Positions 1 through 64,000 of a stretch of 64,000 nucleotides of DNA are shown piece by piece. Origin of the DNA: an uncultured Bacilli bacterium. Lineage in GTDB: Bacteria > Bacillota_I > Bacilli_A > RF39 > UBA660. Below the pieces are notes generated by a model. It did no database searches, was not told where the DNA came from, and saw only the letters and a list, made by a program, of their open reading frames with translations. Within the stretch, counting starts at the first letter, position 1. The number at the start of each line of letters is the position of its first letter. The position numbers were made by a program, and so were the translations under genes. The stretch covers positions 1,490-65,489 of the forward strand of contig CANQMV010000002.1 in NCBI GenBank assembly GCA_947625085.1, in the 5' to 3' direction.

Positions 1-1
1 A

Positions 2-175
2 ATAGGAACAGGAATTGTTAACGATAAGGAATTTACTCATTACAAAATATTTAAAGGTTCAAGCGAATTTGATACTAAGGAGATGTCAATATTTATAGAT
101 GGTGTTATTCAAGAGTGTACTAATTTAGGAATCCCAACATTAACACCAGAAGAAGTTAAGAGGTTTAATTTATGA
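2..175 (+). CDS. Phage protein, C-terminal fragment (gene starts left of the window)
   Basis: Frame is open from the window edge (..SIFIDGVIQECTNLGIPTLTPEEVKRFNL). TGA 173-175 overlaps the next ATG (ATGA). Confidence 0.4.
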   Translation: MGTGIVNDKEFTHYKIFKGSSEFDTKEMSIFIDGVIQECTNLGIPTLTPEEVKRFNL

Positions 176-372
176 AAAAGAAAAGAGAAATATTTATAGA
201 TTGTCCAATTTGCCACTATAATAACAAACTAGATAATATAAAAAGATATGGTTCATGTAAATTATGCAAGACTGTATTAGATAAGAAAGCAAAATACAAA
301 TATGAAATGTATTGTAGATTGCATTTATGGAGCAAGAGAGGAACAGGTTTTTATGAAACTTCGAAGATATAA
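172..372 (+). CDS. Small zinc-ribbon-like phage protein
   Basis: ORF track. Two CxxC pairs (CPIC..CKLC). ATGA coupling to the upstream gene. Confidence 0.5.
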   Translation: MKKKREIFIDCPICHYNNKLDNIKRYGSCKLCKTVLDKKAKYKYEMYCRLHLWSKRGTGFYETSKI

Positions 373-613
373 TGAAAAAAAACATATGTATGAAGATTAT
401 AATGTACCAAATGAATGGAATATTAAATTAATTACCAATGATATGAATGAAATTATTAATTGTTGCCAATGTGGCAAAGAAATGAGGTTTGGTGATAGTT
501 ATACTTCTATGCAAGTACATAATGCACTTGGATTAGGTTATGCAGTTTGTGAAAAGTGCTATTACGAAAAAGAATGGGTAGAGAGGAATAAATACAGAAA
601 TGAAACAAATTGA
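302..613 (+). CDS. Small Cys-rich phage protein (start uncertain: 302, 353 or 386)
   Basis: ORF track. CCQC..CEKC zinc-ribbon-like pairs. Overlaps the previous ORF if 302 is used. Confidence 0.45.
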   Translation: MKCIVDCIYGAREEQVFMKLRRYNEKKHMYEDYNVPNEWNIKLITNDMNEIINCCQCGKEMRFGDSYTSMQVHNALGLGYAVCEKCYYEKEWVERNKYRNETN

Positions 614-881
614 TATATTTGGCAATGAAATAGATGTAAATGATATAGGACCTCAGCAATTAGAAAAACAGGGTGGAAGAATTACGTTAAGGAGTTATTT
701 TAGAAATTGCTATGGTTTTAAAGATAGTTATTACTGTAAGAATTGCAGGTATTTTAAGAAAACAATGAGAAATAAAAAAGATTATTTTAAATGTTTAAAA
801 ATGGGAACTGGTAGAACAGCAGCAACAGATATACGAAAAAATGATATAGCTTGTAATTTATATGAGCAGAAAAGGAGTTAA
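600..881 (+). CDS. Hypothetical phage protein (Cys-containing)
   Basis: ORF track; packed co-directionally. Confidence 0.5.
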   Translation: MKQIDIFGNEIDVNDIGPQQLEKQGGRITLRSYFRNCYGFKDSYYCKNCRYFKKTMRNKKDYFKCLKMGTGRTAATDIRKNDIACNLYEQKRS

Positions 882-882
882 A

Positions 883-1395
883 ATGAAAAAAATCAAGTCG
901 GGGGGCTTGGTTAAAAATAAAATAGGATTTTCAAGATGGATATTAAATTACAAAGAATATTCTAAAGAATTAAGTGATTACAGAGAAGATTATGATAAAA
1001 CAAAATTAGAATTTGAAAATAGAAAAGAAGATTTAGAAAAAGAGCTTGAATCATTAAGAAAAATTTCTAAGGCTGAAATAGATAAATTGAACGAAATTAT
1101 AGTTGAAAAAACTAATATTATAATCAGAGATACGGATTCTTTAAATGCTAGAAATAAAGAGATACAAGAGTTACATAAAGAATTATCAGATAAATTACTT
1201 GAAATTGATAATTTAAAAGCAAATATAAAGCAATTAAATTGTCAAAAAGGTGGGCTTATAAAAGAAATTAACAAATTAAAAAAGGCTAATGAATTTTTAA
1301 AAGCAAATAGAAGAGCACCAAATAAAGAAGAAATATTAGCATATGAAAAAAATATAAAGGGATTATTAAAAAGAGAGAAAGTGGCTAAATCATGA
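883..1395 (+). CDS. Coiled-coil phage protein
   Basis: ATG 883 is preceded by AAAGGAG (871-877). K/E/L-rich heptad-like sequence. The track start 862 lacks an SD. Confidence 0.55.
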   Translation: MKKIKSGGLVKNKIGFSRWILNYKEYSKELSDYREDYDKTKLEFENRKEDLEKELESLRKISKAEIDKLNEIIVEKTNIIIRDTDSLNARNKEIQELHKELSDKLLEIDNLKANIKQLNCQKGGLIKEINKLKKANEFLKANRRAPNKEEILAYEKNIKGLLKREKVAKS

Positions 1396-1466
1396 ATAAA
1401 TTATTTAGAACAATAATCATATTTATTTCGATTATTATAATACTTTTAGCTGTAATGTGGAGATAG
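1392..1466 (+). CDS. 24-aa hydrophobic mini-protein
   Basis: ATGA overlap with the upstream stop. MNKLFRTIIIFISIIIILLAVMWR is a single TM helix. Below the ORF-track cutoff. Confidence 0.3.
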   Translation: MNKLFRTIIIFISIIIILLAVMWR

Positions 1467-1480
1467 GAGAGCGATAAATA

Positions 1481-1708
1481 ATGAAAAATATATTAGGTAA
1501 TTTAATAATAGTAGTAGGTATTTTAGTTGGATTATATGTAGGATTATACCTTATGTTATATGGTGGAATAATACAAATAATTAATGGTATTAATCCATTA
1601 AATGAAAAAGATATAGCATTAGGAATAATTAGGGTATTATTTTCAGAAATTGGAGTATTACCAGCATATTTAGGAATAGTTGAGGGAATGGAAATGAAAT
1701 TTAATTAG
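1481..1708 (+). CDS. Small membrane protein (2 TM)
   Basis: ORF track. SD GGAGAG lies upstream. Hydrophobic segments. Confidence 0.55.
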   Translation: MKNILGNLIIVVGILVGLYVGLYLMLYGGIIQIINGINPLNEKDIALGIIRVLFSEIGVLPAYLGIVEGMEMKFN

Positions 1709-1763
1709 AAGCAAATTATGAATTGTTCGATTAAATAATTATAAAGTATTGGAGTGATAAATA

Positions 1764-1916
1764 ATGATTAATTGGATATATGTAATTTTGGTATGGTCTT
1801 TTATGATTTTATCTTTTGTAACAAAAGGAAATTGGCATTATATTTTTTCGGGATTACAGATGGGTGTTTTTATAGGACAAATACTCTATTTTATAGATAT
1901 TAGGAAGAAATTATGA
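1764..1916 (+). CDS. 50-aa membrane mini-protein
   Basis: SD TGGAGTGA lies 6 nt before ATG 1764. Two hydrophobic helices. Stop overlaps the next ATG (ATGA at 1913-1916). Confidence 0.4.
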   Translation: MINWIYVILVWSFMILSFVTKGNWHYIFSGLQMGVFIGQILYFIDIRKKL

Positions 1917-2140
1917 GTGATAAAGATATTAAGTTGGAAGATTTAGGATATGAAAAAATACAAGATGATGTTAATTGGTTGATATATTCTTTTCAAAAAG
2001 TTTTTAAAATATGTTTTTATAAACCTCAACAAGATTTTAAAATCGAGTGTTTAGATAATATTTATAACACTATTGACATGGAGGAATTACAAGCAATATA
2101 TAACAAATGTAAAGAATTAGGATGGTTAGATGAAAATTAA
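1913..2140 (+). CDS. Hypothetical phage protein
   Basis: ORF track. Confidence 0.5.
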   Translation: MSDKDIKLEDLGYEKIQDDVNWLIYSFQKVFKICFYKPQQDFKIECLDNIYNTIDMEELQAIYNKCKELGWLDEN

Positions 2141-2396
2141 ATTAAAAGATATTATCGAAATTCAATATTTAGAAATGGAAATCTTTGAGGTAGAAGATGA
2201 TGATTATGTAGATTATAGAACAGTTAGAGGAAAAGAAAGAGCAATTTATAATAGACTTGAAAAAATAACTGATAGCAAAGAAAAACAAAGAGAAATAAGA
2301 GATTGTATTTATAAAAATATGTGGAATATTGAAGATTTATCTTATAAGCCTATATGTGATGGATTAAGAGCTTTAGGATATGAGGTGATTAAATGA
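2130..2396 (+). CDS. Hypothetical phage protein
   Basis: ORF track. Confidence 0.5.
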   Translation: MKIKLKDIIEIQYLEMEIFEVEDDDYVDYRTVRGKERAIYNRLEKITDSKEKQREIRDCIYKNMWNIEDLSYKPICDGLRALGYEVIK

Positions 2397-2500
2397 ATAA
2401 AGAATATATAAATAAAATTAGTGATAAAGAATTAAGAGAAAAAGTGAATTATTATGAAGGCTTATTAAAAAAATATAATATTCCTTTAATTGAGAGGTAA
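2393..2500 (+). CDS. 35-aa hypothetical phage protein
   Basis: ATGA overlap with the upstream stop. Fills the gap before the next gene. Confidence 0.3.
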   Translation: MNKEYINKISDKELREKVNYYEGLLKKYNIPLIER

Positions 2501-2501
2501 A

Positions 2502-2786
2502 ATGAAAATATCAGAAATAGAAAATGGTAAATTATATTTTAAAAGTGAAGATGGAGAATACAAAGAACTAGGAACTACTACTGAATTAGAATTTGAATCA
2601 GGTAAAGAAGATGCTTTTACTGAAACTGTTCGTAAAGGTTGGGGTACCAAAGATACATTTGCAATTAGACCAATTTATAAAGTATGGTACAAAAAGAAAA
2701 AAGGTGATAGATTTGTTAGATATTATAAGATTAAACAAGGAATTGACCCCAAAATAATTAAATTATTGATAGGTGATTATACGTGA
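2502..2786 (+). CDS. Hypothetical phage protein
   Basis: ORF-track frame. ATG 2502 after GAGAGG is preferred over TTG 2490. Confidence 0.5.
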   Translation: MKISEIENGKLYFKSEDGEYKELGTTTELEFESGKEDAFTETVRKGWGTKDTFAIRPIYKVWYKKKKGDRFVRYYKIKQGIDPKIIKLLIGDYT

Positions 2787-3067
2787 TAAAGATGAGTGAA
2801 GAAGAAGCTGTAAAAATATTACAATATAAAGTTAATAATGTTAATAATGATGTTTACATTGGTGAATTAAATAAACAAAATATAGAAGCAATAAAAATAT
2901 TATTAAAATCTATCGAACAATTACAACAAGAAAAAGAAGAATTAAACAATATTTTAGCTGAATTTGAAAAATGGCTTTGGGAAAAATTGAATATTAAACC
3001 TGCAAACAAAATATATGTTGGTGAATGTTTAGAAAAATTGCAAGAATTGAAAGGAGATAGAAAATGA
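2783..3067 (+). CDS. Hypothetical phage protein (coiled-coil)
   Basis: ORF track. Confidence 0.5.
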   Translation: MIKMSEEEAVKILQYKVNNVNNDVYIGELNKQNIEAIKILLKSIEQLQQEKEELNNILAEFEKWLWEKLNIKPANKIYVGECLEKLQELKGDRK

Positions 3068-3156
3068 ACAAGAAAAATGGATTTACATTAATTGAATTGT
3101 TAGCAGTAATTATAATAATAGCAATAATAGTTTTAATATTAGGAGGTATAAGATAA
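3064..3156 (+). CDS. Minimal prepilin: 30-aa peptide consisting only of a type IV pilin class III signal plus the hydrophobic alpha1-N helix
   Basis: SD AAAGGAGA lies 7 nt upstream. ATGA coupling to the upstream gene. MNKKNG/FTLIELLAVIIIIAIIVLILGGIR has the canonical G(-1) F(+1) E(+5) prepilin peptidase motif. Stop TAA overlaps the next ATG. Confidence 0.55.
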   Translation: MNKKNGFTLIELLAVIIIIAIIVLILGGIR

Positions 3157-3551
3157 TGAAAAAGAAAATATTAATAATGGGATTAATAATTTTATGTTTA
3201 GGAACAGGTTGTGCGTTTGATAGAGATAGCGATATTGCATCATACAATGTTAGCAAAGAAGCAGATAGTTTTAGAGTGAAAAGAAGAATCACATTTATAA
3301 ATTTAAGAAGTAATGATTATTTATTTACAATTAAAGGTAATTGCTCGATTGATGATAATTCAAGTAATGAATTAGAAGTTATTTGTAAAGTTGGTGAGGA
3401 TAAATATCAAAAACATTTTCTATATAAGTCTACTGAAACTACATATATAGTTGAACAATTAGATTATAGTGAAGTATCAAAATATGATTATGAAATAATA
3501 TTTAAACCTGAAAGTATAATACCAATTAAAATTGAGACAGAAATTGATTAA
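3156..3551 (+). CDS. Phage lipoprotein (possible superinfection-exclusion type)
   Basis: Signal peptide MKKKILIMGLIILCLGTGC with a lipobox-like LGTGC. SD AGGAGG upstream. Confidence 0.55.
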   Translation: MKKKILIMGLIILCLGTGCAFDRDSDIASYNVSKEADSFRVKRRITFINLRSNDYLFTIKGNCSIDDNSSNELEVICKVGEDKYQKHFLYKSTETTYIVEQLDYSEVSKYDYEIIFKPESIIPIKIETEID

Positions 3552-3554
3552 AAT

Positions 3555-3932
3555 ATGAATATAGTAGAAGAAATAAAAGAAATAATAGTTAAATTAAATG
3601 AATTAGATAGATATTTTGAAGACTTACCACAGCAATTAGGAATTCAAGATAGCAAAGAGCAAGATATATTACACTACATAGAAGATAACAAAATAAGTGC
3701 ATTTGAAGCATATAGGCTTATAAAAGAATTAAAGAAAGTTAGATATGATAGAAGAACTATAAAAAACAATTATGAATTATTACAAATATTCAATTCCAAC
3801 AAAAATAAAATTATAAGTGAAAATAATAGGCAATTTTTATTGCAAGATTTGTACACAAAAGAAAAAAGATTAAAGGCTAAGTATAAAAATAGACAATATA
3901 GTGAAGAGGAATTAAAGGAGATTATAAAATGA
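3555..3932 (+). CDS. Hypothetical phage protein
   Basis: ORF track. Confidence 0.5.
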   Translation: MNIVEEIKEIIVKLNELDRYFEDLPQQLGIQDSKEQDILHYIEDNKISAFEAYRLIKELKKVRYDRRTIKNNYELLQIFNSNKNKIISENNRQFLLQDLYTKEKRLKAKYKNRQYSEEELKEIIK

Positions 3933-4255
3933 AATTAGAAGTAGGAATGTATGCTCGAGTTCAAGAATTAAATGAGGTAATAATTGTTAAAATTTTAAAA
4001 GTAGAAGATGATGGTTTTAATGCTGATGATAATATGTATTATATGTTTTCAGAAGTTATAAAAGCAAGTCATAACATTATAGATTTAATAGAAGTTGGAG
4101 ATTATGTTAATGGTTGTAGAGTTATTAAGATTAATTTAGAATCGCCTTTAAAATATGTAAAATGTATAAATGATAATTGTTTTGAAGAAAAAGAAATTAA
4201 AACAATTTTAACTAAAAAACAAATGGAAAATAATTGTTATAGAATAGATGATTAA
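3929..4255 (+). CDS. Hypothetical phage protein
   Basis: ORF track; ATGA coupling. Confidence 0.5.
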   Translation: MKLEVGMYARVQELNEVIIVKILKVEDDGFNADDNMYYMFSEVIKASHNIIDLIEVGDYVNGCRVIKINLESPLKYVKCINDNCFEEKEIKTILTKKQMENNCYRIDD

Positions 4256-4278
4256 TGGAAACTATAAGGGAGGATTAA

Positions 4279-4365
4279 ATGTATATAGATAGAATGATCA
4301 TAGGAATTATTTTAGGAATAGTATTTACAATAGTAGGCATTGTTAATGGTACTATAAAAATGTAA
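4279..4365 (+). CDS. 28-aa hydrophobic mini-protein
   Basis: Strong SD AAGGGAGGA before ATG 4279. MYIDRMIIGIILGIVFTIVGIVNGTIKM is a single TM helix. Confidence 0.35.
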   Translation: MYIDRMIIGIILGIVFTIVGIVNGTIKM

Positions 4366-4404
4366 GAAAAAGACCAAATAAAAATGTAGCAAATCCTACA
4401 TAAT

Positions 4405-4517
4405 TATATTGACCAAATATTACATTTTTATATTGACTTTAACATTGTTTGCAGTTGTTTTATTTTATTTGCAATTATTAACATTTATTAACAGCTATAA
4501 ACATTTGCAAACATTTT
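4405..4517. repeat. Cluster of short direct repeats in the early/late intergenic region
   Basis: TATATTGAC occurs twice (4405, 4429). AACATT occurs four times and TTTGCA three times, interleaved (AACATTGTTTGCA, ATTTGCAATTATTAACATTT, AAACATTTGCAAACATTTT). No ORF. Confidence 0.4.
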
Positions 4518-4569
4518 ATTTTTTTAATATCCATTTTGGTTTATTTTTTGTGCTTTTATTATAAATTAA

Positions 4570-4776
4570 ATTTCGTTCTCTCAAGAAATTAACAAATATA
4601 TAGAAGAAAATATTAAATTAGAATTATTAAAAAATTCTAAATCAACTTATGCAAGAGAATATAGAACATTTGATAATGAAATACCTAAAAAAGATTTAGA
4701 TAAATTTCCAATATTAAAAGAATATAATGGAAAAGATATAAGTTATATAGTTACTGAAAGTATAGAAATATTATAA
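4570..4776 (+). other. 68-codon coding-like ORF with no ATG/GTG/TTG start (gene remnant or non-canonical start)
   Basis: Open from the stop at 4567-69 to TAA 4774-76, 6 nt before the next gene. Codon usage resembles its neighbours. No SD seen. Confidence 0.25.
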
Positions 4777-4782
4777 AATTCA

Positions 4783-5256
4783 GTGGGGTTTGGTAAATAC
4801 TGGGAGGTAATAGTGAAAAATAGTCATTTAACAATTTTGGATATAAAGAAAAAATTAAGAGACTTGAATGATGATTTAGAGACGGAATTAAATAATAAAA
4901 GAATTAATTTTGAAAGAACACAGCCAGCTTCCCCGACATTGAAAGATATAATCGTAGATACATCACATAGCTCATTTGATAAGTTTGCTCATTATGTAAT
5001 TAAAAATAGTGAGTTAGATACAAAAATAGTAACGCTTTTAGAAGAAATAAATAACTATGAATCTTTAATTATAAAAAGAATAAAAAGTATAGCTTTAGCT
5101 AATGAAAAAGAAGCAGAAGTAATAATTTTACGAGAAGACGAAAAATGGAAACGTGAACATTCAGGAAAACCTATGGAGTTTCACTTAATTGCAGAAAAGG
5201 TTGGTTATAGTGAAAAGCAATGTAGAAGAATTTATAAAGATTTTTTAAATTCTTGA
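4783..5256 (+). CDS. Putative phage late-gene transcriptional regulator (C-terminal HTH)
   Basis: ORF track (GTG start). C-terminal ..IAEKVGYSEKQCRRIYKDFL resembles a sigma-70 region-4/ArpU-RinA type HTH. Lies upstream of the packaging genes. Confidence 0.35.
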   Translation: MGFGKYWEVIVKNSHLTILDIKKKLRDLNDDLETELNNKRINFERTQPASPTLKDIIVDTSHSSFDKFAHYVIKNSELDTKIVTLLEEINNYESLIIKRIKSIALANEKEAEVIILREDEKWKREHSGKPMEFHLIAEKVGYSEKQCRRIYKDFLNS

Positions 5257-5994
5257 AAGATGTCCGTTCGATGTCCGCTGTTTAATGTTAAAATGATATT
5301 ATGAAATAATTATAAGTTATTTCAGCGACAATCAAATTTCTCACTTCTCAAAACTACTATAATTTGAGTTGTTCTTTGAAAAATGTATAATGAACCGTGT
5401 GATAAACTATTGCAATATAGCACGGATGTTATCTTGTTCTTATTACCTTTTCGAGAGATTAAAAAGGGGATTGAGTATAAATAGAAGGTAACTTTTATTT
5501 TGAGAGCTACTAAGTAGTTAAAAAGATAACAGTAGTATATTATGAGAGTTTATAAGAGACAGAACTAATCGTGATAATCATAAACTCATCTAGTAGAAAA
5601 TAGATGGAATAACTTAATAGCTTACTAGATTAGCACCTAGAGAGATATTAAGAATGCTAAAAAAGTCATTGTGTAGTTGATATCTAGTGATAGATATATA
5701 AGATTAGAACTGGTATGAGTAGCACAAATCTACATGTAAAAAATTAAATTTAATGGATATTGAAGCGTCAATATTAAGTAAGTAGTGCCTATGCGTGTGA
5801 AAGTTAGTAAGAAAGATTTACTCTAACGTAAAACGGTAAAGAAGATTAGGATTAGCTACCCTATGAGGCTCTTTATTAGTTAGTGCTTGAATAATAAATG
5901 GTTATAGTATATTAATACGAGGAGTATCATTGTATATTTTTTTAAGAACAACTCAAAAATTTAGGACTAATAAGTTAATATTAGTTCTTTTTTA
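5257..5994 (+). ncRNA. Large structured ncRNA candidate (ROOL/GOLLD-class)
   Basis: About 740 nt with no ORF of 60 aa or more on either strand. A 14-bp perfect long-range helix joins 5363-5376 to 5944-5957. Many local hairpins, e.g. 5680-5697 with a GTGA loop, 5545-5587, 5612-5652 and 5756-5773. Ends in terminator 5963-5994 and abuts the tRNA genes. Confidence 0.45.
5963..5994 (+). terminator. Intrinsic terminator
   Basis: AGGACTAATA-AGTTAA-TATTAGTTCT stem (10 bp, one G-U pair) followed by a T-run. Confidence 0.6.
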
Positions 5995-5995
5995 T

Positions 5996-6072
5996 TGAGA
6001 AATAACTCAGTTGGTTAGAGTGGGGAGCTTATATCTCTCTGGTCGTGGGTTCAAGTCCTACTTTCGCAACCA
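5996..6072 (+). tRNA. tRNA-Ile, anticodon UAU (reads AUA)
   Basis: Manual cloverleaf. Acceptor TGAGAAA/TTTCGCA with one A-G mismatch at 3-70. D arm ACTC..GAGT. Anticodon loop CTTATAT. T arm GTGGG-TTCAAGT-CCTAC. Encoded ACCA end. Confidence 0.7.
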
Positions 6073-6096
6073 TTTTAATGAAAGGAAAAGATAATT

Positions 6097-6231
6097 ATGC
6101 CATGTCATAGAAAAGACGGAAATGGTACACAAAAGAAAAAGTACCAAGCACATTTTTTAAAAATAAAAGATTATACATCAAAAGGAAAAACAAACAAAAA
6201 AAAGAAAAATCCAAAAGAAAAGCAAAAGTAG
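6097..6231 (+). CDS. 44-aa lysine-rich basic mini-protein between tRNAs
   Basis: SD AAAGGAAAAG before ATG 6097. MPCHRKDGNGTQKKKYQAHFLKIKDYTSKGKTNKKKKNPKEKQK. Confidence 0.3.
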   Translation: MPCHRKDGNGTQKKKYQAHFLKIKDYTSKGKTNKKKKNPKEKQK

Positions 6232-6252
6232 AGTTATTAATACTTTTTTTAT

Positions 6253-6327
6253 TGCCTCATAGCCAAATGGTAAGGCATAAGGCTTTGAACCTTAGATATG
6301 CTAGTCCGAGTCTAGCTGAGGCAACCA
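6253..6327 (+). tRNA. tRNA-Gln, anticodon UUG
   Basis: Perfect 7-bp acceptor TGCCTCA/TGAGGCA. D arm GCCAAATGGTAAGGC. Anticodon loop CTTTGAA. T arm GCTAG-TCCGAGT-CTAGC (C at position 55 is unusual). ACCA end. Confidence 0.8.
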
Positions 6328-6333
6328 ATTTAT

Positions 6334-6407
6334 CGCAGGTTAGTGTAATGGTAACATTTTAGAATCAGTATCTAAAGATAAAGGTTCAATTCCTTTGCCT
6401 GCAACCA
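6334..6407 (+). tRNA. Atypical tRNA, anticodon CAG (nominally Leu) on a class I body with a 4-nt variable loop
   Basis: Acceptor CGCAGGT/GCCTGCA with a C1-A72 mismatch and a G-U pair. D arm GTGT-AATGGTA-ACAT. Anticodon stem TTAGA/TCTAA with loop ATCAGTA. T arm AAAGG-TTCAATT-CCTTT. ACCA end. Confidence 0.55.
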
Positions 6408-6428
6408 AAAAATGAAAGGAAGATTAAT

Positions 6429-6647
6429 ATGATAAAAGTAGAATTATTAATAGACAATTTTAAAGATAAAGAAAATTTTGATAAGCCTATTAAAGTAATA
6501 AGAAACAATAAAGAAATAACTGTTCAGGGAAAATTATTATTTAAGGGAGATATTTATGAAATTACTAAAGAAAGATATAATTATTTAGCAAAAAAAGGAA
6601 TAGTGTCAAAATTTAAAGAACCTAAAACTGAAATTCAAGGAGAATAA
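6429..6647 (+). CDS. Hypothetical phage protein
   Basis: ORF track; SD AAAGGAAG. Confidence 0.5.
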   Translation: MIKVELLIDNFKDKENFDKPIKVIRNNKEITVQGKLLFKGDIYEITKERYNYLAKKGIVSKFKEPKTEIQGE

Positions 6648-6649
6648 GC

Positions 6650-7123
6650 ATGGCAAAAAGTAAAGTTGAGAAATGGTTAACTCCTGATGGCTTAACTTTA
6701 CTAGGTGGTTGGGCAAGAGAAGGACTAACCGATGAAGAAATTGCTAGAAAAATGAAAATATCCAGGTCAACTTTAAGTGAATATAAAAAAAAATATTCGG
6801 ACATATCGGACACCTTAAAAAAGGAAAAAGAAATAGTTGACTATGAGGTTGAGAATGCTTTATTAAAAAAGTGTTTAGGTTATAATGTGAAAGTTTTAAA
6901 AAATATAAAACTTAAGAAAGTAGAATACAATTCCAAAGGATATAAAAAATCAGAAAAAGAAGAAATAGTAGAAGTTTATGATGAAGTACATATTCCAGCA
7001 GATACTACAGCTCAAATTATTTGGTTAAAAAATAGACAACCAGATAAATGGCGGGATAAACCTCAACCTAAAAATAATGAAGATGAGGGAGTTGTGATAG
7101 TTGATGACCTCTCAAATTATTAA
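6650..7123 (+). CDS. terS: Terminase small subunit
   Basis: N-terminal HTH (..LTDEEIARKMKISRSTLSEYKKKY..) typical of phage TerS. Sits immediately upstream of TerL. Confidence 0.75.
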   Translation: MAKSKVEKWLTPDGLTLLGGWAREGLTDEEIARKMKISRSTLSEYKKKYSDISDTLKKEKEIVDYEVENALLKKCLGYNVKVLKNIKLKKVEYNSKGYKKSEKEEIVEVYDEVHIPADTTAQIIWLKNRQPDKWRDKPQPKNNEDEGVVIVDDLSNY

Positions 7124-8453
7124 TAAAAAAGTTGTTAATATAAGAGATTTAATTATTCCAAAATATCATAATAATTTTGGAGATATATCTCACACTCATC
7201 AAATATATACTAGTGGCAGAGCTGGAACTAAATCAAGTCGTGGAGCTTTAAAAGCGGTTAGAAGAATAATTGACAAAAAGCCTGGTTCAGTAGTTATTAT
7301 GAGAAAGTTTCATAATAAATTAAAAAAGACGGTATTTAAAGAGGCATTAAGAGCAATTTATAGATTGAAACTTAATAAAAAAGATTTTAAGATAACAATA
7401 AGTCCAATGCAAATAACTTATAATCCAACAGGAAATACAATTTACTTCACTGGTAATGATTCAATTGATGATACTAAAGGTATGATAGATGAGGATAGAC
7501 CAATTGTATTGGTTGAATTAGATGAGGTAACAGAGTTTTTTGATAAAGGTGATGGAGAAGATGAATTACAAAACATAGAAGCAACATTTATTCGTGGAAA
7601 TGATGAAGAGTTTGTTATGGAATATTATTTTAATCCACCTAAAAATCCTAAAGCTGATATAATGCTATGGCTTGATAAAATGAAATTGAGAGAAGATTGC
7701 ATACACGTTCATACTGACTATAGAGATGTGCCTGTTGAATGGTTAGGTAAAAAGTTGATAGCAACAGCTGAAATACTTAGAAATTTAGATGAAAAAATGT
7801 ATAACTGGTTATGGCTAGGATTATGTACAGGTATAGATGAAGTAATCTATTATATGTTTAAAGAAGATATTCATGTTAAAGAATTGCAAGAAGACGAATA
7901 TCATAAAATTAATTTTTTAGCAATTGGTGTTGATTATGGGCAAATGAATCCTACAACTTATGAATGCTTTGCTTTAAATGTGGCAGATAAATGTATAAAT
8001 GGAATAGATGAATATTATCATAGCGGTAGGGAAACCGGAAAACAAAAAAGTCCTAGTGAATATGCTAAAGATTTTAAAGAATTTAGAGAAAAGGTTGAGA
8101 GCCAAACTGGTAAGAAGGTGTTATATGTGTATATAGACCCATCAGCAAAAGGTTTACAAGAGGAAATAAAAAGATTATGTCCTGATATTATTTTTCCATC
8201 TGTTGATAATACAGTCGAGTTAGGTATAAATAGAGTTCAAAAGTTGATGTCTTATAGACGTCTTTTTTTAAGTTCTAAGCAAAAGCACTTGATAGAAGAA
8301 AGATATATGTATAAATACGATGAAGATTTGCTTGATAAAGGAAAAGAAGTTCCGGTAAAACAAAATGACCATTGTTCTGATGCAGAGAGATATACAATTA
8401 TGGGATTGTGGAGATTTTTGAAAAATATGTTACCAATTTTAGAAAGAGAGTGA
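7101..8453 (+). CDS. terL: Terminase large subunit
   Basis: 450 aa. Walker-A-like SGRAGTKSS near the N-terminus. Size and position match PBSX/SPP1-type TerL. Confidence 0.85.
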   Translation: MMTSQIINKKVVNIRDLIIPKYHNNFGDISHTHQIYTSGRAGTKSSRGALKAVRRIIDKKPGSVVIMRKFHNKLKKTVFKEALRAIYRLKLNKKDFKITISPMQITYNPTGNTIYFTGNDSIDDTKGMIDEDRPIVLVELDEVTEFFDKGDGEDELQNIEATFIRGNDEEFVMEYYFNPPKNPKADIMLWLDKMKLREDCIHVHTDYRDVPVEWLGKKLIATAEILRNLDEKMYNWLWLGLCTGIDEVIYYMFKEDIHVKELQEDEYHKINFLAIGVDYGQMNPTTYECFALNVADKCINGIDEYYHSGRETGKQKSPSEYAKDFKEFREKVESQTGKKVLYVYIDPSAKGLQEEIKRLCPDIIFPSVDNTVELGINRVQKLMSYRRLFLSSKQKHLIEERYMYKYDEDLLDKGKEVPVKQNDHCSDAERYTIMGLWRFLKNMLPILERE

Positions 8454-9907
8454 TGTTACTGAGATTAAATGATTTTTTAAAAAGTAAAGGTTATGAAACG
8501 AATGATATTGAAGTAATGATGCCATATATACGAACATGGAAAAGCTGGTATGAAAATAAAGTACCTAGTTTTCAAAATTATTATATTTTCAATGGTGAAA
8601 AAAATGTAAAACAAAAAAGATATACACTAGGAATGGGGAAAAAAATACCTGAAGATTATTCTAATTTGTTATTAAATGAAAAGGCAACATTTAAAGTAGG
8701 GGAAAATGAAGAAAATAATGCATTTAATAAAATATTAGATGAAAATGATTTTTACGATTTGGCCAATTCTGGAATTGAAAGAACATTTGCAACTGGAACT
8801 GGTGCATTTGTTCTTAGTTTAGGAAATATAAATTACGATGAAAAAAATGAAACTTTTAGCTTTGATAACGCCAATTTAGTTATTGAATTTGTAAGTGCTG
8901 AAAAGATAAAGCCTTTAACATATAATCGAAAAAAAGTAACAGAATGTGCTTTTGGTGTAGAAAGAGTTATTAATGGTAAAAAATATCTATATGTTACTAT
9001 GCATAAAAAAAATAATATTGGCAATTACGTTATTCAAAATTATTTGTTTCAAGTTGATAGAGGAGATAATTTAATAGATGTTTCTGACAAAATAGATAAT
9101 ACATTTTTAGAATTTGATACTGAAAGTCCTAATCCTTGGTTTTCAATTTTACGACCAGGCATAGAAAATAATATAAGTGAAGATAGTCCATTTGGAATGG
9201 CTATTTATGCTAATTCAATAGATTTATTAAAAGGTACTGATTTAACTTATGATTCTTTTTGCAACGAGTTTATTCATGGCAAAAAAAGAGTTATGGTTAG
9301 AATGGAGGCAGTTAAAGCGGATGTTATTGATGGAACAATAAAGAGGAGTTATGACCCTAATGACGTTGTATTTTATGTATTACCAGAATCTGATTACAAA
9401 AATGGCGAAGTAGTTAAAGAGATAGATATGAAATTAAGAATAGCTGAGCATGAGGAAGGGGTACAATTAGCATTAAACTTATTAAGTGAAAATGTAGGTC
9501 TTGGAACAGGTTATTATAAATTTGAAAAAAATAAAGTAGCAACGGCTACTGAGGTTATATCTGAAAATAGTGCTTTGTTTAGGTCGATAAGAAAACATGA
9601 AATAAGAATAGAGAATTGTCTTTATGATTTATTTAAAACAATTTGTTATATCGCAGGCCATTTTTTACATCTTCCACTAAATGAAGATATGGAAATATCA
9701 ATTGACTTTGATGATAGTATATTTGAAGATAAAAAAGAGATTAAAGCAACAGCTATGTTAGAACTTAACAATGACCTAATAAATCCTATTCAATATTATA
9801 TGAAAGTTTATAAAATGACAGAAAGCCAAGCAAAAAAATATTACAAGAAAGTTAAAGCGGGATTAGAAGAGAAAAAACAAGAAGATGATGAGCCTGGTGA
9901 AGAATAA
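8453..9907 (+). CDS. Portal protein
   Basis: About 485 aa directly after TerL. ATG 8453 overlaps the TerL stop (ATGA). The track start 8408 lies inside TerL. Confidence 0.8.
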   Translation: MLLRLNDFLKSKGYETNDIEVMMPYIRTWKSWYENKVPSFQNYYIFNGEKNVKQKRYTLGMGKKIPEDYSNLLLNEKATFKVGENEENNAFNKILDENDFYDLANSGIERTFATGTGAFVLSLGNINYDEKNETFSFDNANLVIEFVSAEKIKPLTYNRKKVTECAFGVERVINGKKYLYVTMHKKNNIGNYVIQNYLFQVDRGDNLIDVSDKIDNTFLEFDTESPNPWFSILRPGIENNISEDSPFGMAIYANSIDLLKGTDLTYDSFCNEFIHGKKRVMVRMEAVKADVIDGTIKRSYDPNDVVFYVLPESDYKNGEVVKEIDMKLRIAEHEEGVQLALNLLSENVGLGTGYYKFEKNKVATATEVISENSALFRSIRKHEIRIENCLYDLFKTICYIAGHFLHLPLNEDMEISIDFDDSIFEDKKEIKATAMLELNNDLINPIQYYMKVYKMTESQAKKYYKKVKAGLEEKKQEDDEPGEE

Positions 9908-11544
9908 TGAACAAAATTCAATTTGATAGATTATTAAAGCCATTAATAGAAATATATGATGATATAGAATTGGATTTAATAAACAATATTTTAAATAGAA
10001 TTGAAAATTATAAAAATGTGAAAGGTAGTTTAGAGTGGTATTTAGATAAATTAGCAGAACTAGGTATTTTAGAAAATGATAATCTTAAAGTATTAAAGAA
10101 AAATAAATCTAAAATTGAAAAAGTTTTAAAAGAAATAGTAAATAATACTGGAAGGCATAACGAAAATTTAGAACTATTAACATCATATTATGAAAAAGGA
10201 TTATTAAATGTTAATCCACTTGAGATATATAATAGTGAATCAATAAATAATTTAGTTAATAATGCTTTAAAAGATTCAGAAGATATACTTGAATTAATTA
10301 ATACTAAAGCTATTGAAGGTGCCAATCAAACATATAAATATATAATAAATAAAGCATATGTCGAAACAGCTAGTGGAGTTTATACTTATACTGAATCAAT
10401 TAGAAAAGCCTTAAATGAAATGGCTGAAATAGGTATTGAAACAGTACATTATAAAAGTGGTAGAAGTATAGGCATTGAATCAGCAGTTAGAAGAGATGCC
10501 ATAACAAGAATGAATAAATTAGTAGGAGATGTTGAGTTAAAACATTGTGAAGAATTAGGGACTAATCTAGTCTATGTTGACCAACATTTAGGTGCTAGAG
10601 TTAGAACTAAATATACTAAGAACGATTATGAGGCACATGCTGAATGGCAAGGCAAAAAATATATGATAGATGGTTCTAATGATAAATACGATAATCTTTA
10701 TGAAAAAACTGGTTATGGTGAGATGTTAGGTCTTAAAGGGATTAATTGTTATCATAACATGAGACCAACTTGGGAATGGGAAGAAATACCAGATGTTATT
10801 GATGAAGTTGCTAATAAAGAAAAATATGAATTATATCAACAACAAAGAGCTTATGAAAGAAAAATTAGAAAATTAAAAAGAAAAAGATTTGTTAGTGAAA
10901 AAACAAATGATAGTAATTACGAAAACATTAATAAAAAATATCAAGAAACAAGCAAAGAATTTAATAATTGGTTAAAAGAAAATGGCTTAAATAGAGATTA
11001 TGCTAGAGAATATGTTAGTGAAAATATTAAAAATACAGAAAATTTAGCAAGTAATCAAAAAAGTGAATTTGATAAAGTGATTTTTAAAGAATATTTGAAA
11101 AATATTTCTGGAAGTGATTATTTTGAAAAAATAAAAAAATATGAAGATGATATATTTAATCAACCAATTGAAAATGCTATAATAATAGAAGAAAATGGTG
11201 ATGTTTATAAATTTACAGGTGTAGAAGACTATGTAAATATTGATGGTAATTTTAAAAATGCTATAATTACTCATAATCATGTTACTTTTAAAGATGAATT
11301 AGGAGGTTCATTTGGTAAAGATGATTTTAATTTATTAGTAAAACATCAAGATATAAAAGAACTTAGAGCAGTTGATGAAAAGTATCTTTATAAAACGAAA
11401 GTATTAACTAAAATTTCTGAAAATGATTATGATGATGCATATATAAATGTTATTTCAATTGATGACAATGATTATAAACATTTAGTTATGAAAGTTTTAA
11501 ACGAAAGAGGATTGATTGAATATGAAAGAACAATTAGAAAATGA
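9907..11544 (+). CDS. Minor head protein (MuF/SPP1 gp7-like) with a ~190-aa C-terminal extension
   Basis: Position after the portal. The N-terminal ~330 aa look like a minor capsid/MuF protein. The C-terminal part is unrelated and contains ITHNHV..GGSFGKDD. Confidence 0.6.
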   Translation: MNKIQFDRLLKPLIEIYDDIELDLINNILNRIENYKNVKGSLEWYLDKLAELGILENDNLKVLKKNKSKIEKVLKEIVNNTGRHNENLELLTSYYEKGLLNVNPLEIYNSESINNLVNNALKDSEDILELINTKAIEGANQTYKYIINKAYVETASGVYTYTESIRKALNEMAEIGIETVHYKSGRSIGIESAVRRDAITRMNKLVGDVELKHCEELGTNLVYVDQHLGARVRTKYTKNDYEAHAEWQGKKYMIDGSNDKYDNLYEKTGYGEMLGLKGINCYHNMRPTWEWEEIPDVIDEVANKEKYELYQQQRAYERKIRKLKRKRFVSEKTNDSNYENINKKYQETSKEFNNWLKENGLNRDYAREYVSENIKNTENLASNQKSEFDKVIFKEYLKNISGSDYFEKIKKYEDDIFNQPIENAIIIEENGDVYKFTGVEDYVNIDGNFKNAIITHNHVTFKDELGGSFGKDDFNLLVKHQDIKELRAVDEKYLYKTKVLTKISENDYDDAYINVISIDDNDYKHLVMKVLNERGLIEYERTIRK

Positions 11545-11716
11545 ATTAAAAAAGTGGGAAAAAGAGTATTTAAAAGAAAAAAGGCGATTGGAAAATGAAT
11601 ATCCCTATAGAGATAATCAATTAAATAATCTACATCCTCTTAATGAATTAAACAAAAAATATTTTGAAAAGAAAAGAAAAATAATAGAAAAATATAAAGC
11701 ACTCAAAAATAAATAA
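11516..11716 (+). CDS. Small hypothetical protein overlapping the MuF gene end
   Basis: ORF track; overlaps the upstream gene by 29 nt. Confidence 0.4.
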   Translation: MNMKEQLENELKKWEKEYLKEKRRLENEYPYRDNQLNNLHPLNELNKKYFEKKRKIIEKYKALKNK

Positions 11717-11727
11717 AGTGCTTTTAT
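11696..11727 (+). terminator. Intrinsic terminator
   Basis: AAAGCACT..AGTGCTTT 8-bp stem followed by a T-run. Confidence 0.55.
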
Positions 11728-11739
11728 TATGGCGAAGAA

Positions 11740-11973
11740 ATGAAAAAAGAAGATATATTAAATAATTATGTAGAGAATATTAAACAATTAGGTAAAGAGT
11801 TAATAGATAATGCAGAAGCAATAGTTTATGACAAAATCCCTATGATTAGAGAGATTGAAATTTACACTAAAATAACATCAGGTGAAATATCAACATGGGA
11901 TTTGCATTACTCATATATGAGTAATATATCTAAATTAGACTCAAAAAAAACCCAAAGTAAGAGAAAAACATGA
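11740..11973 (+). CDS. Hypothetical phage protein
   Basis: ORF track. Confidence 0.5.
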   Translation: MKKEDILNNYVENIKQLGKELIDNAEAIVYDKIPMIREIEIYTKITSGEISTWDLHYSYMSNISKLDSKKTQSKRKT

Positions 11974-12236
11974 AACAAAAATTAGAAACTGGAGCGATGC
12001 TAAATCCAAAATGTCAAGAATGTTCTAAACGTGATAGTTGCAACAACAAAACATTATGTGCTTATTTAATACCACCAAATAATACTAAAATGAATAAAAG
12101 TCTCATTGATTTACAAGAAGTATTATCTGTTCCATTAAAATTAAATCCAGAGATGATTCAAAAAGAAATGATTAAAAAAGCTATTGAAATAAATATGGGT
12201 ATTGATAATGCAAGTTTAATGGGGTTAAGAAAATAA
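11970..12236 (+). CDS. Hypothetical phage protein (Cys-rich N-terminus)
   Basis: ORF track; ATGA coupling. Confidence 0.5.
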   Translation: MKQKLETGAMLNPKCQECSKRDSCNNKTLCAYLIPPNNTKMNKSLIDLQEVLSVPLKLNPEMIQKEMIKKAIEINMGIDNASLMGLRK

Positions 12237-12370
12237 CACTACTTTATAGGTAGTGTGAAATCTATTATTCAGGGATACGAGGGCTGGATAGGTTTCACAG
12301 TGCTTATAAAATAGCACTCCGACATTTATGTCGGTAACTGTTTAAGTCGATAGAAATATCGGCTTTTTTC
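12237..12370 (+). ncRNA. Array of five consecutive stem-loops ending in a terminator (structured RNA of unknown class)
   Basis: Hairpins at 12237-12255, 12256-12298 (11 bp), 12299-12318 and 12319-12334. The last, 12346-12363, has a GAAA loop followed by T6. Confidence 0.4.
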
Positions 12371-12486
12371 ATGTCCTAAGCATGACATATAAAAGGCAAA
12401 TATACTCTAACGTGTCGAGATATAAATTCACGTTATGCAAAGATGAGCAAACATCGTTTAAAAAACATGCATAGGAAAGGGAAAAT

Positions 12487-13023
12487 ATGGATTTTAAAGA
12501 AATCTTAGGGGATTTATATACTGATGAAATTGGTAATAAAATTAACAATTCTGGTATTAAATTTGCTGATTTATCTAAAGGTGAGTATGTTTCCAAAGAT
12601 AAATATGAAACGGCCGATAACGAGGCAAAAACATACAAAAACAAATATGAAAAATTGTTTAGTTCGAGAGAAGATATTTCTTCAAAAGAATTAGTCAAAG
12701 TAACCGCGGAAAGAGATGACTATAAATCAAAATTTGAGGAAACATCTAATAAACTAAATGGTTTAGAAAGAAGTATCAAAGTAAAAGAAGCTAAAATCGA
12801 TGATAAGTTTAAAGATTTTGTAATAAGTGAAGTTACTAAATTAGTTGATGATAAGACAGATTTTGATACAGCTTTAAAGAACTTTATAGAAAAAAATCCA
12901 CAATATAAAGTTTCTGAAAATACGAGAAGAGTTAACTCTTCTTTTTCTGTTAGTGGAAATAATCAAACTACTACTTCCAATGTCTTTAATGAAGCACTTT
13001 TAAAGGCAGTAGGTAAAAAGTAA
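12487..13023 (+). CDS. Scaffolding protein
   Basis: 178 aa, charged and helical. Lies directly upstream of the major capsid gene. SD AGGAAAGGG. Confidence 0.7.
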   Translation: MDFKEILGDLYTDEIGNKINNSGIKFADLSKGEYVSKDKYETADNEAKTYKNKYEKLFSSREDISSKELVKVTAERDDYKSKFEETSNKLNGLERSIKVKEAKIDDKFKDFVISEVTKLVDDKTDFDTALKNFIEKNPQYKVSENTRRVNSSFSVSGNNQTTTSNVFNEALLKAVGKK

Positions 13024-13038
13024 AGGAGAGTGATATAA

Positions 13039-14001
13039 ATGGAAGGAAATGTAGATGCAATTTTAAGACCTGGTGTTGAATCATTAATACCAGAAGAAAA
13101 TTCAAAAGAAATTATACAAGGAGCAATAGCTCAAAGTGCAGTTTTAAGCCGTTTTAAAAGATTACCAAATATGGCTTCTAATAAGTTAAGAATGCCTGTT
13201 TTAGACCTTTTACCAATGGCTTACTTTTTAAATGGAGATACTGATAAAAAGAAAACTACTAAAATGGCTTGGGATAAGAAGGAACTTGTTGCAGAAGAGA
13301 TTGCTGTAATTGTTCCAATTCCAGAGGCAGTTTTAGATGATGCTAGAGATAATGGCTATGATATTTGGGGAGAAGTTACTCCAAGAGTACAAGAAGCTTT
13401 CGGTAAAGTAATTGATAATGCTGTTATTTTTGATGAAGGAAAACCAACTTCATGGAGAGATGGTATCGTAGCAACAGCTGAAAAAGCAAATGCTAAAGTT
13501 GAAGCAACTGAAGACTTCTTTACAGATGTTTATGGTGAAGATGGGGTAATTGCTAAAGTTGAGAAATCAGGATTTATGCCAAATGGTGTAATTGCTGGAG
13601 TAAATCTAAGAGGTAAATTAAGAGGTTTAAAAGATAGTACAGGAAGACCTTTATATTTACAAGATTTAAAAAATGGTACTCAAAGTTATTCTGTTGATGG
13701 AATGCCAACACAATTTTTAGTAAATGGTGCTTATGATGATAAAAAAGCAGAATTAATTATTGGTGATATGGAACAAGCAGTTTATTCAATTAGACAAGAT
13801 TTAACCGTTAAATTACTAACTGAAGGTGTAATTCAAGACCCATCAACTAAAGAAATCGTATACAATCTTGCTCAACAAGATATGGTTGCTTTAAGATTTG
13901 TTATGAGACTTGGTTGGGAATTACCTAATCCAATTAATGCATTAGAACCAGATAAATCTAAGAGATGTCCATTTGCAATTTTAAAAAAAAAAGTAGACTA
14001 A
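13039..14001 (+). CDS. Major capsid protein
   Basis: 320 aa after the scaffold. SD AAAGGAGAG. Ordinary codon composition consistent with high expression. Confidence 0.8.
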   Translation: MEGNVDAILRPGVESLIPEENSKEIIQGAIAQSAVLSRFKRLPNMASNKLRMPVLDLLPMAYFLNGDTDKKKTTKMAWDKKELVAEEIAVIVPIPEAVLDDARDNGYDIWGEVTPRVQEAFGKVIDNAVIFDEGKPTSWRDGIVATAEKANAKVEATEDFFTDVYGEDGVIAKVEKSGFMPNGVIAGVNLRGKLRGLKDSTGRPLYLQDLKNGTQSYSVDGMPTQFLVNGAYDDKKAELIIGDMEQAVYSIRQDLTVKLLTEGVIQDPSTKEIVYNLAQQDMVALRFVMRLGWELPNPINALEPDKSKRCPFAILKKKVD

Positions 14002-14396
14002 ATGAAATAAAAGTAAGTGTTCCTAGTGGTGAAACATCTTTAAATCTTGGAGAAAAGACAGCTCAAGATTTATGTGAAAATTTAAGCATTGATGATACTG
14101 GCAAAGTAACAGGTACTTTAAAACACATAGATAATTGGACTGAATTTTCAAAAACTGATAACTCAGGTAACTTTATTCCTTTATATTTTGAAGAGGCAAA
14201 AGGGCAAGTTAAAGGTACTATTAAGTGTGAACTTAAAGGAACTGGTGCTAAATTAAAGAAACCAGTTGCAGTAGATGAAAAAGATGGTTTAATTGTGTTT
14301 CAGGTGCATAACAAAGACAACACTATTGAAATAACATCAGAAGGTAAAGAAACTAAAACACTTACATTAAGTGAAGTTGATTTAAAAACTGAATAG
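13965..14396 (+). CDS. Beta-rich (Ig-like?) ORF in the -1 frame of the capsid 3' end; possibly a frameshift extension or decoration protein
   Basis: ORF track. Overlaps the capsid gene by 37 nt and lacks a good SD. The A10 run at 13983-13992 lies in the overlap. Confidence 0.5.
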   Translation: MSICNFKKKSRLNEIKVSVPSGETSLNLGEKTAQDLCENLSIDDTGKVTGTLKHIDNWTEFSKTDNSGNFIPLYFEEAKGQVKGTIKCELKGTGAKLKKPVAVDEKDGLIVFQVHNKDNTIEITSEGKETKTLTLSEVDLKTE

Positions 14397-14409
14397 GAGA
14401 TGATAAGGT

Positions 14410-14814
14410 ATGCTAACTGAATTAGTAGATTATGAATATTATAAAAATTTATATGGAGATTCTAGCATACCTGAATCTTCATTTAAAAAATATGCAATTA
14501 GTGCAAGTAGTAAAATAAATCTTTATACGTTCAATAGAATTAATAAGGATACATTAGATGATAATATAAGAAATACAACTTGCGAATTAATTAATCTTTT
14601 ATTTGAACAAGACCAATTAATTGCTAAACTGAACGAACCTAATTCAGAAAAAGCAAGTGAAACAGTTGGCCCACATTCTGTTAGTTATGTTAATAAATCT
14701 AATTTAAAATTTCAAAGAATATTGAATAGAGATGAATTAAATAAGGCATGTTATCAAATAATTGCGGACCATTTACTAATGACTGGCTTGATGTATTGTG
14801 GAGGTAGATATTAA
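14410..14814 (+). CDS. Head-tail connector/adaptor protein (putative)
   Basis: Size and position after the capsid gene. Confidence 0.45.
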   Translation: MLTELVDYEYYKNLYGDSSIPESSFKKYAISASSKINLYTFNRINKDTLDDNIRNTTCELINLLFEQDQLIAKLNEPNSEKASETVGPHSVSYVNKSNLKFQRILNRDELNKACYQIIADHLLMTGLMYCGGRY

Positions 14815-15203
14815 TGTTTCCGCATAAAATAACGATATTTAATATTACTAAAGAAAATGGCGTTGTTAAATATAACAGAAAAATAGTAAATGATGTCTTT
14901 TATTATACACAAAAAGCAATATCTGAAGAGGGAAAAGGAGATAAATATTCTTATTTATATCATGTTATATTTTCAAATGATGCTTTAAAGGATTATTTGG
15001 AAAATAGTCAATATTCAAAGTTAGAAGATAAAAATAAAAATTATACTTTGAAAGAAAAAGATATAATTGTTCTTAATGAATGTGAAGAGATAACAGATTT
15101 ATTAGATTTACAAAATTCTGATAAAAATTATTTTTTTATTAGGAAAATAAATGATAATCGTTATGGCAGTGATGATTTGCAAAATATAGAGGTAACTAAC
15201 TGA
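14814..15203 (+). CDS. Head closure / head-tail joining protein (putative)
   Basis: Position only. Confidence 0.4.
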   Translation: MFPHKITIFNITKENGVVKYNRKIVNDVFYYTQKAISEEGKGDKYSYLYHVIFSNDALKDYLENSQYSKLEDKNKNYTLKEKDIIVLNECEEITDLLDLQNSDKNYFFIRKINDNRYGSDDLQNIEVTN

Positions 15204-15697
15204 AAATTAAAGCTAAATTAAAATTACCTAATACTACTGAACTTATGGAAAGTGTAGGATTGGATAGTGGTGGAGAAGTGCAAAAATACATAGATAGTTT
15301 TGTACTTTATCATTGTGAACCTTATTTACCTGGTAGAAGACATCTTCATGAATCAGGTGTTAATGCTACTAAACTAGGAAGTGGTATGGTTATTTGGAAT
15401 TCTCCTGATGCTAATTATTTATATGAAGGAAAATTAATGGTTGACCCTATTACTAAAGTTGGTGCTTTTCCAATTAGAGGTGGAAAAATCTCTTTTAAAG
15501 AAAGTGATGGAGATATTGAAGTTTTTGTTAGTAGAAAAAATACTCAAAAAATCATGGACCCTAAAAATAGAGATTTACGATATTATGGTGGTAGTTTAAG
15601 AAGAGACCATTGGTTTGATAGAATGATAAATAATGAAATAGACGATTTAGTTAAAGGAGTTCAACAAAAGATAAACGGAGGTAAAAATGGAAGATAG
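15200..15697 (+). CDS. Neck/tail-attachment protein (HK97 gp10-like position); probable CTG start
   Basis: Frame is open from 15200. CTG overlaps the upstream stop (CTGA) and has SD AGAGGT 7 nt upstream. The first ATG is at 15245. Confidence 0.45.
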   Translation: MKIKAKLKLPNTTELMESVGLDSGGEVQKYIDSFVLYHCEPYLPGRRHLHESGVNATKLGSGMVIWNSPDANYLYEGKLMVDPITKVGAFPIRGGKISFKESDGDIEVFVSRKNTQKIMDPKNRDLRYYGGSLRRDHWFDRMINNEIDDLVKGVQQKINGGKNGR

Positions 15698-16148
15698 TAA
15701 AGCAATTATTGAATGTGTTAAAGATTATTTTAAAAGATGCCCGTATTTAGATAAACTGGCAGAAATAAATGTTGATTATTTGAATATGGATGCTAAAGAC
15801 CATGAGTATTGGTCTATTGAACCATTGGAAGTGCCTATTATACTAAAAAGAAATGTTTTAGGAACTATGACTGAACGGCAATGTCAATTTATATTAGCAA
15901 GTCGTTCTTTTTTTAATCCTCTGGTTGATACTCAAAATATTAAAAATTTACATTTGTTTGAAAAGATAGCAGAATGGCTTTATCAAAACAATAGAAAAAA
16001 AATATTTCCGACTTTAAATGAAGGGGAAATTGTTAAAAGTATTGAAGTTACAACAGGAGGATATTTATATGGCACTAATAATGATAATACAATTGCTAGA
16101 TATCAAATGCAATGTAAATTAGTTTATAAAAAGAAGGAGATGAAATAA
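15687..16148 (+). CDS. Tail completion protein (putative)
   Basis: Position before the major tail gene. Confidence 0.4.
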   Translation: MEDSKAIIECVKDYFKRCPYLDKLAEINVDYLNMDAKDHEYWSIEPLEVPIILKRNVLGTMTERQCQFILASRSFFNPLVDTQNIKNLHLFEKIAEWLYQNNRKKIFPTLNEGEIVKSIEVTTGGYLYGTNNDNTIARYQMQCKLVYKKKEMK

Positions 16149-16151
16149 GTT

Positions 16152-16694
16152 ATGGCTTTAACTTTATTAAAAGGTAAAAACGAATTTAATCGTGAAGACC
16201 ATATCACGATGTTTAATTCAAATATCGAAAAAATAGATGAAAATGGTATTGTTTATAATGAAGAAGATGCAACTTGGGTTCCATTTGGAGAAGATAATGA
16301 TGAGATTACAAGAGAAACTAATAATGAAACTGATGCTACCAAGAATGTATTAGGAAGAACAAAAGTAAAACATACACCAGGTCCGCAAACTACTGAAATT
16401 GACCCTATTGCAATCAAAGGCAATGATGCTTTGTCAACAATTCTTTATTATATGTTTAAATATAATTTAACTGGAGATAAGGCGAAACTTCAATGTATGG
16501 AAGTAACTTTAGCTGATGAGCAAGAAGATGGTAGTTATGGTGCATTTACTGAAACAGCTATTGTTAATTTGAATTCTTGGGGTGGAGATACTACTCAATT
16601 AAATAGTCCAATTACATTAAATTGGCTAGATGATAGAGTTCATGGAACTTATAAAACAGCAGATAATAAATTTACACCAACTGTCGCTGAATAA
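16152..16694 (+). CDS. Major tail protein
   Basis: 180 aa, followed by a strong terminator, then the chaperone pair and tape measure. Confidence 0.65.
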   Translation: MALTLLKGKNEFNREDHITMFNSNIEKIDENGIVYNEEDATWVPFGEDNDEITRETNNETDATKNVLGRTKVKHTPGPQTTEIDPIAIKGNDALSTILYYMFKYNLTGDKAKLQCMEVTLADEQEDGSYGAFTETAIVNLNSWGGDTTQLNSPITLNWLDDRVHGTYKTADNKFTPTVAE

Positions 16695-16700
16695 TTTTTT

Positions 16701-16732
16701 GGGGCTTATATAAAATAGCCCCTCATTTTTTT
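16701..16732 (+). terminator. Intrinsic terminator
   Basis: GGGGCT-loop-AGCCCC stem followed by a T-run. Confidence 0.7.
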
Positions 16733-16750
16733 ATAAAGGAAGGGAAAAAT

Positions 16751-17215
16751 ATGAGTTTAATAATAAAAAATAAATTTGTAAAGGAAGAATTAAAAGATGA
16801 AAATGGAAATGTATTAGGTTATTTACAATTTAATCCAAATGATTCAAGAATAATAAATAAATTGTCAAAAATTGTAAATGATTTAAGTAAAGATTTAAAA
16901 CAATTAAATAAAATTGGAGATTTTCCTAATTTATCAGATAAAAAATTAGAAAGCATAGAAGATTTTGAAAATGTAGCAAGTGAATTTGAAAAAATAAACG
17001 AAGCTTTAACAATAGAAGATAAAGCAATCGATAGTGTAATAAATGATTTATCAGAAGTTTTTGGAAGAGATACAATAGAACTATTTACAGGTGGAACTAA
17101 AGATATAATGACAATATTACCTTTGATTGAATTTATTATGCCTTATGTTAAAGAGGCAAGAGAAAAAAATATGAGTAAATATTTAAAAAATGGTAATAGT
17201 GATGTGATGGAATAA
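16751..17215 (+). CDS. Tail assembly chaperone (gpG-like position)
   Basis: Acidic 154-aa protein between the major tail and tape measure genes. Confidence 0.55.
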   Translation: MSLIIKNKFVKEELKDENGNVLGYLQFNPNDSRIINKLSKIVNDLSKDLKQLNKIGDFPNLSDKKLESIEDFENVASEFEKINEALTIEDKAIDSVINDLSEVFGRDTIELFTGGTKDIMTILPLIEFIMPYVKEAREKNMSKYLKNGNSDVME

Positions 17216-17799
17216 TGAATATTCTAACATCGGTGCTACCAAAAAAAATAAAAATAAAAAATAAAATTTATGATATTAATTATGATTATAGAACTATTAT
17301 TAATATTTTAATAGCCTTTGAAGATGTTAATTTAACAAATGTTGAAAAAATGTACATTTTGTTAAAAAACTTTTATAAAGAAGATATTCCAGAAGAAGAA
17401 ACTGAAGAGGCTATTGAAAAGGCAATAAAATTTATAGATTTAGGTAAAATCGATAATAATCAATCAAAGAAATCAAATGTTAGATTATATTCGTTTGAAA
17501 AAGATGGAAATTATATTTTTTCTGGAATTAATTCAACTCATAATATTGATATTGAAAAAGAAACAGATTTACATTGGTGGAAATTTATGCCTTATTTTAT
17601 GGATATGAATCCAGAATGTATGTTTGGAGAATTAACATACTATAGAACTCGTAAAGCTGAAGGTAAATTGACTAAAGATGAAAAGAAGAAATATGAACAA
17701 ATTAAAGATATAATCGAATTAGAAGACGTAAAAGTACAATCAGAAGCTAGAAAAAAATTCTTCGAAGAATATCATAAATCACAAAAAAATAAAAGGTAG
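17215..17799 (+). CDS. Second tail chaperone-position protein (own ATG)
   Basis: ORF track; lies in the -1 frame relative to the previous gene but has its own start. Confidence 0.5.
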   Translation: MNILTSVLPKKIKIKNKIYDINYDYRTIINILIAFEDVNLTNVEKMYILLKNFYKEDIPEEETEEAIEKAIKFIDLGKIDNNQSKKSNVRLYSFEKDGNYIFSGINSTHNIDIEKETDLHWWKFMPYFMDMNPECMFGELTYYRTRKAEGKLTKDEKKKYEQIKDIIELEDVKVQSEARKKFFEEYHKSQKNKR

Positions 17800-17807
17800 G
17801 TGATTTA

Positions 17808-20048
17808 CTGACTATAAAAAAAGGCGCTGTTGTTATAGATACTCAGTTAGATAATAGCAAAATTAAAGCAGATTTTAAAAATTTAGAAAAAGATACTCAA
17901 TCTTTAATAAATAAATACAATAAGTCTGTTGACAGTATAAAATCACAAGAATTAGCAATTGAAAAAGTTAAGCAAAGAATTTCTGATATACAAAGTGGTA
18001 ATGTTGTTCCAAGTAGTATGAAAGAATTAAATTCTCAACTTTTTCAAAATGATAAAGAATTACAAAAGGTTTTAGCAAGGATTAATGAATTATCTACAAA
18101 AAGAGTTACAACCACAGTAGAAGATGCAGAATTGCAAAAATTGGAACAAGCTAAAGTAGATTTAACTCAAATAATTTCTGAAATAAAAGAGGAAATTAAC
18201 ACAGCTAAATTAGCAAATCCTGAAATACAAGAATTAGCATCAAAATTAGAGTTAATGAATAGTAGGTTAAAACAAACCAAATCGGAAGCTAATCAAGTCA
18301 AAGACAAAATAATAGATGCATTTAATCAAAAAAGTGTAACTAACTTTGGTGGTTCTATAAATGAAATAGGAACTAAAATTGATAAATTTAAAAATAGAAT
18401 GACTAGATTAATAGGAACGGTTGCTATATTTAATTTATTAAGACAAGGTTTAACTTCTTTAAGAAATGGCTTTATTTCAACGTTAAAAACTGATGATGCT
18501 TTTAGCAATAGTTTAAATCAAATAAAAGCAAATTTAATGACAGCATTTATGCCTATTTATAATGCAATTTTGCCAGCAATTAATACCTTAATGAGTGCAT
18601 TGTCTAAATTGACAGGAACAATTGCAGTATTTATTGCTAATTTATTTGGCACTAAATTAGAAGATGCAAAAAAACAAGCCCAAGGATTATCTAATGCATT
18701 AGATAAAACTTCTAAAAGCGGAAAAAAAGCAAGTGGTTCTCTTGCTAGTTTTGATAATTTGGAAGTAATAAGCGATTCTTCTTATGATTCCGCTGGTTCC
18801 GGTGGCGGAAGTGGAATTGATTATAGTCAAGATATTGAATATAGTTCAAGACTATTAGAATTTTTAAACAAAATCAAAGATTTTGTTACTACCAACAAAG
18901 ATGGAATAATAGCATTTTTAGCAGGAGTTGCTGGCGGAATAGCCGCTATAAAACTTGGATGTGATGGATTTTTAGCATTAGGTATAGGATTAGTAATTGC
19001 TGGAATTGTAACTTTGGTACAAGGAATAATTGATTTTATGAAAGACCCAAGTTGGAATAATTTTGCAACAATTTTACAGGGTCTAGCATTAATACTAGCT
19101 GGTGTGGCAGTTGCAATGATTGCATTTAATGCAACAAATCCAGTTGGATGGATAATGCTTGCAATTGCAGCTATAACAGCATTGGTTGCTTTAATTATAA
19201 AAAATTGGGATAAAATATATGCTTGGTTATGTAAAATTGGTACATGGATATATGATAATGTGATTAAGCCTATTGGCGATTTTTTTGTTAATCTATTTAA
19301 TTCGATTGTAAACGGAATTAAAGAACGTTGGCAATTAGTAATATCTATATTATCGATTGTAGCAAATTGGATTTATTCAAATGTAATAAAGCCAGTAACT
19401 GATTTCTTTGTGAATTTATGGAATAATCTCAAAACTGGTGCTAAAAATGCCTGGGAGGGTATCAAGTCTGTTTTTAGTACAGTATCTTCATTTTTTAAAA
19501 ATATTTTTTCTAATGCTTGGGAAAGTGTAAAAAAAGTTTTTTCAACAGGTGGGAAAATATTTGATGGTATAAAAGATGGAATTGTAAATTCTTTCAAAAC
19601 TATTGTTAATGCAATAATTAGAGGAATTAATAAGGTAGTATCAATTCCATTTAAAGGAATAAATACGGCTTTATCTAAAATAAAAGGAATTGATATTTTG
19701 GGAATGAAACCATTTGGTTGGCTTTCAACAATTAAAGTACCACAGATACCTGAACTTGCAACTGGTACGGTTATTCCACCTCGACATAGATTTGCAGCCA
19801 TTTTAGGAGACCAAAGACATGGCACAAATATTGAAGCTCCACTTGATACAATTAGACAAGCGGATGAAGAAGCAATGGAAAAAGTTATGAATAAATATTT
19901 TGATAATTTGAATTCTCAAGAAAAAGAAATTGTATTTAGAAATATGACATTTATCCTTCAGTTTGGCAATGCAGAAGCTAAAAAGTGGATATTAGATATG
20001 ATGAGATTAAATGAAAAGGATATGGGTAAACCATTGCTATTAAATTAG
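17808..20048 (+). CDS. Tape measure protein; probable CTG start
   Basis: Helical N-terminus, a central Gly-rich and multi-TM segment, and large size. The frame is open from 17793 with no ATG/GTG/TTG before 18018. CTG 17808 follows SD AAAGGTAGGTGA. Confidence 0.8.
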   Translation: MTIKKGAVVIDTQLDNSKIKADFKNLEKDTQSLINKYNKSVDSIKSQELAIEKVKQRISDIQSGNVVPSSMKELNSQLFQNDKELQKVLARINELSTKRVTTTVEDAELQKLEQAKVDLTQIISEIKEEINTAKLANPEIQELASKLELMNSRLKQTKSEANQVKDKIIDAFNQKSVTNFGGSINEIGTKIDKFKNRMTRLIGTVAIFNLLRQGLTSLRNGFISTLKTDDAFSNSLNQIKANLMTAFMPIYNAILPAINTLMSALSKLTGTIAVFIANLFGTKLEDAKKQAQGLSNALDKTSKSGKKASGSLASFDNLEVISDSSYDSAGSGGGSGIDYSQDIEYSSRLLEFLNKIKDFVTTNKDGIIAFLAGVAGGIAAIKLGCDGFLALGIGLVIAGIVTLVQGIIDFMKDPSWNNFATILQGLALILAGVAVAMIAFNATNPVGWIMLAIAAITALVALIIKNWDKIYAWLCKIGTWIYDNVIKPIGDFFVNLFNSIVNGIKERWQLVISILSIVANWIYSNVIKPVTDFFVNLWNNLKTGAKNAWEGIKSVFSTVSSFFKNIFSNAWESVKKVFSTGGKIFDGIKDGIVNSFKTIVNAIIRGINKVVSIPFKGINTALSKIKGIDILGMKPFGWLSTIKVPQIPELATGTVIPPRHRFAAILGDQRHGTNIEAPLDTIRQADEEAMEKVMNKYFDNLNSQEKEIVFRNMTFILQFGNAEAKKWILDMMRLNEKDMGKPLLLN

Positions 20049-20059
20049 GAGGTGATGCA

Positions 20060-20485
20060 CTGAAACAAATAAGAATTAGTAATACGCAAAATGAAAATGA
20101 TTATTTTGATATTCCTTGGGAGTGGTTACCACGAGGAACCCAAGGGCCTACTTTAAATGATTTGGAATCTAGTGCTGAAAGAGGTAAGATGACAGGTGCA
20201 TTGGCAAGAGTAAGATGTGCTGAGGTTCCAGCAGCAACTTTAGATATTGATGAAAGATTAACTCAAAAAGAAATATATCCATTATTAAAATTATTAAAAA
20301 AAGTAGAAATAAATATTAATTATTTTGAAAAATACCTAAATAAATATATAACAATGAAATTTTATGCTAAAAAGCCTAATCCTCCAATTTGGAAAATCCC
20401 AGAAAATGATAATACAGATGATATTATTTATGATACTTTTACAATAGAATTCTCAGGATATGAAGGGATAAATGATAATGATTAA
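20060..20485 (+). CDS. Distal tail protein (Dit-position); probable CTG start
   Basis: Frame is open from 20057. CTG 20060 lies 4 nt after SD AGGAGGTGA. The track start is TTG 20162. Confidence 0.5.
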   Translation: MKQIRISNTQNENDYFDIPWEWLPRGTQGPTLNDLESSAERGKMTGALARVRCAEVPAATLDIDERLTQKEIYPLLKLLKKVEININYFEKYLNKYITMKFYAKKPNPPIWKIPENDNTDDIIYDTFTIEFSGYEGINDND

Positions 20486-22952
20486 AGATTTTGATAATAA
20501 AAAAATTCAAGAATTTGAATATAAAAAAAGTATAAACGTTGATGGTGAAATAATTGGAACTTGTGAATTAGGAACAGCAGAATTTCAAATATTAAATAAT
20601 ACCAACGAATATAATAATTTAAAAGGTCAATGGATAAAGACTATCCATGGCTCTTTTTATATTTATAATGTAGAACCAGTTCAAGAAAAAATTAATATAA
20701 AAATAAGTTGTTATGATATTAAATACAAATTAGATACTCCTTATGATAGCAATTTATATTCGTGGCCTATGAATATGAAAGAATGGAGAAATAAAATAGG
20801 TTTTAATTGTGGTGTAGTATTTGATGATTCTGATTTTCCTAATAGTGATTTAATTTTAGAAAATCAACCATATATCGGAGAAAAACCAAGTAATAGAAAT
20901 GTTATACAACAAATAGCAAAAGCAGGTTGTAGTTTTGTTGATAATGATGAAAATGATATCTTATATTTTAATTGGTTTGAAGATAAAATTTATAAAGTAG
21001 ATGATTGGATAGAATTGACAACAGAAAGTAAAAAAACAGAACCTATAAATGTGGTAGTTTTAGGTCGAGGAGACGTTGAGGATAATGTTTATTGGCCAGA
21101 AGATTTGCCAGAAAATAAAGTTGAATTTAGAATTGATAATAATTATATATTAGACCCTCAAGATACGGAAACAAATTATGATAGAAGATATGATGTTATA
21201 AAATCAATCTATAATAGAGTAAATGGATTTTCATATTTGATATTTAATATGAGAACTCAAAAATTGGAAAAAAGATTATCTTTAAAATTAGGTCAAAAAA
21301 TTTCATATTCAGATATATGGGGTAATACATTAGAAGCTTATGTTATGAGTAAAACAATTAAATATTTAGGTGGAGATTCTACTATTGAAAACAATTATGA
21401 GGTTATTATATCAGCTTCAGAAATTAAAGAAAATTCCAGTGAATTTTCATATGCCTCTAATGTTGAAAAAAGACTTTTATCAGTTTCAAGAAAAACCGAT
21501 AAAAATGGTGGCAAAATAGAGGATTTAGTAAAATCACAAGATGAACAGTCAAAGAGGATGGCTCAATTAGAAATTGATAACAAGAGTATTACAGAAACTG
21601 TTGAAAGTGTACAACAGGATATTAAGAATTTAGAAGATACATATACTTTTAGCACCGATTTAGATATTAGTAATTTAATAATACCATCAAATGAAAGATT
21701 ACCTATAGAAACAGGTGATTTTTTTATTAATTATTATTCGTATTTTAAAGGGAAACAAGTAACTCCAATCGTGAGTATCCCTTCAAAAATAGAAGGATTA
21801 GAGATTACTAGCAATGATTCTCAATTAAAAATATCTGTTAGTTCAGAAACTCCAATTGCTAATCTTAACAACGAAGTTGAAATTAACTTTTTATATACAG
21901 AAGATGATTATGTTTATTCCGCTATGAAAAAGGTTATGATTACATTGGCACCAAAAGGAGTAGATGGTAAAGATGGAGAACCAGGAATACAAGGTCCACC
22001 TGGTGAAGATGGAGAACAAACATATTTTTATGTTAAATATTCCAAAAATTCTACAGGAGAATCAATGACCGATATTCCGAATGAAGAAACTGAATATATG
22101 GGTGTTTCAAGTACAACAAGTTCAATAGCCCCAACAAGTCCTAGTGCATATACATGGTCAAAAATTAAAGGTGAAAATGGAAAAGATGGGGAAAATGGTC
22201 AAAATGGTACTCCTGGTAAAAATGGAGAAGATGGAAGAACATCATATTTACATATTAAATATTCTGATGATGGAGTAACTTTTACAGAAGCAGATGATAT
22301 TTATGGCGAAGGTGAAAGACCAAGTTCATGGCGAGGAGAATATGTTGATTTTACACCAGAAGATAGTATCGAATTTAGTGATTATGAATGGTATAAATTG
22401 ACCGAAAGCATTGATGATACATTAAATGATTTACAAAATCAAATAAATGATACTTCAACAAAATCAGACAACAATTATCAAGATTTAGTTAACCAATTAG
22501 GTGACTATGCCAAAGAAGAAAGCATTACAGAAATAAGAAATCAAGTAACACAATATCAAACTTCAACTGAATCTAATATAACAGTTTTAGAAGAAAGAAT
22601 TAGGGATGGAGTAAAAGAAATTACAACTGAAACTGGGTATACATTTGGAAAAGATGGCTTAAAAATTTCTAAAACTGGTGCTCCAACTGGGTTAACAATT
22701 GATGAAAGTGGCCAAGAAGTAGTCGATAAAACTGGTGCTTCAGAACAAACGTTACAATATAACGGTTATGTTGATGATTCTATTGCAACTAAAACCCCAT
22801 TTTTAGATAATTATAAAGGTCAGACAGTCAACTATTCTAAAAATTTAATTTTTGAACAGTATTTAGCATCTCAAAATTTTAGAATGGAAGAATTTCAAGA
22901 TAGTGAGCAAGGGATTTGTTTAGGATTTTTCTATACTGGAGGTGGTAAATAA
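20472..22952 (+). CDS. Tail-associated (Tal-position) structural protein with collagen-like repeats
   Basis: 826 aa after Dit. Two Gly-X-Y runs (GVDGKDGEPGIQGPPGEDGEQ and GENGKDGENGQNGTPGKNGEDGRT) plus a coiled coil. Confidence 0.7.
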   Translation: MIMIKDFDNKKIQEFEYKKSINVDGEIIGTCELGTAEFQILNNTNEYNNLKGQWIKTIHGSFYIYNVEPVQEKINIKISCYDIKYKLDTPYDSNLYSWPMNMKEWRNKIGFNCGVVFDDSDFPNSDLILENQPYIGEKPSNRNVIQQIAKAGCSFVDNDENDILYFNWFEDKIYKVDDWIELTTESKKTEPINVVVLGRGDVEDNVYWPEDLPENKVEFRIDNNYILDPQDTETNYDRRYDVIKSIYNRVNGFSYLIFNMRTQKLEKRLSLKLGQKISYSDIWGNTLEAYVMSKTIKYLGGDSTIENNYEVIISASEIKENSSEFSYASNVEKRLLSVSRKTDKNGGKIEDLVKSQDEQSKRMAQLEIDNKSITETVESVQQDIKNLEDTYTFSTDLDISNLIIPSNERLPIETGDFFINYYSYFKGKQVTPIVSIPSKIEGLEITSNDSQLKISVSSETPIANLNNEVEINFLYTEDDYVYSAMKKVMITLAPKGVDGKDGEPGIQGPPGEDGEQTYFYVKYSKNSTGESMTDIPNEETEYMGVSSTTSSIAPTSPSAYTWSKIKGENGKDGENGQNGTPGKNGEDGRTSYLHIKYSDDGVTFTEADDIYGEGERPSSWRGEYVDFTPEDSIEFSDYEWYKLTESIDDTLNDLQNQINDTSTKSDNNYQDLVNQLGDYAKEESITEIRNQVTQYQTSTESNITVLEERIRDGVKEITTETGYTFGKDGLKISKTGAPTGLTIDESGQEVVDKTGASEQTLQYNGYVDDSIATKTPFLDNYKGQTVNYSKNLIFEQYLASQNFRMEEFQDSEQGICLGFFYTGGGK

Positions 22953-24346
22953 TGTCACTTTTAAAAGGAACAATAGTTGGTGGTAATGCCAAATATGTTA
23001 ATTATTATCTAGAATATACATTAAATTCACAAAATATTGCCTCTAATACTTCTAATATTACATTGCATATGTATGCACAAGCAACGTCTACTTCTGTTGG
23101 AACTTACAATACTTCTGGTTGTCCAGTAAAGATTTATTATACAAAAAATGGCGTTACAACTAATGTTGTAAATAGAAATCAAGGAATTGATTTTAGAAAT
23201 AAAAAAGTTGTTGATATGGGTAGTTGGACCGGTAATATTGAACATAATTCTGATGGTACATTAACAATTGGTATTGGAGGAAGTTTTTCAGGCACTGGTT
23301 CTTCATGGGTTACATCTGGTACAGTTAGTGGTAACTGGACATTAACAACAATTCCTAGAGCAAGTTCATTTACAGTTTCCAATCCAATTATCGGAGAGAC
23401 AGCAACAATTTCTATAAATAGAGCTAGTAGTGGTTTTACGCATACTTTATCATATTCATTTGGAACTTTAAGTGGTACAATTGCTAGCAATGTAGGTAGT
23501 AGTTGTAATTGGGCAATTCCTACTTCTTTTTATAATCAAATTCCAACATCTACTAGTGGCAATTGTACTATAACTTGTGTTACTTATAGTGGTTCTACTG
23601 AAATTGGTAGAAGTTCTAAAGTAGTTACAATCACATGTAATAAATCTGATTGCATACCAACGTTAAGTGTGACAGTTGTTGATGTTAATTCTAAAACAAC
23701 ATCTTTAACAGGAAATAGTTCAAAATTAGTTAGACATGTTTCTACAGCAAGGATTACTCCAAAGGCAACAGGCAAAAATGGTGCTAGCATTGCTAAAATA
23801 ACAGTTGGTGGAACAACAATAAGTTCATATTTAGATATACCTAACATAAACGAAGATTCTTTTATAGTTACAGCAATAGATAGCCGTGGATATTCAAACA
23901 CAACAATTATATATTTAACTTCATCGATGATTGATTATGTTCTATTAACCTGTAATGCTATTTTTAAAAGAACAACTCAAACAGGTGGAACAGTTCAATT
24001 AGAATATTCAGGTAATTATTTTAATGGAAGTTTTGGTGGAACAAGTAACACTTTAACACTTAAATGGTCTTATAGAGTTAAAGGAAGTTCAAGTTGGATA
24101 ACAGGTGGTAATTTATCACCAACAAAAAGCGGAAATACATATAGCGGCAAAATTACTTGTGGTTCAAATTTTAATTATCAAACAGATTATGAATTTATAA
24201 TTTATTATAGTGATAAATTAAATGACTTAGATACTAAAGCAATACCTCTTTATAAAAGTGTATCTCCATTTGCTATTTGTCAAAATGGGATTTTGCTAAA
24301 TGGTGTATTTTTAGGAGTAGAAATTGTAGATGAATGGGAGGAATAA
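22952..24346 (+). CDS. Tail fibre / receptor-binding protein (S/T/G-rich)
   Basis: 464 aa, beta-rich and low in charge. Position after Tal. Confidence 0.55.
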   Translation: MSLLKGTIVGGNAKYVNYYLEYTLNSQNIASNTSNITLHMYAQATSTSVGTYNTSGCPVKIYYTKNGVTTNVVNRNQGIDFRNKKVVDMGSWTGNIEHNSDGTLTIGIGGSFSGTGSSWVTSGTVSGNWTLTTIPRASSFTVSNPIIGETATISINRASSGFTHTLSYSFGTLSGTIASNVGSSCNWAIPTSFYNQIPTSTSGNCTITCVTYSGSTEIGRSSKVVTITCNKSDCIPTLSVTVVDVNSKTTSLTGNSSKLVRHVSTARITPKATGKNGASIAKITVGGTTISSYLDIPNINEDSFIVTAIDSRGYSNTTIIYLTSSMIDYVLLTCNAIFKRTTQTGGTVQLEYSGNYFNGSFGGTSNTLTLKWSYRVKGSSSWITGGNLSPTKSGNTYSGKITCGSNFNYQTDYEFIIYYSDKLNDLDTKAIPLYKSVSPFAICQNGILLNGVFLGVEIVDEWEE

Positions 24347-24371
24347 AAAATGTATAAAATTACAAAAACTA

Positions 24372-24399
24372 TTGACACAATAAACAGTTGTGCTACGAT
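24372..24399 (+). promoter_or_regulatory. Promoter-like element
   Basis: TTGACA (24372-77), 16-nt spacer ending in TGc, then TACGAT (24394-99). The predicted TSS falls at the start of the ACAT repeat. Confidence 0.35.
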
Positions 24400-24444
<45 letters not shown>

Positions 24445-24512
24445 AGTGCTTACGCACAAAAACAAATTACAAAAACTCCGAAAGGAGGATTTTAGGGGCA
24501 TAGGTGATTTAA

Positions 24513-24875
24513 TTGGCTGAAGTTAAATCATTTAAATTTAAAAATACTTATTTAGATTTATCAGGCATAAATGCAAAGGGAATTATAAAAATTGTTGATT
24601 CAGCCTTAACTATTCCTACTCCAACAAGGGCAGGACAAGGTGGATATATTAATCAAGTAGTAACGATACCATCAGGTTATACATCTATTTCGGCTATTTT
24701 TGAAAGTTCATCAATAAGTGATTCCTCTGGTCTTCAGTTAACACCAATTTATGGCTTTTTAAATAAAACCGGTTCAACTACTGTTTGGGTTCAATATTAT
24801 TCGCCGAATATAATTAATAATGCCGATGCATTAAGAATAAAACTTATTTGTATAAAAAGCAGTCTATTAAGTTAA
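24513..24875 (+). CDS. Small beta-rich tail-fibre-associated protein (TTG start)
   Basis: ORF track. SD AGGTGA. N-terminal KSFKFKN motif is shared with the next ORF. Confidence 0.5.
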   Translation: MAEVKSFKFKNTYLDLSGINAKGIIKIVDSALTIPTPTRAGQGGYINQVVTIPSGYTSISAIFESSSISDSSGLQLTPIYGFLNKTGSTTVWVQYYSPNIINNADALRIKLICIKSSLLS

Positions 24876-24897
24876 TAATTGTCCTTAATAAAAAGAT

Positions 24898-25287
24898 ATG
24901 AAAAGCATAAAATTTAAAAATAATATGTTTTTTGATGGAGAAATATGTGACATTGGGTCAAATGCAAATAATACTTATGTAAAATGGGCTAATGGATTGA
25001 TGATATGTTTTAGAATAACTGAAGAAAATTCAGCATCATATCAGTTTAAATGGGGAGAGCATTATGTATTTAAAATACCATATGCTTATGATTTTCCAGA
25101 AAAGTTTATAGAACCACCTTTTTTGATGTATGATATATTACCAACATCAAATTATGGTTGTTATAAAATAGGATATGCTTCACCAACCGTTACAGCTAAT
25201 AGTATTTCAGATTTATATGTCGCAAGAACGGATGCTTCATCATACACATATAAAATTTGGTTTCTAGCTATTGGTTATTGGAAATAA
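24898..25287 (+). CDS. Small beta-rich tail-fibre-associated protein (paralogous N-terminus KSIKFKNN)
   Basis: ORF track. Confidence 0.5.
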   Translation: MKSIKFKNNMFFDGEICDIGSNANNTYVKWANGLMICFRITEENSASYQFKWGEHYVFKIPYAYDFPEKFIEPPFLMYDILPTSNYGCYKIGYASPTVTANSISDLYVARTDASSYTYKIWFLAIGYWK

Positions 25288-25308
25288 ATAGGAAAGGTAG
25301 GTAATAAA

Positions 25309-25608
25309 TTGGAAAAATTTATGAAAAAATTAAAAAAATACTGGGGGTGGACAACTTTAACGGTAACTATATTAGCAGCCATTTTTGGTTGCTTTTTTAA
25401 AGTATTTAAATATTTTGATGAACAAAATGAAGAAATGGCTGAAACTCAAAAAATAGCTCAACAAGCTTTAATTTGGAATAAAGAAATCCCGACAGTTCAA
25501 AGAGCAGAAGTATGTGATATTTATTTGTCAAAAGGATTTGATAGTTACACAAAAAAGTTGTGTGAAAATGTAATTTTAGCAGATGAAAGTTTAAAAGTAG
25601 AAAGGTAG
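25309..25608 (+). CDS. Single-TM membrane protein (lysis-cassette position)
   Basis: ORF track. TM segment WTTLTVTILAAIFGCFF. Confidence 0.45.
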   Translation: MEKFMKKLKKYWGWTTLTVTILAAIFGCFFKVFKYFDEQNEEMAETQKIAQQALIWNKEIPTVQRAEVCDIYLSKGFDSYTKKLCENVILADESLKVER

Positions 25609-25617
25609 GAGACATAT

Positions 25618-25878
25618 ATGGAAATAACATTTGAATTAATATTTTCTGTTGTAACAGCAGTATTAACCGCATTATTAGGTACATTCTTTAAAGATAGAGT
25701 AGTACCAGCAAGATTTATTCCAATTCAAAATATCATAATTGGATTAATTGCAGCATTTGTTGCTGTATATTATGGCTTATTTAATGATGTAGCAACAGCA
25801 ATAATCATATCATTAGCATTATCACTTGGGGTTGGTGGTGCGTATGATGCTTTAAAAACTAAAAAAGAGGAGAAATAG
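25618..25878 (+). CDS. Holin
   Basis: 86 aa with 2-3 TM helices and a charged C-terminus (KTKKEEK). Lies immediately upstream of the endolysin. Confidence 0.75.
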   Translation: MEITFELIFSVVTAVLTALLGTFFKDRVVPARFIPIQNIIIGLIAAFVAVYYGLFNDVATAIIISLALSLGVGGAYDALKTKKEEK

Positions 25879-25881
25879 TAT

Positions 25882-26625
25882 ATGAGTAAATATGTTCAAG
25901 ATAATGAATGGGGTACTAAGTATCCAAATTTTAGAAAGGAAGAATTTAAGTGTCCATGCTGTGGTTCATATGGAAATGGTATAGCTACAACTTTACTAGA
26001 TACTTTACAAGAATTAAGAACGAGAACAGGTAAAGCTATAAATATTTCAAGTGGTTACAGATGTTCAAAATTCAATAAAAAAGTAGGTGGAGCTGTTAAT
26101 TCAGCACATATGAAAGGTTCAGCCGCTGATTTTTATTTTGCAGATGGAAGTTTAGGTAATCAAAATACAAGAATATCCTTAGTAAATGAATTAAAAAAAA
26201 CTAAATATTATCATTGGTGTTATTGTAATGTAAATGGAAATTATCCAAACATGGGAGCAGCAATTCATTTTGATAGCCAATTAATAGATTCAACATCTTC
26301 AAGCAGAGAAGAAAGAGTTAAATCACTTCAAAGAGCGTTAAATGCCGACTACAAATGCGGATTAGTTGTCGATGGTTCATTTGGTCCTTTAACAGAGAAT
26401 GCAAGTCATAACAATTATTTATATTATCTAAAAAAAGGAGCTACTAACCATATTAAGTGGCTACAAACTAGATTAATTGAATTAGGTTATTCTGTAGGTA
26501 GTAGTGGAGTAGATGGTTCGTTTGGACCTGATACTTTAGCAGCAGTTAAGAAGTTCCAAAAAGATAAAGGACTTATAATTGATGGAAATGTTGGAAAGGC
26601 AACTCATAAAGAATTAATTAAATAG
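25882..26625 (+). CDS. Endolysin: peptidase M15A-type domain plus two PG_binding_1 repeats
   Basis: N-terminus FRKEEFKCPCCG..SGYRC..NSAHMKGSAADF has the M15 zinc motifs. C-terminus carries a duplicated LQ..L..G....DG.FGP.T motif. Confidence 0.85.
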   Translation: MSKYVQDNEWGTKYPNFRKEEFKCPCCGSYGNGIATTLLDTLQELRTRTGKAINISSGYRCSKFNKKVGGAVNSAHMKGSAADFYFADGSLGNQNTRISLVNELKKTKYYHWCYCNVNGNYPNMGAAIHFDSQLIDSTSSSREERVKSLQRALNADYKCGLVVDGSFGPLTENASHNNYLYYLKKGATNHIKWLQTRLIELGYSVGSSGVDGSFGPDTLAAVKKFQKDKGLIIDGNVGKATHKELIK

Positions 26626-26684
26626 TATAATTTATTGTTATTGGTATTATATTAGTAGTGATATAGTTAAATTTTGAAAAATAG

Positions 26685-26714
26685 TTGACAAAACATAAAA
26701 AAATATGATAATAT
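26685..26714 (+). promoter_or_regulatory. Promoter-like element driving a ~230-nt leader
   Basis: TTGACA 26685-90, about 17 nt, then TGATAATAT. Confidence 0.4.
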
Positions 26715-26919
26715 TTAGGTACTTGATTGAGTTAAACGACTTAATTGTTATTTTGTGCTCTTTTAAGCAATATAGTATTTATGCAATATATTAACTATAT
26801 TTATGAATGAATAGGGTGTAAATTTTCTTCTTGCACTAACGCTTATTTTTTAATAAGTTTGAGTAACTTTTAAAGTGAAAGTATACATGTAGGACTGGGA
26901 GACTACTTCATTCATATTG

Positions 26920-26950
26920 CCCACACAATATAGTGTGGGTTATTTTTTGG
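26920..26950 (+). terminator. Intrinsic terminator at the end of the leader
   Basis: CCCACAC-AATATA-GTGTGGG followed by TTATTTTTT. Confidence 0.65.
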
Positions 26951-26958
26951 GGTATTTT

Positions 26959-27345
26959 ATGACAAAAAATAGATTTGTGAAAGAAGTTGGGTATATAACA
27001 CAAGATGTTGTAGATAAATATGGTTTGTATGAATACAATAAAAAACCAATCGTACGTTCATTAGATTTATATGCACACATCGAAAAGCATAAGGAAGATT
27101 TTCAAAGTAAGGAAAGTTTTTATTATTCTGTTGATAATATTGATTTAATAATACAAAATCCTGATTTTGTTTATTATGAAAAAGATAGAAATAGTTTATT
27201 ATATTTAAAAAAATTATATGAAAATATTTGTGTTGTTGTAAAATTGAAATTGAGAGATAATAAAAATTCGTACGTTGCTTCTATATATCCAATAAGTGAA
27301 TATAAAATCCAAAAACTTATAGAAAAAAGTTATATAAAAAATTAA
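26959..27345 (+). CDS. PBECR-like (phage Barnase-EndoU-ColicinE5/D-RelE-like) nuclease-domain protein, putative
   Basis: Pattern ..HIEKHKEDF..IDLIIQNPDFVYYEKDRNSLLYLKKL..VVVKLKL..NSYVASIYPI.. resembles that family. ATG 26959 is chosen because the 26917 extension is the terminator hairpin. Confidence 0.4.
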   Translation: MTKNRFVKEVGYITQDVVDKYGLYEYNKKPIVRSLDLYAHIEKHKEDFQSKESFYYSVDNIDLIIQNPDFVYYEKDRNSLLYLKKLYENICVVVKLKLRDNKNSYVASIYPISEYKIQKLIEKSYIKN

Positions 27346-27348
27346 AAT

Positions 27349-27385
27349 AGGTAGGTATGTTTAATCGCATATCTACCTTTTTTTA
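27349..27385. terminator. Bidirectional terminator between convergent genes
   Basis: AGGTAGGTATG..CATATCTACCT 11-bp stem followed by T7. Confidence 0.65.
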
Positions 27386-27387
27386 AT

Positions 27388-27885
27388 TTATAGAAAATTT
27401 CTTTTAAATATTTCTCTAAACTCTTCTTTAGTTTTATGATAATATTGCATGAATCTTTGCTGACCTAATTTATGCCAATAGTCGTTAAAAGATTTATCTT
27501 CTTGCCATCTTTCATGGCATTTCCAACACATCCTAAGGCATAATCCATATTTCATAGAATTAGCTCTATTTTTACCTCTAAAAATTTCATGCCAAGTTAA
27601 ATCAGTTGTATTATCGCAAAACATACATTCATCTTTATTATCAGAAAATAAACTAAACCTATTTTTTTCTAATTTAGCAAGTTTATTTGATTTAGATTTT
27701 ATTTTTTTGTCAATCATTGTATTTTTTGTTGTTTTATTTTGCTGATTTGCACAATTTTTAGGATTTATTGTGCATTTATATTCTTTATATTTACAATTCT
27801 TACAATCATTTAAGGTTATCATTTTATTATTTAATTTGCACTCTAGTTTATGGTTTAATTTTTGCTTTAAATATTTACAATTCAT
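27388..27885 (-). CDS. Cys-rich zinc-binding / HNH-like protein at the prophage end
   Basis: ATG 27885 has SD GGAGGA. Multiple CxxC pairs and a C-terminal CMFC..WHEIFRGKNR..CWKCH motif. Confidence 0.4.
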   Translation of the reverse strand: MNCKYLKQKLNHKLECKLNNKMITLNDCKNCKYKEYKCTINPKNCANQQNKTTKNTMIDKKIKSKSNKLAKLEKNRFSLFSDNKDECMFCDNTTDLTWHEIFRGKNRANSMKYGLCLRMCWKCHERWQEDKSFNDYWHKLGQQRFMQYYHKTKEEFREIFKRNFL

Positions 27886-27914
27886 AGTATCCTCCACGAA
27901 TATCGTGAAGGTGC

Positions 27915-28112
27915 CTATTCCTCAGTTCCAATATCAGTTAATAAAGCTTTTCCTCGATTATCAGGCATTGTATATCTTTGATTTAAATATCTAAAAGCGG
28001 CAGCTAATTCCCCATTGGAACCACCATATTGAGTAACTAGCATTTTAGCTATTCTTAAATCTTTTTTCTTAATATTTACAGGATACTGTAATCTTTTTTC
28101 ATATTTCCACAT
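27915..28112 (-). pseudogene. cotJC: cotJC (spore-coat Mn-catalase family), N-terminal 65 codons only; interrupted by the prophage
   Basis: MWKYEKRLQYPVNIK..QYGGSNGELAAAFRYLNQRYTMP..LLTDIGTEE matches the CotJC N-terminus up to the conserved TDIGTEE(FAHLE). A TAG follows at the phage junction. Confidence 0.8.
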
Positions 28113-28113
28113 C

Positions 28114-28590
28114 CTACATCTCCCATGGCCACTTATCTTGTTCCCAACTAAATGGAACTTTTGTCATGTCATTACTATCTACATTCAAAGGACCATATCT
28201 CCTTTCATAATTTTTAACAAGTTCAACTGCCATTTTTCGATACTTATTAAATAAATTTAAAGCTTCCATATCATTTGGAAAATTATCTAAATACAAATTC
28301 AATTCATGAGCAGCAAAAGAAATTTGACCAATATTTAATAGCATTTCTTCTTTCTCACTTTTTACATTAATTCTAGCTGGTTGATAATTTTTATAAGCGT
28401 TATATAAATTTTTAAATAAATTACCTCTTATATAACCTTCATATGGTTGATATAAAGATAATTTATTATTATTACTTGATTCATTATAATTTAAAAGTCC
28501 AAGTGGTGAATCATCATCATTATTATTCATACCTTGATTTCCTTTAAAATTAGTAAAATAATCAATTTCATCAAACATACTATAGTTCAT
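28114..28590 (-). CDS. cotJB: Spore coat protein CotJB
   Basis: ..FAAHELNLYLDNFPND.EAL..Y......YERRYGPL......PWPWE are CotJB hallmarks. Adjacent to cotJC. Confidence 0.8.
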   Translation of the reverse strand: MNYSMFDEIDYFTNFKGNQGMNNNDDDSPLGLLNYNESSNNNKLSLYQPYEGYIRGNLFKNLYNAYKNYQPARINVKSEKEEMLLNIGQISFAAHELNLYLDNFPNDMEALNLFNKYRKMAVELVKNYERRYGPLNVDSNDMTKVPFSWEQDKWPWEM

Positions 28591-28652
28591 ATTTCCTCCT
28601 CAATATAATTTATTTAAATAAAAAAAATAGTTATATGACAAATAACTATTTC

Positions 28653-28973
28653 TTAAAAGATTTTTATATCTTTTATATCATCAATCTTAATAATTTCATT
28701 ATCCATAGTAATTATATGATTATTAACAACCCCAGCAATTTGACAACTTCTTTCTTTATCATCCGTAACAATTTCTACTTTGGTATTAAAAATATAACTA
28801 TTTTGGTTAATTAATTCTTTAATTTTTTCTCTAACAGTTAAATTATTATAATTTTGATTTTCAATTTTTGGATTAGGATGTTCTAAATCATCTTTTAAAC
28901 TATCAAATACTTCTTTATTATTACCACTTTTTTTCGAAAGTTGATTTTGATATATTTTAGGTAACTTTTTCAA
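28653..28973 (-). CDS. Hypothetical protein in the cotJA position (no CotJA motif seen)
   Basis: ORF track; lies upstream of cotJB on the same strand. Confidence 0.4.
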   Translation of the reverse strand: MKKLPKIYQNQLSKKSGNNKEVFDSLKDDLEHPNPKIENQNYNNLTVREKIKELINQNSYIFNTKVEIVTDDKERSCQIAGVVNNHIITMDNEIIKIDDIKDIKIF

Positions 28974-29038
28974 AATATCACTCCCATATAATAATATGTT
29001 ATTTGTATAGATTTATTAATTTTTTTCATAATAATAAT

Positions 29039-30157
29039 ATGAAAACAAATAAAATAACTTTAAATATTGTATTTTCGATTATTATTTTTATAATTGTTAG
29101 TATATTGTCAATTTATACAACTAAAGTTTTTTTAAAGGGAAGTTTAGATAATCTTTATTTAAAACAATTATTATTTTATGTTATAGGTAGTATTTTAACA
29201 ATTTTTATTACTTATAAAGGTTTTTCGCTTTTTAAAACTTATCATTATTTAATTTATATAGGTATTAATGTTTTACTATTAGGTCTTTTAATGTTTGGAA
29301 TTAGTGTTAATGGAAGTAAATGTTGGTTTTTAGTTGGACCAATTAGTTTTCAACCTAGTGAACTTATGAAAATAAGTCTAATTATTACTTTAGCAGAAGT
29401 AATTTCTAAATATAAGGATAAAAAACATTTAAAAAGAATGAAAGATGAATTTTTTTTACTGTTAAAACTTTTTATAATAACGCTTATTCCTAGTATTTTA
29501 ACCTTTTTAGAGCCTGATACAGGAGTAGTTATAATTTATTTTTTAATTTTATTTGTCATGATTTTTTTTACAGGAATTAGTAAAAAATGGTATTTAATCT
29601 TTTCTTTAATGGTGGTTTTTATAGGAGCAACTTTAACTTATTTATATATATTTCAAGAAAATTTCTTTTTATCATTAGTTGGCAATAGTATTTTTTATCG
29701 AATGGAGCGAATTTTTAACTGGGCTAGTAGTAATGGTTATCAACTAGAAAATAGTTTAATTGCAATTGGAGCAAGTGGGTTAACTGGTTTTGGATTTAAT
29801 CAAAATCCGGTTTATTTTCCAGAACCGCAAACGGATTTTATTTTTACAACTTATACAGCAAACTTTGGCTTTTTAGGCGCTTTGTTTTTAATTTTCGTTA
29901 TTCTTATTTTTGATACTTCCATTTTAAGACTTTCTTTAAAAAAAATTAAATTAGATGATAAATATATAATTTTAGGAATCTTTATCATGCTTTTTTATGG
30001 GCAACTTCAAAATATTAGTATGACAATTGGACTTTTACCAATTACCGGAATTCCGCTTCCATTTATTAGTTATGGAGGTTCTAGTTTAATTTCTTATATG
30101 TTTATTATAGGAATAATTTTAAATATTAATCGGGAAAGGTTAAAATATCGTAATTGA
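29039..30157 (+). CDS. SEDS-family peptidoglycan polymerase (RodA/FtsW/SpoVE)
   Basis: About 10 TM helices. Motif GSKCWF..GPISFQPSELMKI. C-terminal PFISYGGSS. Start is 29039 (ATG) or 29003 (TTG). Confidence 0.8.
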   Translation: MKTNKITLNIVFSIIIFIIVSILSIYTTKVFLKGSLDNLYLKQLLFYVIGSILTIFITYKGFSLFKTYHYLIYIGINVLLLGLLMFGISVNGSKCWFLVGPISFQPSELMKISLIITLAEVISKYKDKKHLKRMKDEFFLLLKLFIITLIPSILTFLEPDTGVVIIYFLILFVMIFFTGISKKWYLIFSLMVVFIGATLTYLYIFQENFFLSLVGNSIFYRMERIFNWASSNGYQLENSLIAIGASGLTGFGFNQNPVYFPEPQTDFIFTTYTANFGFLGALFLIFVILIFDTSILRLSLKKIKLDDKYIILGIFIMLFYGQLQNISMTIGLLPITGIPLPFISYGGSSLISYMFIIGIILNINRERLKYRN

Positions 30158-30212
30158 GAAGATAATAGGCTAAATTTTTCTTTTTTAGCATAAACTTATT
30201 ATAGGTGATTTA

Positions 30213-31412
30213 ATGCAAAAAGTAGTTATTAATGCAAGTTTAGGAGGAAATATTGAAGGTGGGGTTAATGCTAATTTAGTTGAAAAAGATTTTAATTTAG
30301 AAATATCTAAGTTAATTTATGATAAACTTCGAAGTCTTGGAGTTGATGCGTATTTAGTAAGAGATGATGATAGTACGTTAAGTGATGAAGAAAGACTTTC
30401 AATAATTAATCAATATTTAAATGGAGACTCTGGAATTGTTTTAACTAATAAACTAGCAAGTGGCTTGGATTCTGGAGCCGAAGTTATTTATGCTTTAAAA
30501 GATGCTGATACCTTAGCTATGCAAATTAGTAATAGTATTGAATCTCTTGGTCAAAATATTTTAAAATTTTATCAATTACGAGACCCTAATAATACCGCTT
30601 TAGATTTTTATTCAATTATTAGAGAAGTTCCTGAAAAGGTTGAAAGTCTTATTGTTAGTTATGGTTATTTAGATTCTTCAAAAGATATTGATTTTCTGCA
30701 AACTAAAAAAGAAGAATTAGCAACTAATATTGCTCTTACTATTTATGATTATTTAAATAAAAATAATATTTATGTAGTTAAAGAGGGTGATAGTTTATAT
30801 ACTATTGCTCGTAAATATGAAACAACTGTAGCTAAATTAAAAGAACTTAATAATTTGGTAACTAATAATTTAGCAGTTGGTCAAGAATTAATAATTCCAA
30901 GTAATAAGCAAAATGGTTTGAATTTGTCCGAGCAAGACTTTTTAATTTATACTGTTAAACCAGGAGATACGTTATATACAATTGCAAGAGCAAATAATAC
31001 TACAATAGATGTTTTAAAAGAAATTAATAATTTAGAAAGCGATAATTTAAATTTAGGAGAAATATTAAAAATTCCAACGAAAATTACGAATGAAGATATG
31101 GAAAATTATCAAATATATGTTGTCAAACCTTTAGATAATTTATATGATATTGCGAAAAGATTTAATGTTAGCGTTCTTGAAATTAAAAATTTAAATGGGT
31201 TAAGCAGTGATAATTTAACAATTGGTGAAGTTTTAAAAATTCCAAATCAAAGTAATAAGTCTAATTATTTTAATTATGTAGTTAAAAAGGGTGATAATTT
31301 ATATAAAATTGCTAATTTATATCAAACTACTGTTTCAGAACTTAAAAATTTAAATAATTTAGAAAATAATGATTTAACAGTTGGTAAAGTTTTGAAAGTT
31401 CCCAAAGTTTAA
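30213..31412 (+). CDS. Amidase_3-like domain (zinc ligands substituted) plus four LysM repeats
   Basis: The N-terminus aligns to the MurNAc-L-Ala amidase fold, but GHGG is SLGG and SIHxN is VLTNK. Four Y.V..GD.LY.IA......L..LN repeats follow. Confidence 0.65.
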   Translation: MQKVVINASLGGNIEGGVNANLVEKDFNLEISKLIYDKLRSLGVDAYLVRDDDSTLSDEERLSIINQYLNGDSGIVLTNKLASGLDSGAEVIYALKDADTLAMQISNSIESLGQNILKFYQLRDPNNTALDFYSIIREVPEKVESLIVSYGYLDSSKDIDFLQTKKEELATNIALTIYDYLNKNNIYVVKEGDSLYTIARKYETTVAKLKELNNLVTNNLAVGQELIIPSNKQNGLNLSEQDFLIYTVKPGDTLYTIARANNTTIDVLKEINNLESDNLNLGEILKIPTKITNEDMENYQIYVVKPLDNLYDIAKRFNVSVLEIKNLNGLSSDNLTIGEVLKIPNQSNKSNYFNYVVKKGDNLYKIANLYQTTVSELKNLNNLENNDLTVGKVLKVPKV

Positions 31413-31476
31413 TTGGTAAAAACTGTAATTTGCTCTAATTTAGCATTTATGTTATAATTAAGTGCAAGGAGATTTT

Positions 31477-32247
31477 ATGAAATTATTTTTAAATACGATG
31501 TTAAAGGGGTTAGCAACAGCATTAGTCGTGGTGTTATTGGGCGGTTATTTATATATAAATGTAGCCTTAAAAAATACAAACAACAATACTACTAGTTTAA
31601 AACTTATTTCATCTAGTCTTGTTAATTCTTTATCAACTAATAAAATAAATGATGAAGAAACTCTTGAAAATGAACAAGAAAACTTAGATTCTAAACAAGA
31701 AGAAACTAAAGAGATAGAGCCTGAAGAAATTACTACTAAAAGTGAAACTAAACTTGAAACAGAAACGAAAAAAGAAGTAGAAATTAAAGACGAAGAAAAA
31801 GAAATAGAAGTAGATAACCAAAATTCTTTGAAAGAAGAAGTTGGTAATGAAAATAAATATGACCCTAATTTAGAAGTTTTAGAAACAGCTGAAGTTTTAC
31901 AAACTTATCAAGGAAAAATTACCGGTTATGGACCAGATTGTGCTGGTTGTAGTGGGGTTACAGCAAGTGGTTTTAATGCTAAAGATGGCAACATTTATTA
32001 TGATGATAAAACTTTTGGAACGATAAGAGTCGTTGCTGCTGATAAATCAATTCCTTTTGGTTCAATTGTTAAAATAGAAGGTCTTGATATCTCACCACTT
32101 TTAGCAATTGTCCTTGACCGAGGAGGAGCAATTGGTTTTTCTGAAGGAAAACATGCTTACTTTGATTTATTATATGAAAATGAAACTGGAGCCTTAGCCT
32201 TTGGAAGAAAAGATGCTACATTCGAAATCTTAAGACTAGGTTATTAA
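31477..32247 (+). CDS. 3D-domain (RlpA/MltA-like) cell-wall protein
   Basis: TM anchor, acidic linker, and C-terminal GKITGYGPDCAGCSG.TASG..VAAD...PFGS.V.I..LDRGGAI. Confidence 0.7.
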   Translation: MKLFLNTMLKGLATALVVVLLGGYLYINVALKNTNNNTTSLKLISSSLVNSLSTNKINDEETLENEQENLDSKQEETKEIEPEEITTKSETKLETETKKEVEIKDEEKEIEVDNQNSLKEEVGNENKYDPNLEVLETAEVLQTYQGKITGYGPDCAGCSGVTASGFNAKDGNIYYDDKTFGTIRVVAADKSIPFGSIVKIEGLDISPLLAIVLDRGGAIGFSEGKHAYFDLLYENETGALAFGRKDATFEILRLGY

Positions 32248-32323
32248 AAAAATAGTAAAATAAAGTCAATCTCCTTTAATTTAGATTTGTTTTTGATATA
32301 ATCTAATTAAAGGAGAATTTTTA

Positions 32324-33070
32324 ATGTTAGAAAAAAATTTAATCACGAAAGAAAAGAATGAAAAGGGAGCTATTGTTAAAATACCATATAAAGATTCACT
32401 TACTATTATAAGTAAAAAGGGAATTTTACTTAATAACCAAAAGAAAAAACAAACTTCTACTAATAAAATAACGGTTGCTTTACAATTTTTAGAATACGAA
32501 TTACCTTATTTAAAACTTCAAGATAATAAATTAGAATTAAATATACTTTTAAAAGATGATGATAAACCTTATCTTTTAAAACAAAAATTAAACTTTTTAT
32601 TACCAAAAACTTTTATAGTTGATAGTAGGGAAATTTTAGAATTATTGTCCTCAAATACTAATTATATTTTTGATTTAGATGGTAATTTTTATACTTTAGA
32701 TAATTTCTTACCCCAAAAAAAAGATGTTTTAAAAAGCTATCAAGATTATTTGTATAAAAAAGCTAAATTACAAATGCTAGCCATATCAGATAATCCCTTA
32801 ATAAATCAATTTTATATTAATCATTATATGGAGAATTTAAAAACGATTAATAATTTATCAATTGATTTAGTTCCAGATGATTTTTATGATTATTATCATT
32901 ACTTACTTGTTAATATCGAAAATGGAACTTTCAAAATTCAAAAATTAGATATTAGTCCTAGAACTTTCCAAGATTATCAAATAAAAATTAGTAATCCTAA
33001 ATTTAATTTTTCAAATTTAACTTATTTAGACCCTGAATCATCAAAAGTCAAAATAAAAAAACATGAATAA
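32324..33070 (+). CDS. Hypothetical protein
   Basis: ORF track; SD AAAGGAGAA. Confidence 0.5.
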   Translation: MLEKNLITKEKNEKGAIVKIPYKDSLTIISKKGILLNNQKKKQTSTNKITVALQFLEYELPYLKLQDNKLELNILLKDDDKPYLLKQKLNFLLPKTFIVDSREILELLSSNTNYIFDLDGNFYTLDNFLPQKKDVLKSYQDYLYKKAKLQMLAISDNPLINQFYINHYMENLKTINNLSIDLVPDDFYDYYHYLLVNIENGTFKIQKLDISPRTFQDYQIKISNPKFNFSNLTYLDPESSKVKIKKHE

Positions 33071-33331
33071 TTATCTCATGTTTATACTTAAACTTGGTTC
33101 ATTTAATTTAGTTTCTAAAGCTTTAAGATTTAAAATATTACCTTTATATGTATCAATTTCTTCACCTAAACAGTTTATAGAAGCATTTTCTAAAGCTTTG
33201 ATATAATTTTCAAGTAAGTTTTTATAGCCTTTTCCAATTAACATTCTATAATGAGTTAAAATACTATAATAATATCTTTGCCAAGTTTTAAAATCAAGTT
33301 TCTTTGTTTTTATTGTTTCAATATCACTCAT
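33071..33331 (-). CDS. Hypothetical small protein
   Basis: ORF track; SD GGAGG. Confidence 0.45.
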   Translation of the reverse strand: MSDIETIKTKKLDFKTWQRYYYSILTHYRMLIGKGYKNLLENYIKALENASINCLGEEIDTYKGNILNLKALETKLNEPSLSINMR

Positions 33332-33366
33332 AAGACCTCCTGAAGAGAGTATTATATCATTAATTT

Positions 33367-33645
33367 TTAATTTTGCAAGAAATCTTGATATTTTAACCGA
33401 TATTTTATATATAAATTAAAAACCTTATCATAATTTTCTTCACTTAAATAATTTTTAGCTTCCTTAAAAACTAACATATAATTATTACCTAATAAGAATT
33501 GATAATTATTTTTTAAAGTTTTAAAAATATAGGTAGCCTCTTTTTCAGTTAAAGTTATATCATTTAAAGAGGCAAATTTTAATATATCAGCTATTTCTAA
33601 TTTATTAATATATTCCCGAAAAATTAATTCATACACAAACATCAC
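33367..33645 (-). CDS. Hypothetical small protein
   Basis: ORF track. Confidence 0.4.
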   Translation of the reverse strand: MMFVYELIFREYINKLEIADILKFASLNDITLTEKEATYIFKTLKNNYQFLLGNNYMLVFKEAKNYLSEENYDKVFNLYIKYRLKYQDFLQN

Positions 33646-33703
33646 CTAATCAATTATATTCATAAAAGTTTTAAAAATACTAATAATATAAATGGTGATT
33701 TAA

Positions 33704-35665
33704 TTGCAAACAAAAATTAATTTTTTAAATATCTTTATGTATCTAATCTTTATCGTTATTATGGGAAGACTTTATTATCTTCAAATCATTAATTATGATT
33801 ATTATTTAGATAAATTAAATGCTTTAAATAATAAGACGGTTTTAGGAGATTCAATGCCAAGAGGGAGAATTTATGATTGTAATGGGGTTTTACTGGTTGA
33901 TAATACATTAGTTAAAACCATTTATTATAAAAAAGAAGCTGGAATAACGACTACTGAAGAAATTGCCTTAGCTTATAAAGTTAAAGACTATTTAGATTTA
34001 AATTATTCAAAACTAACTACTTCTTATTTAAAAGATTTTTATATTTTAACTCATGAAGAAGAAGTAAATTCTTTAATTACTGAATCAGAATATAATCTTT
34101 ATAAAAGACATAAACTAAGTGAAAATGATTTTTATAAATTAAAAAAATCAAAGATAAAAGAAAGTGATTTAGAAATATATAAAGAAGATGATAAAAAAGC
34201 AATTTATCTTTATTATTTAATGAATAATGGTTATTCTTATGATGATAAAATAATAAAAGTTTATGCAACTGAAGAAGAATTTGCCTATTTTTCCGAAAGT
34301 AATTCTAAATTACAAGGATTTGATACTAAATATACTTATGATAGGTTATATTTATATGGTGATACTTTAAAAAATATTTTAGGAACAACGGGCAAGATTA
34401 CAAGTGAAAATAAAGATTATTATTTAAAAAATGGTTATAGTTTAAATGATACAGTTGGACTTAGCAATTTAGAATATGTATATGATTCTTATTTAAAGGG
34501 TGAAAAAGAAACTTATTTAGTTCAAAATAATGAAAAAATTTTAATTAAAGATGGAAAAGTTGGTAATGATTTATATTTAACTATTGATATTAAACTTCAA
34601 AAATTAGTTGATGATACCTTAACTAGGGAAATTAAAACAGCAAAAAGTTCAATTAATACTAAATATTTTGACCGAAGTTATGTAACTATTTCCAATCCAA
34701 ATGATGGAAGTATTAAAGCGATAAGTGGTAAATTATATCAAAATGGAAAAATATCTGATTATGGAATTGGGGCCTTAACTGATACTATGACTAGTGGAAG
34801 TGTTGTAAAAGGAGCAAGTATTTTAGTTGGTTATCAAGAAGGGGCTGTTAAAGTAGGCGAGTTTATGGTTGATGAATGCATTAAATTAAAAGCAACTCCT
34901 AAAAAATGTTCAATTTATACTATGGGTTATATTAATGATTTAGGAGCCATTATTAATAGTAGTAATGTTTATCAATTTAAAATTGCTCTTCGAGTTGGAG
35001 GGGTTAATTACCGAGAAAATGCACCTGCTTATGTAAAAAAAGAAGCCTTTGATACTTACCGGGAATATTTTTCAAGATTTGGATTAGGAGTAAAAACCGG
35101 GATAGATTTACCAAATGAAAGCAGTGGTTATAAAGGTGATTTAGTAAATGCTGGACTTCTAATGAATTTAGCAATTGGTCAATATGATACTTATACCAAT
35201 GTTCAATTAAATCAATATATTTCAACACTTGCAAATGGGAAAACTAGATATAAACTTCATTTATTAAAAGAGATAAAAAATCAGGATGAAACTTTAGTTT
35301 TATATGAAAAAGAAGCTTTAAACAATATTAATATAGATGATAATTATTTAAATCGCGTTAAAAAAGCTTTAAATTTAGTAATTAAAGAAGGAACTGGGCG
35401 TAATTATATAGATTTAAAATATAATCCAAGTGGTAAAACCGGAACCAGTGAAACCTTCGTTGATAGTAATTTAGATGGAAAATTTGAAACCGAATCAATT
35501 TCTACAGCCTTTGTTGCTTATTTTCCAACTGATAACCCCGAGTATGCCATTTCTATAAGTAGTCCTAATATTAGTTATATCAATAATAAAAGTAGTTATA
35601 TTTATCCCTTTAATAAAATAGTTATAAGAAAAATAACTGACAATTTATATTCAGTTATTAGTTAA
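33704..35665 (+). CDS. Penicillin-binding protein 2 (class B transpeptidase; PBP2/SpoVD-like)
   Basis: N-terminal anchor, PRGRIYDCNG, and the SGSVVK (SxxK), SSN and KTGT motifs. TTG start after GGTGA. Confidence 0.85.
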   Translation: MQTKINFLNIFMYLIFIVIMGRLYYLQIINYDYYLDKLNALNNKTVLGDSMPRGRIYDCNGVLLVDNTLVKTIYYKKEAGITTTEEIALAYKVKDYLDLNYSKLTTSYLKDFYILTHEEEVNSLITESEYNLYKRHKLSENDFYKLKKSKIKESDLEIYKEDDKKAIYLYYLMNNGYSYDDKIIKVYATEEEFAYFSESNSKLQGFDTKYTYDRLYLYGDTLKNILGTTGKITSENKDYYLKNGYSLNDTVGLSNLEYVYDSYLKGEKETYLVQNNEKILIKDGKVGNDLYLTIDIKLQKLVDDTLTREIKTAKSSINTKYFDRSYVTISNPNDGSIKAISGKLYQNGKISDYGIGALTDTMTSGSVVKGASILVGYQEGAVKVGEFMVDECIKLKATPKKCSIYTMGYINDLGAIINSSNVYQFKIALRVGGVNYRENAPAYVKKEAFDTYREYFSRFGLGVKTGIDLPNESSGYKGDLVNAGLLMNLAIGQYDTYTNVQLNQYISTLANGKTRYKLHLLKEIKNQDETLVLYEKEALNNINIDDNYLNRVKKALNLVIKEGTGRNYIDLKYNPSGKTGTSETFVDSNLDGKFETESISTAFVAYFPTDNPEYAISISSPNISYINNKSSYIYPFNKIVIRKITDNLYSVIS

Positions 35666-36220
35666 ATATTTAAGTTTTATTTTAGCAATTATCTTTTGAT
35701 AAATTACTTTCATATCCTTCTCATTAACTACTTTTGAAATATCAGAAATATTTATCCAGGAAACACTAGAGTTTTCATCTTCTTTATTTTTAATAAAATC
35801 TTTATCGTTAGCTTGAAAAAGATAAGTTACATTTAAATGAGAATGCGAAGATACAAATTTTTGATTTTTAAAATGTGAAGAAACTGCTAATATCTCTAAA
35901 CTAAAAATATTTTTATCTAAAATTTGAAAATTTTCAAGACTACTTTCTTCTTTAGTTTCTCTAATTGCAACATTTAAAAAGTTGCTATCCAAGTCTACAT
36001 GTCCTCCTAAAAAAGAATAAGATTTATAAATATTATGATAAGCCATTAATACCTTAGTAAAATCTTGATTTACAATAAAAGCACTACTGGTAAAATGACC
36101 AAAAACGTTTTCTCTTCTTAGACAATCATCAAAAGTATTTAAATATTTTAACATTACTAGTTTATCATTTTCTTCTTGAACATTAAACGGTTCATAATTT
36201 TCAATCATTTCTTTTATCAT
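35651..36220 (-). CDS. NUDIX hydrolase
   Basis: Nudix box GGHVDLDSNFLNVAIRETKEESSL. ATG 36220 has SD GGTGAT. Confidence 0.75.
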   Translation of the reverse strand: MIKEMIENYEPFNVQEENDKLVMLKYLNTFDDCLRRENVFGHFTSSAFIVNQDFTKVLMAYHNIYKSYSFLGGHVDLDSNFLNVAIRETKEESSLENFQILDKNIFSLEILAVSSHFKNQKFVSSHSHLNVTYLFQANDKDFIKNKEDENSSVSWINISDISKVVNEKDMKVIYQKIIAKIKLKYLTNN

Positions 36221-36254
36221 AATATCACCACTTGTTATTATATAAGAAAATAAT

Positions 36255-37232
36255 TTATCTAACAAGATAATTAATTAATTTTTCTAATTTATGTAAAAAC
36301 GGATAAAAGATTAAAATGGAAAAAAAGTTAAAGAGAGTATGGATAAGTGCAATTTTAAAAGAATTAACTGAATTAGTTAAAAATTCTAAATTAAATAATT
36401 TAGCAAGATAAAAAATAATTAAAAAAATAATAGTTCCAATTAGATTATATAAAAGATGACTAACCGCCACTTTTTTAGCATTTTTAGAAGTATTAATACT
36501 AGCTACTAAGGTTGTAAGACAAGTCCCAATATTTTCACCCATAATAATTGGCGTAGTTGTATAATAAGTTAATTTAGTTGTTTCTGATAGGGTTTGTAAA
36601 ATAGCGATCGTTGCACTTGATGATTGAATTAAAGTCGTTGCAACAAGACCAGTTAAAACCCCAATTATTGGATTATTAAAAGAACTTAGCAAATTTTTAA
36701 ACCAAGCATACTCTTTTATTGGTTCTAAACTTTTTCCAATCATTAATAAACCTAACATAAAAAGTCCAAAGCCAAGCAAAACTTCACTTTTATTTTTTTT
36801 ACCTTTAAATCTTAAAATAAGACCAATTACTAAAATTAAAGGAATATAATTATTAGGATTTAAAAAAATTAAAAGGTTATTACTTTCTTTTAAATTTAAA
36901 AGAGAAATAATAAAAGAAGTAATACAAGTTCCCAGATTTGCTCCCATCATTATTCCTAAAGAATTATGAAAGGTTAAAAGATTTGAATTTACTAAACTAA
37001 CTGTTGAAATAGTAGTAATAGTTGAACTTTGAATAATTGCTGTTAAAATAGTTCCAAAGATAATACCTTTTAAAGGAGTTTTGGTATATTTTTCTAAAAT
37101 TAATTTAATCTTTTTTTGATATAAATTACCAAGAGCTTTGGAAAATAAGTTGATACCAAAGATAAATAAAATTAAACTAATTAAAAATTTTATTACTATA
37201 TTCATAGTATTATTTATTAAAATTATTTTCAT
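36255..37232 (-). CDS. Na/Pi cotransporter family membrane protein
   Basis: Duplicated QSS(T/S)..T motifs (QSSTITTIS and QSSSATIAIL). Polytopic. Confidence 0.7.
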   Translation of the reverse strand: MKIILINNTMNIVIKFLISLILFIFGINLFSKALGNLYQKKIKLILEKYTKTPLKGIIFGTILTAIIQSSTITTISTVSLVNSNLLTFHNSLGIMMGANLGTCITSFIISLLNLKESNNLLIFLNPNNYIPLILVIGLILRFKGKKNKSEVLLGFGLFMLGLLMIGKSLEPIKEYAWFKNLLSSFNNPIIGVLTGLVATTLIQSSSATIAILQTLSETTKLTYYTTTPIIMGENIGTCLTTLVASINTSKNAKKVAVSHLLYNLIGTIIFLIIFYLAKLFNLEFLTNSVNSFKIALIHTLFNFFSILIFYPFLHKLEKLINYLVR

Positions 37233-37362
37233 TTAATTCCAAAATATGTTAGGAGTTTTAATATTTTTTTGGATTTTCTAATTTCTTTATTGTCAAATTA
37301 AGAAAAATTTATTATAATAATAAACAATTTATGGGGATAATTATTTCGTTTATGGAGGAGTT

Positions 37363-38097
37363 ATGAGAATTGCGGTATTTTCTGATATTCATGGTAATTT
37401 AGAAGCTTTAAAAGAAATTTTAAATGATATAGAAAATGAAAAAATTGATGAAGTTATTTGTTTAGGAGATGTTATAGGTCTTGGACCGGAAAGTAAAGAA
37501 TGCCTAGATTTAATAATTTCTAAAAAAATTAAATTTATTTTAGGTAATCATGAACTTTGTTATTTATTTGGTTTTAATATTGATAAAAGTGTTGATTTAA
37601 AAAGAAGTGAACATTATAAATATATTGATAAAATTTTAGGAGAAGAAGAACATAGATTTTTAGAGAAATGTCCGTTGTTTATTGAATGTAAATATTTAGA
37701 TAAAAAGATTTTGTTTGAGCATTTTTTAATTAAAGATAGAAATTTAAAATATCCTTATTATAGTTTAAATATTTTAACGAGTTTAAAAGATAGTTTAGGG
37801 GAAATTGTAAAAAAGACAGGAAATGATTATATTTTTATAGGTCATGAACATACAGGATTTGAATTTGAGGTTGATGATATTAAATTGATTGATATTGGTA
37901 GTAGTGGATGTGTTAAAAATAATATAATTTTTTATACCATTATTGAATTTAAAAATGATATTTCTGTTATGAAAAAGGTTATTACTTATAATAAAGGAAA
38001 ATTAGAAAAAGCATTGTTAAAAGAAGATTATCCTGAAAGATTAGAAATAGCTTCGAAATTTTTTGGAATAAATATTGAAAAAGAAAATTCAAATTGA
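37363..38097 (+). CDS. Metallophosphoesterase (YfcE/MPP family)
   Basis: MRIAVFSDIHGN..GD..G.GP..GNHE..GHEH motifs. Confidence 0.8.
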   Translation: MRIAVFSDIHGNLEALKEILNDIENEKIDEVICLGDVIGLGPESKECLDLIISKKIKFILGNHELCYLFGFNIDKSVDLKRSEHYKYIDKILGEEEHRFLEKCPLFIECKYLDKKILFEHFLIKDRNLKYPYYSLNILTSLKDSLGEIVKKTGNDYIFIGHEHTGFEFEVDDIKLIDIGSSGCVKNNIIFYTIIEFKNDISVMKKVITYNKGKLEKALLKEDYPERLEIASKFFGINIEKENSN

Positions 38098-38103
38098 TAT
38101 AAT
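38075..38103 (+). promoter_or_regulatory. Promoter of leader copy 1
   Basis: TTGAAA 38075-80, 17-nt spacer ending in TGa, then TATAAT 38098-103. Confidence 0.5.
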
Positions 38104-38134
38104 AAAATCATCTAATAAAATAGGATGTGATATT

Positions 38135-38203
38135 ATGTATAAAATAGATGTAAATTATGAAGAAAAAGAAGTTGACAATTTGTCAACCTGGGGGGGGGTA
38201 TAG
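38135..38203 (+). CDS. Leader uORF copy 1 (22 aa, MYKIDVNYEEKEVDNLSTWGGV) containing the palindrome and G9 tract
   Basis: SD AGGATG lies upstream. Inverted repeat GTTGACA-ATT-TGTCAAC at 38171-87. G9 at 38190-98. TAG at 38201-03. The C-terminus and nucleotide core are conserved in copies 2 and 3. Confidence 0.6.
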   Translation: MYKIDVNYEEKEVDNLSTWGGV

Positions 38204-38242
38204 TACTTAAATATCAACTAAATTCTCAAAAATTAAAAGAGT

Positions 38243-38293
38243 AACACTTAAAAAATTGGTAAGAAATTTACCAAATTTTTAGGTGTTTTTTTA
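38243..38293 (+). terminator. Leader terminator copy 1
   Basis: 20-bp stem AACACTTAAAAAATTGGTAA / TTACCAAATTTTTAGGTGTT (one G-U pair, one mismatch), loop GAAAT, then T7. Lies 25 nt before ATG 38318. Confidence 0.8.
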
Positions 38294-38317
38294 AGTTAAA
38301 AAAGAAAGAAGGATTTT

Positions 38318-41305
38318 ATGAATAAAAAAAGTATAATAATTAGTCTAATCGTTTTAACAATCGTATTAATAATTGGAAGTAGTTATGCTTATTTAAAAGC
38401 AGAACGTGAATCTGAAGAACAAAGTTTAAGTATGAAAAACTTTGGAGTAATTTTATTAAAAGATATGGTTTCTGTAACACTAGATAAAACAGTGCCAATG
38501 AGTGATGAAGATGGAATATATAATGAAAGTACAACTTTTGAAATTCAAAATACCGGAAATGTATCAGCAAATTACAAAGTAAGTTTAGTTGATAAAGAAA
38601 CTAAAAGTACAATGAGTAATAATGATATAAGATATCGATTAACTAGGATAAGTTCAATAGATAATACCAAAGAAACTTTTGAAATCAGAAATTTAGATAG
38701 CAACGGAATAATTGATGAAGGAGTAATTGAAGTATCTGAAATAATAACTTATGAAATAGTATTATGGATAGATATAGATGCTAATCCATTAGGTCAAACT
38801 TTTAATAAAGTAGTAGAAGTAGATGCATTTCAAAATAATTCTCTTGATAGAAGTGGAGCTAATCCGCCTGAAATGCTTGCTAGTATGATACCCGTATATT
38901 ATGAAAAACAAACAGATGAAAGTGGAATATGGAAAATTGCTGATATAACCAATAGAAATAAACATTATGCATGGTATAACTATGCTGATTATAAAAAAAG
39001 TGATGCTGAAGATGTAAAAACAATGGTAGCAACTATTTTACCAAGTGGAGATATATCATTAGATGGAACAGATGATTATGTTAATTTAGGATATGAAAAT
39101 TATGATTTTAAAAATAATATTAGTGTAGTAGCAAGATTTAAAGTAAATAGTTTTCCAAGTAATTTTTTTGGTTATATAATAGGAAATGCAGAAGGAGCTG
39201 GTTTTTATTTTGGTGTATTAAATAATAAGAAAATTCGAGTAGGAATTCATGTAAATGGTGGTTATAAAGATTTAACTTCTACAATGACGATAAATGGAAA
39301 TACTTGGTATACAGTAGTCGCCACTTATGATAACAATAAAATTAAATTATATATATATCAAAATGGTAGTTTATTAGAAGAAAATGAAATGTCAGTTACA
39401 GGAGCAATAAAACCTTCAATTGCACCATTAATGTTAGGTGGAAATCCTGGTGTTGATGGAAAACCTTATGGAGAATTCTTAAATTATATAATAAGTGATA
39501 CATTAGTTTACACAGATACGTTAACTGATACCGAAATAAAAAATTATTTTACAAATGAGATAATAGATTATCCAAAAGATAATTTACTAGTTGAAAAAAT
39601 AGGCTTTTTAGAAAGCGAATCTAACAGGTGGGCTAATGTTATAACCTTGAAAGAAGGGGAAAGAAAATTAGTTGATGAAACCTTCACTAGTATTCCAGAT
39701 ACAAAATATTATGAAATTTTAGATAATGGAGATATTTATTTAGATGGAGTTAATGATTTTTATAATTTAGGTCATGCTAATGAAGAATTAGGAAGTAATA
39801 TTAGTTTAGTTGCAAGATTTAAATTAAATAGTTTAAACAATGAAACCCGTATAATTTCCAATACCCAAGGTGGAGGATGTATGATACGAATTCTGTCAAC
39901 TAAAAAAATTGGCTTTAGTATTCATATTAATGGAGCCTATCGTGATCTTATGAGTACTAATTTAATTGAGGTAGGAAAGTGGTATACAGTAGTTGCTACC
40001 TACGATAATTCTAAAATGAAACTTTATGTTTATCAAGAAGGAAAACAAATTGAAACTAAAGAGCAAGAACAAACTGGTGCAATAACTAAATCAGCAGCTC
40101 CTTTTACGCTAGGCTCTGAACCAGATGCCTTTGGATTTCCTGTAGATATTACTTCTATAAATGGAACAATAAGTAAGGCAATAATATATAAAGATACTTT
40201 AACTTTAGAAGAAATTACTAATAATTTTACTAATGAAATAACAAATTATCCTGAAGATAATATTTTAATAGATGTTGGAAAGGGAAAATATATTGAACAA
40301 AAGAATTATTATACAATAAATGACCAAGGAGAAATAACTTTTAATGGGCAAGATAATTTTTTAAATCTTGGCTATGAAAATTATGATTTTAAAAATAATG
40401 TTAGCCTTGTTACTAAATTTAAGATATTTTCTTTAAATAAAAGCAATAATAGTTTAATTGGAAATGCTGAAGGTGGTGGTATAAGTCTTTATGTAAATAA
40501 TAATAATATTAGATTTGAAGTTCATACGGGAGGAAGTTATCATTACCTTGCAAGTGATATGACAATTAACGAAAATAAATGGTATACGGCAGTAGGAACT
40601 TATGATGGAAGTAAAATGAAATTATATATCTATCAAGATGGAAAACAACTGGAAGTTAAAGAACAAGCTCAAACTGGTGCAATAACTAAATCACCTGCTC
40701 CTTTAATGTTAGGTGGTAATCCTAATGCTTATGGTTTTCCTACTGATAGTTTTCTAAATGGTTCTATAAGTTCAACCTATGTCTATAATGATACTTTAAC
40801 TGATATGGAAATTGAAAGTATCGGAAATGATATAAAACAATATCCAAAAAATAACTTATTAATAGCTTATGAAGATTTTAAAGAAAAAAGTGAAAGAGAA
40901 ATTTTATTAAAATCTGAACCAGGAACTGAGATTAAGACGGAAAATATAGCAAATGTATGGGTTTGGATACCAAGATTTAAATATAATAGTTTAAATGAAA
41001 GTGTTAATTTTTCAAATGGAATCAAAAAAGAAGAAACTACTCTGCAAGCATTTACCAATGAAAATAAAGAACTAGTAGGTTTTTATGTAAGTAAAGAAGA
41101 TATAAATAATTTAGAAGAAGTAAAACAAAATATAATAGATAATAATAAAAATTATGAGGTTCATACAATAAATGATAATGAAAAAGCAGCCGCCAATTAT
41201 CTTTTAAATTCAAAATATGGAAATAAATCTCAGTTGGGAAACACTTTAACTAATAATCGAGCAGTTATTGATATATACCATGAATTTCCTTGGCTTAACG
41301 AATAG
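38318..41305 (+). CDS. Large secreted/anchored protein (paralog A)
   Basis: Domain order: N-terminal anchor, beta-sandwich domain, three LamG/ConA-like repeats, and a truncated FGE-like C-terminus. The N-terminus MNKKSIIISLIVLTIVLIIGSSYAYL resembles SipW/camelysin-type signals. Each LamG-like repeat has DG.DD/NF.NLG....NIS.VA.FK...WYTVVATYD..K.KLY.YQ.G. The C-terminus carries WVWIPRFKY and ..LVGFYVSKE.. homologous to paralog B. Confidence 0.8.
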   Translation: MNKKSIIISLIVLTIVLIIGSSYAYLKAERESEEQSLSMKNFGVILLKDMVSVTLDKTVPMSDEDGIYNESTTFEIQNTGNVSANYKVSLVDKETKSTMSNNDIRYRLTRISSIDNTKETFEIRNLDSNGIIDEGVIEVSEIITYEIVLWIDIDANPLGQTFNKVVEVDAFQNNSLDRSGANPPEMLASMIPVYYEKQTDESGIWKIADITNRNKHYAWYNYADYKKSDAEDVKTMVATILPSGDISLDGTDDYVNLGYENYDFKNNISVVARFKVNSFPSNFFGYIIGNAEGAGFYFGVLNNKKIRVGIHVNGGYKDLTSTMTINGNTWYTVVATYDNNKIKLYIYQNGSLLEENEMSVTGAIKPSIAPLMLGGNPGVDGKPYGEFLNYIISDTLVYTDTLTDTEIKNYFTNEIIDYPKDNLLVEKIGFLESESNRWANVITLKEGERKLVDETFTSIPDTKYYEILDNGDIYLDGVNDFYNLGHANEELGSNISLVARFKLNSLNNETRIISNTQGGGCMIRILSTKKIGFSIHINGAYRDLMSTNLIEVGKWYTVVATYDNSKMKLYVYQEGKQIETKEQEQTGAITKSAAPFTLGSEPDAFGFPVDITSINGTISKAIIYKDTLTLEEITNNFTNEITNYPEDNILIDVGKGKYIEQKNYYTINDQGEITFNGQDNFLNLGYENYDFKNNVSLVTKFKIFSLNKSNNSLIGNAEGGGISLYVNNNNIRFEVHTGGSYHYLASDMTINENKWYTAVGTYDGSKMKLYIYQDGKQLEVKEQAQTGAITKSPAPLMLGGNPNAYGFPTDSFLNGSISSTYVYNDTLTDMEIESIGNDIKQYPKNNLLIAYEDFKEKSEREILLKSEPGTEIKTENIANVWVWIPRFKYNSLNESVNFSNGIKKEETTLQAFTNENKELVGFYVSKEDINNLEEVKQNIIDNNKNYEVHTINDNEKAAANYLLNSKYGNKSQLGNTLTNNRAVIDIYHEFPWLNE
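39040..40870 (+). repeat. Three tandem ~600-680-bp intragenic repeats (LamG-like modules)
   Basis: Repeat cores start near 39060, 39740 and 40340. The 24-mer CAAACTGGTGCAATAACTAAATCA occurs at 40070 and 40670, exactly 600 nt apart. Confidence 0.8.
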
Positions 41306-41306
41306 A

Positions 41307-41335
41307 CTATTGATTTATAATCAATAGCTATTTTA
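41307..41335 (+). terminator. Probable terminator
   Basis: CTATTGAT-TTATA-ATCAATAG stem with a weak T-run. Confidence 0.45.
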
Positions 41336-41407
41336 ATTATTGAATAAGAATTTAATTTTAGTTATAATATTTTTATAAATGTTTAAAATTAAATGAAAGG
41401 AAATTTT

Positions 41408-42634
41408 ATGAATATAGTTGATATAATAAATAAAAAAAGAGTTAAAGAAGAACTTACTAAAGAAGAACTTGAATATGCTTTTAATGGCTATTTAAATAAT
41501 TATGTTAAAGATTATCAAATGGCATCTTTATTAATGGCTATTTGTATAAATGGAATGAGTGAACGAGAAACCTTTGATTTAGTTGATATTTTTATTAAAA
41601 GTGGTGATACTCTTGATTTAAGTTTTTTACCTGGTATTAAAGTTGATAAACATTCAACTGGTGGAATTGGAGATAAAATAACCTTAATTATCGGGCCAAT
41701 TGTTGCATCGTGCGGCGTAGTTGTTCCTAAAATGAGTGGCCGAGGATTAGGTTATACCGGAGGAACGATTGATAAATTAGAAAGTATTAAAGGTTTTAAT
41801 GTTTCGCTTTCTGAAGATGAGTTTTTAAATGCTTTAAAAAAAGTTGGGTTTGCTGTAACTGGTCAAACTAGTAATCTTTGTCCACTTGATAAAGTAATTT
41901 ATGCCCTACGAGATGTAACAGGTACCACCTCATCAATTCCTTTAATTGCAACTTCTATTATGGCTAAAAAAATTGCTGGTGGTGCTGATAAAATTTTAAT
42001 TGATATAAAATGTGGTAAAGGAGCTTTAATTACTAATTTAGAAGAGGCTAAAAAATTAAAAACTTTAATGGAGAAAATTGGTAACTTTTATAATCGTGAG
42101 ACAATTTGCGAAATAAGCGATATGAATACTCCTCTTGGCACTAATATAGGAAATAGTTTAGAAGTTTTAGAAGCAATCGAAGTTTTAAAAGGAAAAACTG
42201 GACCTTTAACAGATTTAGCTATTAAAATAGCAAGTGAAATGATTAGTCTTTCCAAAGAAATACCATTAAATGAAGCTAAAAGTTTAGTTTTAAAATCATT
42301 ACAAGAAGGTCTTGCCTACAAGAAATTTCAAGAATTTGTTGAAAATCAAGGTGGTGATTTAAATTCTTTAGAAATTAGCAAACATAAAGAAATTATTAAA
42401 AGTCCTAAAAAAGGTAAAGTTATCAGTATTAATGCTTTAAATATTGGTAAATTATCTTGTAGTCTTGGGGCAGGCAGAATAAATAAAGAAGATAAAATTG
42501 ATTATGGAGTTGGAATTGTTTTAAATAAATTAGTAGGAGATTACGTAGAAGTTAATGATGATTTATTTACCTTATATAAAAAAGATAACAATAAAATAAA
42601 TCTTAATCTTGAAGATTACTATGAAATAAAATAA
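41408..42634 (+). CDS. pdp: Pyrimidine-nucleoside phosphorylase
   Basis: ..DYQMASLLMAI...GM...E......VDKHSTGGIGDK..MSGRGLG.TGGT.DKLE.. ATG 41408 follows AAAGGAA. Confidence 0.9.
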   Translation: MNIVDIINKKRVKEELTKEELEYAFNGYLNNYVKDYQMASLLMAICINGMSERETFDLVDIFIKSGDTLDLSFLPGIKVDKHSTGGIGDKITLIIGPIVASCGVVVPKMSGRGLGYTGGTIDKLESIKGFNVSLSEDEFLNALKKVGFAVTGQTSNLCPLDKVIYALRDVTGTTSSIPLIATSIMAKKIAGGADKILIDIKCGKGALITNLEEAKKLKTLMEKIGNFYNRETICEISDMNTPLGTNIGNSLEVLEAIEVLKGKTGPLTDLAIKIASEMISLSKEIPLNEAKSLVLKSLQEGLAYKKFQEFVENQGGDLNSLEISKHKEIIKSPKKGKVISINALNIGKLSCSLGAGRINKEDKIDYGVGIVLNKLVGDYVEVNDDLFTLYKKDNNKINLNLEDYYEIK

Positions 42635-42665
42635 AATTAATAGCATATTCTTAAGTGGTGAGATT

Positions 42666-42896
42666 ATGAATTTATCAGAATTTCAGAATAAAGATGTTAT
42701 TAATATTAAAGATGGCAAAAAAATTGGTAATATTATAGATTGTAGGATAGAACCTGTTAGTGGAAGAATAATCTCTTTTTTAATAGAACCATCAAGAAGT
42801 GTTTTTTCATTAAGAGGAAGTGCTAAAATTGAAATTGATTATGAAAATATTAGTAAGATAGGAGAAGATGTAATTTTAATAAATTACCATGAATAA
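42666..42896 (+). CDS. ylmC: YlmC/YmxH-family PRC-barrel sporulation protein
   Basis: 76 aa; ..DVINIKDGKKIGNI.D..I....GRI.S..I.. pattern. Confidence 0.75.
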   Translation: MNLSEFQNKDVINIKDGKKIGNIIDCRIEPVSGRIISFLIEPSRSVFSLRGSAKIEIDYENISKIGEDVILINYHE

Positions 42897-42898
42897 AG

Positions 42899-43615
42899 AT
42901 GAAAAAGTATAAAAAAAGTGATTTAGAAACATATACATTAGGAACAACTTTAACCCTTGAAGGATTAAATAAAAAAGTAAAATATGCTAAAAGAGTATAT
43001 ATTCATTCTAAACAAGAGAAAAATGAAACTTATGAAAAAATTATAAAAATATGTAATACTAATAAAATTGAAATAATTTTTAGTGATAAAACTATAAATA
43101 CTTTATCAGATAAAGAAAATTGCTTTATTATTGGAGTTTTTGAAAAGTTTAACGAAGAAATTGATTATTCCAAAAATCATGTTGTTTTAGTAAATCCTTC
43201 AAATATGGGAAATTTAGGAACTATTATTAGAAGTTCAGTTGGATTTGGGATTTGTGATTTAGCAATTATAAAACCGGCAGTTGATATATTTGACCCTAAA
43301 GTAATAAGAAGTAGTATGGGAGCAATTTTTAATCTTCGATTTACTTATTTTGATAGTATTGAAGAATATCTTGAAAAAACGAAAGGAAGAAGTTATTATC
43401 CTTTTATGTTAAAAGCGAAAACGGTTCTTCAAGATGTTAAAAATGAAGGAATTTATTCTTTAATTTTTGGAAATGAAGCAACGGGACTTCCTGATTCTTA
43501 TTTAAATCTTGGGACTAGTGTTATTATTAAGCATACTACTAACATTGATAGTTTAAATTTAGATAATGCAGTTGCAATTGCCTTATTTGAATTTACAAAA
43601 AATGATTTTAAATAG
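42899..43615 (+). CDS. TrmH/SpoU-family RNA 2'-O-methyltransferase
   Basis: SpoU motifs: NPSNMGNLGTIIRS, GNEATGL and LN.AVA.A. Confidence 0.8.
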   Translation: MKKYKKSDLETYTLGTTLTLEGLNKKVKYAKRVYIHSKQEKNETYEKIIKICNTNKIEIIFSDKTINTLSDKENCFIIGVFEKFNEEIDYSKNHVVLVNPSNMGNLGTIIRSSVGFGICDLAIIKPAVDIFDPKVIRSSMGAIFNLRFTYFDSIEEYLEKTKGRSYYPFMLKAKTVLQDVKNEGIYSLIFGNEATGLPDSYLNLGTSVIIKHTTNIDSLNLDNAVAIALFEFTKNDFK

Positions 43616-43664
43616 TTGACATTTTAAAAAATAATTAGTATATATTTGTCTATGAGGTGATGAT

Positions 43665-45698
43665 ATGGATTTAGTAATAGTTGAATCCCCAGCTAAAAGT
43701 AAAACAATTGAAAAATACCTTGGAAAAAATTATAAAGTTGTAAGTAGTATAGGTCATATTCGCGATTTAGCAACAACTGGTAAATATGGACTTGGAATAG
43801 ATATAGATAATAACTTTACCCCTAATTATGTACCAATTAAAGGTAAAAAGAAAGTTATAAGTGATTTAAAAAAATTAGTTAAAGAAGCTTCCAAAGTTTA
43901 TCTTGCAACCGACCCCGACCGAGAAGGGGAAGCTATTTCTTGGCATTTATATGATACCCTTGGCATTAAAAATAAAGACTATTCAAGAGTCTTATTTTAT
44001 GAAATTACTAAAGATAAAGTTTTAGAGGGAATCCAAAAGCCTCGAAAAATTGATTATAATTTAGTTAAGAGTCAAGAGACAAGGCGTTTTTTAGACCGAA
44101 TTATTGGATTTAGACTTAGTAAACTTATGCAATCAAAGACTAGTGGAACAAGTGCTGGTCGGGTTCAAAGTGTTGCTTTAAAATTAATCGTTGATAGAGA
44201 AAGAGAAATTGCAGCTTTTAAAAGTGAGGAGTATTATACTGTTACTGCCTTTTTTAACGATTTTGCTGAACCTTTTACTTCAGAACTTTTTAAATATAAA
44301 GAAGCGGATATTGAGATAAAAACTGAAAATGAAGCTAAAGAGATACTAGCCAAGTTAAGTGCTAATTTCAAATTAGAAAACATTGAAACGAAAACGAAAA
44401 ATAAAGCTAGTAAATTTCCATTTACAACGTCAACTTTGCAACAAGAAGCTTCAACTAAACTTAATTTTAATGCTAAAAAAACGATGATGTTAGCTCAAAA
44501 AATGTATGAAGGTATTGATATAGGTAGTGAAACTGTCGGATTAATTACTTATATGCGTACGGATTCTATTCGGTTAAGTGATGAATTTACAGGTAGTGCT
44601 TTTAAATATATTGAAGAAAAATTTGGAAAAGAGTTTGTTGGGTATATTAAAAGAAGTAAAAAAACTGAAAATGTTCAAGATGCTCATGAAGCAATAAGAC
44701 CAACAAGTATTTTAAGAGAACCTAAAGATTTAGAAAAATATTTAACAGCTGATGAATTTAAATTATATAATTTGATATATAAACGAACACTTGCTTCTTT
44801 GATGAGTGATGCTAAAACTTTAGCAACAACCATCATTCTAGATAACAATGATTATAAGTTTAAAACAACTGGTTCAGTGGTTACTTTTAAAGGTTATTTA
44901 GATGTTTATCAAGAGTTTGAAGATACAAAAGATACGATTTTACCAGATTTAAATGCTAAATTAAATCAAGAAATTGAATCTTCAGAAATTAAATATGAAC
45001 AACATTTTACTAAGCCTAAGCCAAGATATACTGAAGCAAGATTAATTCATGAAATGGAAGAGTTAGGAATTGGAAGACCTTCAACTTATGCAACTATTAT
45101 GTCTAATATAAGAGATCGTGGTTATGTAATTTTGGAAGATAAAAAATTTGTTCCAACTGAAGTTGGAATTCAAGTAACAGATCGCTTGCAGGAATATTTT
45201 AGTAATATTATTAATGTTCGTTATACTGCTAATATGGAAGAAGATTTAGATAAAATTGCTCAAGGTGAATTAAATAATTTAGAGGTTTTAACTAATTTTT
45301 ATCAAATTTTTGATGAAACTCTTCAAAAGGCTTTTAAGGGAATGGAAAAAGAAAAACCTGAAGAAACCGGAGAAGTTTGTCCTGAATGTGGTAATCCTTT
45401 GGTAGTTCGAAAAGGAAGATATGGGGAATTTGTTGCATGTAGTAATTATCCAAATTGTAAATATATAAAAAAAGAAACTCCAGATATTAAAGAAATTATT
45501 GATTGTCCAAACTGTTCTGGTAAAATTGTTGAGAAGCATACTAAAAAAGGTAAAGTTTTTTATGGTTGCAATAATTTTCCAAAATGTAAAACTGCATATT
45601 GGGATATGCCAACTGGGGAGTTATGCCCTAATTGCAACGAAATGTTAGTTAAGAAAAATGATAAAATTAAATGTTCAAAATGTGATTACGAAAGGTAA
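43665..45698 (+). CDS. topA: DNA topoisomerase I
   Basis: TOPRIM N-terminus (LVIVESPAK..DPDREGEAI), active-site YMRTDS, and C-terminal CxxC zinc ribbons. Confidence 0.95.
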   Translation: MDLVIVESPAKSKTIEKYLGKNYKVVSSIGHIRDLATTGKYGLGIDIDNNFTPNYVPIKGKKKVISDLKKLVKEASKVYLATDPDREGEAISWHLYDTLGIKNKDYSRVLFYEITKDKVLEGIQKPRKIDYNLVKSQETRRFLDRIIGFRLSKLMQSKTSGTSAGRVQSVALKLIVDREREIAAFKSEEYYTVTAFFNDFAEPFTSELFKYKEADIEIKTENEAKEILAKLSANFKLENIETKTKNKASKFPFTTSTLQQEASTKLNFNAKKTMMLAQKMYEGIDIGSETVGLITYMRTDSIRLSDEFTGSAFKYIEEKFGKEFVGYIKRSKKTENVQDAHEAIRPTSILREPKDLEKYLTADEFKLYNLIYKRTLASLMSDAKTLATTIILDNNDYKFKTTGSVVTFKGYLDVYQEFEDTKDTILPDLNAKLNQEIESSEIKYEQHFTKPKPRYTEARLIHEMEELGIGRPSTYATIMSNIRDRGYVILEDKKFVPTEVGIQVTDRLQEYFSNIINVRYTANMEEDLDKIAQGELNNLEVLTNFYQIFDETLQKAFKGMEKEKPEETGEVCPECGNPLVVRKGRYGEFVACSNYPNCKYIKKETPDIKEIIDCPNCSGKIVEKHTKKGKVFYGCNNFPKCKTAYWDMPTGELCPNCNEMLVKKNDKIKCSKCDYER

Positions 45699-45711
45699 AA
45701 GAATTACATAA

Positions 45712-45743
45712 AAGAATTTAGAAATAATTTAAATTCTTTTTTG
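45712..45743 (+). terminator. topA terminator
   Basis: AAGAATTTA..TAAATTCTT stem followed by T6. Confidence 0.65.
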
Positions 45744-45798
45744 CTTGATTAAATTCTAAAAATATTGTATTCTTAATATAAGAATAGGAGAACTTGAG

Positions 45799-45876
45799 AT
45801 GGAAAATAAGTTAAAATATTATAAAAATTATCAAAGAAAAGAAGTTGACAAATTGTCAACCATGGGGGGGGGATAG
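45799..45876 (+). CDS. Leader uORF copy 2 (25 aa, MENKLKYYKNYQRKEVDKLSTMGGG)
   Basis: SD AGGAG. Palindrome GTTGACA-AAT-TGTCAAC at 45844-60. G9 at 45864-72. TAG at 45874-76. Confidence 0.6.
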   Translation: MENKLKYYKNYQRKEVDKLSTMGGG

Positions 45877-45915
45877 TACTTAAATATCAAGTAAATCCTT
45901 TGAACTTAAAAGAAT

Positions 45916-45966
45916 AACACTTAAAAAATTGGTAAGAAATTTACCAAGTTTTTAGGTGTTTTTTTA
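45916..45966 (+). terminator. Leader terminator copy 2
   Basis: Near-identical to copy 1 (20-bp stem plus T7). Lies 23 nt before ATG 45989. Confidence 0.8.
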
Positions 45967-45988
45967 AGTTTATTTAGGAGGATGAAAG

Positions 45989-47443
45989 ATGAAAAATAAA
46001 AGAAATTTAATCTTAGTAATTATGGTAATTACAATAATAAGTATTATTTATGTAAAGGTAGATAAAGAAATTAATTTACAAAAAGAAGTAGGAAAAGCAA
46101 TTATTAGTAAGCAAGAAGTAAATGCCGGAGAAGAAAACTATAAAGATGCAACTTTAAAAGGAGCAGACCCAGTTATTAGTGGTAAGTTAATCCCGGTAAC
46201 AATTGATAAAAAAGGGAAAGTAACATATGCCAATATAAAAAAAGAATGGTATAACTATCAAAAGAAAGAGTGGGCTAATGCAGTAATCTTAGTAGATAAT
46301 CCCAGTTTAAACTATAAAGTTGGCAGTGAAATAAAAGAAAGTGATATTGAAAGTTATTTTGTTTGGATACCAAGGTTTAAGTATAAGTTATGGAATGCAA
46401 ATCAAAAAGATGGAAATTATTCTATAGGAAATATAACTGACGATGCAAATTCCTTAACATCATATCGAATGCTTTTTGGAAATACAAGACTAATCGAAAT
46501 AGAGTTTGAAAATAATAAAACAAATAAATCAAATAATACAACTAATGGAGAGTGGCTAACTCATCCAGCCTTTACCTTAAATGGCAAAGAATTAAATGGA
46601 ATTTGGGTTGGTAAATTTGAAACTGGTTATAATCAAGGGGATTCTGGAAAGCCAATTGAAAATACAACAACATGGACATTTGCTAAAGCCCAAGTTGATA
46701 AAGTTGAAAGCGATAAAATAATAGTAAAACCAAACGTTTATTCATGGCGAAATTCAACAGTTTCTAACTTTTTTAAAAGTGCCTATAACTATAACCGAGA
46801 TTTAGATAGTCATATGATGAAAAATACCGAATGGGGAGCAGTCGCTTATTTATCACATTCTTTATATGGAATTGGAAAAGAAATAAATATTAACAATAAT
46901 AATCAATATAAAACAGGTTACTCAGCCGTTATTGGAACCGACCAAAGTAGTTATACGGGAACTGCTGGAACTACATCTAATATAACTTTACCTTATAATA
47001 CTCCAACCGGTTATCTGGCATCAACAACTGGAAATATAACCGGAGTCTATGATATGAGTGGAGGAACTCACGAATATATGGCTGCCTATAGACCATCTTC
47101 AACTAAAGATGAAAGTGGTTTTACAGAAGAAGAATTAACGAAATATGCTGCTTATTTAGATAAGTATGAAAATGCAACCACAACATCATATAGTAAAAAA
47201 ATCTTAGGAGATGCAACGGGAGAGATGGGCCCATTTTATTACTACTTTGATAAAGATAATTCTAAAAGATATCATAATGCCTGGTTCGCCGACATGTCGC
47301 ACTTTGTTGACTCCACTGGTCCGTGGTTCGATCGTGGCGGCGGTCACACGGACGGAGTAATCGCTAGTCAGTTCTACTTCGCTAGGTACACTGGTACGAC
47401 CTACACTTACATCGCCACTCGGCTTGTAGTTACAGGAATTTAA
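45989..47443 (+). CDS. Secreted/anchored protein (paralog B) with an FGE-sulfatase/C-type-lectin-like C-terminal domain
   Basis: N-terminal TM anchor and FVWIPRFKY motif. ..HPAF..G.ELNGIWVGKFE.., ..NTEWGAVAYL.., GVYDMSGGTHEYM and ..RGGG..R..TRLVV resemble the FGE/CLec fold seen in DGR targets. Confidence 0.75.
   Translation: MKNKRNLILVIMVITIISIIYVKVDKEINLQKEVGKAIISKQEVNAGEENYKDATLKGADPVISGKLIPVTIDKKGKVTYANIKKEWYNYQKKEWANAVILVDNPSLNYKVGSEIKESDIESYFVWIPRFKYKLWNANQKDGNYSIGNITDDANSLTSYRMLFGNTRLIEIEFENNKTNKSNNTTNGEWLTHPAFTLNGKELNGIWVGKFETGYNQGDSGKPIENTTTWTFAKAQVDKVESDKIIVKPNVYSWRNSTVSNFFKSAYNYNRDLDSHMMKNTEWGAVAYLSHSLYGIGKEININNNNQYKTGYSAVIGTDQSSYTGTAGTTSNITLPYNTPTGYLASTTGNITGVYDMSGGTHEYMAAYRPSSTKDESGFTEEELTKYAAYLDKYENATTTSYSKKILGDATGEMGPFYYYFDKDNSKRYHNAWFADMSHFVDSTGPWFDRGGGHTDGVIASQFYFARYTGTTYTYIATRLVVTGI
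47279..47440 (+). other. Compositionally aberrant 3' segment (last 54 codons): DGR variable-region-like
   Basis: Sharp switch from AT-rich to about 55% GC. 22 of 54 codons are NNC (GCC TTC GCC GAC CAC GAC TCC TTC GGC GGC CAC GAC ATC TTC TAC TTC TAC ACC TAC TAC ATC GCC). Confidence 0.55.
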
Positions 47444-47463
47444 AAATTATAGTAATTATTAAA

Positions 47464-47511
47464 ATATAGTAAAATAGATGTTAAATAAACTAAAATTACT
47501 ATATTTTTTTT
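47464..47511 (+). terminator. Probable terminator
   Basis: ATATAGTAA..TTACTATAT 9-bp stem (large loop) followed by T7. Confidence 0.45.
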
Positions 47512-47544
47512 ATTAACTATGGTAAAATTATTTTGGGTGTTTGT

Positions 47545-48567
47545 ATGGAAAATATATACAATAAAACATTTAATGAATTAAATGAGTACTTTAAACAACT
47601 TGGAGAAAAGACCTATCGTACTCGTCAAGTATTTGATTGGTTATATATAAAAAGAATTAAAGATTTTCAAGAAATGACCAATTTAAAAAAAGAAATTATT
47701 GAAAAATTAAAAACAGATTTTTTTATTGATGATATAGAAATTATTAAAAAAGAAAGTGATGTACTTGTTAATAAATATTTATTAAAATTAAAAGATGCAA
47801 ATACAATTGAAGCGGTTTTAATGCAACATGATTACGGAAATAGTTTATGTATCTCTTCAGAAGTTGGTTGTAATATGGCTTGCTCTTTTTGTGAATCTGG
47901 AAGAATTAAAAAAATCCGTAACGTTTCAAGTGGTGAGATGGTTTTACAAATTTTAAAAATTGAAAAAGATTTAAATATTCGTATTTCTCATGTTGTTATA
48001 ATGGGAATTGGCGAACCATTTGATAATTATCAAAATATTTGCAAATTTATAGAAACTGTTAATTCTCCGTTTGGAATTAATTTAGGAAGTAGGCATATAA
48101 CTGTTTCAACTTGTGGAATTGTTCCAAAAATTTACGAATTTTCAAACTTTCCTTATCAAGTAAATTTAGCAATTAGTCTTCATGCCCCAAACGATACTTT
48201 AAGAAGCAAATTAATGCCAATTAATAAAGCATATAATTTAAAAAGTTTAATTGAGGCCGTTAAAAAGTATATAGAAAAAACAAATAGACGAGTTACTTTC
48301 GAATATATTATGTTAGATAAGGTAAATGATACCGAAGAATGTGCCATAGAACTTGCTAATTTATTAAAAGGACTTAATGCTTATGTTAATTTAATCCCTT
48401 ATAACGAAACAAATAATATAGGCTATAAAAGAAGTTCAAAAGAACGAATTTTAAAGTTTTATGATTGTTTAAAAAAGCATAATATTAGTGTTACAATCAG
48501 AAAAGAATTTGGTTCAAAAATTAGTGCTGCTTGTGGACAGTTAAAGACAATTAAGGAGGCTTCATGA
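47545..48567 (+). CDS. rlmN: 23S rRNA/tRNA A2503 methyltransferase RlmN (radical SAM)
   Basis: CNMACSFCESG radical-SAM motif and a typical ..YR..Q...W.. N-terminus. Start is ATG 47545 or TTG 47533. Confidence 0.9.
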   Translation: MENIYNKTFNELNEYFKQLGEKTYRTRQVFDWLYIKRIKDFQEMTNLKKEIIEKLKTDFFIDDIEIIKKESDVLVNKYLLKLKDANTIEAVLMQHDYGNSLCISSEVGCNMACSFCESGRIKKIRNVSSGEMVLQILKIEKDLNIRISHVVIMGIGEPFDNYQNICKFIETVNSPFGINLGSRHITVSTCGIVPKIYEFSNFPYQVNLAISLHAPNDTLRSKLMPINKAYNLKSLIEAVKKYIEKTNRRVTFEYIMLDKVNDTEECAIELANLLKGLNAYVNLIPYNETNNIGYKRSSKERILKFYDCLKKHNISVTIRKEFGSKISAACGQLKTIKEAS

Positions 48568-49316
48568 AAAGTTTTTATTTAACCGATGTTGGGAAAGTTC
48601 GGGACCATAATGAAGATAGTGTCATTATTTTAAAAAATGAAAAAGAAGAATATTTACTTGCGGTTGCCGATGGACTAGGAGGACATCGAGCTGGAGAAGT
48701 TGCATCAAGTATTGCAATAACTTATCTTAGTAAACATTTTCAAGAAACATTTTATAATTTAACTAAAGAAGAAGCTATAATTTGGCTTAATGATGTAGTT
48801 TTAAATATAAATAAACAAATTTTTAAATATGAAGAAGGACATAAAGATAGTGTTGGCATGGGAACAACTTTAGTAGTTGCTTTATATACTAAAGATTATT
48901 TATTATTTGGAAATATTGGAGATTCCAGTGGTTTTGTCTTAAAAAATAAAAAATTGCATAAAGTTACAGTGGACCATTCTTTAGTCAATTTATTAGTTGA
49001 AGCTGGAGAAATCACAGAAGATGAAGCAAGAGACCATCCAAGAAAAAATGTTTTAATGAAATGTCTTGGAGCAAGTCTTGAAATTGAAGCGGATATTTTT
49101 GAAGTTGACGATGTAAGAAGTGTTCAAGGTGTATTACTAGCAAGTGATGGCTTGACTAATATGCTTGATTTAGATAAAATAGAAAGTGTAATAAATAGTC
49201 GTGAGGAGATTGAAGAGCGAATTGTAAATTTAATTCAAAAAGCTAATAATTCAGGTGGAATGGATAATATTTCAATCGCATATTTAGAAAAAGAAGAAGA
49301 AGGTGGAATGAATTGA
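48564..49316 (+). CDS. stp: PP2C-family Ser/Thr phosphatase (Stp/PrpC)
   Basis: ..NEDS..ADGLGGH.AGE.AS..MGTT..SDGL.. motifs. Adjacent to the kinase. Confidence 0.9.
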   Translation: MKSFYLTDVGKVRDHNEDSVIILKNEKEEYLLAVADGLGGHRAGEVASSIAITYLSKHFQETFYNLTKEEAIIWLNDVVLNINKQIFKYEEGHKDSVGMGTTLVVALYTKDYLLFGNIGDSSGFVLKNKKLHKVTVDHSLVNLLVEAGEITEDEARDHPRKNVLMKCLGASLEIEADIFEVDDVRSVQGVLLASDGLTNMLDLDKIESVINSREEIEERIVNLIQKANNSGGMDNISIAYLEKEEEGGMN

Positions 49317-51046
49317 TAGCAAAAGGGCAAAAGATAAATGATCGTTATGAAATCATTCGAAGTATAGGCGAAGGTGGTATGGCTAATGTTTATTTAGCTA
49401 AAGATATTATTTTAGATAGAAATGTTGCAATAAAAATATTAAGAGGCGATTTAGCAGGCGATGAAAAATTTGTTCGCCGCTTTCAAAGAGAAGCCTTATC
49501 AGCCTCATCTTTATCACATCCTAATATTGTAGAAATGTATGATGTTGGAGAAGATAATGGCACTTATTATATTGTCATGGAATATGTTTCAGGAATGACT
49601 TTAAAGCAGCTTATTAAGAAAAAAGGGGCTTTGTCTTTATCTGAGGCAATTGATATTATGCTTCAAATAACAGATGGGATTAAAGAAGCCCATGATTCTT
49701 ATATAATTCATCGGGATTTAAAACCTCAAAATATTTTGATTAAAGATAATGGTGAAATAAAAATTACCGATTTTGGAATTGCTATGGCCTTAAATAGTAC
49801 TCAATTAACCCAAACAAATTCCGTTATGGGAAGCGTTCATTACTTACCACCAGAACAAGCAAGTGGTAAAGGGGCTACTATTAAAAGTGATATTTATTCA
49901 ATGGGAATTTTATTTTATGAGTTATTAACTGGTAAACTTCCTTTTAAAGGCGATAATGCTGTTGAAATAGCTTTAAAACATATGAAAAATGATATTCCAA
50001 GTGTAAGAGAAGCTAACAATACAATTCCACAGAGTGTTGAAAATATTATCTTAAAAGCAACAGCGAAAAATCCAAAAAATCGTTATGAAACAGCTAAAGA
50101 TATGCATGAAGATTTATTAACTTGTTTAAATGAAGATAGATTAAATGAAAAAAAATACGAATTTCTTTATCCAGAACACGATAGTGATTCTGAAAATAAA
50201 AAGCCAGTTCTTTTAGAAGATACAAATAAAAATCAAGATAAGTTAGTTTCCGAAGATGGAATTTTAGATAATGATGATGCTTCTAAAAATACTTGGATAT
50301 GGATATTATCATCAATTTTTATCTTTATTATTTTAGTATTAGTTGGTATTTTTATCATTTATCCCAAAGTAACGGAAGTTCCAGATGTAAAAATTCCAAA
50401 TGTTGCTGGAATGACAATTCAAAAAGCAGAAGAAACTTTAAAATCTAAAGGATTTGAAGTGGCAATTAAAGTTGAACATGTAAGTGATGAAAATATTGCT
50501 GAAGGCTTAGTTGTTAAAACTTCACCTTCAATTGGGCGGGTTGTTAAAAAAGGAGTTACAATAACATTATTTGAATCCCTTGGAAATACCGTTTATGAAA
50601 TTGAAGATTACACTGGAAGAAACTATATTGAAGTAAAAACAATTTTAGAAAATCAATATAATCTTGAGGTTACCGTTGAAAAAGTAGATGTTTCATCAGA
50701 TGAAGAGTATGATGAACAAGAAATAATTCGTCAAGATTTAGAAGTTGGAACTAAAGTATCAAAGGGTAGTAAAATAACTTTATATATTCCAAAAATTGTT
50801 GATGAATATCCAAACTTTGTTGATGAAGCTTGGTCAATTGAAGAAATTCAAAGTTTCTGTGACCAATATGGAGTAGTTGTAACTTTTGTTCCAAAACAAA
50901 GTGCTGATTTGGCTGAAAATACAATTATTAGTCAAAGTAGAGCGGCTGGTACTCCAATTGTATCTGGAGCAACTTTAAGAATTGTTTATGCAGTAAAAGA
51001 TGAGGCAACTGAAGAAGAACCAACGGTAAGTGACCAAGATAATTAA
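49313..51046 (+). CDS. prkC: Ser/Thr protein kinase PrkC with PASTA repeats
   Basis: Kinase motifs GEGGMANVY, HRDLKPQN and DFGIA. A TM segment, then PASTA-like repeats. Confidence 0.9.
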   Translation: MIAKGQKINDRYEIIRSIGEGGMANVYLAKDIILDRNVAIKILRGDLAGDEKFVRRFQREALSASSLSHPNIVEMYDVGEDNGTYYIVMEYVSGMTLKQLIKKKGALSLSEAIDIMLQITDGIKEAHDSYIIHRDLKPQNILIKDNGEIKITDFGIAMALNSTQLTQTNSVMGSVHYLPPEQASGKGATIKSDIYSMGILFYELLTGKLPFKGDNAVEIALKHMKNDIPSVREANNTIPQSVENIILKATAKNPKNRYETAKDMHEDLLTCLNEDRLNEKKYEFLYPEHDSDSENKKPVLLEDTNKNQDKLVSEDGILDNDDASKNTWIWILSSIFIFIILVLVGIFIIYPKVTEVPDVKIPNVAGMTIQKAEETLKSKGFEVAIKVEHVSDENIAEGLVVKTSPSIGRVVKKGVTITLFESLGNTVYEIEDYTGRNYIEVKTILENQYNLEVTVEKVDVSSDEEYDEQEIIRQDLEVGTKVSKGSKITLYIPKIVDEYPNFVDEAWSIEEIQSFCDQYGVVVTFVPKQSADLAENTIISQSRAAGTPIVSGATLRIVYAVKDEATEEEPTVSDQDN

Positions 51047-51903
51047 TGGGTATTACAATGACAGGACAAGTTGTTAAAGTTATCAGTAATCAGTTTTTTG
51101 TCTTAGTTGATGATAAAATAATCGAATGCAAAGAACGTGGTAAATTAAAAAAATTAAAAACACTTCCCCTAGTTGGGGATTTTGTTGTAGTTAATACAGA
51201 AACCAAAACAATTGAAAAAATCTTAGAACGAAAAAATATGATTGTAAGACCAAATGTTGCTAATATTACCCAAGCTTTTATAGTAACCAGTTTTAAAAAT
51301 CCTGATTTTAGTACTAATTTACTTGATAAATTATTAGTTCAATTAGAAATAAATCATATAAAAGCTGTCATTTGTCTTACTAAACGTGATTTAATAAATA
51401 ATTTAGAATATAAAAAATATCAAGAAATTTTAAAATATTATGAAAATCTTGGTTATCCAGTTGTTTTTAATACTGAACTTTCAAAAATTAAGAAAATGTT
51501 AGAAAATGAAGTTACAGTTATGACTGGGCAAAGTGGAGCTGGAAAAAGTACCTTACTTAACAAATTATTTAAAGATTTAAATATTAAAACTGGTGAAGTT
51601 TCCTATGCTCTTGGTCGAGGCAAACATACAACTAGACATGTAGAAATTATTATTCATAAAAATATTAAAGTATTAGATACCCCAGGCTTTTCAGCCTTGT
51701 CGTTTCTAAATTATGAAAAAGAAGATGTTCGCGATTCCTTTAAAGAATTTTTAAAGTATCCATGCTTATATAAAGATTGTATGCATGATAAAGAAAGCGA
51801 ATGTATGGTAAAAAAAGCTAAAGACGAAGGGAAAATTTTACCAAGTCGTTATGAAAATTATCTTAATTTTTTACATGAATTTGATACTAAAAAGAGGTGG
51901 TAA
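51046..51903 (+). CDS. rsgA: Ribosome small-subunit-dependent GTPase RsgA
   Basis: Circularly permuted GTPase (TKRDL, GQSGAGKSTLLN, DTPGF) plus a C-terminal Cys cluster. Confidence 0.9.
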   Translation: MGITMTGQVVKVISNQFFVLVDDKIIECKERGKLKKLKTLPLVGDFVVVNTETKTIEKILERKNMIVRPNVANITQAFIVTSFKNPDFSTNLLDKLLVQLEINHIKAVICLTKRDLINNLEYKKYQEILKYYENLGYPVVFNTELSKIKKMLENEVTVMTGQSGAGKSTLLNKLFKDLNIKTGEVSYALGRGKHTTRHVEIIIHKNIKVLDTPGFSALSFLNYEKEDVRDSFKEFLKYPCLYKDCMHDKESECMVKKAKDEGKILPSRYENYLNFLHEFDTKKRW

Positions 51904-51905
51904 AG

Positions 51906-52535
51906 ATGAAAATATCAGCATCATTTTTAGGAAGTTCCAATATTCCTTTAACCCTAACTAAATTAAATATAACCGATGTTGATTACATTCACGTTGATGT
52001 AATGGATGGTAAATACGTTTTAAATAAAACCTTCACTTTTTCACAATTTAAAGAAATTCCTTTATATACTAGAAAAAGATTAGATATTCATTTAATGGTT
52101 TTAAATCCTTTAAAATTAATTGATGATTATGCTAATTTAAATGTTGAATTTATAAGTGTTCATCTTAATATTTTAGATGATATCGATGAAGTTATTAAAA
52201 AATGTCATGACTATGGAATAAAAATCGGTTTGGCTGTAAATCCCAGTGATGATGTTAGAATAGTTTATCCCTATTTAGATAAAATAGATTTAGTTTTATT
52301 AATGAGTGTTAATCCTGGACTTCCCGGTCAAGAATTTATTAAAACAACCTTAACCAAAATTAATACCTTAAAAGATGAAATAAAAAGACGTAAATTAGAA
52401 ACTTTAATAAGTGTTGATGGAGGAATTAATTTTTCCAATCATAAATTACTAAAAGATGTTGATATCATTGTTTCCGGTTCTACAATTATTAAATCCTCTG
52501 ATTATCAAGAGGCAATTACCAAATTAAGACAATAA
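51906..52535 (+). CDS. rpe: Ribulose-phosphate 3-epimerase
   Basis: ..HVDVMDG..V.N..F......D.HLMV..P......H.......G.A.NP...MSVNPG..GQ.F..VDGGI... ATG 51906 follows AGAGGTGG. Confidence 0.85.
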   Translation: MKISASFLGSSNIPLTLTKLNITDVDYIHVDVMDGKYVLNKTFTFSQFKEIPLYTRKRLDIHLMVLNPLKLIDDYANLNVEFISVHLNILDDIDEVIKKCHDYGIKIGLAVNPSDDVRIVYPYLDKIDLVLLMSVNPGLPGQEFIKTTLTKINTLKDEIKRRKLETLISVDGGINFSNHKLLKDVDIIVSGSTIIKSSDYQEAITKLRQ

Positions 52536-52588
52536 TTTGCTAAATTAAAAAAAATAGTATATACTATAAAACCAAAGGAAGTGATTAA

Positions 52589-53557
52589 ATGACTTTATTT
52601 GAACAATTAAAGTTATTTCCTAAAGTTGATTTACATGTTGATTTATTAGGTTCCATTCAAAAAGAAACTATTTCCAAATTAACTAATACCGAATCAATTC
52701 AAAAAATTGAAGAGTTAGTTGAACTTGAAAGTTTAAAAGATTATAACAAATTAAAACAATTTGTTTCCAAGTTACTTGATACATTAGAAAATATTGAGAT
52801 AGCTTTTACCGATTTAATTAATAAATTACAACAAGATAATTTAATTTATGCTGAAGTTTATGTTAATTTAGATTTATTTACTACTAAATTAAATAAAAAA
52901 GATATTTTAAAAACCCTTTTAAAAGTTATCAATAAAAGTAATATAAAAATAAATTTAGTTTTAGAAATTAATTCTGAAATTAAAGAACTTGAATTAACTA
53001 ATAATTTAAATTTACTTTATGAATTTTATAAAAAAGGTATAAATGGAGTTTGCTTTTTAAAATCAAAACAAGAAAATTTTGATTCTTATCAATCATTATT
53101 TTCTAAATTTATTAAAGATAAAATAGATTATATTGTGGTTTTAGATTCCAAATTAACCAATCAAAATAAAGAAATATATTATAATGCTAAAAGAATTATT
53201 TATAATGTTTTAGAATTACCTGATACAAATTTTTTAAATATTATAAGAGATACTGAAATTATTTTAGAATTTCCAATTACTTATCAAAATTATTTTAATT
53301 TATACGATGACTTAACTAATCATTTTATATATGATTTATATAAAGAAAATATTAAAGTAGCTTTTACAACTTGTGATATGATGTTACTTGATACTGATTT
53401 ATTAAATGAATATTGTAAGTTATTTAATGTTTTTCCATTTAATTTACATGATTTAGTAACGATTACTTTAAATATTTTAAATAAGTTAAATATAAGTGAT
53501 GAAGTTAAGAATAGTTTAATTTTAGAATTTAGAGAAAAAGCTAATGAGTTATTTTAG
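52589..53557 (+). CDS. Adenosine-deaminase-like amidohydrolase fold protein (degenerate), uncertain
   Basis: N-terminal PKVDLHVDLLGS resembles the ADA metal motif (the usual HxH is H-V-D here). Confidence 0.3.
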   Translation: MTLFEQLKLFPKVDLHVDLLGSIQKETISKLTNTESIQKIEELVELESLKDYNKLKQFVSKLLDTLENIEIAFTDLINKLQQDNLIYAEVYVNLDLFTTKLNKKDILKTLLKVINKSNIKINLVLEINSEIKELELTNNLNLLYEFYKKGINGVCFLKSKQENFDSYQSLFSKFIKDKIDYIVVLDSKLTNQNKEIYYNAKRIIYNVLELPDTNFLNIIRDTEIILEFPITYQNYFNLYDDLTNHFIYDLYKENIKVAFTTCDMMLLDTDLLNEYCKLFNVFPFNLHDLVTITLNILNKLNISDEVKNSLILEFREKANELF

Positions 53558-53584
53558 AAAAATTTTCTAAATTATGGAGGTAAT

Positions 53585-54661
53585 ATGGATAAATTAAAAC
53601 TAATCGTTATGGAAAGTTGCAAGGAGTTAGGGGAAAAGGTTAATTTTCATCTTAAAAATATTATGGGCTCAACTGATGATTTTATTATTCCCATTGATGA
53701 AGTAAGATTTAATAATGGAGAAGGTAAGATTGTTATTAAAGAAAGTGTTAGAAAAAAAGATATATATATTTTAACAGATATATTAAATCATTCAATTACA
53801 TATAAAATGTATAATTATTATAATCATAAAAGCCCAGATGACCATTATGTTGATGTAATTAGAACTTTATCGACGATTAGAAATCAAGCTGATTCAGTTT
53901 CCTTAATAATGCCGTTTTTATATGAATCAAGGCAGCATAAAAGAGAAGGGCGAGAATCACTTGACTGTGCTGTTGCTCTCCAAGAATTTATTGACCAAGG
54001 AGTAAAAAATATTATTACTTTTGACGCTCATGATACAAATGTTCAAAATGCAATTCCAAGGTCATCCTTTGATAATTTTTATCCAACTAATATTTTACTT
54101 GAAAAATTTATAACTTTAGAAGATGTTAAAAATGATAATTTACTGGCCGTATCTCCAGATAATGGGGCTTTAAAAAGAACTAGATTTTATGCTAATATGT
54201 TAGGGTGTGAACTGGGAGGTCATTTTGAAAAACATCGAGATTTATATACGATTATTGATGGTAAAAATCCAATTTTAGAGCATGAATATATTGGTAAAGA
54301 TGTAAAAAATAAAGATATTATTATCGTTGATGATATGATTGCTAGTGGAGAAAGTATGTTAGATGTCGCCTTTGAACTAAAAAAGCGAGGAGCAAAGCGA
54401 ATTTATATGTTTTCAGCCTATGCAATGTTTACTAAAGGAATAGAAGTTTTTGATAAAGCTTATCAAGATGGACTTTTTAACAAATTATTTTCAACTAATT
54501 TAGCTTATATAAGTGATGAAGCTAGAAGTAGAGACTGGTTAGTAATTGCTGATTGTTCCGAGTATCTTGCCAAAATTATTTATAATTATCATATTGGTGG
54601 GGCTATTTCACCTATTTTAACAGCTACCTCAAAAGTTTTAGAAGATTTTTCTAAAAAATAA
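53585..54661 (+). CDS. prs: Ribose-phosphate pyrophosphokinase family protein
   Basis: ..FDAHD.., PRPP loop IIVDDMIASGESM, and size about 358 aa (long form). Confidence 0.75.
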   Translation: MDKLKLIVMESCKELGEKVNFHLKNIMGSTDDFIIPIDEVRFNNGEGKIVIKESVRKKDIYILTDILNHSITYKMYNYYNHKSPDDHYVDVIRTLSTIRNQADSVSLIMPFLYESRQHKREGRESLDCAVALQEFIDQGVKNIITFDAHDTNVQNAIPRSSFDNFYPTNILLEKFITLEDVKNDNLLAVSPDNGALKRTRFYANMLGCELGGHFEKHRDLYTIIDGKNPILEHEYIGKDVKNKDIIIVDDMIASGESMLDVAFELKKRGAKRIYMFSAYAMFTKGIEVFDKAYQDGLFNKLFSTNLAYISDEARSRDWLVIADCSEYLAKIIYNYHIGGAISPILTATSKVLEDFSKK

Positions 54662-54668
54662 ATGTTAT

Positions 54669-54700
54669 CTGAATATTATTAATTTAATATTCAGTTTTTT
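54669..54700 (+). terminator. Intrinsic terminator
   Basis: CTGAATATTA..TAATATTCAG 10-bp stem followed by T6. Confidence 0.75.
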
Positions 54701-54757
54701 CATGGCCAAAAGCCTAGTCTTTTAATTCAAATAACCATATAATACACCGGTGATTAG

Positions 54758-56146
54758 ATGCAATTAAAAGAAATTCTTGATACAAAAAAATATCCCAATA
54801 TTAAATTTAGAAATATTTGTTTAAATACATTGTATCTTAAAGAAGGAGATTTATTTATTCCTTATGGAGGATTAAATCGTGAAAAATATATAACAGAAGC
54901 TATTAATAAAAAATGTAGTTTAGTTATAACTGATAAATTTTATCCAAGTGAAAAAGTAATTCAAGTTAAAAATTTAAATAAGTTAATAATTGATATCTTT
55001 AATCGTTACTATGATTATCCTTTAAAAAAATTTAATTTAATTGGGATAACTGGAACTGATGGTAAAACGACTCTTTCAAGTATCCTAAGTGATTTATTAG
55101 CTTGTCCTTCAATTGGCACCAATGGGTTTAAATTTCAAAATAAAAATTATCCTTTAACGAATACGACTCCTTCAATTGATATTTTATATAATTGTTTTGA
55201 AAAATCTTTACAAGCTAACTATAAAAATATTGTGATGGAAGTATCAAGTGAAGCTTATTTAACAAATCGAATTGGTGATTTACCATTTACTGTTTCGATA
55301 TTTACCAATATTACAAAAGAACATTTAGATAAACATAAAACCTTTGCTAATTATTTAGAATGTAAACTAAAATTATTTCGAAATAGTCGAATTGCTATTT
55401 TACCAAGAGATAGTAAATATTATTATCGGTTTAAAGATAATGCTAATATTTCTTATTCTTATGGCTTTAAAAAAGGTTCTACTCTTCAAATTTTAAATTA
55501 TAAATTATATTTTGATAAAACTATTTTAACCTTTAAGTATCAAACTAAAAAATATAAAATAACTATTCCTTTACTAGGTAAATTTAATGTTTATAATATA
55601 GCAGCTGCTATTTTAACTCTTTTAAGTCTTGGTTATGATATGAATTTTATTCAAAAAAGACTGAAATATTTAACTAAAGTTTCTGGGCGAATGGAAATAG
55701 TCTATAATAAAAACTTTTTAATTGTTCTAGATTATGCTCATACAACTAATGCAACTTATAATGTTTTAAAGTTTTTTTCTAAATTTAAAAAAAATATTAT
55801 TACTGTTGTTGGATGTGCTGGGGGGAGGTATAAAGAGAAACGAAAAGAAATTGGAAAAATTGTCTTAAAATATTCTAAATTAGTAATTTTTACAAGTGAT
55901 GACCCAAGGTTCGAAGACCCCAACCAAATTATTAATGAAATGTTAGAAACAAAAACGAAAAAAAATTATGTTAAAATTATCGACCGAGAAGAAGCAATTA
56001 GATATGCAATTTCGAAAACTAAAAAAGATGGAGTAGTTTTAATACTAGGAAAAGGTCGTGATAATTATATGTTAGTTGAAGATAAAAAAATACCTTACAG
56101 TGATTATGATACAGTTTTAAAAATTCTAAAAGAAAACAACCTTTAA
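54758..56146 (+). CDS. murE: UDP-MurNAc-tripeptide synthetase MurE
   Basis: GITGTDGKTT P-loop, DYAHT, and Mur ligase layout. Confidence 0.85.
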   Translation: MQLKEILDTKKYPNIKFRNICLNTLYLKEGDLFIPYGGLNREKYITEAINKKCSLVITDKFYPSEKVIQVKNLNKLIIDIFNRYYDYPLKKFNLIGITGTDGKTTLSSILSDLLACPSIGTNGFKFQNKNYPLTNTTPSIDILYNCFEKSLQANYKNIVMEVSSEAYLTNRIGDLPFTVSIFTNITKEHLDKHKTFANYLECKLKLFRNSRIAILPRDSKYYYRFKDNANISYSYGFKKGSTLQILNYKLYFDKTILTFKYQTKKYKITIPLLGKFNVYNIAAAILTLLSLGYDMNFIQKRLKYLTKVSGRMEIVYNKNFLIVLDYAHTTNATYNVLKFFSKFKKNIITVVGCAGGRYKEKRKEIGKIVLKYSKLVIFTSDDPRFEDPNQIINEMLETKTKKNYVKIIDREEAIRYAISKTKKDGVVLILGKGRDNYMLVEDKKIPYSDYDTVLKILKENNL

Positions 56147-56223
56147 ATTTCTAAATTATAATGCTTATTACTTGAAAATTTGATATAATAAATTAAAAAA
56201 GAGATATTTTAAAGGAGAATTTT

Positions 56224-57033
56224 ATGGATGAAATAAATTATGATAAAGTTGAAGAAGAAACTAATCCTAAAATAAAACAATTATATTGGAATATAGCCTT
56301 TGGTCTTCAAGATGTTGATGGAATAAAACCTTCTAAATACATGAAAAAGTTATCAGAAGAACATATTAAAGGACAAAAGACCTATCAAGAAGTTCAAAAT
56401 GAAATAAATTCCTATTATAGTAAAAATAAAGATAATTATGATAAATTAGAAGAAGAAGCCGATGAAGTTGCAACAGCTATATATGAAATATTAAGTGATA
56501 AATCATTTCGATTTGACTATCTAACTTTTAAAAATTATCATAAAAGATTATTTATTAATTTAGATAAAGAAAAATATAATCCAGGAGTATTTAGAACTTA
56601 TAATTTTACAAAAGATGAACCTATTTTAAGAGGAGATACCGTAAATTATCAATCTTATGATTTAATTGAAGAAACTTTAAAATATGATTTTAATGAAGAA
56701 AAAGAAATAGATTATACTAAATTTAATGAAGAAGAATTAATCAATAGAATAGTTGAATTTACTTCTAGGATATGGCAAGTCCATCCATTTCAAGAAGGAA
56801 ATACTAGAACCACCGCTTTATTTATTCAAAAATATTTAATAAGCATGGGATTTAATATTAATAATGAATTATTTAAAGAAAATGCCCTATATTTTAGAAA
56901 TGCTTTAGTAAGAGCAAATTATACTAATTATAGTAAAGGTATTAAAGAAACAGATAAATATTTAATTATGTTTTTTGAAAACTTATTGTTAAATAAAAAT
57001 AATCCTTTAAATAATACAGATTTAAAAATATAA
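56224..57033 (+). CDS. Fic/Doc (Fido) family protein with a non-canonical motif
   Basis: HPFQEGNTRTTA differs from the canonical HPFx(D/E)GNGRxxR (G to T, last R to A). The N-terminus ..FGLQDVDGIKPS.. resembles a VbhA-like inhibitory module. Confidence 0.7.
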   Translation: MDEINYDKVEEETNPKIKQLYWNIAFGLQDVDGIKPSKYMKKLSEEHIKGQKTYQEVQNEINSYYSKNKDNYDKLEEEADEVATAIYEILSDKSFRFDYLTFKNYHKRLFINLDKEKYNPGVFRTYNFTKDEPILRGDTVNYQSYDLIEETLKYDFNEEKEIDYTKFNEEELINRIVEFTSRIWQVHPFQEGNTRTTALFIQKYLISMGFNINNELFKENALYFRNALVRANYTNYSKGIKETDKYLIMFFENLLLNKNNPLNNTDLKI

Positions 57034-57128
57034 AACTAAAAATTAACATAACTATAAATTTTTATTCTTCTTAATTATTTACAATTTATTAGACAAATAG
57101 TATAATGGTTTTAGAATAGAGGGATAAA

Positions 57129-58694
57129 ATGATAGTTCGAAAACCATATGCTTTTTTGATTAAATATTTTAAAATAATTCATATATTACTTTTTATTTTA
57201 ATGACTTATTTACTTTTTAGAACCAGAAATATCTATATGTTTTTTAAAGGTTATTTACAAACAGGAACTTATACCTTTGTTGAAAATATGGTTAATAATT
57301 ATATTAACGTATTAATGATTATCTCAACAATTATCTTAATTGTGTTGTTGCTGCTTATTTACTTTTTAATGCGACAAAAAGAAAAACCGGTTTTTTATTA
57401 CCTCGTTGCAACTATTTTTTATACCGTAATGTTTATTCTCTTTTTATATTTAATGACTGTCTTTTCTAATTTAGAATATCAAACTTATTCTAATCAGTTT
57501 TTAGTTATAATGCGAGATATTTCCATGGTTTTATATTATCTAAGTTTTTATTTTCTAGCTATTTCCTTTATTAGAGGGTTTGGATTTAATGTTAAAAAGT
57601 TTAACTTTGAAAAAGATATTAAAGAATTAGATATAACTGCTGAAGATAGAGAAGAAATTGAAGTTGGAGTTGAAATAGATGTTGATAATGTATCCAATTT
57701 CATTAGAAAAGGTAAAAGAAATTTTGGTTATTATTTAAAAGAAAATTCCTTTATTTTAATTTTACTTTTAGTATTAATAATTATTTTTAGTACTTCCTAT
57801 ATTTTAGTTTATAAATTAGTTTTACATAAAACTTATCATGAAGACGATTTAATTACTATCAATGAAATAGATTACAAAATAAAAGATTCTTATCTTACAA
57901 ACAAAGATAAATTTGGTAATTATATTAAAGATAAAGATACTAATTATTTAGTTATTTTGTTTGAAGTTACTAATAAAAGTGAAAATAATAAAAAATTAGA
58001 AACTAAGAATTTACGAGTTAAAGTTAAGGATAAATATTATTATCCAATTTCTAATACTTCAAATAAATTCACTGATTTTGGAACAATTTATCGAAGTCAA
58101 AGTTTACGTTATAATGTTTCTAATAATTACATTTTAGTTTTTGAAATTGACAAAGTAAAAAGAAATATTATTTTTGAATTATATAAAGGAAAAAGAGTAT
58201 CTAAAGGTGAAGTTCGTTTATTTTATGAACAAGTTAAATTAGCACCTAAAAAGTTTAAAGAAAGTAATTTAGGAACTTATCAATTACTTAGTAAAGTTGA
58301 TTTAAGTAAGACTTATTTAGGTAAAGGAGAATTTATTCTTAATAGTTATCAAGTTTTAGATATGGTTGATTATACTTATACAAAATGTAATGAAAAAATT
58401 GAAAATGGTAAATGTATTGATTATAAAGCTAGTGTTGTACCGGGAAATTCTAAAAAGATTTTAAAAATTGATTATACAATAAATTTAGAAAATGTAAATC
58501 TTTTTGATTATTTAGAAATTTCTTATTCAACCGATAATTCTGCTAAAGTTCTTAGTGGTGATACATTAAAAAATGTAACGCCAGTTAATTATCAAGATAA
58601 AGCTATTTTATTTGAAGTACCTGCTAATTTTTCTTTAGCAGATGACGTTAAATTTAATTTTAATGTAAGAGGAGCTCTGTTTGTTTATGAATAA
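57129..58694 (+). CDS. Polytopic membrane protein with a large extracytoplasmic C-terminal domain, unknown function
   Basis: ORF track. About 5 N-terminal TM helices plus one later TM. Overlaps the pseudopilin gene start. Confidence 0.5.
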   Translation: MIVRKPYAFLIKYFKIIHILLFILMTYLLFRTRNIYMFFKGYLQTGTYTFVENMVNNYINVLMIISTIILIVLLLLIYFLMRQKEKPVFYYLVATIFYTVMFILFLYLMTVFSNLEYQTYSNQFLVIMRDISMVLYYLSFYFLAISFIRGFGFNVKKFNFEKDIKELDITAEDREEIEVGVEIDVDNVSNFIRKGKRNFGYYLKENSFILILLLVLIIIFSTSYILVYKLVLHKTYHEDDLITINEIDYKIKDSYLTNKDKFGNYIKDKDTNYLVILFEVTNKSENNKKLETKNLRVKVKDKYYYPISNTSNKFTDFGTIYRSQSLRYNVSNNYILVFEIDKVKRNIIFELYKGKRVSKGEVRLFYEQVKLAPKKFKESNLGTYQLLSKVDLSKTYLGKGEFILNSYQVLDMVDYTYTKCNEKIENGKCIDYKASVVPGNSKKILKIDYTINLENVNLFDYLEISYSTDNSAKVLSGDTLKNVTPVNYQDKAILFEVPANFSLADDVKFNFNVRGALFVYE

Positions 58695-59151
58695 TAAAGG
58701 GTTTGTCTTACTAGAAACTTTAGTTGTAACTATTTTTACTTTATTTATTTTTTCTGTTTTATATAGTAGTGTAGTTCCTCTTTTAGGACGTTATGAAGAA
58801 ATTTCTTATTATAATGACTTAGATACAACCTATGATTTATATCATCTTCGAAAATTTATTTTAAATGACCCAAATAGAAATACTATTTTCGCTTCTAATT
58901 ATCAAAGAATTACCTGTAACAATGGAAGTATTTTAAATCAAGAGGCTTGTTATAATCTCTTTACTTTCTTTGGAATAGATAGTACTATTGATGAAGTTAT
59001 CTTTTTAAATCCAACTTATATTGAAGATTTAAAAAAAGATAATAGTTATTCAAGTTATGTAAGAGATTATTTAAATTACATTAACGTTGATAACAATATC
59101 CTTATTTTACAAAATGATGGTTATGTTTCTTATTTAAATATTTTACCTTAA
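58687..59151 (+). CDS. Type IV pilin-like protein (pseudopilin; prepilin N-terminal methylation motif)
   Basis: MNNKG/FVLLETLVVTIFTLFIF has the G(-1) F(+1) E(+5) motif. Confidence 0.7.
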   Translation: MNNKGFVLLETLVVTIFTLFIFSVLYSSVVPLLGRYEEISYYNDLDTTYDLYHLRKFILNDPNRNTIFASNYQRITCNNGSILNQEACYNLFTFFGIDSTIDEVIFLNPTYIEDLKKDNSYSSYVRDYLNYINVDNNILILQNDGYVSYLNILP

Positions 59152-59152
59152 T

Positions 59153-59182
59153 AATCAGGTTTTAAAACTTGATTATTTTTTT
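59153..59182. terminator. Bidirectional terminator between convergent genes
   Basis: AATCAGGTT-TTAA-AACTTGATT stem followed by T7. Confidence 0.6.
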
Positions 59183-60510
59183 AGTAATTTTTTAGTTTTT
59201 AAATAATTTTTTAAGTATAAAACTTTAGAAACATCTAAAATATTTCCAACAATAAAATAGGGTTTATCTTCAGTTGGTAAGGTTAGAGGATGATATTTTA
59301 AAAATAAAATGCCAATTCCTGAGTTATTAACCCAATCACGAACTTTTTCAATAGAGTCATCAAGTAAAATAGAATTTCTAGATGGAAGAGCTTCGGATTT
59401 TTTAATCTTAACTGGAATTGTAAAACAATTAATATCATATTCTTTAAGACTAGAAAACTTAGCCATTCCTTCATTTTCATAAGTATTTCTGTTACTTGCA
59501 ACCGCGACACTTTTAAAAATATTTAAATTTTTAAGTTTTAAAAGTTGACTTCTGGCATTATCAATTTCCTTTGACTCATTTATTAAATCTTTCCAATCAA
59601 CATTTAAAAAATAATCATCAATAATATCATTCCAAATACTATCTCTTTTAATTTTATTAATTAAATAATAACTATCATCTTTAAAAATACCTTGCTTTTG
59701 GTCTTCTTTTTGTTTCAATTTTAAAAGTTGATTTATATATCCTAAAGCTGTTGTATGAGTATCAAATATTACACCATCATAATCCGAGAAAAAATAAATT
59801 TTATCTTCATCATTTAATGCTTGTAATTCTTTTATATATTTACTTTCTAAAAAGGCTTCACTATCTATACTTAAAATATCTTTAATAACAAAGTCATCAC
59901 CTAAATAACTATTATTAACTTCACTTTCTAAGATTAAATCATTAACTTTTTCTAAATTTTTTAAATCATCAATAATAAAATAAGGTTGATTAGCTCCAAG
60001 TTGATAAGGTTTAACTATATCTTTAAAAGTTGGATAAGAAGTTTTAAGACTTTGAACAAAGAAAACTCCATAACCACCATTTTTTTGCCAACCTAAGATA
60101 TTTTTTAAACTATTATCAACTAAAATATTACCTTTAACCATATCCTTAACATATTCATGTTTAGGGGTTGTAATTGGAACTGGAATTAATTCAACTTCCG
60201 GAAGATATTTTTGATAATTTTTCTTTTTAACTTCAATTTCATTACTTATATATTTTCCATTAAAAAGAGAATAAGCAGATAAAGCATAAATCTTTAAAAA
60301 AGTATTAGTACTTAAAAGATTTTTAATTCTTGAAACCGAATTATTTAAAATTCCCCCAACTGAAAATAAAATATTCCAATCAAAACTTCCAAAAAAGTTA
60401 GTTATTTCTAAACTATTTTTTAAATTAACTCCTAATCTTTTCATTTCATGAAAAGCAAAAACTTCAGTATTAAAAGTTACTCCATCACAGTCAATAAATA
60501 AGATTTTCAT
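59173..60510 (-). CDS. Tandem HAD-like (5'(3')-deoxyribonucleotidase-like) two-domain protein, putative
   Basis: Two DxDGV-type motifs (FIDCDGVTF at the N-terminus, FSDYDGVIFDT mid-protein). Confidence 0.4.
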   Translation of the reverse strand: MKILFIDCDGVTFNTEVFAFHEMKRLGVNLKNSLEITNFFGSFDWNILFSVGGILNNSVSRIKNLLSTNTFLKIYALSAYSLFNGKYISNEIEVKKKNYQKYLPEVELIPVPITTPKHEYVKDMVKGNILVDNSLKNILGWQKNGGYGVFFVQSLKTSYPTFKDIVKPYQLGANQPYFIIDDLKNLEKVNDLILESEVNNSYLGDDFVIKDILSIDSEAFLESKYIKELQALNDEDKIYFFSDYDGVIFDTHTTALGYINQLLKLKQKEDQKQGIFKDDSYYLINKIKRDSIWNDIIDDYFLNVDWKDLINESKEIDNARSQLLKLKNLNIFKSVAVASNRNTYENEGMAKFSSLKEYDINCFTIPVKIKKSEALPSRNSILLDDSIEKVRDWVNNSGIGILFLKYHPLTLPTEDKPYFIVGNILDVSKVLYLKNYLKTKKLLKK

Positions 60511-60640
60511 TAAGACCTCCTAAAAAACTAAAACTAAAATAATTATAACAAAATAACTAAATAAAATAAATTCTTTCTTTATAAATAACCTAAAAACTAT
60601 AGTTCTAATTTTTAATAAAATAAAATAAACTATACTGAAT

Positions 60641-60868
60641 ATGAAAAAAATAAAAGAATATTTAAATTCAACTAAATTAAAGATGAATTACGAAGATAAT
60701 CGCTTAAATATAATAAATTATGATGAAATTCTTCTTTTGACTGAGGCTAAAATTGTTATTTTAAAAGATGGTAATAAAATTACTATCAGTGGTTCAAATT
60801 TATCTTTACTAAAATTACTTGATTTAGAAATATTAATTCAAGGAGCGATTAAAACAATAGAATTGTAG
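60641..60868 (+). CDS. yqfC: Sporulation protein YqfC
   Basis: 75 aa with a YabP/YqfC-like pattern (..I.NY..IL......I.I........I.G..L.......E..I.G.I..IE). Confidence 0.7.
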   Translation: MKKIKEYLNSTKLKMNYEDNRLNIINYDEILLLTEAKIVILKDGNKITISGSNLSLLKLLDLEILIQGAIKTIEL

Positions 60869-62011
60869 GTGGTTATGCAAAATATTTATATCATAAAATT
60901 AGATGAAAAGTATTTTTCTAAATTACTAAAATATCATATATATATAAATAAAATTAAAAAACGAAAAGGATATTATCTTTTATATTTAGATTATGATAAC
61001 TATCAAAAATTATTAAAATTTAAAAAAATTTATCAAATAGAATTAGTAGGTTATAAAGGATTAATTAAATATGAAAAGATATTAAAAAAACATTATCTTT
61101 TTTTAATTATTAGTGTTTTAGGTTTACTTTATTTAATTTTTTTAAGTAATCTAATTTTTGAAATTGATATTAAAACGAATGATAAAGAACTTAAAAATTT
61201 ACTTCAAAAGGAATTAGAAACTAATAATATTAGTTTATATAAAAAAGTTAAATCTTTTTCTTTAAAAGAAGAGATTAAGAAGAAAATATTAGAAAATAAT
61301 AAAGATAAGTTAGAATGGATGGAAATAACTAGAGTTGGGTCTAAATATGTTATTGAGGTTGAAAAAAGAATTAAAAATAATGAAGAAATTGATAATACAC
61401 CTAGAAATATTGTTGCTTTAAAGAATGCCATTATTTTATCAATTGAAGCTAAAAGAGGAAGTATTGTTAAAAAATTAAATGATTATGTTAAAAAAGGAGA
61501 AGTAATTGTAAGTGGAGAAATAACTCATAAAGAAGAAATAGTTGATTTAGTTAGAGCGGATGCTACAATTTATGGAGAAACTTGGTATAATGTTCATGTT
61601 TCCTATCCAATTTCTTATTATGAAAAAACTTATTCTGGAAAGGTTAAAAAAAGACTTAGTTTAGAAATTTTATCTAAAAAGTTTAATTTTTTTGATAAAG
61701 AAAAATATAAAGATGAAGAAATTAAAGAAACTAAACTTTTATATCATAAATTTTTACCTTTTAAATTAAGTTTAGAAACGGTTTATGAAGTTTTAGAAAT
61801 AGATGATATTTATACAGTTGAAGAAGCTAGTAATAAAGCGCTTGAAGTTGCTAGAAAAAAGATTTTAAAGGCTCTTCCTGCTGATTCTCGAATTTTATCA
61901 CAAAAAAAATTGAAAATTATTGTAAATGATAGTACAATAGATGTAGATGTTTTTTTTAAAGTCTATGAAAACATAACCGCAACAAGTATAATCGAGGTTA
62001 AGGGAGATTAA
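60869..62011 (+). CDS. yqfD: Sporulation protein YqfD
   Basis: About 380 aa with a central TM. Conserved yqfC-yqfD-..-ybeY neighbourhood. Confidence 0.7.
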   Translation: MVMQNIYIIKLDEKYFSKLLKYHIYINKIKKRKGYYLLYLDYDNYQKLLKFKKIYQIELVGYKGLIKYEKILKKHYLFLIISVLGLLYLIFLSNLIFEIDIKTNDKELKNLLQKELETNNISLYKKVKSFSLKEEIKKKILENNKDKLEWMEITRVGSKYVIEVEKRIKNNEEIDNTPRNIVALKNAIILSIEAKRGSIVKKLNDYVKKGEVIVSGEITHKEEIVDLVRADATIYGETWYNVHVSYPISYYEKTYSGKVKKRLSLEILSKKFNFFDKEKYKDEEIKETKLLYHKFLPFKLSLETVYEVLEIDDIYTVEEASNKALEVARKKILKALPADSRILSQKKLKIIVNDSTIDVDVFFKVYENITATSIIEVKGD

Positions 62012-62012
62012 T

Positions 62013-62606
62013 ATGTTCAAGTTAGCAAATGATTTATTATTCGTTATGGCAACTACTTGGCCAATTGTTACCATTACTGTCGTTGCAATTATTTCACTTA
62101 GAATTACTTATTTAATTAAATATAAAAGTAAATTTGTTTTATATGAAGAATTATTATTATTAATTTTTGTTGTTTATTTGTTAATGTTTTTCCAAGTTGT
62201 AACATATCAAGATGTAATTTCTTATGGTAATAATTTTATTCCTTTTAAAGAGGTAACTAGATATCAATTTGGTTCAAGTTTATTTTATAAAAATGTTATT
62301 GGAAATATATTACTTTTTATGCCATATGGTTTTTTTGCTTCTTATTATTTAAAATTAGATAAGAAAAGAATCACTTGTCTTTTGATTTTGATTGTATCTT
62401 TATCAATAGAATGCGTTCAACTTTTAATTGGAAGATGTTTTGATGTTGATGATATTTTATTAAATTTAATTGGGGGAATGCTTGGTTATTTTGTTTATTG
62501 GTTACTTGATATAATAACTGATAAAATGTCAAAGCGAACAATTAGTACGTTGTTAATAACAGCAATTATTATTTTAATTATTGCACTTTTATATATAATG
62601 ATGTGA
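62013..62606 (+). CDS. VanZ-family membrane protein
   Basis: Four TM helices; ..N..LF.P.GF......D..LN..GG..GY pattern. Confidence 0.7.
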   Translation: MFKLANDLLFVMATTWPIVTITVVAIISLRITYLIKYKSKFVLYEELLLLIFVVYLLMFFQVVTYQDVISYGNNFIPFKEVTRYQFGSSLFYKNVIGNILLFMPYGFFASYYLKLDKKRITCLLILIVSLSIECVQLLIGRCFDVDDILLNLIGGMLGYFVYWLLDIITDKMSKRTISTLLITAIIILIIALLYIMM

Positions 62607-62614
62607 GGTATAAC

Positions 62615-63058
62615 ATGAAAATTGGAATATTTAATGAAACAAATGAAGATATAAAAAAGGAATTAAAGATTGTTTTAAAAGTTTTAAAAAGAGGATTAAA
62701 ATATTTAAAAATAACTAAGGTTGAATTTAATGTTATTATTGTAGATAATAATTATATTCATGAACTTAATAAAACTTATCGAGGGGTTGATAGGGAAACG
62801 GATGTTATAAGTTTTGCTTTGGAAGATGATAAAACTTTTAATCCTGAAAATCGGGTTTTAGGAGATATTTATATTTCAATTGATAAAGTATATAGTCAAG
62901 CTTTGGAATATGGACATTCTAATTTACGGGAACTTGCTTTTTTAGCAGTTCATGGAATGTTACATTTACTTGGTTATGACCATATGAAAAAAGAAGATGA
63001 GGAAGTTATGTTTAAACTTCAAGAAGAAATTTTAAATCAAAGTAAGATTACAAGGTAA
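62615..63058 (+). CDS. ybeY: rRNA maturation endoribonuclease YbeY
   Basis: HGMLHLLGYDH zinc motif. ATG 62615 follows GAGGT. Confidence 0.9.
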   Translation: MKIGIFNETNEDIKKELKIVLKVLKRGLKYLKITKVEFNVIIVDNNYIHELNKTYRGVDRETDVISFALEDDKTFNPENRVLGDIYISIDKVYSQALEYGHSNLRELAFLAVHGMLHLLGYDHMKKEDEEVMFKLQEEILNQSKITR

Positions 63059-63078
63059 ATAATTTATCAAAAAAATAG

Positions 63079-63107
63079 TTGCTATTCTAACTTTCTTGTG
63101 ATATTAT
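63079..63107 (+). promoter_or_regulatory. Promoter of leader copy 3
   Basis: TTGCTA 63079-84, 17-nt spacer ending in TGa, then TATTAT 63102-07. Confidence 0.45.
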
Positions 63108-63133
63108 TTTTATAGAAAATAGAAGGTGATTTC

Positions 63134-63199
63134 ATGGTTAAAATAGAAAAATTAAGTCAAAAAGAAGTTGACAAATTGTCAACCTGGGGGGGGGTATAG
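63134..63199 (+). CDS. Leader uORF copy 3 (21 aa, MVKIEKLSQKEVDKLSTWGGV)
   Basis: SD GAAGGTGA. Palindrome GTTGACA-AAT-TGTCAAC at 63167-83. G9 at 63186-94. TAG at 63197-99. Confidence 0.6.
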   Translation: MVKIEKLSQKEVDKLSTWGGV

Positions 63200-63245
63200 T
63201 ACTTAATTTAAAGGGTAACTGTATTTTAAAAATAGACAAAATAAG

Positions 63246-63289
63246 ACACATAAAACTAGTAGAATAAGACTAGGTTTTATGTGTTTTTA
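63246..63289 (+). terminator. Leader terminator copy 3 (different sequence, same position)
   Basis: ACACATAAAACTAGT / ACTAGGTTTTATGTGT stem (1-nt bulge), loop AGAATAAG, then T5. Confidence 0.7.
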
Positions 63290-63359
63290 AATGCATAAAT
63301 ATTGCTAAACAGGGGCAAACGTGTTATTATAAAAATATAAAAAATAGGAGAGGTAGAAA

Positions 63360-64000
63360 ATGAAAAATAAGAAAAGAAATATTATATTAATGTGTATCTT
63401 GATAGTCTTAGTTTTACTTGTTAGTATAGGAATAACCTATGCATTTTATTCATATTCCAAAACAGGAAGTAGTAATAGTCAGTTAGTAGCCGGAGATATT
63501 TATATGCATTATAAAGAAGGTGATGCTATAAATATGCCAAATGCAATGCCAAGTGCAACATATGATGAAAGTAAAGTATTTGAATTTACAATTGATGGCA
63601 AGAATACATATACAGAAAAGGATATATGGTATGAAATAATATTAACACGTGGCGAAGTACCAGAAGGAAAGACGGAAGAAAACCGAATAAAAGATAAAGA
63701 TTTAAAGTTTACGTTAATAGAAACGAAAACTGGAGAAGACCCTAAAACAGTATTAGATGGAGTAAGTTATGACAATTTAATAAATAAAAGAATTTGGGTA
63801 AATACAATTCCAAAGAATACAAACGATAAAATAGAAATAACCTATAAATTATACATGTGGATAAGTGATGAAACGGTAATTGGAGAAATAGAAGGAGAAA
63901 GTGATACAGTTGACTATTCAATTAGTGAATGGAATGATATTTTTGCAAGTATCAAAGTAAATGTAAAAGGAGACTTTGAAGAAAAAGAGATTAAAAGTGA
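63360..64000 (+). CDS. Secreted/anchored protein (paralog C), 5' part; continues beyond the window
   Basis: SD AGGAGAGG. MKNKKRNIILMCILIVLVLLVSIGITYAFYSYSKTGSSNSQLVAGD.. resembles a SipW/camelysin-type signal. The following domain parallels the paralog A N-terminal domain. Open to the window end and not in the ORF track. Confidence 0.7.
   Translation, partial: MKNKKRNIILMCILIVLVLLVSIGITYAFYSYSKTGSSNSQLVAGDIYMHYKEGDAINMPNAMPSATYDESKVFEFTIDGKNTYTEKDIWYEIILTRGEVPEGKTEENRIKDKDLKFTLIETKTGEDPKTVLDGVSYDNLINKRIWVNTIPKNTNDKIEITYKLYMWISDETVIGEIEGESDTVDYSISEWNDIFASIKVNVKGDFEEKEIKS

Follow-up and report, generated by a model that had tools for sequence, protein, structure and literature searches.

The gene at the center of this analysis, referred to here as the target gene, lies within a 64-kb stretch of DNA that was analyzed over its whole length (the window). 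It is flanked by a gene at 43665..45698, which we take to be topoisomerase I-like, and is followed by a gene at 47533..48567, which is presumably rlmN; both were named by reading their translations. The features of the target gene and of the region immediately upstream are given in Table 1.

Table 1. Features of the target gene and its leader region, with positions counted from the first nucleotide of the window
Feature	Position	Strand	Description
Leader ORF	45799..45876	+	25 codons; MENKLKYYKNYQRKEVDKLSTMGGG followed by a stop
Palindrome	45844-45860	+	GTTGACAAATTGTCAAC, within the leader ORF
G9 tract	45864-45872	+	Ends the leader ORF
Long terminator-like hairpin with T-run	45916..45965	+	Between the leader ORF and the target gene
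Target gene	45989..47443	+	484 aa; ORF call
Signal anchor of the target protein			Predicted, N-terminal, MKNKRNLILVIMVITIISIIYV
Ectodomain of the target protein			Predicted, divergent FGE-sulfatase/C-type-lectin-like
Lectin-like fold motif	47042..47080	+	GVYDMSGGTHEYM; HMMER alignment to the 5VF4 stretch GIADLVGNVWEWVAG
Variable region (VR)	47285..47437	+	About 153 nt, TTC GCC GAC to GTT ACA GG; by homology to the TR/VR repeats of relatives
Span of the 14 hypervariable codons	47288..47413	+	Column entropies in 120 homologs; the TRs of relatives carry AAY there
Hypervariable codons, first seven			434 GCC, 436 ATG, 438 CAC, 444 GGT, 448 GAT, 452 GGT, 454 ACG
Hypervariable codons, last seven			455 GAC, 463 TAC, 465 GCT, 467 TAC, 472 TAC, 474 TAC, 475 ATC
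Weak AT-only hairpin	47439..47463	+	10 bp, one mismatch, 3-nt loop; just 3' of the VR
Terminator-like hairpin with T-run	47461..47511	+	Closes the target gene

The best explanation for the predicted protein is that it would be anchored in the membrane via its N terminus and would display a C-type-lectin/FGE-like domain. Searches of Pfam and NCBIfam with the window protein itself gave no family match. A search of 5.8 billion proteins returned more than 7,975 homologs, the best of which (P0002 to P0004) were 78-85% identical, with the bulk of the family at 55-60%. Among 36 relatives, 14 had weak matches to the Pfam family FGE-sulfatase (PF03781; best E value, 2.6e-5). PDB entry 5VF4 was the sole solved structure matched by either the window protein or the family profile (E values of 0.0046 and 0.048, respectively), a marginal similarity that does not extend to the VR, which is outside the aligned stretch. 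This structure is TaqVP, a variable protein of a diversity-generating retroelement (DGR) of Thermus aquaticus (bioRxiv 10.1101/432187). The motif that an earlier note on this DNA had likened to the lectin-like fold is present, and HMMER aligns it with 5VF4; the aligned motif pairs are THPAF/HPAF, MKNTEWGAVA/MTNAEWAAVA, and GVYDMSGG..EY/GIADLVGNVWEW. AlphaFold models had mean pLDDT values of 59.6 (whole protein, 120 homologs) and 36.6 (residues 185 to 484, 40 homologs), and in each the C-terminal domain was below 50. Because both models are poor, the evidence for the lectin fold is the weak sequence similarity.

The base composition of the gene changes abruptly at position 47279, as the earlier note had pointed out. 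Codons 431 to 484 (47279-47440) have a GC content of 0.54 and a GC3 of 0.59, compared with 0.30 and 0.18 in codons 1 to 430, and adenine drops from 0.42 to 0.19 at the tail. The count of 22 NNC codons among the last 54 was also correct, and it is highly significant against the 41 of 430 found upstream (Fisher p = 3.4e-8); the NNC fraction in four neighboring genes is 0.05-0.07. A 150-nt scan identified the tail of the target gene as the strongest GC island of the window, with the segment 47191-47472 peaking at 0.56 (window mean, 0.26; standard deviation, 0.053), and a 30-nt scan placed the GC-rich block at about 47279 to 47432. The sole other stretch above 0.42 GC in the 150-nt scan, 20085-20267 (0.433), is located directly 3' of a prophage tape-measure ORF.

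Relatives of the target gene indicate what such a tail might be. Three loci, L005, L006, and L009, encode proteins (P0006, P0005, and P0017, respectively) that share 58-60% identity with the window protein. In each of them the target gene is followed, on one strand, by a template repeat (TR), a MutS_I ORF of 122-125 aa, a bAvd gene (PF22296), and an RVT_1 reverse transcriptase (RT) gene encoding 341-350 aa. The TR is found in a spacer of 0.5-0.7 kb, which contains a second copy of the last ~150 nt of the target gene. By their pattern of mismatches these repeats are textbook TR/VR pairs: mismatches fall on 13 of 40, 11 of 35, and 19 of 34 TR adenines in L005, L006, and L009, respectively, and on none of the 100, 105, and 106 non-A positions. 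Two proteins of the family from different samples, P0010 and P0017, have no differences at 529 positions upstream and 12 differences at 49 positions of the VR, 11 of which sit on hypervariable sites. This pair is evidence of live diversification in the family.

The tail of the target gene aligns codon for codon with these VRs, which adjoin a TR, a bAvd gene, and an RVT_1 gene. The alignment of 47287-47426 to the VRs and TRs of the three loci is free of gaps, and the scaffold W-F-x-R-G-G...Q-F-x-F-x-R...R-L-V is common to all of them. Within the window VR (GC, 0.56; A, 0.18; GC3, 0.63), the codons at which the family varies are interleaved with residues that are either invariant among 120 homologs (W446, R449, G450-451, and F464) or present in at least 90% of them (S437, F439, G456, Q461, F462, G469, and R478). 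The ectodomain that precedes this C-terminal pattern is highly conserved in the alignments. The 14 hypervariable columns contain 9-14 residue types each, with entropies of 2.3-3.5 bits. At 13 of these sites (434 being the exception), 99.3% of the residues in the 120 homologs are among the 15 amino acids that can be reached from AAY, compared with 79.9% elsewhere in the protein. The NNC codons emphasized in the earlier note coincide with the sites to which the hypervariability of the family is confined. Therefore, the tail is almost certainly the variable region of a DGR target gene, as that note had proposed.

All 14 hypervariable codons are substituted in the window VR, in that none of them is AAY. 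Two of them, ATG 436 and ACG 454, end in G, and the third base of such codons is not templated by AAY. M436 is one of only 11 AAY-unreachable residues at the hypervariable sites of the 120 homologs. The ATG would fit a clade-specific AAG template codon, as K occupies this site in P0002, the closest relative. Compared with the three known TRs, the window tail has 23-28 non-A mismatches, so the template of the window VR would have to be a different, clade-specific one. Such a difference is in line with a protein identity of 58%, as the known TRs are themselves separated from one another by 14-24 non-A differences.

In the proposed mechanism, an RT acting with bAvd and a small MutS-like protein would copy a noncoding TR RNA and misread the adenines of the template, and the resulting cDNA would overwrite the VR. 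Codons templated by AAY would become random NNY codons, and the A-poor scaffold would be rewritten unchanged. The combination of NNY randomization with an unchanged A-poor scaffold would give a tail that is GC rich, A poor, and NNC rich in a genome of 26% GC. The last ~50 residues of the lectin-like domain would form the ligand-binding surface.

The rest of a DGR was not found in the window. Ungapped scans of both strands with the 162-nt tail and three of its subsegments yielded a best match of 63 of 162 positions, which is at the chance level, and neither blastn-short nor a degenerate pattern that allowed A at every non-A position recovered anything in the window other than the tail itself. 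The GC-richer stretch at 20085-20267 was rejected as a candidate TR because it does not match the VR and by eye is AT-poor coding sequence. Neither tblastn nor hidden Markov models built from the three relatives and run on six-frame fragments of the window found an RT, Avd, or MSL in the 64 kb (best E value with tblastn and the models, 0.033). These results bear out the statement in the earlier note that neither a second copy of the tail nor an RT is present in the 64 kb, and with it the caveat that the gene would be a remote or orphan target. The prophage late-gene block at 6.6-26.6 kb contains no RT. A phage-borne DGR was not found here, as the target gene appears to lie between probable housekeeping genes (translations read by eye), and neither relatives of the target protein nor the VR/TR pattern was found among IMG/VR viral contigs. 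A scan of JGI metagenomes with a TR-consistent pattern gave no matches. The string TCCACTRRTCCGTGGTTCRATCGTGGCGGCRRTMACANNRACGGAGTAATCGCTARTCAGTTCWACTTCRMTAGGWACACTGGTAMGAMCWACAMTWACAWCRCCACTCGGCTT can serve to search for a TR matching the window VR, with one or two mismatches allowed.

Since there is no TR or RT near the target gene, a template for its VR would have to lie elsewhere. The reading that we favor, and consider somewhat probable, is that a chromosomal MSL-Avd-RT DGR of the same genome targets the gene remotely, and that homing was recent. We infer that a matching TR and RT are located elsewhere in the genome and that homing is still going on; that the VR is still, or was very recently, serviced by a remote DGR is reasonably probable. 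The composition of the tail favors recent homing. The GC3 of the window VR has not ameliorated from 0.63 toward the background of 0.12-0.18, which indicates, on the timescale of synonymous substitutions, a recent rewriting. In the family, cassette-linked VRs and the VR of locus L001 have GC contents of 0.54-0.60 and GC3 values of 0.54-0.59, and fossil VRs have values of 0.36-0.39 and 0.22-0.30, respectively.

Other loci of the clade also have GC-rich VRs without linkage to a cassette. Locus L001 has no RT within 10 kb, and its VR matches the TR of L009 at 104 of 106 non-A positions, with gene bodies that are 87% identical. Thus, an unlinked VR can stay close to a template. Another unlinked GC-rich VR, an unrelated one in Bacillales bacterium UBA660 (L007), was obtained in a contig scan with a 21-base VR/TR core; the other sequence obtained in that scan, L008, is on a Planctomycetia contig of 68% GC and was dismissed as a chance match.

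It is also possible, although less probable, that the VR was orphaned recently: it would have been written by a DGR whose TR-MSL-Avd-RT cassette has since been lost, and the tail would now be a slowly decaying coding region. This possibility is consistent with the lack of machinery within 64 kb and with several observations that argue against live targeting. One of these is the weakness of the hairpin 3' of the VR. Target recognition is said, in work by Guo and colleagues from 2011, to involve a GC-rich IMH-like 3' end of the VR and a nearby hairpin or cruciform. When folded as DNA, the window hairpin has an energy of -3.1 kcal/mol (z score, -1.3), and 24 of 200 shuffled sequences fold as well, whereas the cassette-linked relatives have, at the same place, hairpins of 9-13 bp with 4-nt loops and z scores of -2.0 to -5.2. 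The unlinked VRs of L001 and L004 are not followed by a hairpin in DNA folds.

The close relatives of the window protein provide further observations of this kind. The VR of P0002 is truncated, and P0003 and P0004 differ by 6% in the VR and by 13% in the rest of the protein. A VR that has diverged less than the rest of the protein indicates that stasis occurs in this subclade. More broadly, many family members have fixed VRs. For example, P0053 is an identical protein on 23 contigs and has a VR with a GC content of 0.36 and a GC3 of 0.22; in a second paralog on its contig, the VR has a GC content of 0.39, and M, Q, E, and K occur among its residues. Such fossil VRs are clearly part of the family, as the two paralogs of L004 show. 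Locus L002 was rejected as an example of cassette loss because it looks like a chimeric join at a paralog boundary: beginning with the gene start its sequence is that of L001 (100% identity), and in front of the gene it shares 99% identity with L009.

The two codons that end in G can be read in both directions. The AAY-unreachable M436 and the threonine at 454, specified by ACG, might be taken as signs of decay. However, a G at the third position is the opposite of what AT-biased decay would produce, and the K at 436 in P0002 suggests a templated AAG. Furthermore, because the GC3 of the VR, at 0.63, lies so far above both the genomic values and those of the known fossils, loss of the cassette would have to be very recent. 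A recently serviced remote target remains our preferred reading.

A GC-rich tail unrelated to any DGR, such as a segment gained by horizontal transfer or recombination, or an assembly chimera, would account for the abruptness of the shift, and contigs of metagenome-assembled genomes can be chimeric, as L002 appears to be, but this explanation is highly improbable because both the reading frame and the protein homology cross the boundary in the 120 aligned homologs (truncated P0002 excepted) and because relatives shift in composition at the same codons, in exact coincidence with their TR/VR repeats.

The leader region upstream of the target gene has features of its own. Runs of seven or more G or C residues occur exactly three times in the window (at 45864, 38190, and 63186), each within a copy of the same leader module; the other two copies span 38135-38203 and 63134-63199. 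The order of elements in the module is a leader ORF with the G tract as its last codons, 40-70 nt, a long hairpin with a T-run, and then the Shine-Dalgarno (SD) sequence and start of a surface-protein gene. The leader ORF has 21-25 codons, with the consensus ending KEVD(K/N)LST(W/M)GG(V/G) before the stop, and the module contains the perfect palindrome GTTGACAA(A/T)TTGTCAAC. The copy at 38135-38203 is upstream of a gene (38318..41305) encoding three Laminin_G_3 domains, and the copy at 63134-63199 is upstream of a signal-anchor protein that starts at 63360. Two more copies, with tracts of G10 and G9, are present in the relative L006, and one of these is upstream of its cassette-linked DGR target.

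RNA folding of 45790-45995 gave -47.9 kcal/mol (z score, -5.2), with an extended stem that pairs CCUUU... (~45894) with the SD sequence AGGAGG (45976-45981). The hairpin is conserved in the five copies, with eight pairs changed on both sides. In each of the five, exactly one of the three frames that tract length can set runs on as far as the hairpin, with its stop codon at the base of the stem, within the hairpin, or at its end; the remaining two frames stop 1-10 codons after the tract. At present, a short frame is in use in all three window copies. A tract of G10 or G7 would extend the ORF that starts at 45799 to 45915-45917, the foot of the hairpin. Tract-length polymorphism was not seen at any single locus. 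Rfam searches of 45650-47600 returned nothing at E values up to 1, and at gathering thresholds the whole window yielded three tRNAs only. A metagenome scan for the pattern of the poly-G module gave no matches.

One possibility is that the poly-G module may be a slipped-strand phase switch. Slipped-strand mispairing at the G tract would shift the frame of the leader, and in one frame ribosomes would be carried into the hairpin, which would otherwise act as a terminator and sequester the SD sequence. Ribosomes within the hairpin would bring about translation-coupled antitermination, gating read-through of transcription. Phase variation by slipped-strand mispairing at homopolymeric tracts and transcription attenuation by leader peptides are both known principles. 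The module resembles them in that a G9 or G10 tract ends a short leader ORF, with a terminator hairpin farther downstream and a surface-protein gene beyond it, and in that tract length determines whether or not the leader frame extends to the terminator. We know of no earlier description of an ON/OFF switch in which a G tract sets whether a leader frame enters a terminator, and a full-text literature search returned no title or abstract combining phase variation and leader attenuation in one module.

The earlier note had suggested that a poly-G leader would give the same gene a second mechanism of variation. The G9 tract is indeed part of a conserved and repeated module of leader ORF and terminator, and the second mechanism is something that we infer from that arrangement. 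It is a tentative proposal, and on balance an unlikely one, that the target gene is under two independent variation systems, a DGR with a remote template and a G9/G10 leader that acts as an ON/OFF switch, with the latter present at no fewer than three surface-protein genes here and recurring at the cassette-linked target of a distant relative.

Much of what is described here for the DGR has precedents. DGR cassettes with MSL and avd genes were designated Architecture D by Wu et al. (2018, NAR 46:11; PMC5758913). The cassettes of the relatives resemble this architecture in their order of target, TR, MSL, bAvd, and RT, in a putative FGE-sulfatase/CLec-type target, and in TR/VR mismatches limited to A. 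The comparison differs in that the window contains the target gene alone and that the relatives are known from the content of their cassettes rather than from the position of their RTs in a tree. In nonphage DGRs, over 100 kb can separate a remote target from the RT, and the DGR of Treponema denticola (TvpA) has remote targets, with an accessory HRDC rather than MSL (PMC5758913). Similarities to the T. denticola system include a surface protein of putative lectin fold with a C-terminal VR, targets dispersed through core-genome contexts at a distance from the RT, and several paralogous targets per genome, of which L004, with two, is an example in the family of the window protein. The differences are that the link between a remote VR and a TR is a presumed one here and that the accessory gene of the family is MSL, not HRDC. 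This architecture, its MutS-like accessory genes, and remote targeting have published counterparts (PMC5758913).

What is added is a large unnamed family of DGR target proteins, with more than 7,900 members and no functional name. None of the 120 listed homologs has a recorded Pfam domain, and the source genomes of the members, which are metagenome assemblies, are Bacilli-like and very AT rich. In this family, cassette-linked VRs, unlinked but fresh VRs, and fossil VRs are separable by GC3 and A content alone, which provides a practical criterion for finding remote DGR targets that pipelines anchored on the RT miss. The biology of the window itself is conventional, namely, targeted hypervariation of a surface protein that binds a ligand. 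More unusual as a lead is the poly-G module, which, if it does act as a phase switch, would join switching of expression and diversification of a binding site on one gene.

Each of the three cassette-linked variable regions (VRs) in relatives (L005, L006, and L009) was followed directly on its 3' side by a perfect AT-rich hairpin with a stem of 9 to 13 bp and a 4-nt loop. These hairpins lay 8 to 14 nt into the 50-nt stretches that were folded, the first 9 to 11 nt of which are homologous to the template repeat (TR) and the VR, and a GC-rich terminator hairpin lay ca. 25 nt beyond the AT-rich one. A perfect AT-rich hairpin 3' of the VR was absent at the unlinked VRs (the window, L001, and L004), the window having only a weak one. 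The same three cassettes all carried a stand-alone MutS domain I open reading frame (ORF) between TR and bAvd; this ORF is the counterpart of the MSL accessory gene described by Wu et al. 2018 (PMC5758913).

Coordinates of features in the window and in loci of relatives
Feature	Locus	Position	Strand	Remark
Three tRNA genes	Window	5996-6404		
Siphovirus-like prophage late-gene block	Window	about 6650-26625		PHROGs
Poly-G leader modules	Window	38135-38292, 45799-45965, 63134-63288		
Poly-G leader module	L006	2922-3082	+	
Poly-G leader module	L006	about 100-315	-	
Stand-alone MutS domain I ORF	L005	12209-12586		122-125 aa in the three loci
Stand-alone MutS domain I ORF	L006	5675-6052		
Stand-alone MutS domain I ORF	L009	12283-12651		
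Paralogous target genes, one contig	L004	883-2616, 10001-11749		
Lectin-type protein tail (SPWFIRGGPFTGGSGAGVFSFSIRWGGTSSDIGFRPVLIV)	L007 (DBNY01000056.1, Bacillales bacterium UBA660)	2561-2950	-	

The prophage block in the window, directly preceded by the tRNA genes, encodes both terminases (small and large), the portal, scaffold, minor and major head proteins, the tape measure and tail proteins, and an endolysin. Neither a reverse transcriptase (RT) nor a TR was found within this block.

The poly-G leader modules, in the window and in L006, lie upstream of surface-protein genes and combine a leader ORF (...KEVDxLST(W/M)GG) with a palindrome of 17 nt, a tract of G9 or G10, and a hairpin resembling a terminator. 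Of the three frames set by tract length, one reaches or enters the hairpin in every copy, and the remaining two end immediately. The module had no match in Rfam. It is possibly a phase-variable attenuator.

P0002, the closest relative of the window protein (85% identity), has a truncated or frameshifted C-terminal VR (...FVES ITRG LFVVVVSQTE), which could reflect real decay or could be a mis-assembly of a heterogeneous VR. Another homolog, P0036, was found as an identical protein with two different upstream contexts. In L001, L002, and L009 the gene start lies at position 10001; upstream of it, L002 shares 99% identity with L009, and from there onward its identity to L001 is 100%. This pattern reflects either chimeric assembly that recurs at the boundaries of paralogs or genuine recombination between them.

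The L007 tail belongs to a different lectin-type protein from the window target and has a GC content of 0.58 and an A content of 0.11 on a contig with 31% GC. The translation of the gene after it reads, by eye, like pyruvate kinase. No TR was found on this 2.9-kb contig, and the tail is a further unlinked VR-like tail within the clade.

The VRs of both L004 paralogs are AT-ameliorated and fixed ("fossil"), and one of the paralogs encodes P0053, a protein that occurs in identical form on 23 contigs. No RT was found in the 21.7 kb of contig examined around both targets. These paralogs provide an internal control for the appearance of a dead VR.

Follow-up and report, generated by a model that had tools for sequence, protein, structure and literature searches.

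A candidate poly-G leader-peptide switch ahead of three predicted exported-protein genes in an uncultured-type gut Firmicute

Three leaders of common architecture are placed in the same orientation, on the + strand, directly ahead of genes for predicted exported proteins in the window (the whole stretch of DNA analysed, 64 kb, 25.9% GC). Each carries a Shine-Dalgarno sequence, a short upstream ORF (uORF) with a run of nine G residues (G9) and a predicted intrinsic terminator. In Streptococcus gallolyticus pil1 and pil3, it has been proven experimentally that when the repeat in a leader peptide changes length, ribosomes can keep a premature terminator from acting (Danne et al., 2014; PMC3894217), and the system could be transferred to Lactococcus. 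By analogy, we consider it somewhat better than an even chance that the leaders described here are a poly-G variant of this leader-peptide/terminator switch. The elements of copy 3 are as follows.

63079–63107, + strand: promoter-like TTGCTA-17-TATTAT with TG (extended -10), a consensus match only
63121–63130, + strand: Shine-Dalgarno AGAAGGTGAT, 3 nt 5´ of the uORF ATG
63134–63199, + strand: leader ORF (uORF) as assembled with G9, MVKIEKLSQKEVDKLSTWGGV and stop, 21 codons
63160–63206, + strand: copy of the 47-nt core common to the three copies, AAAAGAAG-GTTGACAAwTTGTCAAC-CC(T or AT)-G9-(T)ATAGTACTTAA
63197–63199 and 63204–63206: stop codons within the core, TAG of the G9 frame and TAA of the G8 frame
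63167–63183, + strand: 17-nt palindrome GTTGACAAATTGTCAAC, a predicted RNA hairpin (dG -7) ending 2 nt before the G run
63186–63194, + strand: G9 homopolymer, the proposed slippage-prone switch
63195–63267, + strand: extension ending in GGGIVLNLKGNCILKIDKIRHIKLVE and stop, read only at G10 (or G7, G13)
63265–63267: stop TAA of the G10 frame, within the terminator loop
63243–63288, + strand: intrinsic-terminator-like hairpin of ~17 pairs ending in U5 (dG -17.7 kcal/mol, z = -6.2 against shuffles)
63302–63330, + strand: second promoter-like site, in copy 3 only, TTGCTA-17-TATTAT with TG, between terminator and gene
63345–64000, + strand: downstream gene with Shine-Dalgarno AGGAGAGG (63345–63352) and ATG at 63360, cut by the window end

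The corresponding elements of copies 1 and 2 are:

38075–38317, + strand: copy 1 leader
38075–38103: copy 1 promoter-like TTGAAA-17-TATAAT with TG, 11/12 consensus positions
38135–38203: copy 1 uORF
38171–38187 and 38190–38198: copy 1 palindrome and G9
38242–38244: copy 1 G10-frame stop TAA, overlapping the hairpin base
38243–38292: copy 1 predicted terminator, U-tract 38286–38292
38318: ATG of the putatively controlled copy 1 gene (995-aa protein with three LamG domains), 25–27 nt after the terminator
45799–45988, + strand: copy 2 leader
45799–45876 and 45844–45860: copy 2 uORF and palindrome
45864–45872: copy 2 G9, displaced by 1 nt relative to the flanks, with run length and frame both kept
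45915–45917: copy 2 G10-frame stop TAA, at the hairpin base
45916–45965: copy 2 predicted terminator, U-tract 45959–45965
45989: ATG of the putatively controlled copy 2 gene (484-aa protein)

The first-pass annotation had reported the upstream promoter-like element, the uORF and the G9 run of copy 3, and had the G10 frame running into the terminator; all four are found in the DNA, the uORF with its Shine-Dalgarno sequence. Matches like the promoter-like element are not enriched over shuffles, four having been found against 3.7 expected. From its predicted transcription start, the copy 3 5´ UTR would be ~20 nt long and contain the Shine-Dalgarno sequence.

Besides copy 3, the 47-nt core is found at 38164–38210 and 45837–45883, and a 30-nt core occurs three times with at most two mismatches, against 0 expected. 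Apart from the three G9 runs, the window has no G run of 7 nt or more (three of at least 8 nt against 0.07 expected), the next longest being 6 nt. A related module, here called L005, lies on a contig of another assembly. Across the three copies and L005 the uORF is 21–25 codons long and keeps a strong Shine-Dalgarno sequence and an ATG, despite diverged N-terminal uORF sequence. The palindrome within the core is perfect (8-1-8) and is predicted to form, as RNA, a 7-bp hairpin with a 3-nt loop (dG -7 to -8.5) that ends 2–3 nt before the G run. Its arms are invariant in all four sequences, even at synonymous sites, while the centre varies. Such a hairpin may either pause RNA polymerase until the ribosome catches up or promote slippage. 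A tract-length switch does not require a hairpin at this distance, and the invariant palindrome, together with the invariant ATAGTACTTAA, goes beyond the needs of a terminator switch.

The frames downstream of the G run differ in where they end. In all three copies the G9 and G8 stops both fall within the invariant core, 42–46 nt and 35–39 nt 5´ of the hairpin, respectively (the copy 3 TAG of the G9 frame lies 46 nt upstream of the hairpin base). In each of the two leader lineages, copies 1 and 2 on the one hand and copy 3 and L005 on the other, the third frame runs without a stop as far as the hairpin; counted from the hairpin base, its G10 stop lies at -1 in the former and at +22 in the latter. 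When a pil1/pil3-type layout is defined by a short-frame stop at least 28 nt before the hairpin and a shifted-frame stop at, within or beyond it, the three copies and L005 all have this layout. By chance, the third frame would be open with a probability of ~0.33 in the lineage of copies 1 and 2, of ~0.22 in that of copy 3 and L005, and of ~0.07 in both together, and chance alone could have produced it. The extensions of copies 1 and 2 differ by four amino-acid changes in nine codons and the frame is still open, which suggests that the frame rather than the peptide sequence is constrained.

The predicted terminator hairpins of the three copies have dG values of -17.7 to -18.6 and z values of -4.4 to -6.2, and are followed by U5 to U7. 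Copies 1 and 2 are near-identical from the core through the terminator, while copy 3 has only the core and the architecture in common with them. The copy 3 terminator had been described as completely different in sequence, which does not hold: its global alignment to the copy 1 terminator scores z = 4.1 above shuffles, and it is the most copy-1-like of the nine terminator-like hairpins in the window. The two have in common the base of the stem (ACAC/GUGU) and its A-rich/U-rich middle, and the stem top differs in sequence with complementarity kept (3 of 8 consensus pairs compensatory). Because of this significant alignment, the common stem base and middle, and the compensatory pairs, the copy 3 terminator is probably a diverged homolog rather than a replacement. 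The argument that structure conserved without sequence is the best internal evidence for function is therefore weaker than proposed, since the structure is indeed kept but the sequences are also significantly alike. The terminator does occupy an equivalent position with respect to the G run (44–50 nt in all copies), but not with respect to the gene, which starts 71 nt downstream in copy 3 versus 25–27 nt in the other two.

This spacing bears on how the genes could be transcribed. In copies 1 and 2, the interval between terminator and ATG contains no promoter-like site on the + strand, and the large gene would have to be read through the predicted terminator because there is no room for a promoter of its own. 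In copy 3, the extra space holds the second promoter-like site, the 5´ part of which is conserved in L005, and the gene may have its own promoter there; if active, this site would give terminator-independent expression. The three putatively controlled proteins are not paralogs of each other, so that the leader constitutes a module rather than something carried along when a gene was duplicated, and co-duplication of leader and gene is ruled out on the same ground. The N-terminus of the copy 3 product has a basic stretch followed by a hydrophobic segment (signal or anchor), and a Pfam search with this product gave no match. Distant homologs of the copy 2 gene (L003 and L004) are found without such a leader. 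For the prophage terminase, the best match was to an Acutalibacter phage, at 55%.

Extended-frame peptides have been called as genes in three further assemblies (P0121–P0123), P0122 and P0123 being of the copy 3 type. They are the only three relatives found among 5.8 billion proteins, and a 1.84-billion-protein library yielded none further; relatives of this kind are a biased sample because gene callers ignore ORFs of 21–25 codons. L005 retains the terminator hairpin, the Shine-Dalgarno sequence and the ATG in a different gene context and reads G10, a call that is uncertain because coverage is 1.8x. Between assemblies, tract length or frame differs: G9 here, G10 in L005 (at that coverage), and in P0121 and P0123 the extended frame. 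A profile search gave no longer protein containing the peptide except P0180, a 173-aa tandem-repeat protein of HEVDQVSTWGGSSV units, which we rejected as an unrelated look-alike; a pseudogene fragment of a larger protein was discarded accordingly. Searches with the core pattern gave no match in viral contigs, none relevant in JGI metagenomes (one unrelated TTGACA-17-TATAGT site, L006), and only two unrelated Terribacillus sites without poly-G in GTDB genomes, where the pattern fixed the palindrome centre so tightly that L005-type cores would escape. Scanning the whole window with Rfam at gathering score detected only three tRNAs and no cis-regulatory family, and E-value scans of copies 1 and 3 returned only sub-threshold hairpin noise, so a known RNA family was rejected for the leader at gathering score.

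In the light of these observations, the first-pass proposal can be upheld in part. Its central idea, that the frame entered when the G run changes by one base is intended to reach the terminator, agrees with all that was computed. It is favoured by the closure of the other two frames, the open third frame, the extended-frame relatives and the pil1/pil3 precedent, and it is tempered by the joint chance probability given above and by the possible copy 3 promoter.

In the switch that we favour, each leader would act in cis to tie expression of the downstream surface-protein gene to the length of the G homopolymer. Transcription would begin at a promoter just 5´ of the leader, and the Shine-Dalgarno sequence and ATG would load ribosomes on the short ORF around the G run. 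At the assembled length of G9, or at G8, the translating ribosome would stop in the conserved core, 35–46 nt before the terminator, the hairpin would form, most transcripts would end there and the gene would be low or off. With G10, a one-base gain (equivalently G7 or G13), ribosomes would read on, in copies 1 and 2 as far as the hairpin base and in copy 3 into the hairpin itself; stopped there, they would occlude its 5´ arm, block the terminator and allow transcription into the gene (on). The length change would most likely arise by slipped-strand mispairing at replication, giving heritable, reversible phase variation. Translation of the uORF, termination at the hairpin, ribosomes that follow RNA polymerase closely enough and switching of the tract within a population are all inferred in this scheme. 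In Bacillus subtilis, transcription is not tightly coupled to translation, which counts against the switch; ribosome-mediated antitermination in Firmicutes would therefore need an extra pause. All three loci are G9 in this assembly, and independent stochastic switches need not agree; selection for the off state could be the source of this uniformity.

Other readings place the function of the leader elsewhere. It is unlikely, in our judgement, that each leader is a stand-alone small gene for a 36–45-aa peptide with its own promoter, Shine-Dalgarno sequence and terminator, either phase-variable or mis-assembled as G9, perhaps secreted as a double-glycine-type peptide and placed before surface-protein genes with no regulatory role. 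The G10-frame stop abuts or overlaps the terminator as in ordinary gene ends, gene calls for the extended peptides exist in other assemblies, the large gene of copy 3 may have a promoter to itself, and the segment LSxKEVDKLSTWGG is reminiscent of double-glycine leaders. However, no bacteriocin, ComC or double-glycine-leader model of Pfam or NCBIfam is matched even at E <= 10, and the flanking genes are housekeeping genes, the ORFs scanned there including neither a C39 peptidase nor an ABC transporter and hence no C39-peptidase ABC exporter; membership of a double-glycine peptide family was rejected on these grounds. The part after GG is also poorly conserved between copies 1 and 2, the peptide has very few relatives, and the large genes of copies 1 and 2 would have to be read through the terminator. 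Quite unlikely is a change of frame at the RNA level, in which the hairpin 5´ of G9, a run that matches the RNA:DNA hybrid in length, would cause slippage of RNA polymerase. Every cell would then hold a fixed mix of G8, G9 and G10 transcripts, a set fraction of which reads through by the same ribosome/terminator logic, and the device would be a non-genetic, possibly GTP-sensitive rheostat rather than a heritable switch. The 7-bp hairpin 2–3 nt before the run in 4/4 sequences, with invariant arms and a variable loop, agrees with slippage, a hairpin 5´ of a homopolymer being the defining context in Roseiflexus IS630 as summarised in PMC5009743, and slippage would account for exactly G9 at all three loci. 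But the event in that summary is a one-base deletion, which would here lead from G9 to the closed G8 frame; the tract length differs in the DNA between assemblies; and the hairpin is conserved only, without covariation as proof. The more specific proposal, that hairpin and G9 form a programmed transcriptional-slippage site at which ribosomes turn an RNA-level frame choice into antitermination, is likewise quite unlikely.

We regard it as very unlikely that the palindrome GTTGACAAnnTGTCAAC is the operator of a dimeric regulator, or that the core is a promoter (TTGACA ... TATAGT) with the G run as spacer, the uORF being incidental. The palindrome is perfect with invariant arms, the core does contain a consensus TTGACA and a near-consensus TATAGT, and in unrelated genomes (L006) TTGACA-17-TATAGT with a similar palindrome is an apparent promoter. 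Here, however, a spacer of 21 nt (G9) or 22 nt (G10) is too long to work, and 3–5 G would have to be lost; promoter-spacer homopolymer phase variation was ruled out by this spacing (TTGACA-21-TATAGT at G9 versus ~17 nt). In addition, the first base of the '-10' is not conserved (T, G, C), every copy keeps a Shine-Dalgarno sequence, ATG and open frame that an operator or promoter does not need, and a transcript from the core would still reach the terminator. Least probable, and to be doubted strongly, is a functionless repeated intergenic sequence with G9 as a homopolymer sequencing error, for which the near-identity of copies 1 and 2 from core through terminator and the error-prone nature of homopolymers can be cited. 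Although the window has 115 A or T runs of at least 7 nt, its long ORFs are unbroken, which argues that homopolymer error is not general. The three copies also have the same orientation and position before predicted exported-protein genes, copy 3 retains only core and architecture, and a related module stands in a different gene context in another assembly. The window gives no support for targeting of the G run by an sRNA, as it offers no C-rich partner and its longest C run, of 5, lies inside an ORF.

The leader-peptide switch is best compared with pil1 and pil3 of S. gallolyticus. In pil1 'low' cells, the short leader stops 39 bp before the terminator, whereas 'high' variants stop immediately upstream of, within or beyond the hairpin, and one isolate has a different stem-loop at the same place (PMC3894217). 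The leaders described here likewise combine a promoter, a translated leader ORF with a simple-sequence repeat, an intrinsic terminator and a surface-structure gene, all predicted; the short-frame stop lies 42–46 nt before the hairpin, the frame-shifted long peptide ends immediately before, within or beyond it, and the same device occurs at several loci of one genome, with one natural variant carrying another stem-loop. They differ in having a mononucleotide G9 instead of 13–22 copies of GCAGA, in that one in three lengths is predicted to be 'on' where both out-of-frame classes lengthen the pil peptide, and in a conserved hairpin just 5´ of the repeat. They precede single, mutually unrelated putative exported proteins rather than sortase-pilus operons, and their host is a 26% GC spore-former. 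The core sequence is another one, with neither GCAGA repeats nor sequence similarity to the pil1 leader, and the resemblance, on sequence comparison, is one of mechanism, not ancestry.

Homopolymer phase variation in coding regions or promoter spacers is a feature of Neisseria, Campylobacter and Haemophilus, and of the poly-A tracts of Mycoplasma hyorhinis vlp. G/C or A/T runs of ~8–11 nt beside surface-protein genes, slipped-strand mispairing and stochastic on/off expression would be common to those systems and to the leaders, but here the run lies in a separate upstream ORF and would act through a terminator, not in the structural gene or in a workable spacer (21 nt). Poly-G in a 5´ leader also governs downstream expression in Bacillus subtilis pyrG, by reiterative-G antitermination in which the poly-G 5´ end of the transcript pairs with the pyrimidine-rich 5´ terminator arm, and in Helicobacter pylori, where RepG targets the tlpB G repeat, whose length varies between strains. 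The present run lies ~75 nt into the predicted transcript and not at its start as in pyrG, pyrG-type pairing of poly-G with the terminator was rejected after cofolding showed no pairing of the run with either terminator arm, and a C-rich partner of the RepG type is absent from the window. In ribosome-mediated attenuation (E. coli pyrBI; trp and his leaders) a translating ribosome prevents formation of the terminator hairpin (discussed in PMC3894217); the favoured switch would likewise depend on a ribosome that blocks a terminator, and its leader hairpin could be a synchronising pause, but the input would be the reading frame set by the tract and not a metabolite-dependent speed of ribosome or polymerase. 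No alternative antiterminator pairing was found in the leaders. In Roseiflexus IS630, a one-base deletion at U5C5 yields full-length transposase (Penno et al., 2015, summarised in PMC5009743). In that summarised account the nascent RNA hairpin lies directly 5´ of a homopolymer of about RNA:DNA hybrid length, as in 4/4 sequences here, whereas the leaders have G9, an AU-rich hairpin (dG -7) and an insertion as the useful change.

In the literature searched, the leader-peptide phase-variation/attenuation switch is described only for pil1 and pil3 of one Streptococcus species, and a second, independently evolved version would show the generality of the principle. If the favoured reading is true, this version is homopolymer-based and comes as a portable module on three unrelated exported-protein genes of an uncultured-type gut Firmicute. 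If instead the programmed slippage described above holds, physiology, for example the GTP supply, would set how often a polymerase that the nascent hairpin has paused on a pure rG:dC hybrid adds or drops a G, and the outcome would be a non-genetic, tunable stochastic switch for a small surface-protein regulon, with G9/G10 variation in the DNA as a second, slower layer. Through the conserved hairpin beside the G run, it can be tested whether pausing or slippage of RNA polymerase is linked to ribosome-mediated antitermination in Firmicutes. A Shine-Dalgarno sequence and a uORF with a homopolymer, closed in two frames and open in the third into a terminator, would be a signature that genome scans can use, and the leaders would mark probable variable surface antigens of a little-known gut lineage.

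The copy 3 leader contains every element named in the first-pass annotation, namely a promoter-like site, a Shine-Dalgarno site with its uORF, a G9 run and a hairpin followed by U5. A second promoter-like site lies in the gap between this hairpin and the gene.

63079-63107, + strand: promoter-like sequence match TTGCTA-17-TATTAT, TG upstream
63121-63130, + strand: strong Shine-Dalgarno site AGAAGGTGAT, ATG 3 nt downstream
63134-63199, + strand: uORF of 21 codons, MVKIEKLSQKEVDKLSTWGGV and stop
63186-63194, + strand: G9 run
63243-63288, + strand: long terminator-like hairpin with U5 at its end (dG -17.7 kcal/mol; z = -6.2 against dinucleotide shuffles)
63302-63330: second promoter-like TTGCTA-17-TATTAT/TG, matching 63079-63107 in both hexamers and the TG

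The window has a GC content of 25.9%. G runs reach a length of 7 or more at three places only, each time as G9 (38190, 45864 and 63186; next longest run, 6). Runs of at least 8 thus number 3 against 0.07 expected, and among the glycine codons GGG is used least (8.6%). All three runs lie in a common 47-nt core, AAAAGAAG-GTTGACAAwTTGTCAAC-CC(T/AT)-G9-(T)ATAGTACTTAA. All three copies share one layout: a Shine-Dalgarno site and start codon for the uORF, whose N-terminal part is poorly conserved, then the core, 44–49 nt of variable sequence, the terminator-like hairpin, and the Shine-Dalgarno site and ATG of the large gene itself. The run of copy 2 sits one base out of register with its flanking sequence (CCATG9A, compared with CCTG9TA), yet both the nine Gs and the reading frame are preserved.

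The G-run length was edited in silico and the three copies were translated. The G9 frame ends at a TAG 42–46 nt before the hairpin base, and the G8 frame ends at the TAA of a conserved ACTTAA, 35–39 nt before the hairpin. Both stops are within the core; the invariant ATAGTACTTAA therefore shuts two frames, while the third can run on to the terminator. In copies 1 and 2 the G10 frame remains open until a TAA overlapping the start of the hairpin. In copy 3 it does reach the terminator, as previously proposed, and its TAA stop lies within the hairpin loop (+22). When the variable segment from core to hairpin was shuffled, the extended frame stayed open by chance with a probability of ~0.33 for the copy 1/2 lineage, ~0.22 for the lineage of copy 3 and the metagenomic contig L005, and ~0.07 jointly, which is suggestive support for the frame argument and not decisive. 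The extensions of copies 1 and 2 differ by 4 amino-acid changes in 9 codons with no stop gained, which fits a constraint on the frame rather than on the peptide sequence.

The copy 3 terminator had been described as non-homologous to the others. This is overstated, as the copy-1/copy-3 alignment scores z = 4.1 over shuffles and copy 3 is the most copy-1-like among the nine terminator-like hairpins found in the window. The two share the tail, an ACAC/GUGU stem base and an A-rich and U-rich middle; at the top the stems are unlike but still complementary (UUGGUAA/UUACCAA versus CUAG/CUAG), and 3 of the 8 consensus pairs are compensatory. The predicted copy 3 terminator thus appears to have diverged with compensation instead of being replaced, which is modest evidence for the hairpin. 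Its "equivalent position" holds relative to the G run, but not relative to the gene. In copies 1 and 2 the terminator-to-gene gap is 25–27 nt, holding just a Shine-Dalgarno site and no promoter-like match, whereas in copy 3 it is 71 nt and holds the putative promoter at 63302-63330, so the copy 3 gene may be expressed independently of the terminator. The 5' part of this promoter-like site is conserved in L005.

The mechanism proposed in the first-pass annotation, without its argument from a non-homologous terminator, is the best-supported reading and has a published counterpart. In the experimentally dissected pil1 and pil3 switch of S. gallolyticus, a leader-peptide gene with GCAGA repeats and a premature terminator lie upstream (PMC3894217). 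In low-expressing cells translation of the leader peptide ends 39 bp short of the hairpin. Changes in the repeats that shift the frame lengthen the peptide, whose stop then falls immediately before, within or after the hairpin; the ribosome blocks terminator formation and pilus transcription goes up. One isolate carries another stem-loop at the same position (PMC3894217). The distances here fit this design (short frame, -42 to -46 nt; long frame, -1 or +22), while the homopolymer repeat and an added hairpin set these leaders apart. G9, assembled at all three loci, would be the low state and G10, G7 or G13 the high state, with switching by slipped-strand mispairing. For the scheme to work, the uORF would have to be translated, the hairpin would have to terminate transcription, ribosome and polymerase would have to be closely coupled, and the tract would have to be unstable within a population. 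We consider the odds slightly in favor of a leader-peptide/terminator switch driven by G-run length.

This switch mechanism leaves the conserved palindrome of the core unaccounted for. The 17-nt palindrome folds as a 7-bp RNA hairpin (dG -7) that ends 2–3 nt before the G run. Its arms are invariant even at synonymous positions and its centre varies even at non-synonymous positions, which points to constraint on the nucleic acid. A pause hairpin in such a place would keep the polymerase waiting for the ribosome, as in the trp and his leaders. A hairpin 5' of a slippage run is also the context of stem-loop-stimulated RNA polymerase slippage in the Roseiflexus IS630 element (PMC5009743); the hairpin lies just before the run in both cases, and the run here is as long as the RNA:DNA hybrid. 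Either role, slippage stimulator or polymerase pause, would help the switch. On the minus strand, the palindrome and the complement of AAAAGAAG (CTTCTTTT) are terminator-like in all three copies (38169-38189, 45843-45861 and 63165-63185), with no minus-strand gene converging on them. Palindromes of the form GTTGACAAnnTGTCAAC without poly-G occur in unrelated genomes, a Terribacillus contig (L001, 2840-2866) and a JGI metagenome contig (L006, 6854-6885). In L006 the palindrome belongs to a perfect TTGACA-17-TATAGT promoter-like site, an illustration of how closely the core sequence resembles a promoter.

It is possible that the extended frame is a stand-alone small peptide gene, as ordinary genes also end with a stop codon next to a terminator; however, the peptide has no family match, conservation of its extension is poor, and read-through would be needed in copies 1 and 2. 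General homopolymer mis-assembly is unlikely: the window has 115 A or T runs of at least 7, and its long ORFs are nevertheless intact. A promoter-spacer switch fails at a spacing of 21–22 nt, the poly-G/terminator pairing of a pyrG-like mechanism is absent, and no Rfam family matched.

When 5.8 billion proteins were searched with a profile built from the three G10-frame peptides, three gene calls matched, each of them in the extended frame: P0121 (36 aa, copy 2-like), P0122 (45 aa, copy 3-like) and P0123 (58 aa, copy 3-like). Only extended-frame relatives can be found in this way, because gene callers ignore ORFs of 21–25 codons. Among 1.84 billion representatives, searched exhaustively, the one further match was P0180, an unrelated 173-aa repeat protein made up of five tandem units (...HEVDQVSTWGGSSV...); its similarity to the leader-peptide core (E = 1e-7) looks like chance. 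L005, an ENA metagenome contig, is 90% identical to 63134-63322, and its core reads GTTGACAATATGTCAAC-TT-G10-C-ATAGTACTTAA, with the G10 run read at 1.8x contig coverage. Its palindrome arms are preserved with an altered centre, and its extended-frame stop is a TGA in the hairpin loop. As assembled, these relatives show that related genomes differ in tract length or frame. The L005 leader follows a gene for a 269-aa protein with no Pfam match and not ybeY (L005 142-951 versus window 62603-63058), and similarity begins exactly at the uORF ATG; the copy-3-type leader, presumably with its gene, thus occupies different contexts in related genomes. Two gut-metagenome contigs, L007 and L008, carry homologues of the copy 3 gene at ~60% identity, directly preceded by a Shine-Dalgarno-led uORF of 23–27 codons and a terminator-like hairpin (L007, 2790-2990; L008, 2342-2480); the L008 uORF stops just 17 nt before its hairpin. 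Both leaders lack poly-G, so the uORF-plus-terminator leader may be older than the G run, with a different input in that gene family.

The three leader-plus-gene units are inserted singly among housekeeping genes.

Unit 1 (copy 1): between metallophosphoesterase and pyrimidine-nucleoside phosphorylase genes; protein of 995 aa with three LamG domains
Unit 2 (copy 2): between topA and rlmN; protein of 484 aa, no Pfam match
Unit 3 (copy 3): between ybeY and the window end; protein truncated at the window end, no Pfam match

At the N-terminus of all three proteins, a hydrophobic segment comes after a basic stretch. They are not paralogous to one another, the sole similarity being a 25-residue motif in the copy-1 and copy-2 proteins; the leader is therefore a module attached to different genes and not copied together with its gene. 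The host is a low-GC spore-former, with YqfC/YqfD present nearby, and its relatives are found in human gut metagenomes. Elsewhere in the window, a cluster of three tRNA genes (5996-6404) is followed by an apparent prophage (~6650-27000), whose large terminase (7101-8453) is 55% identical to that of Acutalibacter phage Fontainebleau and lies upstream of portal and tail-length ORFs.

The copy-2 protein family is very large (~8000 matches at 55–60% identity), and a leader of this type is absent before the two members read, on contigs L003 and L004. In L004 (4001-7966) the homologue (59% identity), with S26 signal peptidase and DUF5305 genes upstream, is followed by a diversity-generating retroelement (bAvd and reverse transcriptase). 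The C-terminus of the copy-2 protein (…WFDRGGGHTDG…ATRLVV) resembles a C-type-lectin/FGE-type variable region. The family may undergo retroelement-driven diversification in some genomes and phase variation here. For this mechanism the S. gallolyticus system was the only one found in the literature searched, and by analogy the G-run leaders would be a convergent, homopolymer version of that switch, serving three unrelated exported-protein genes.
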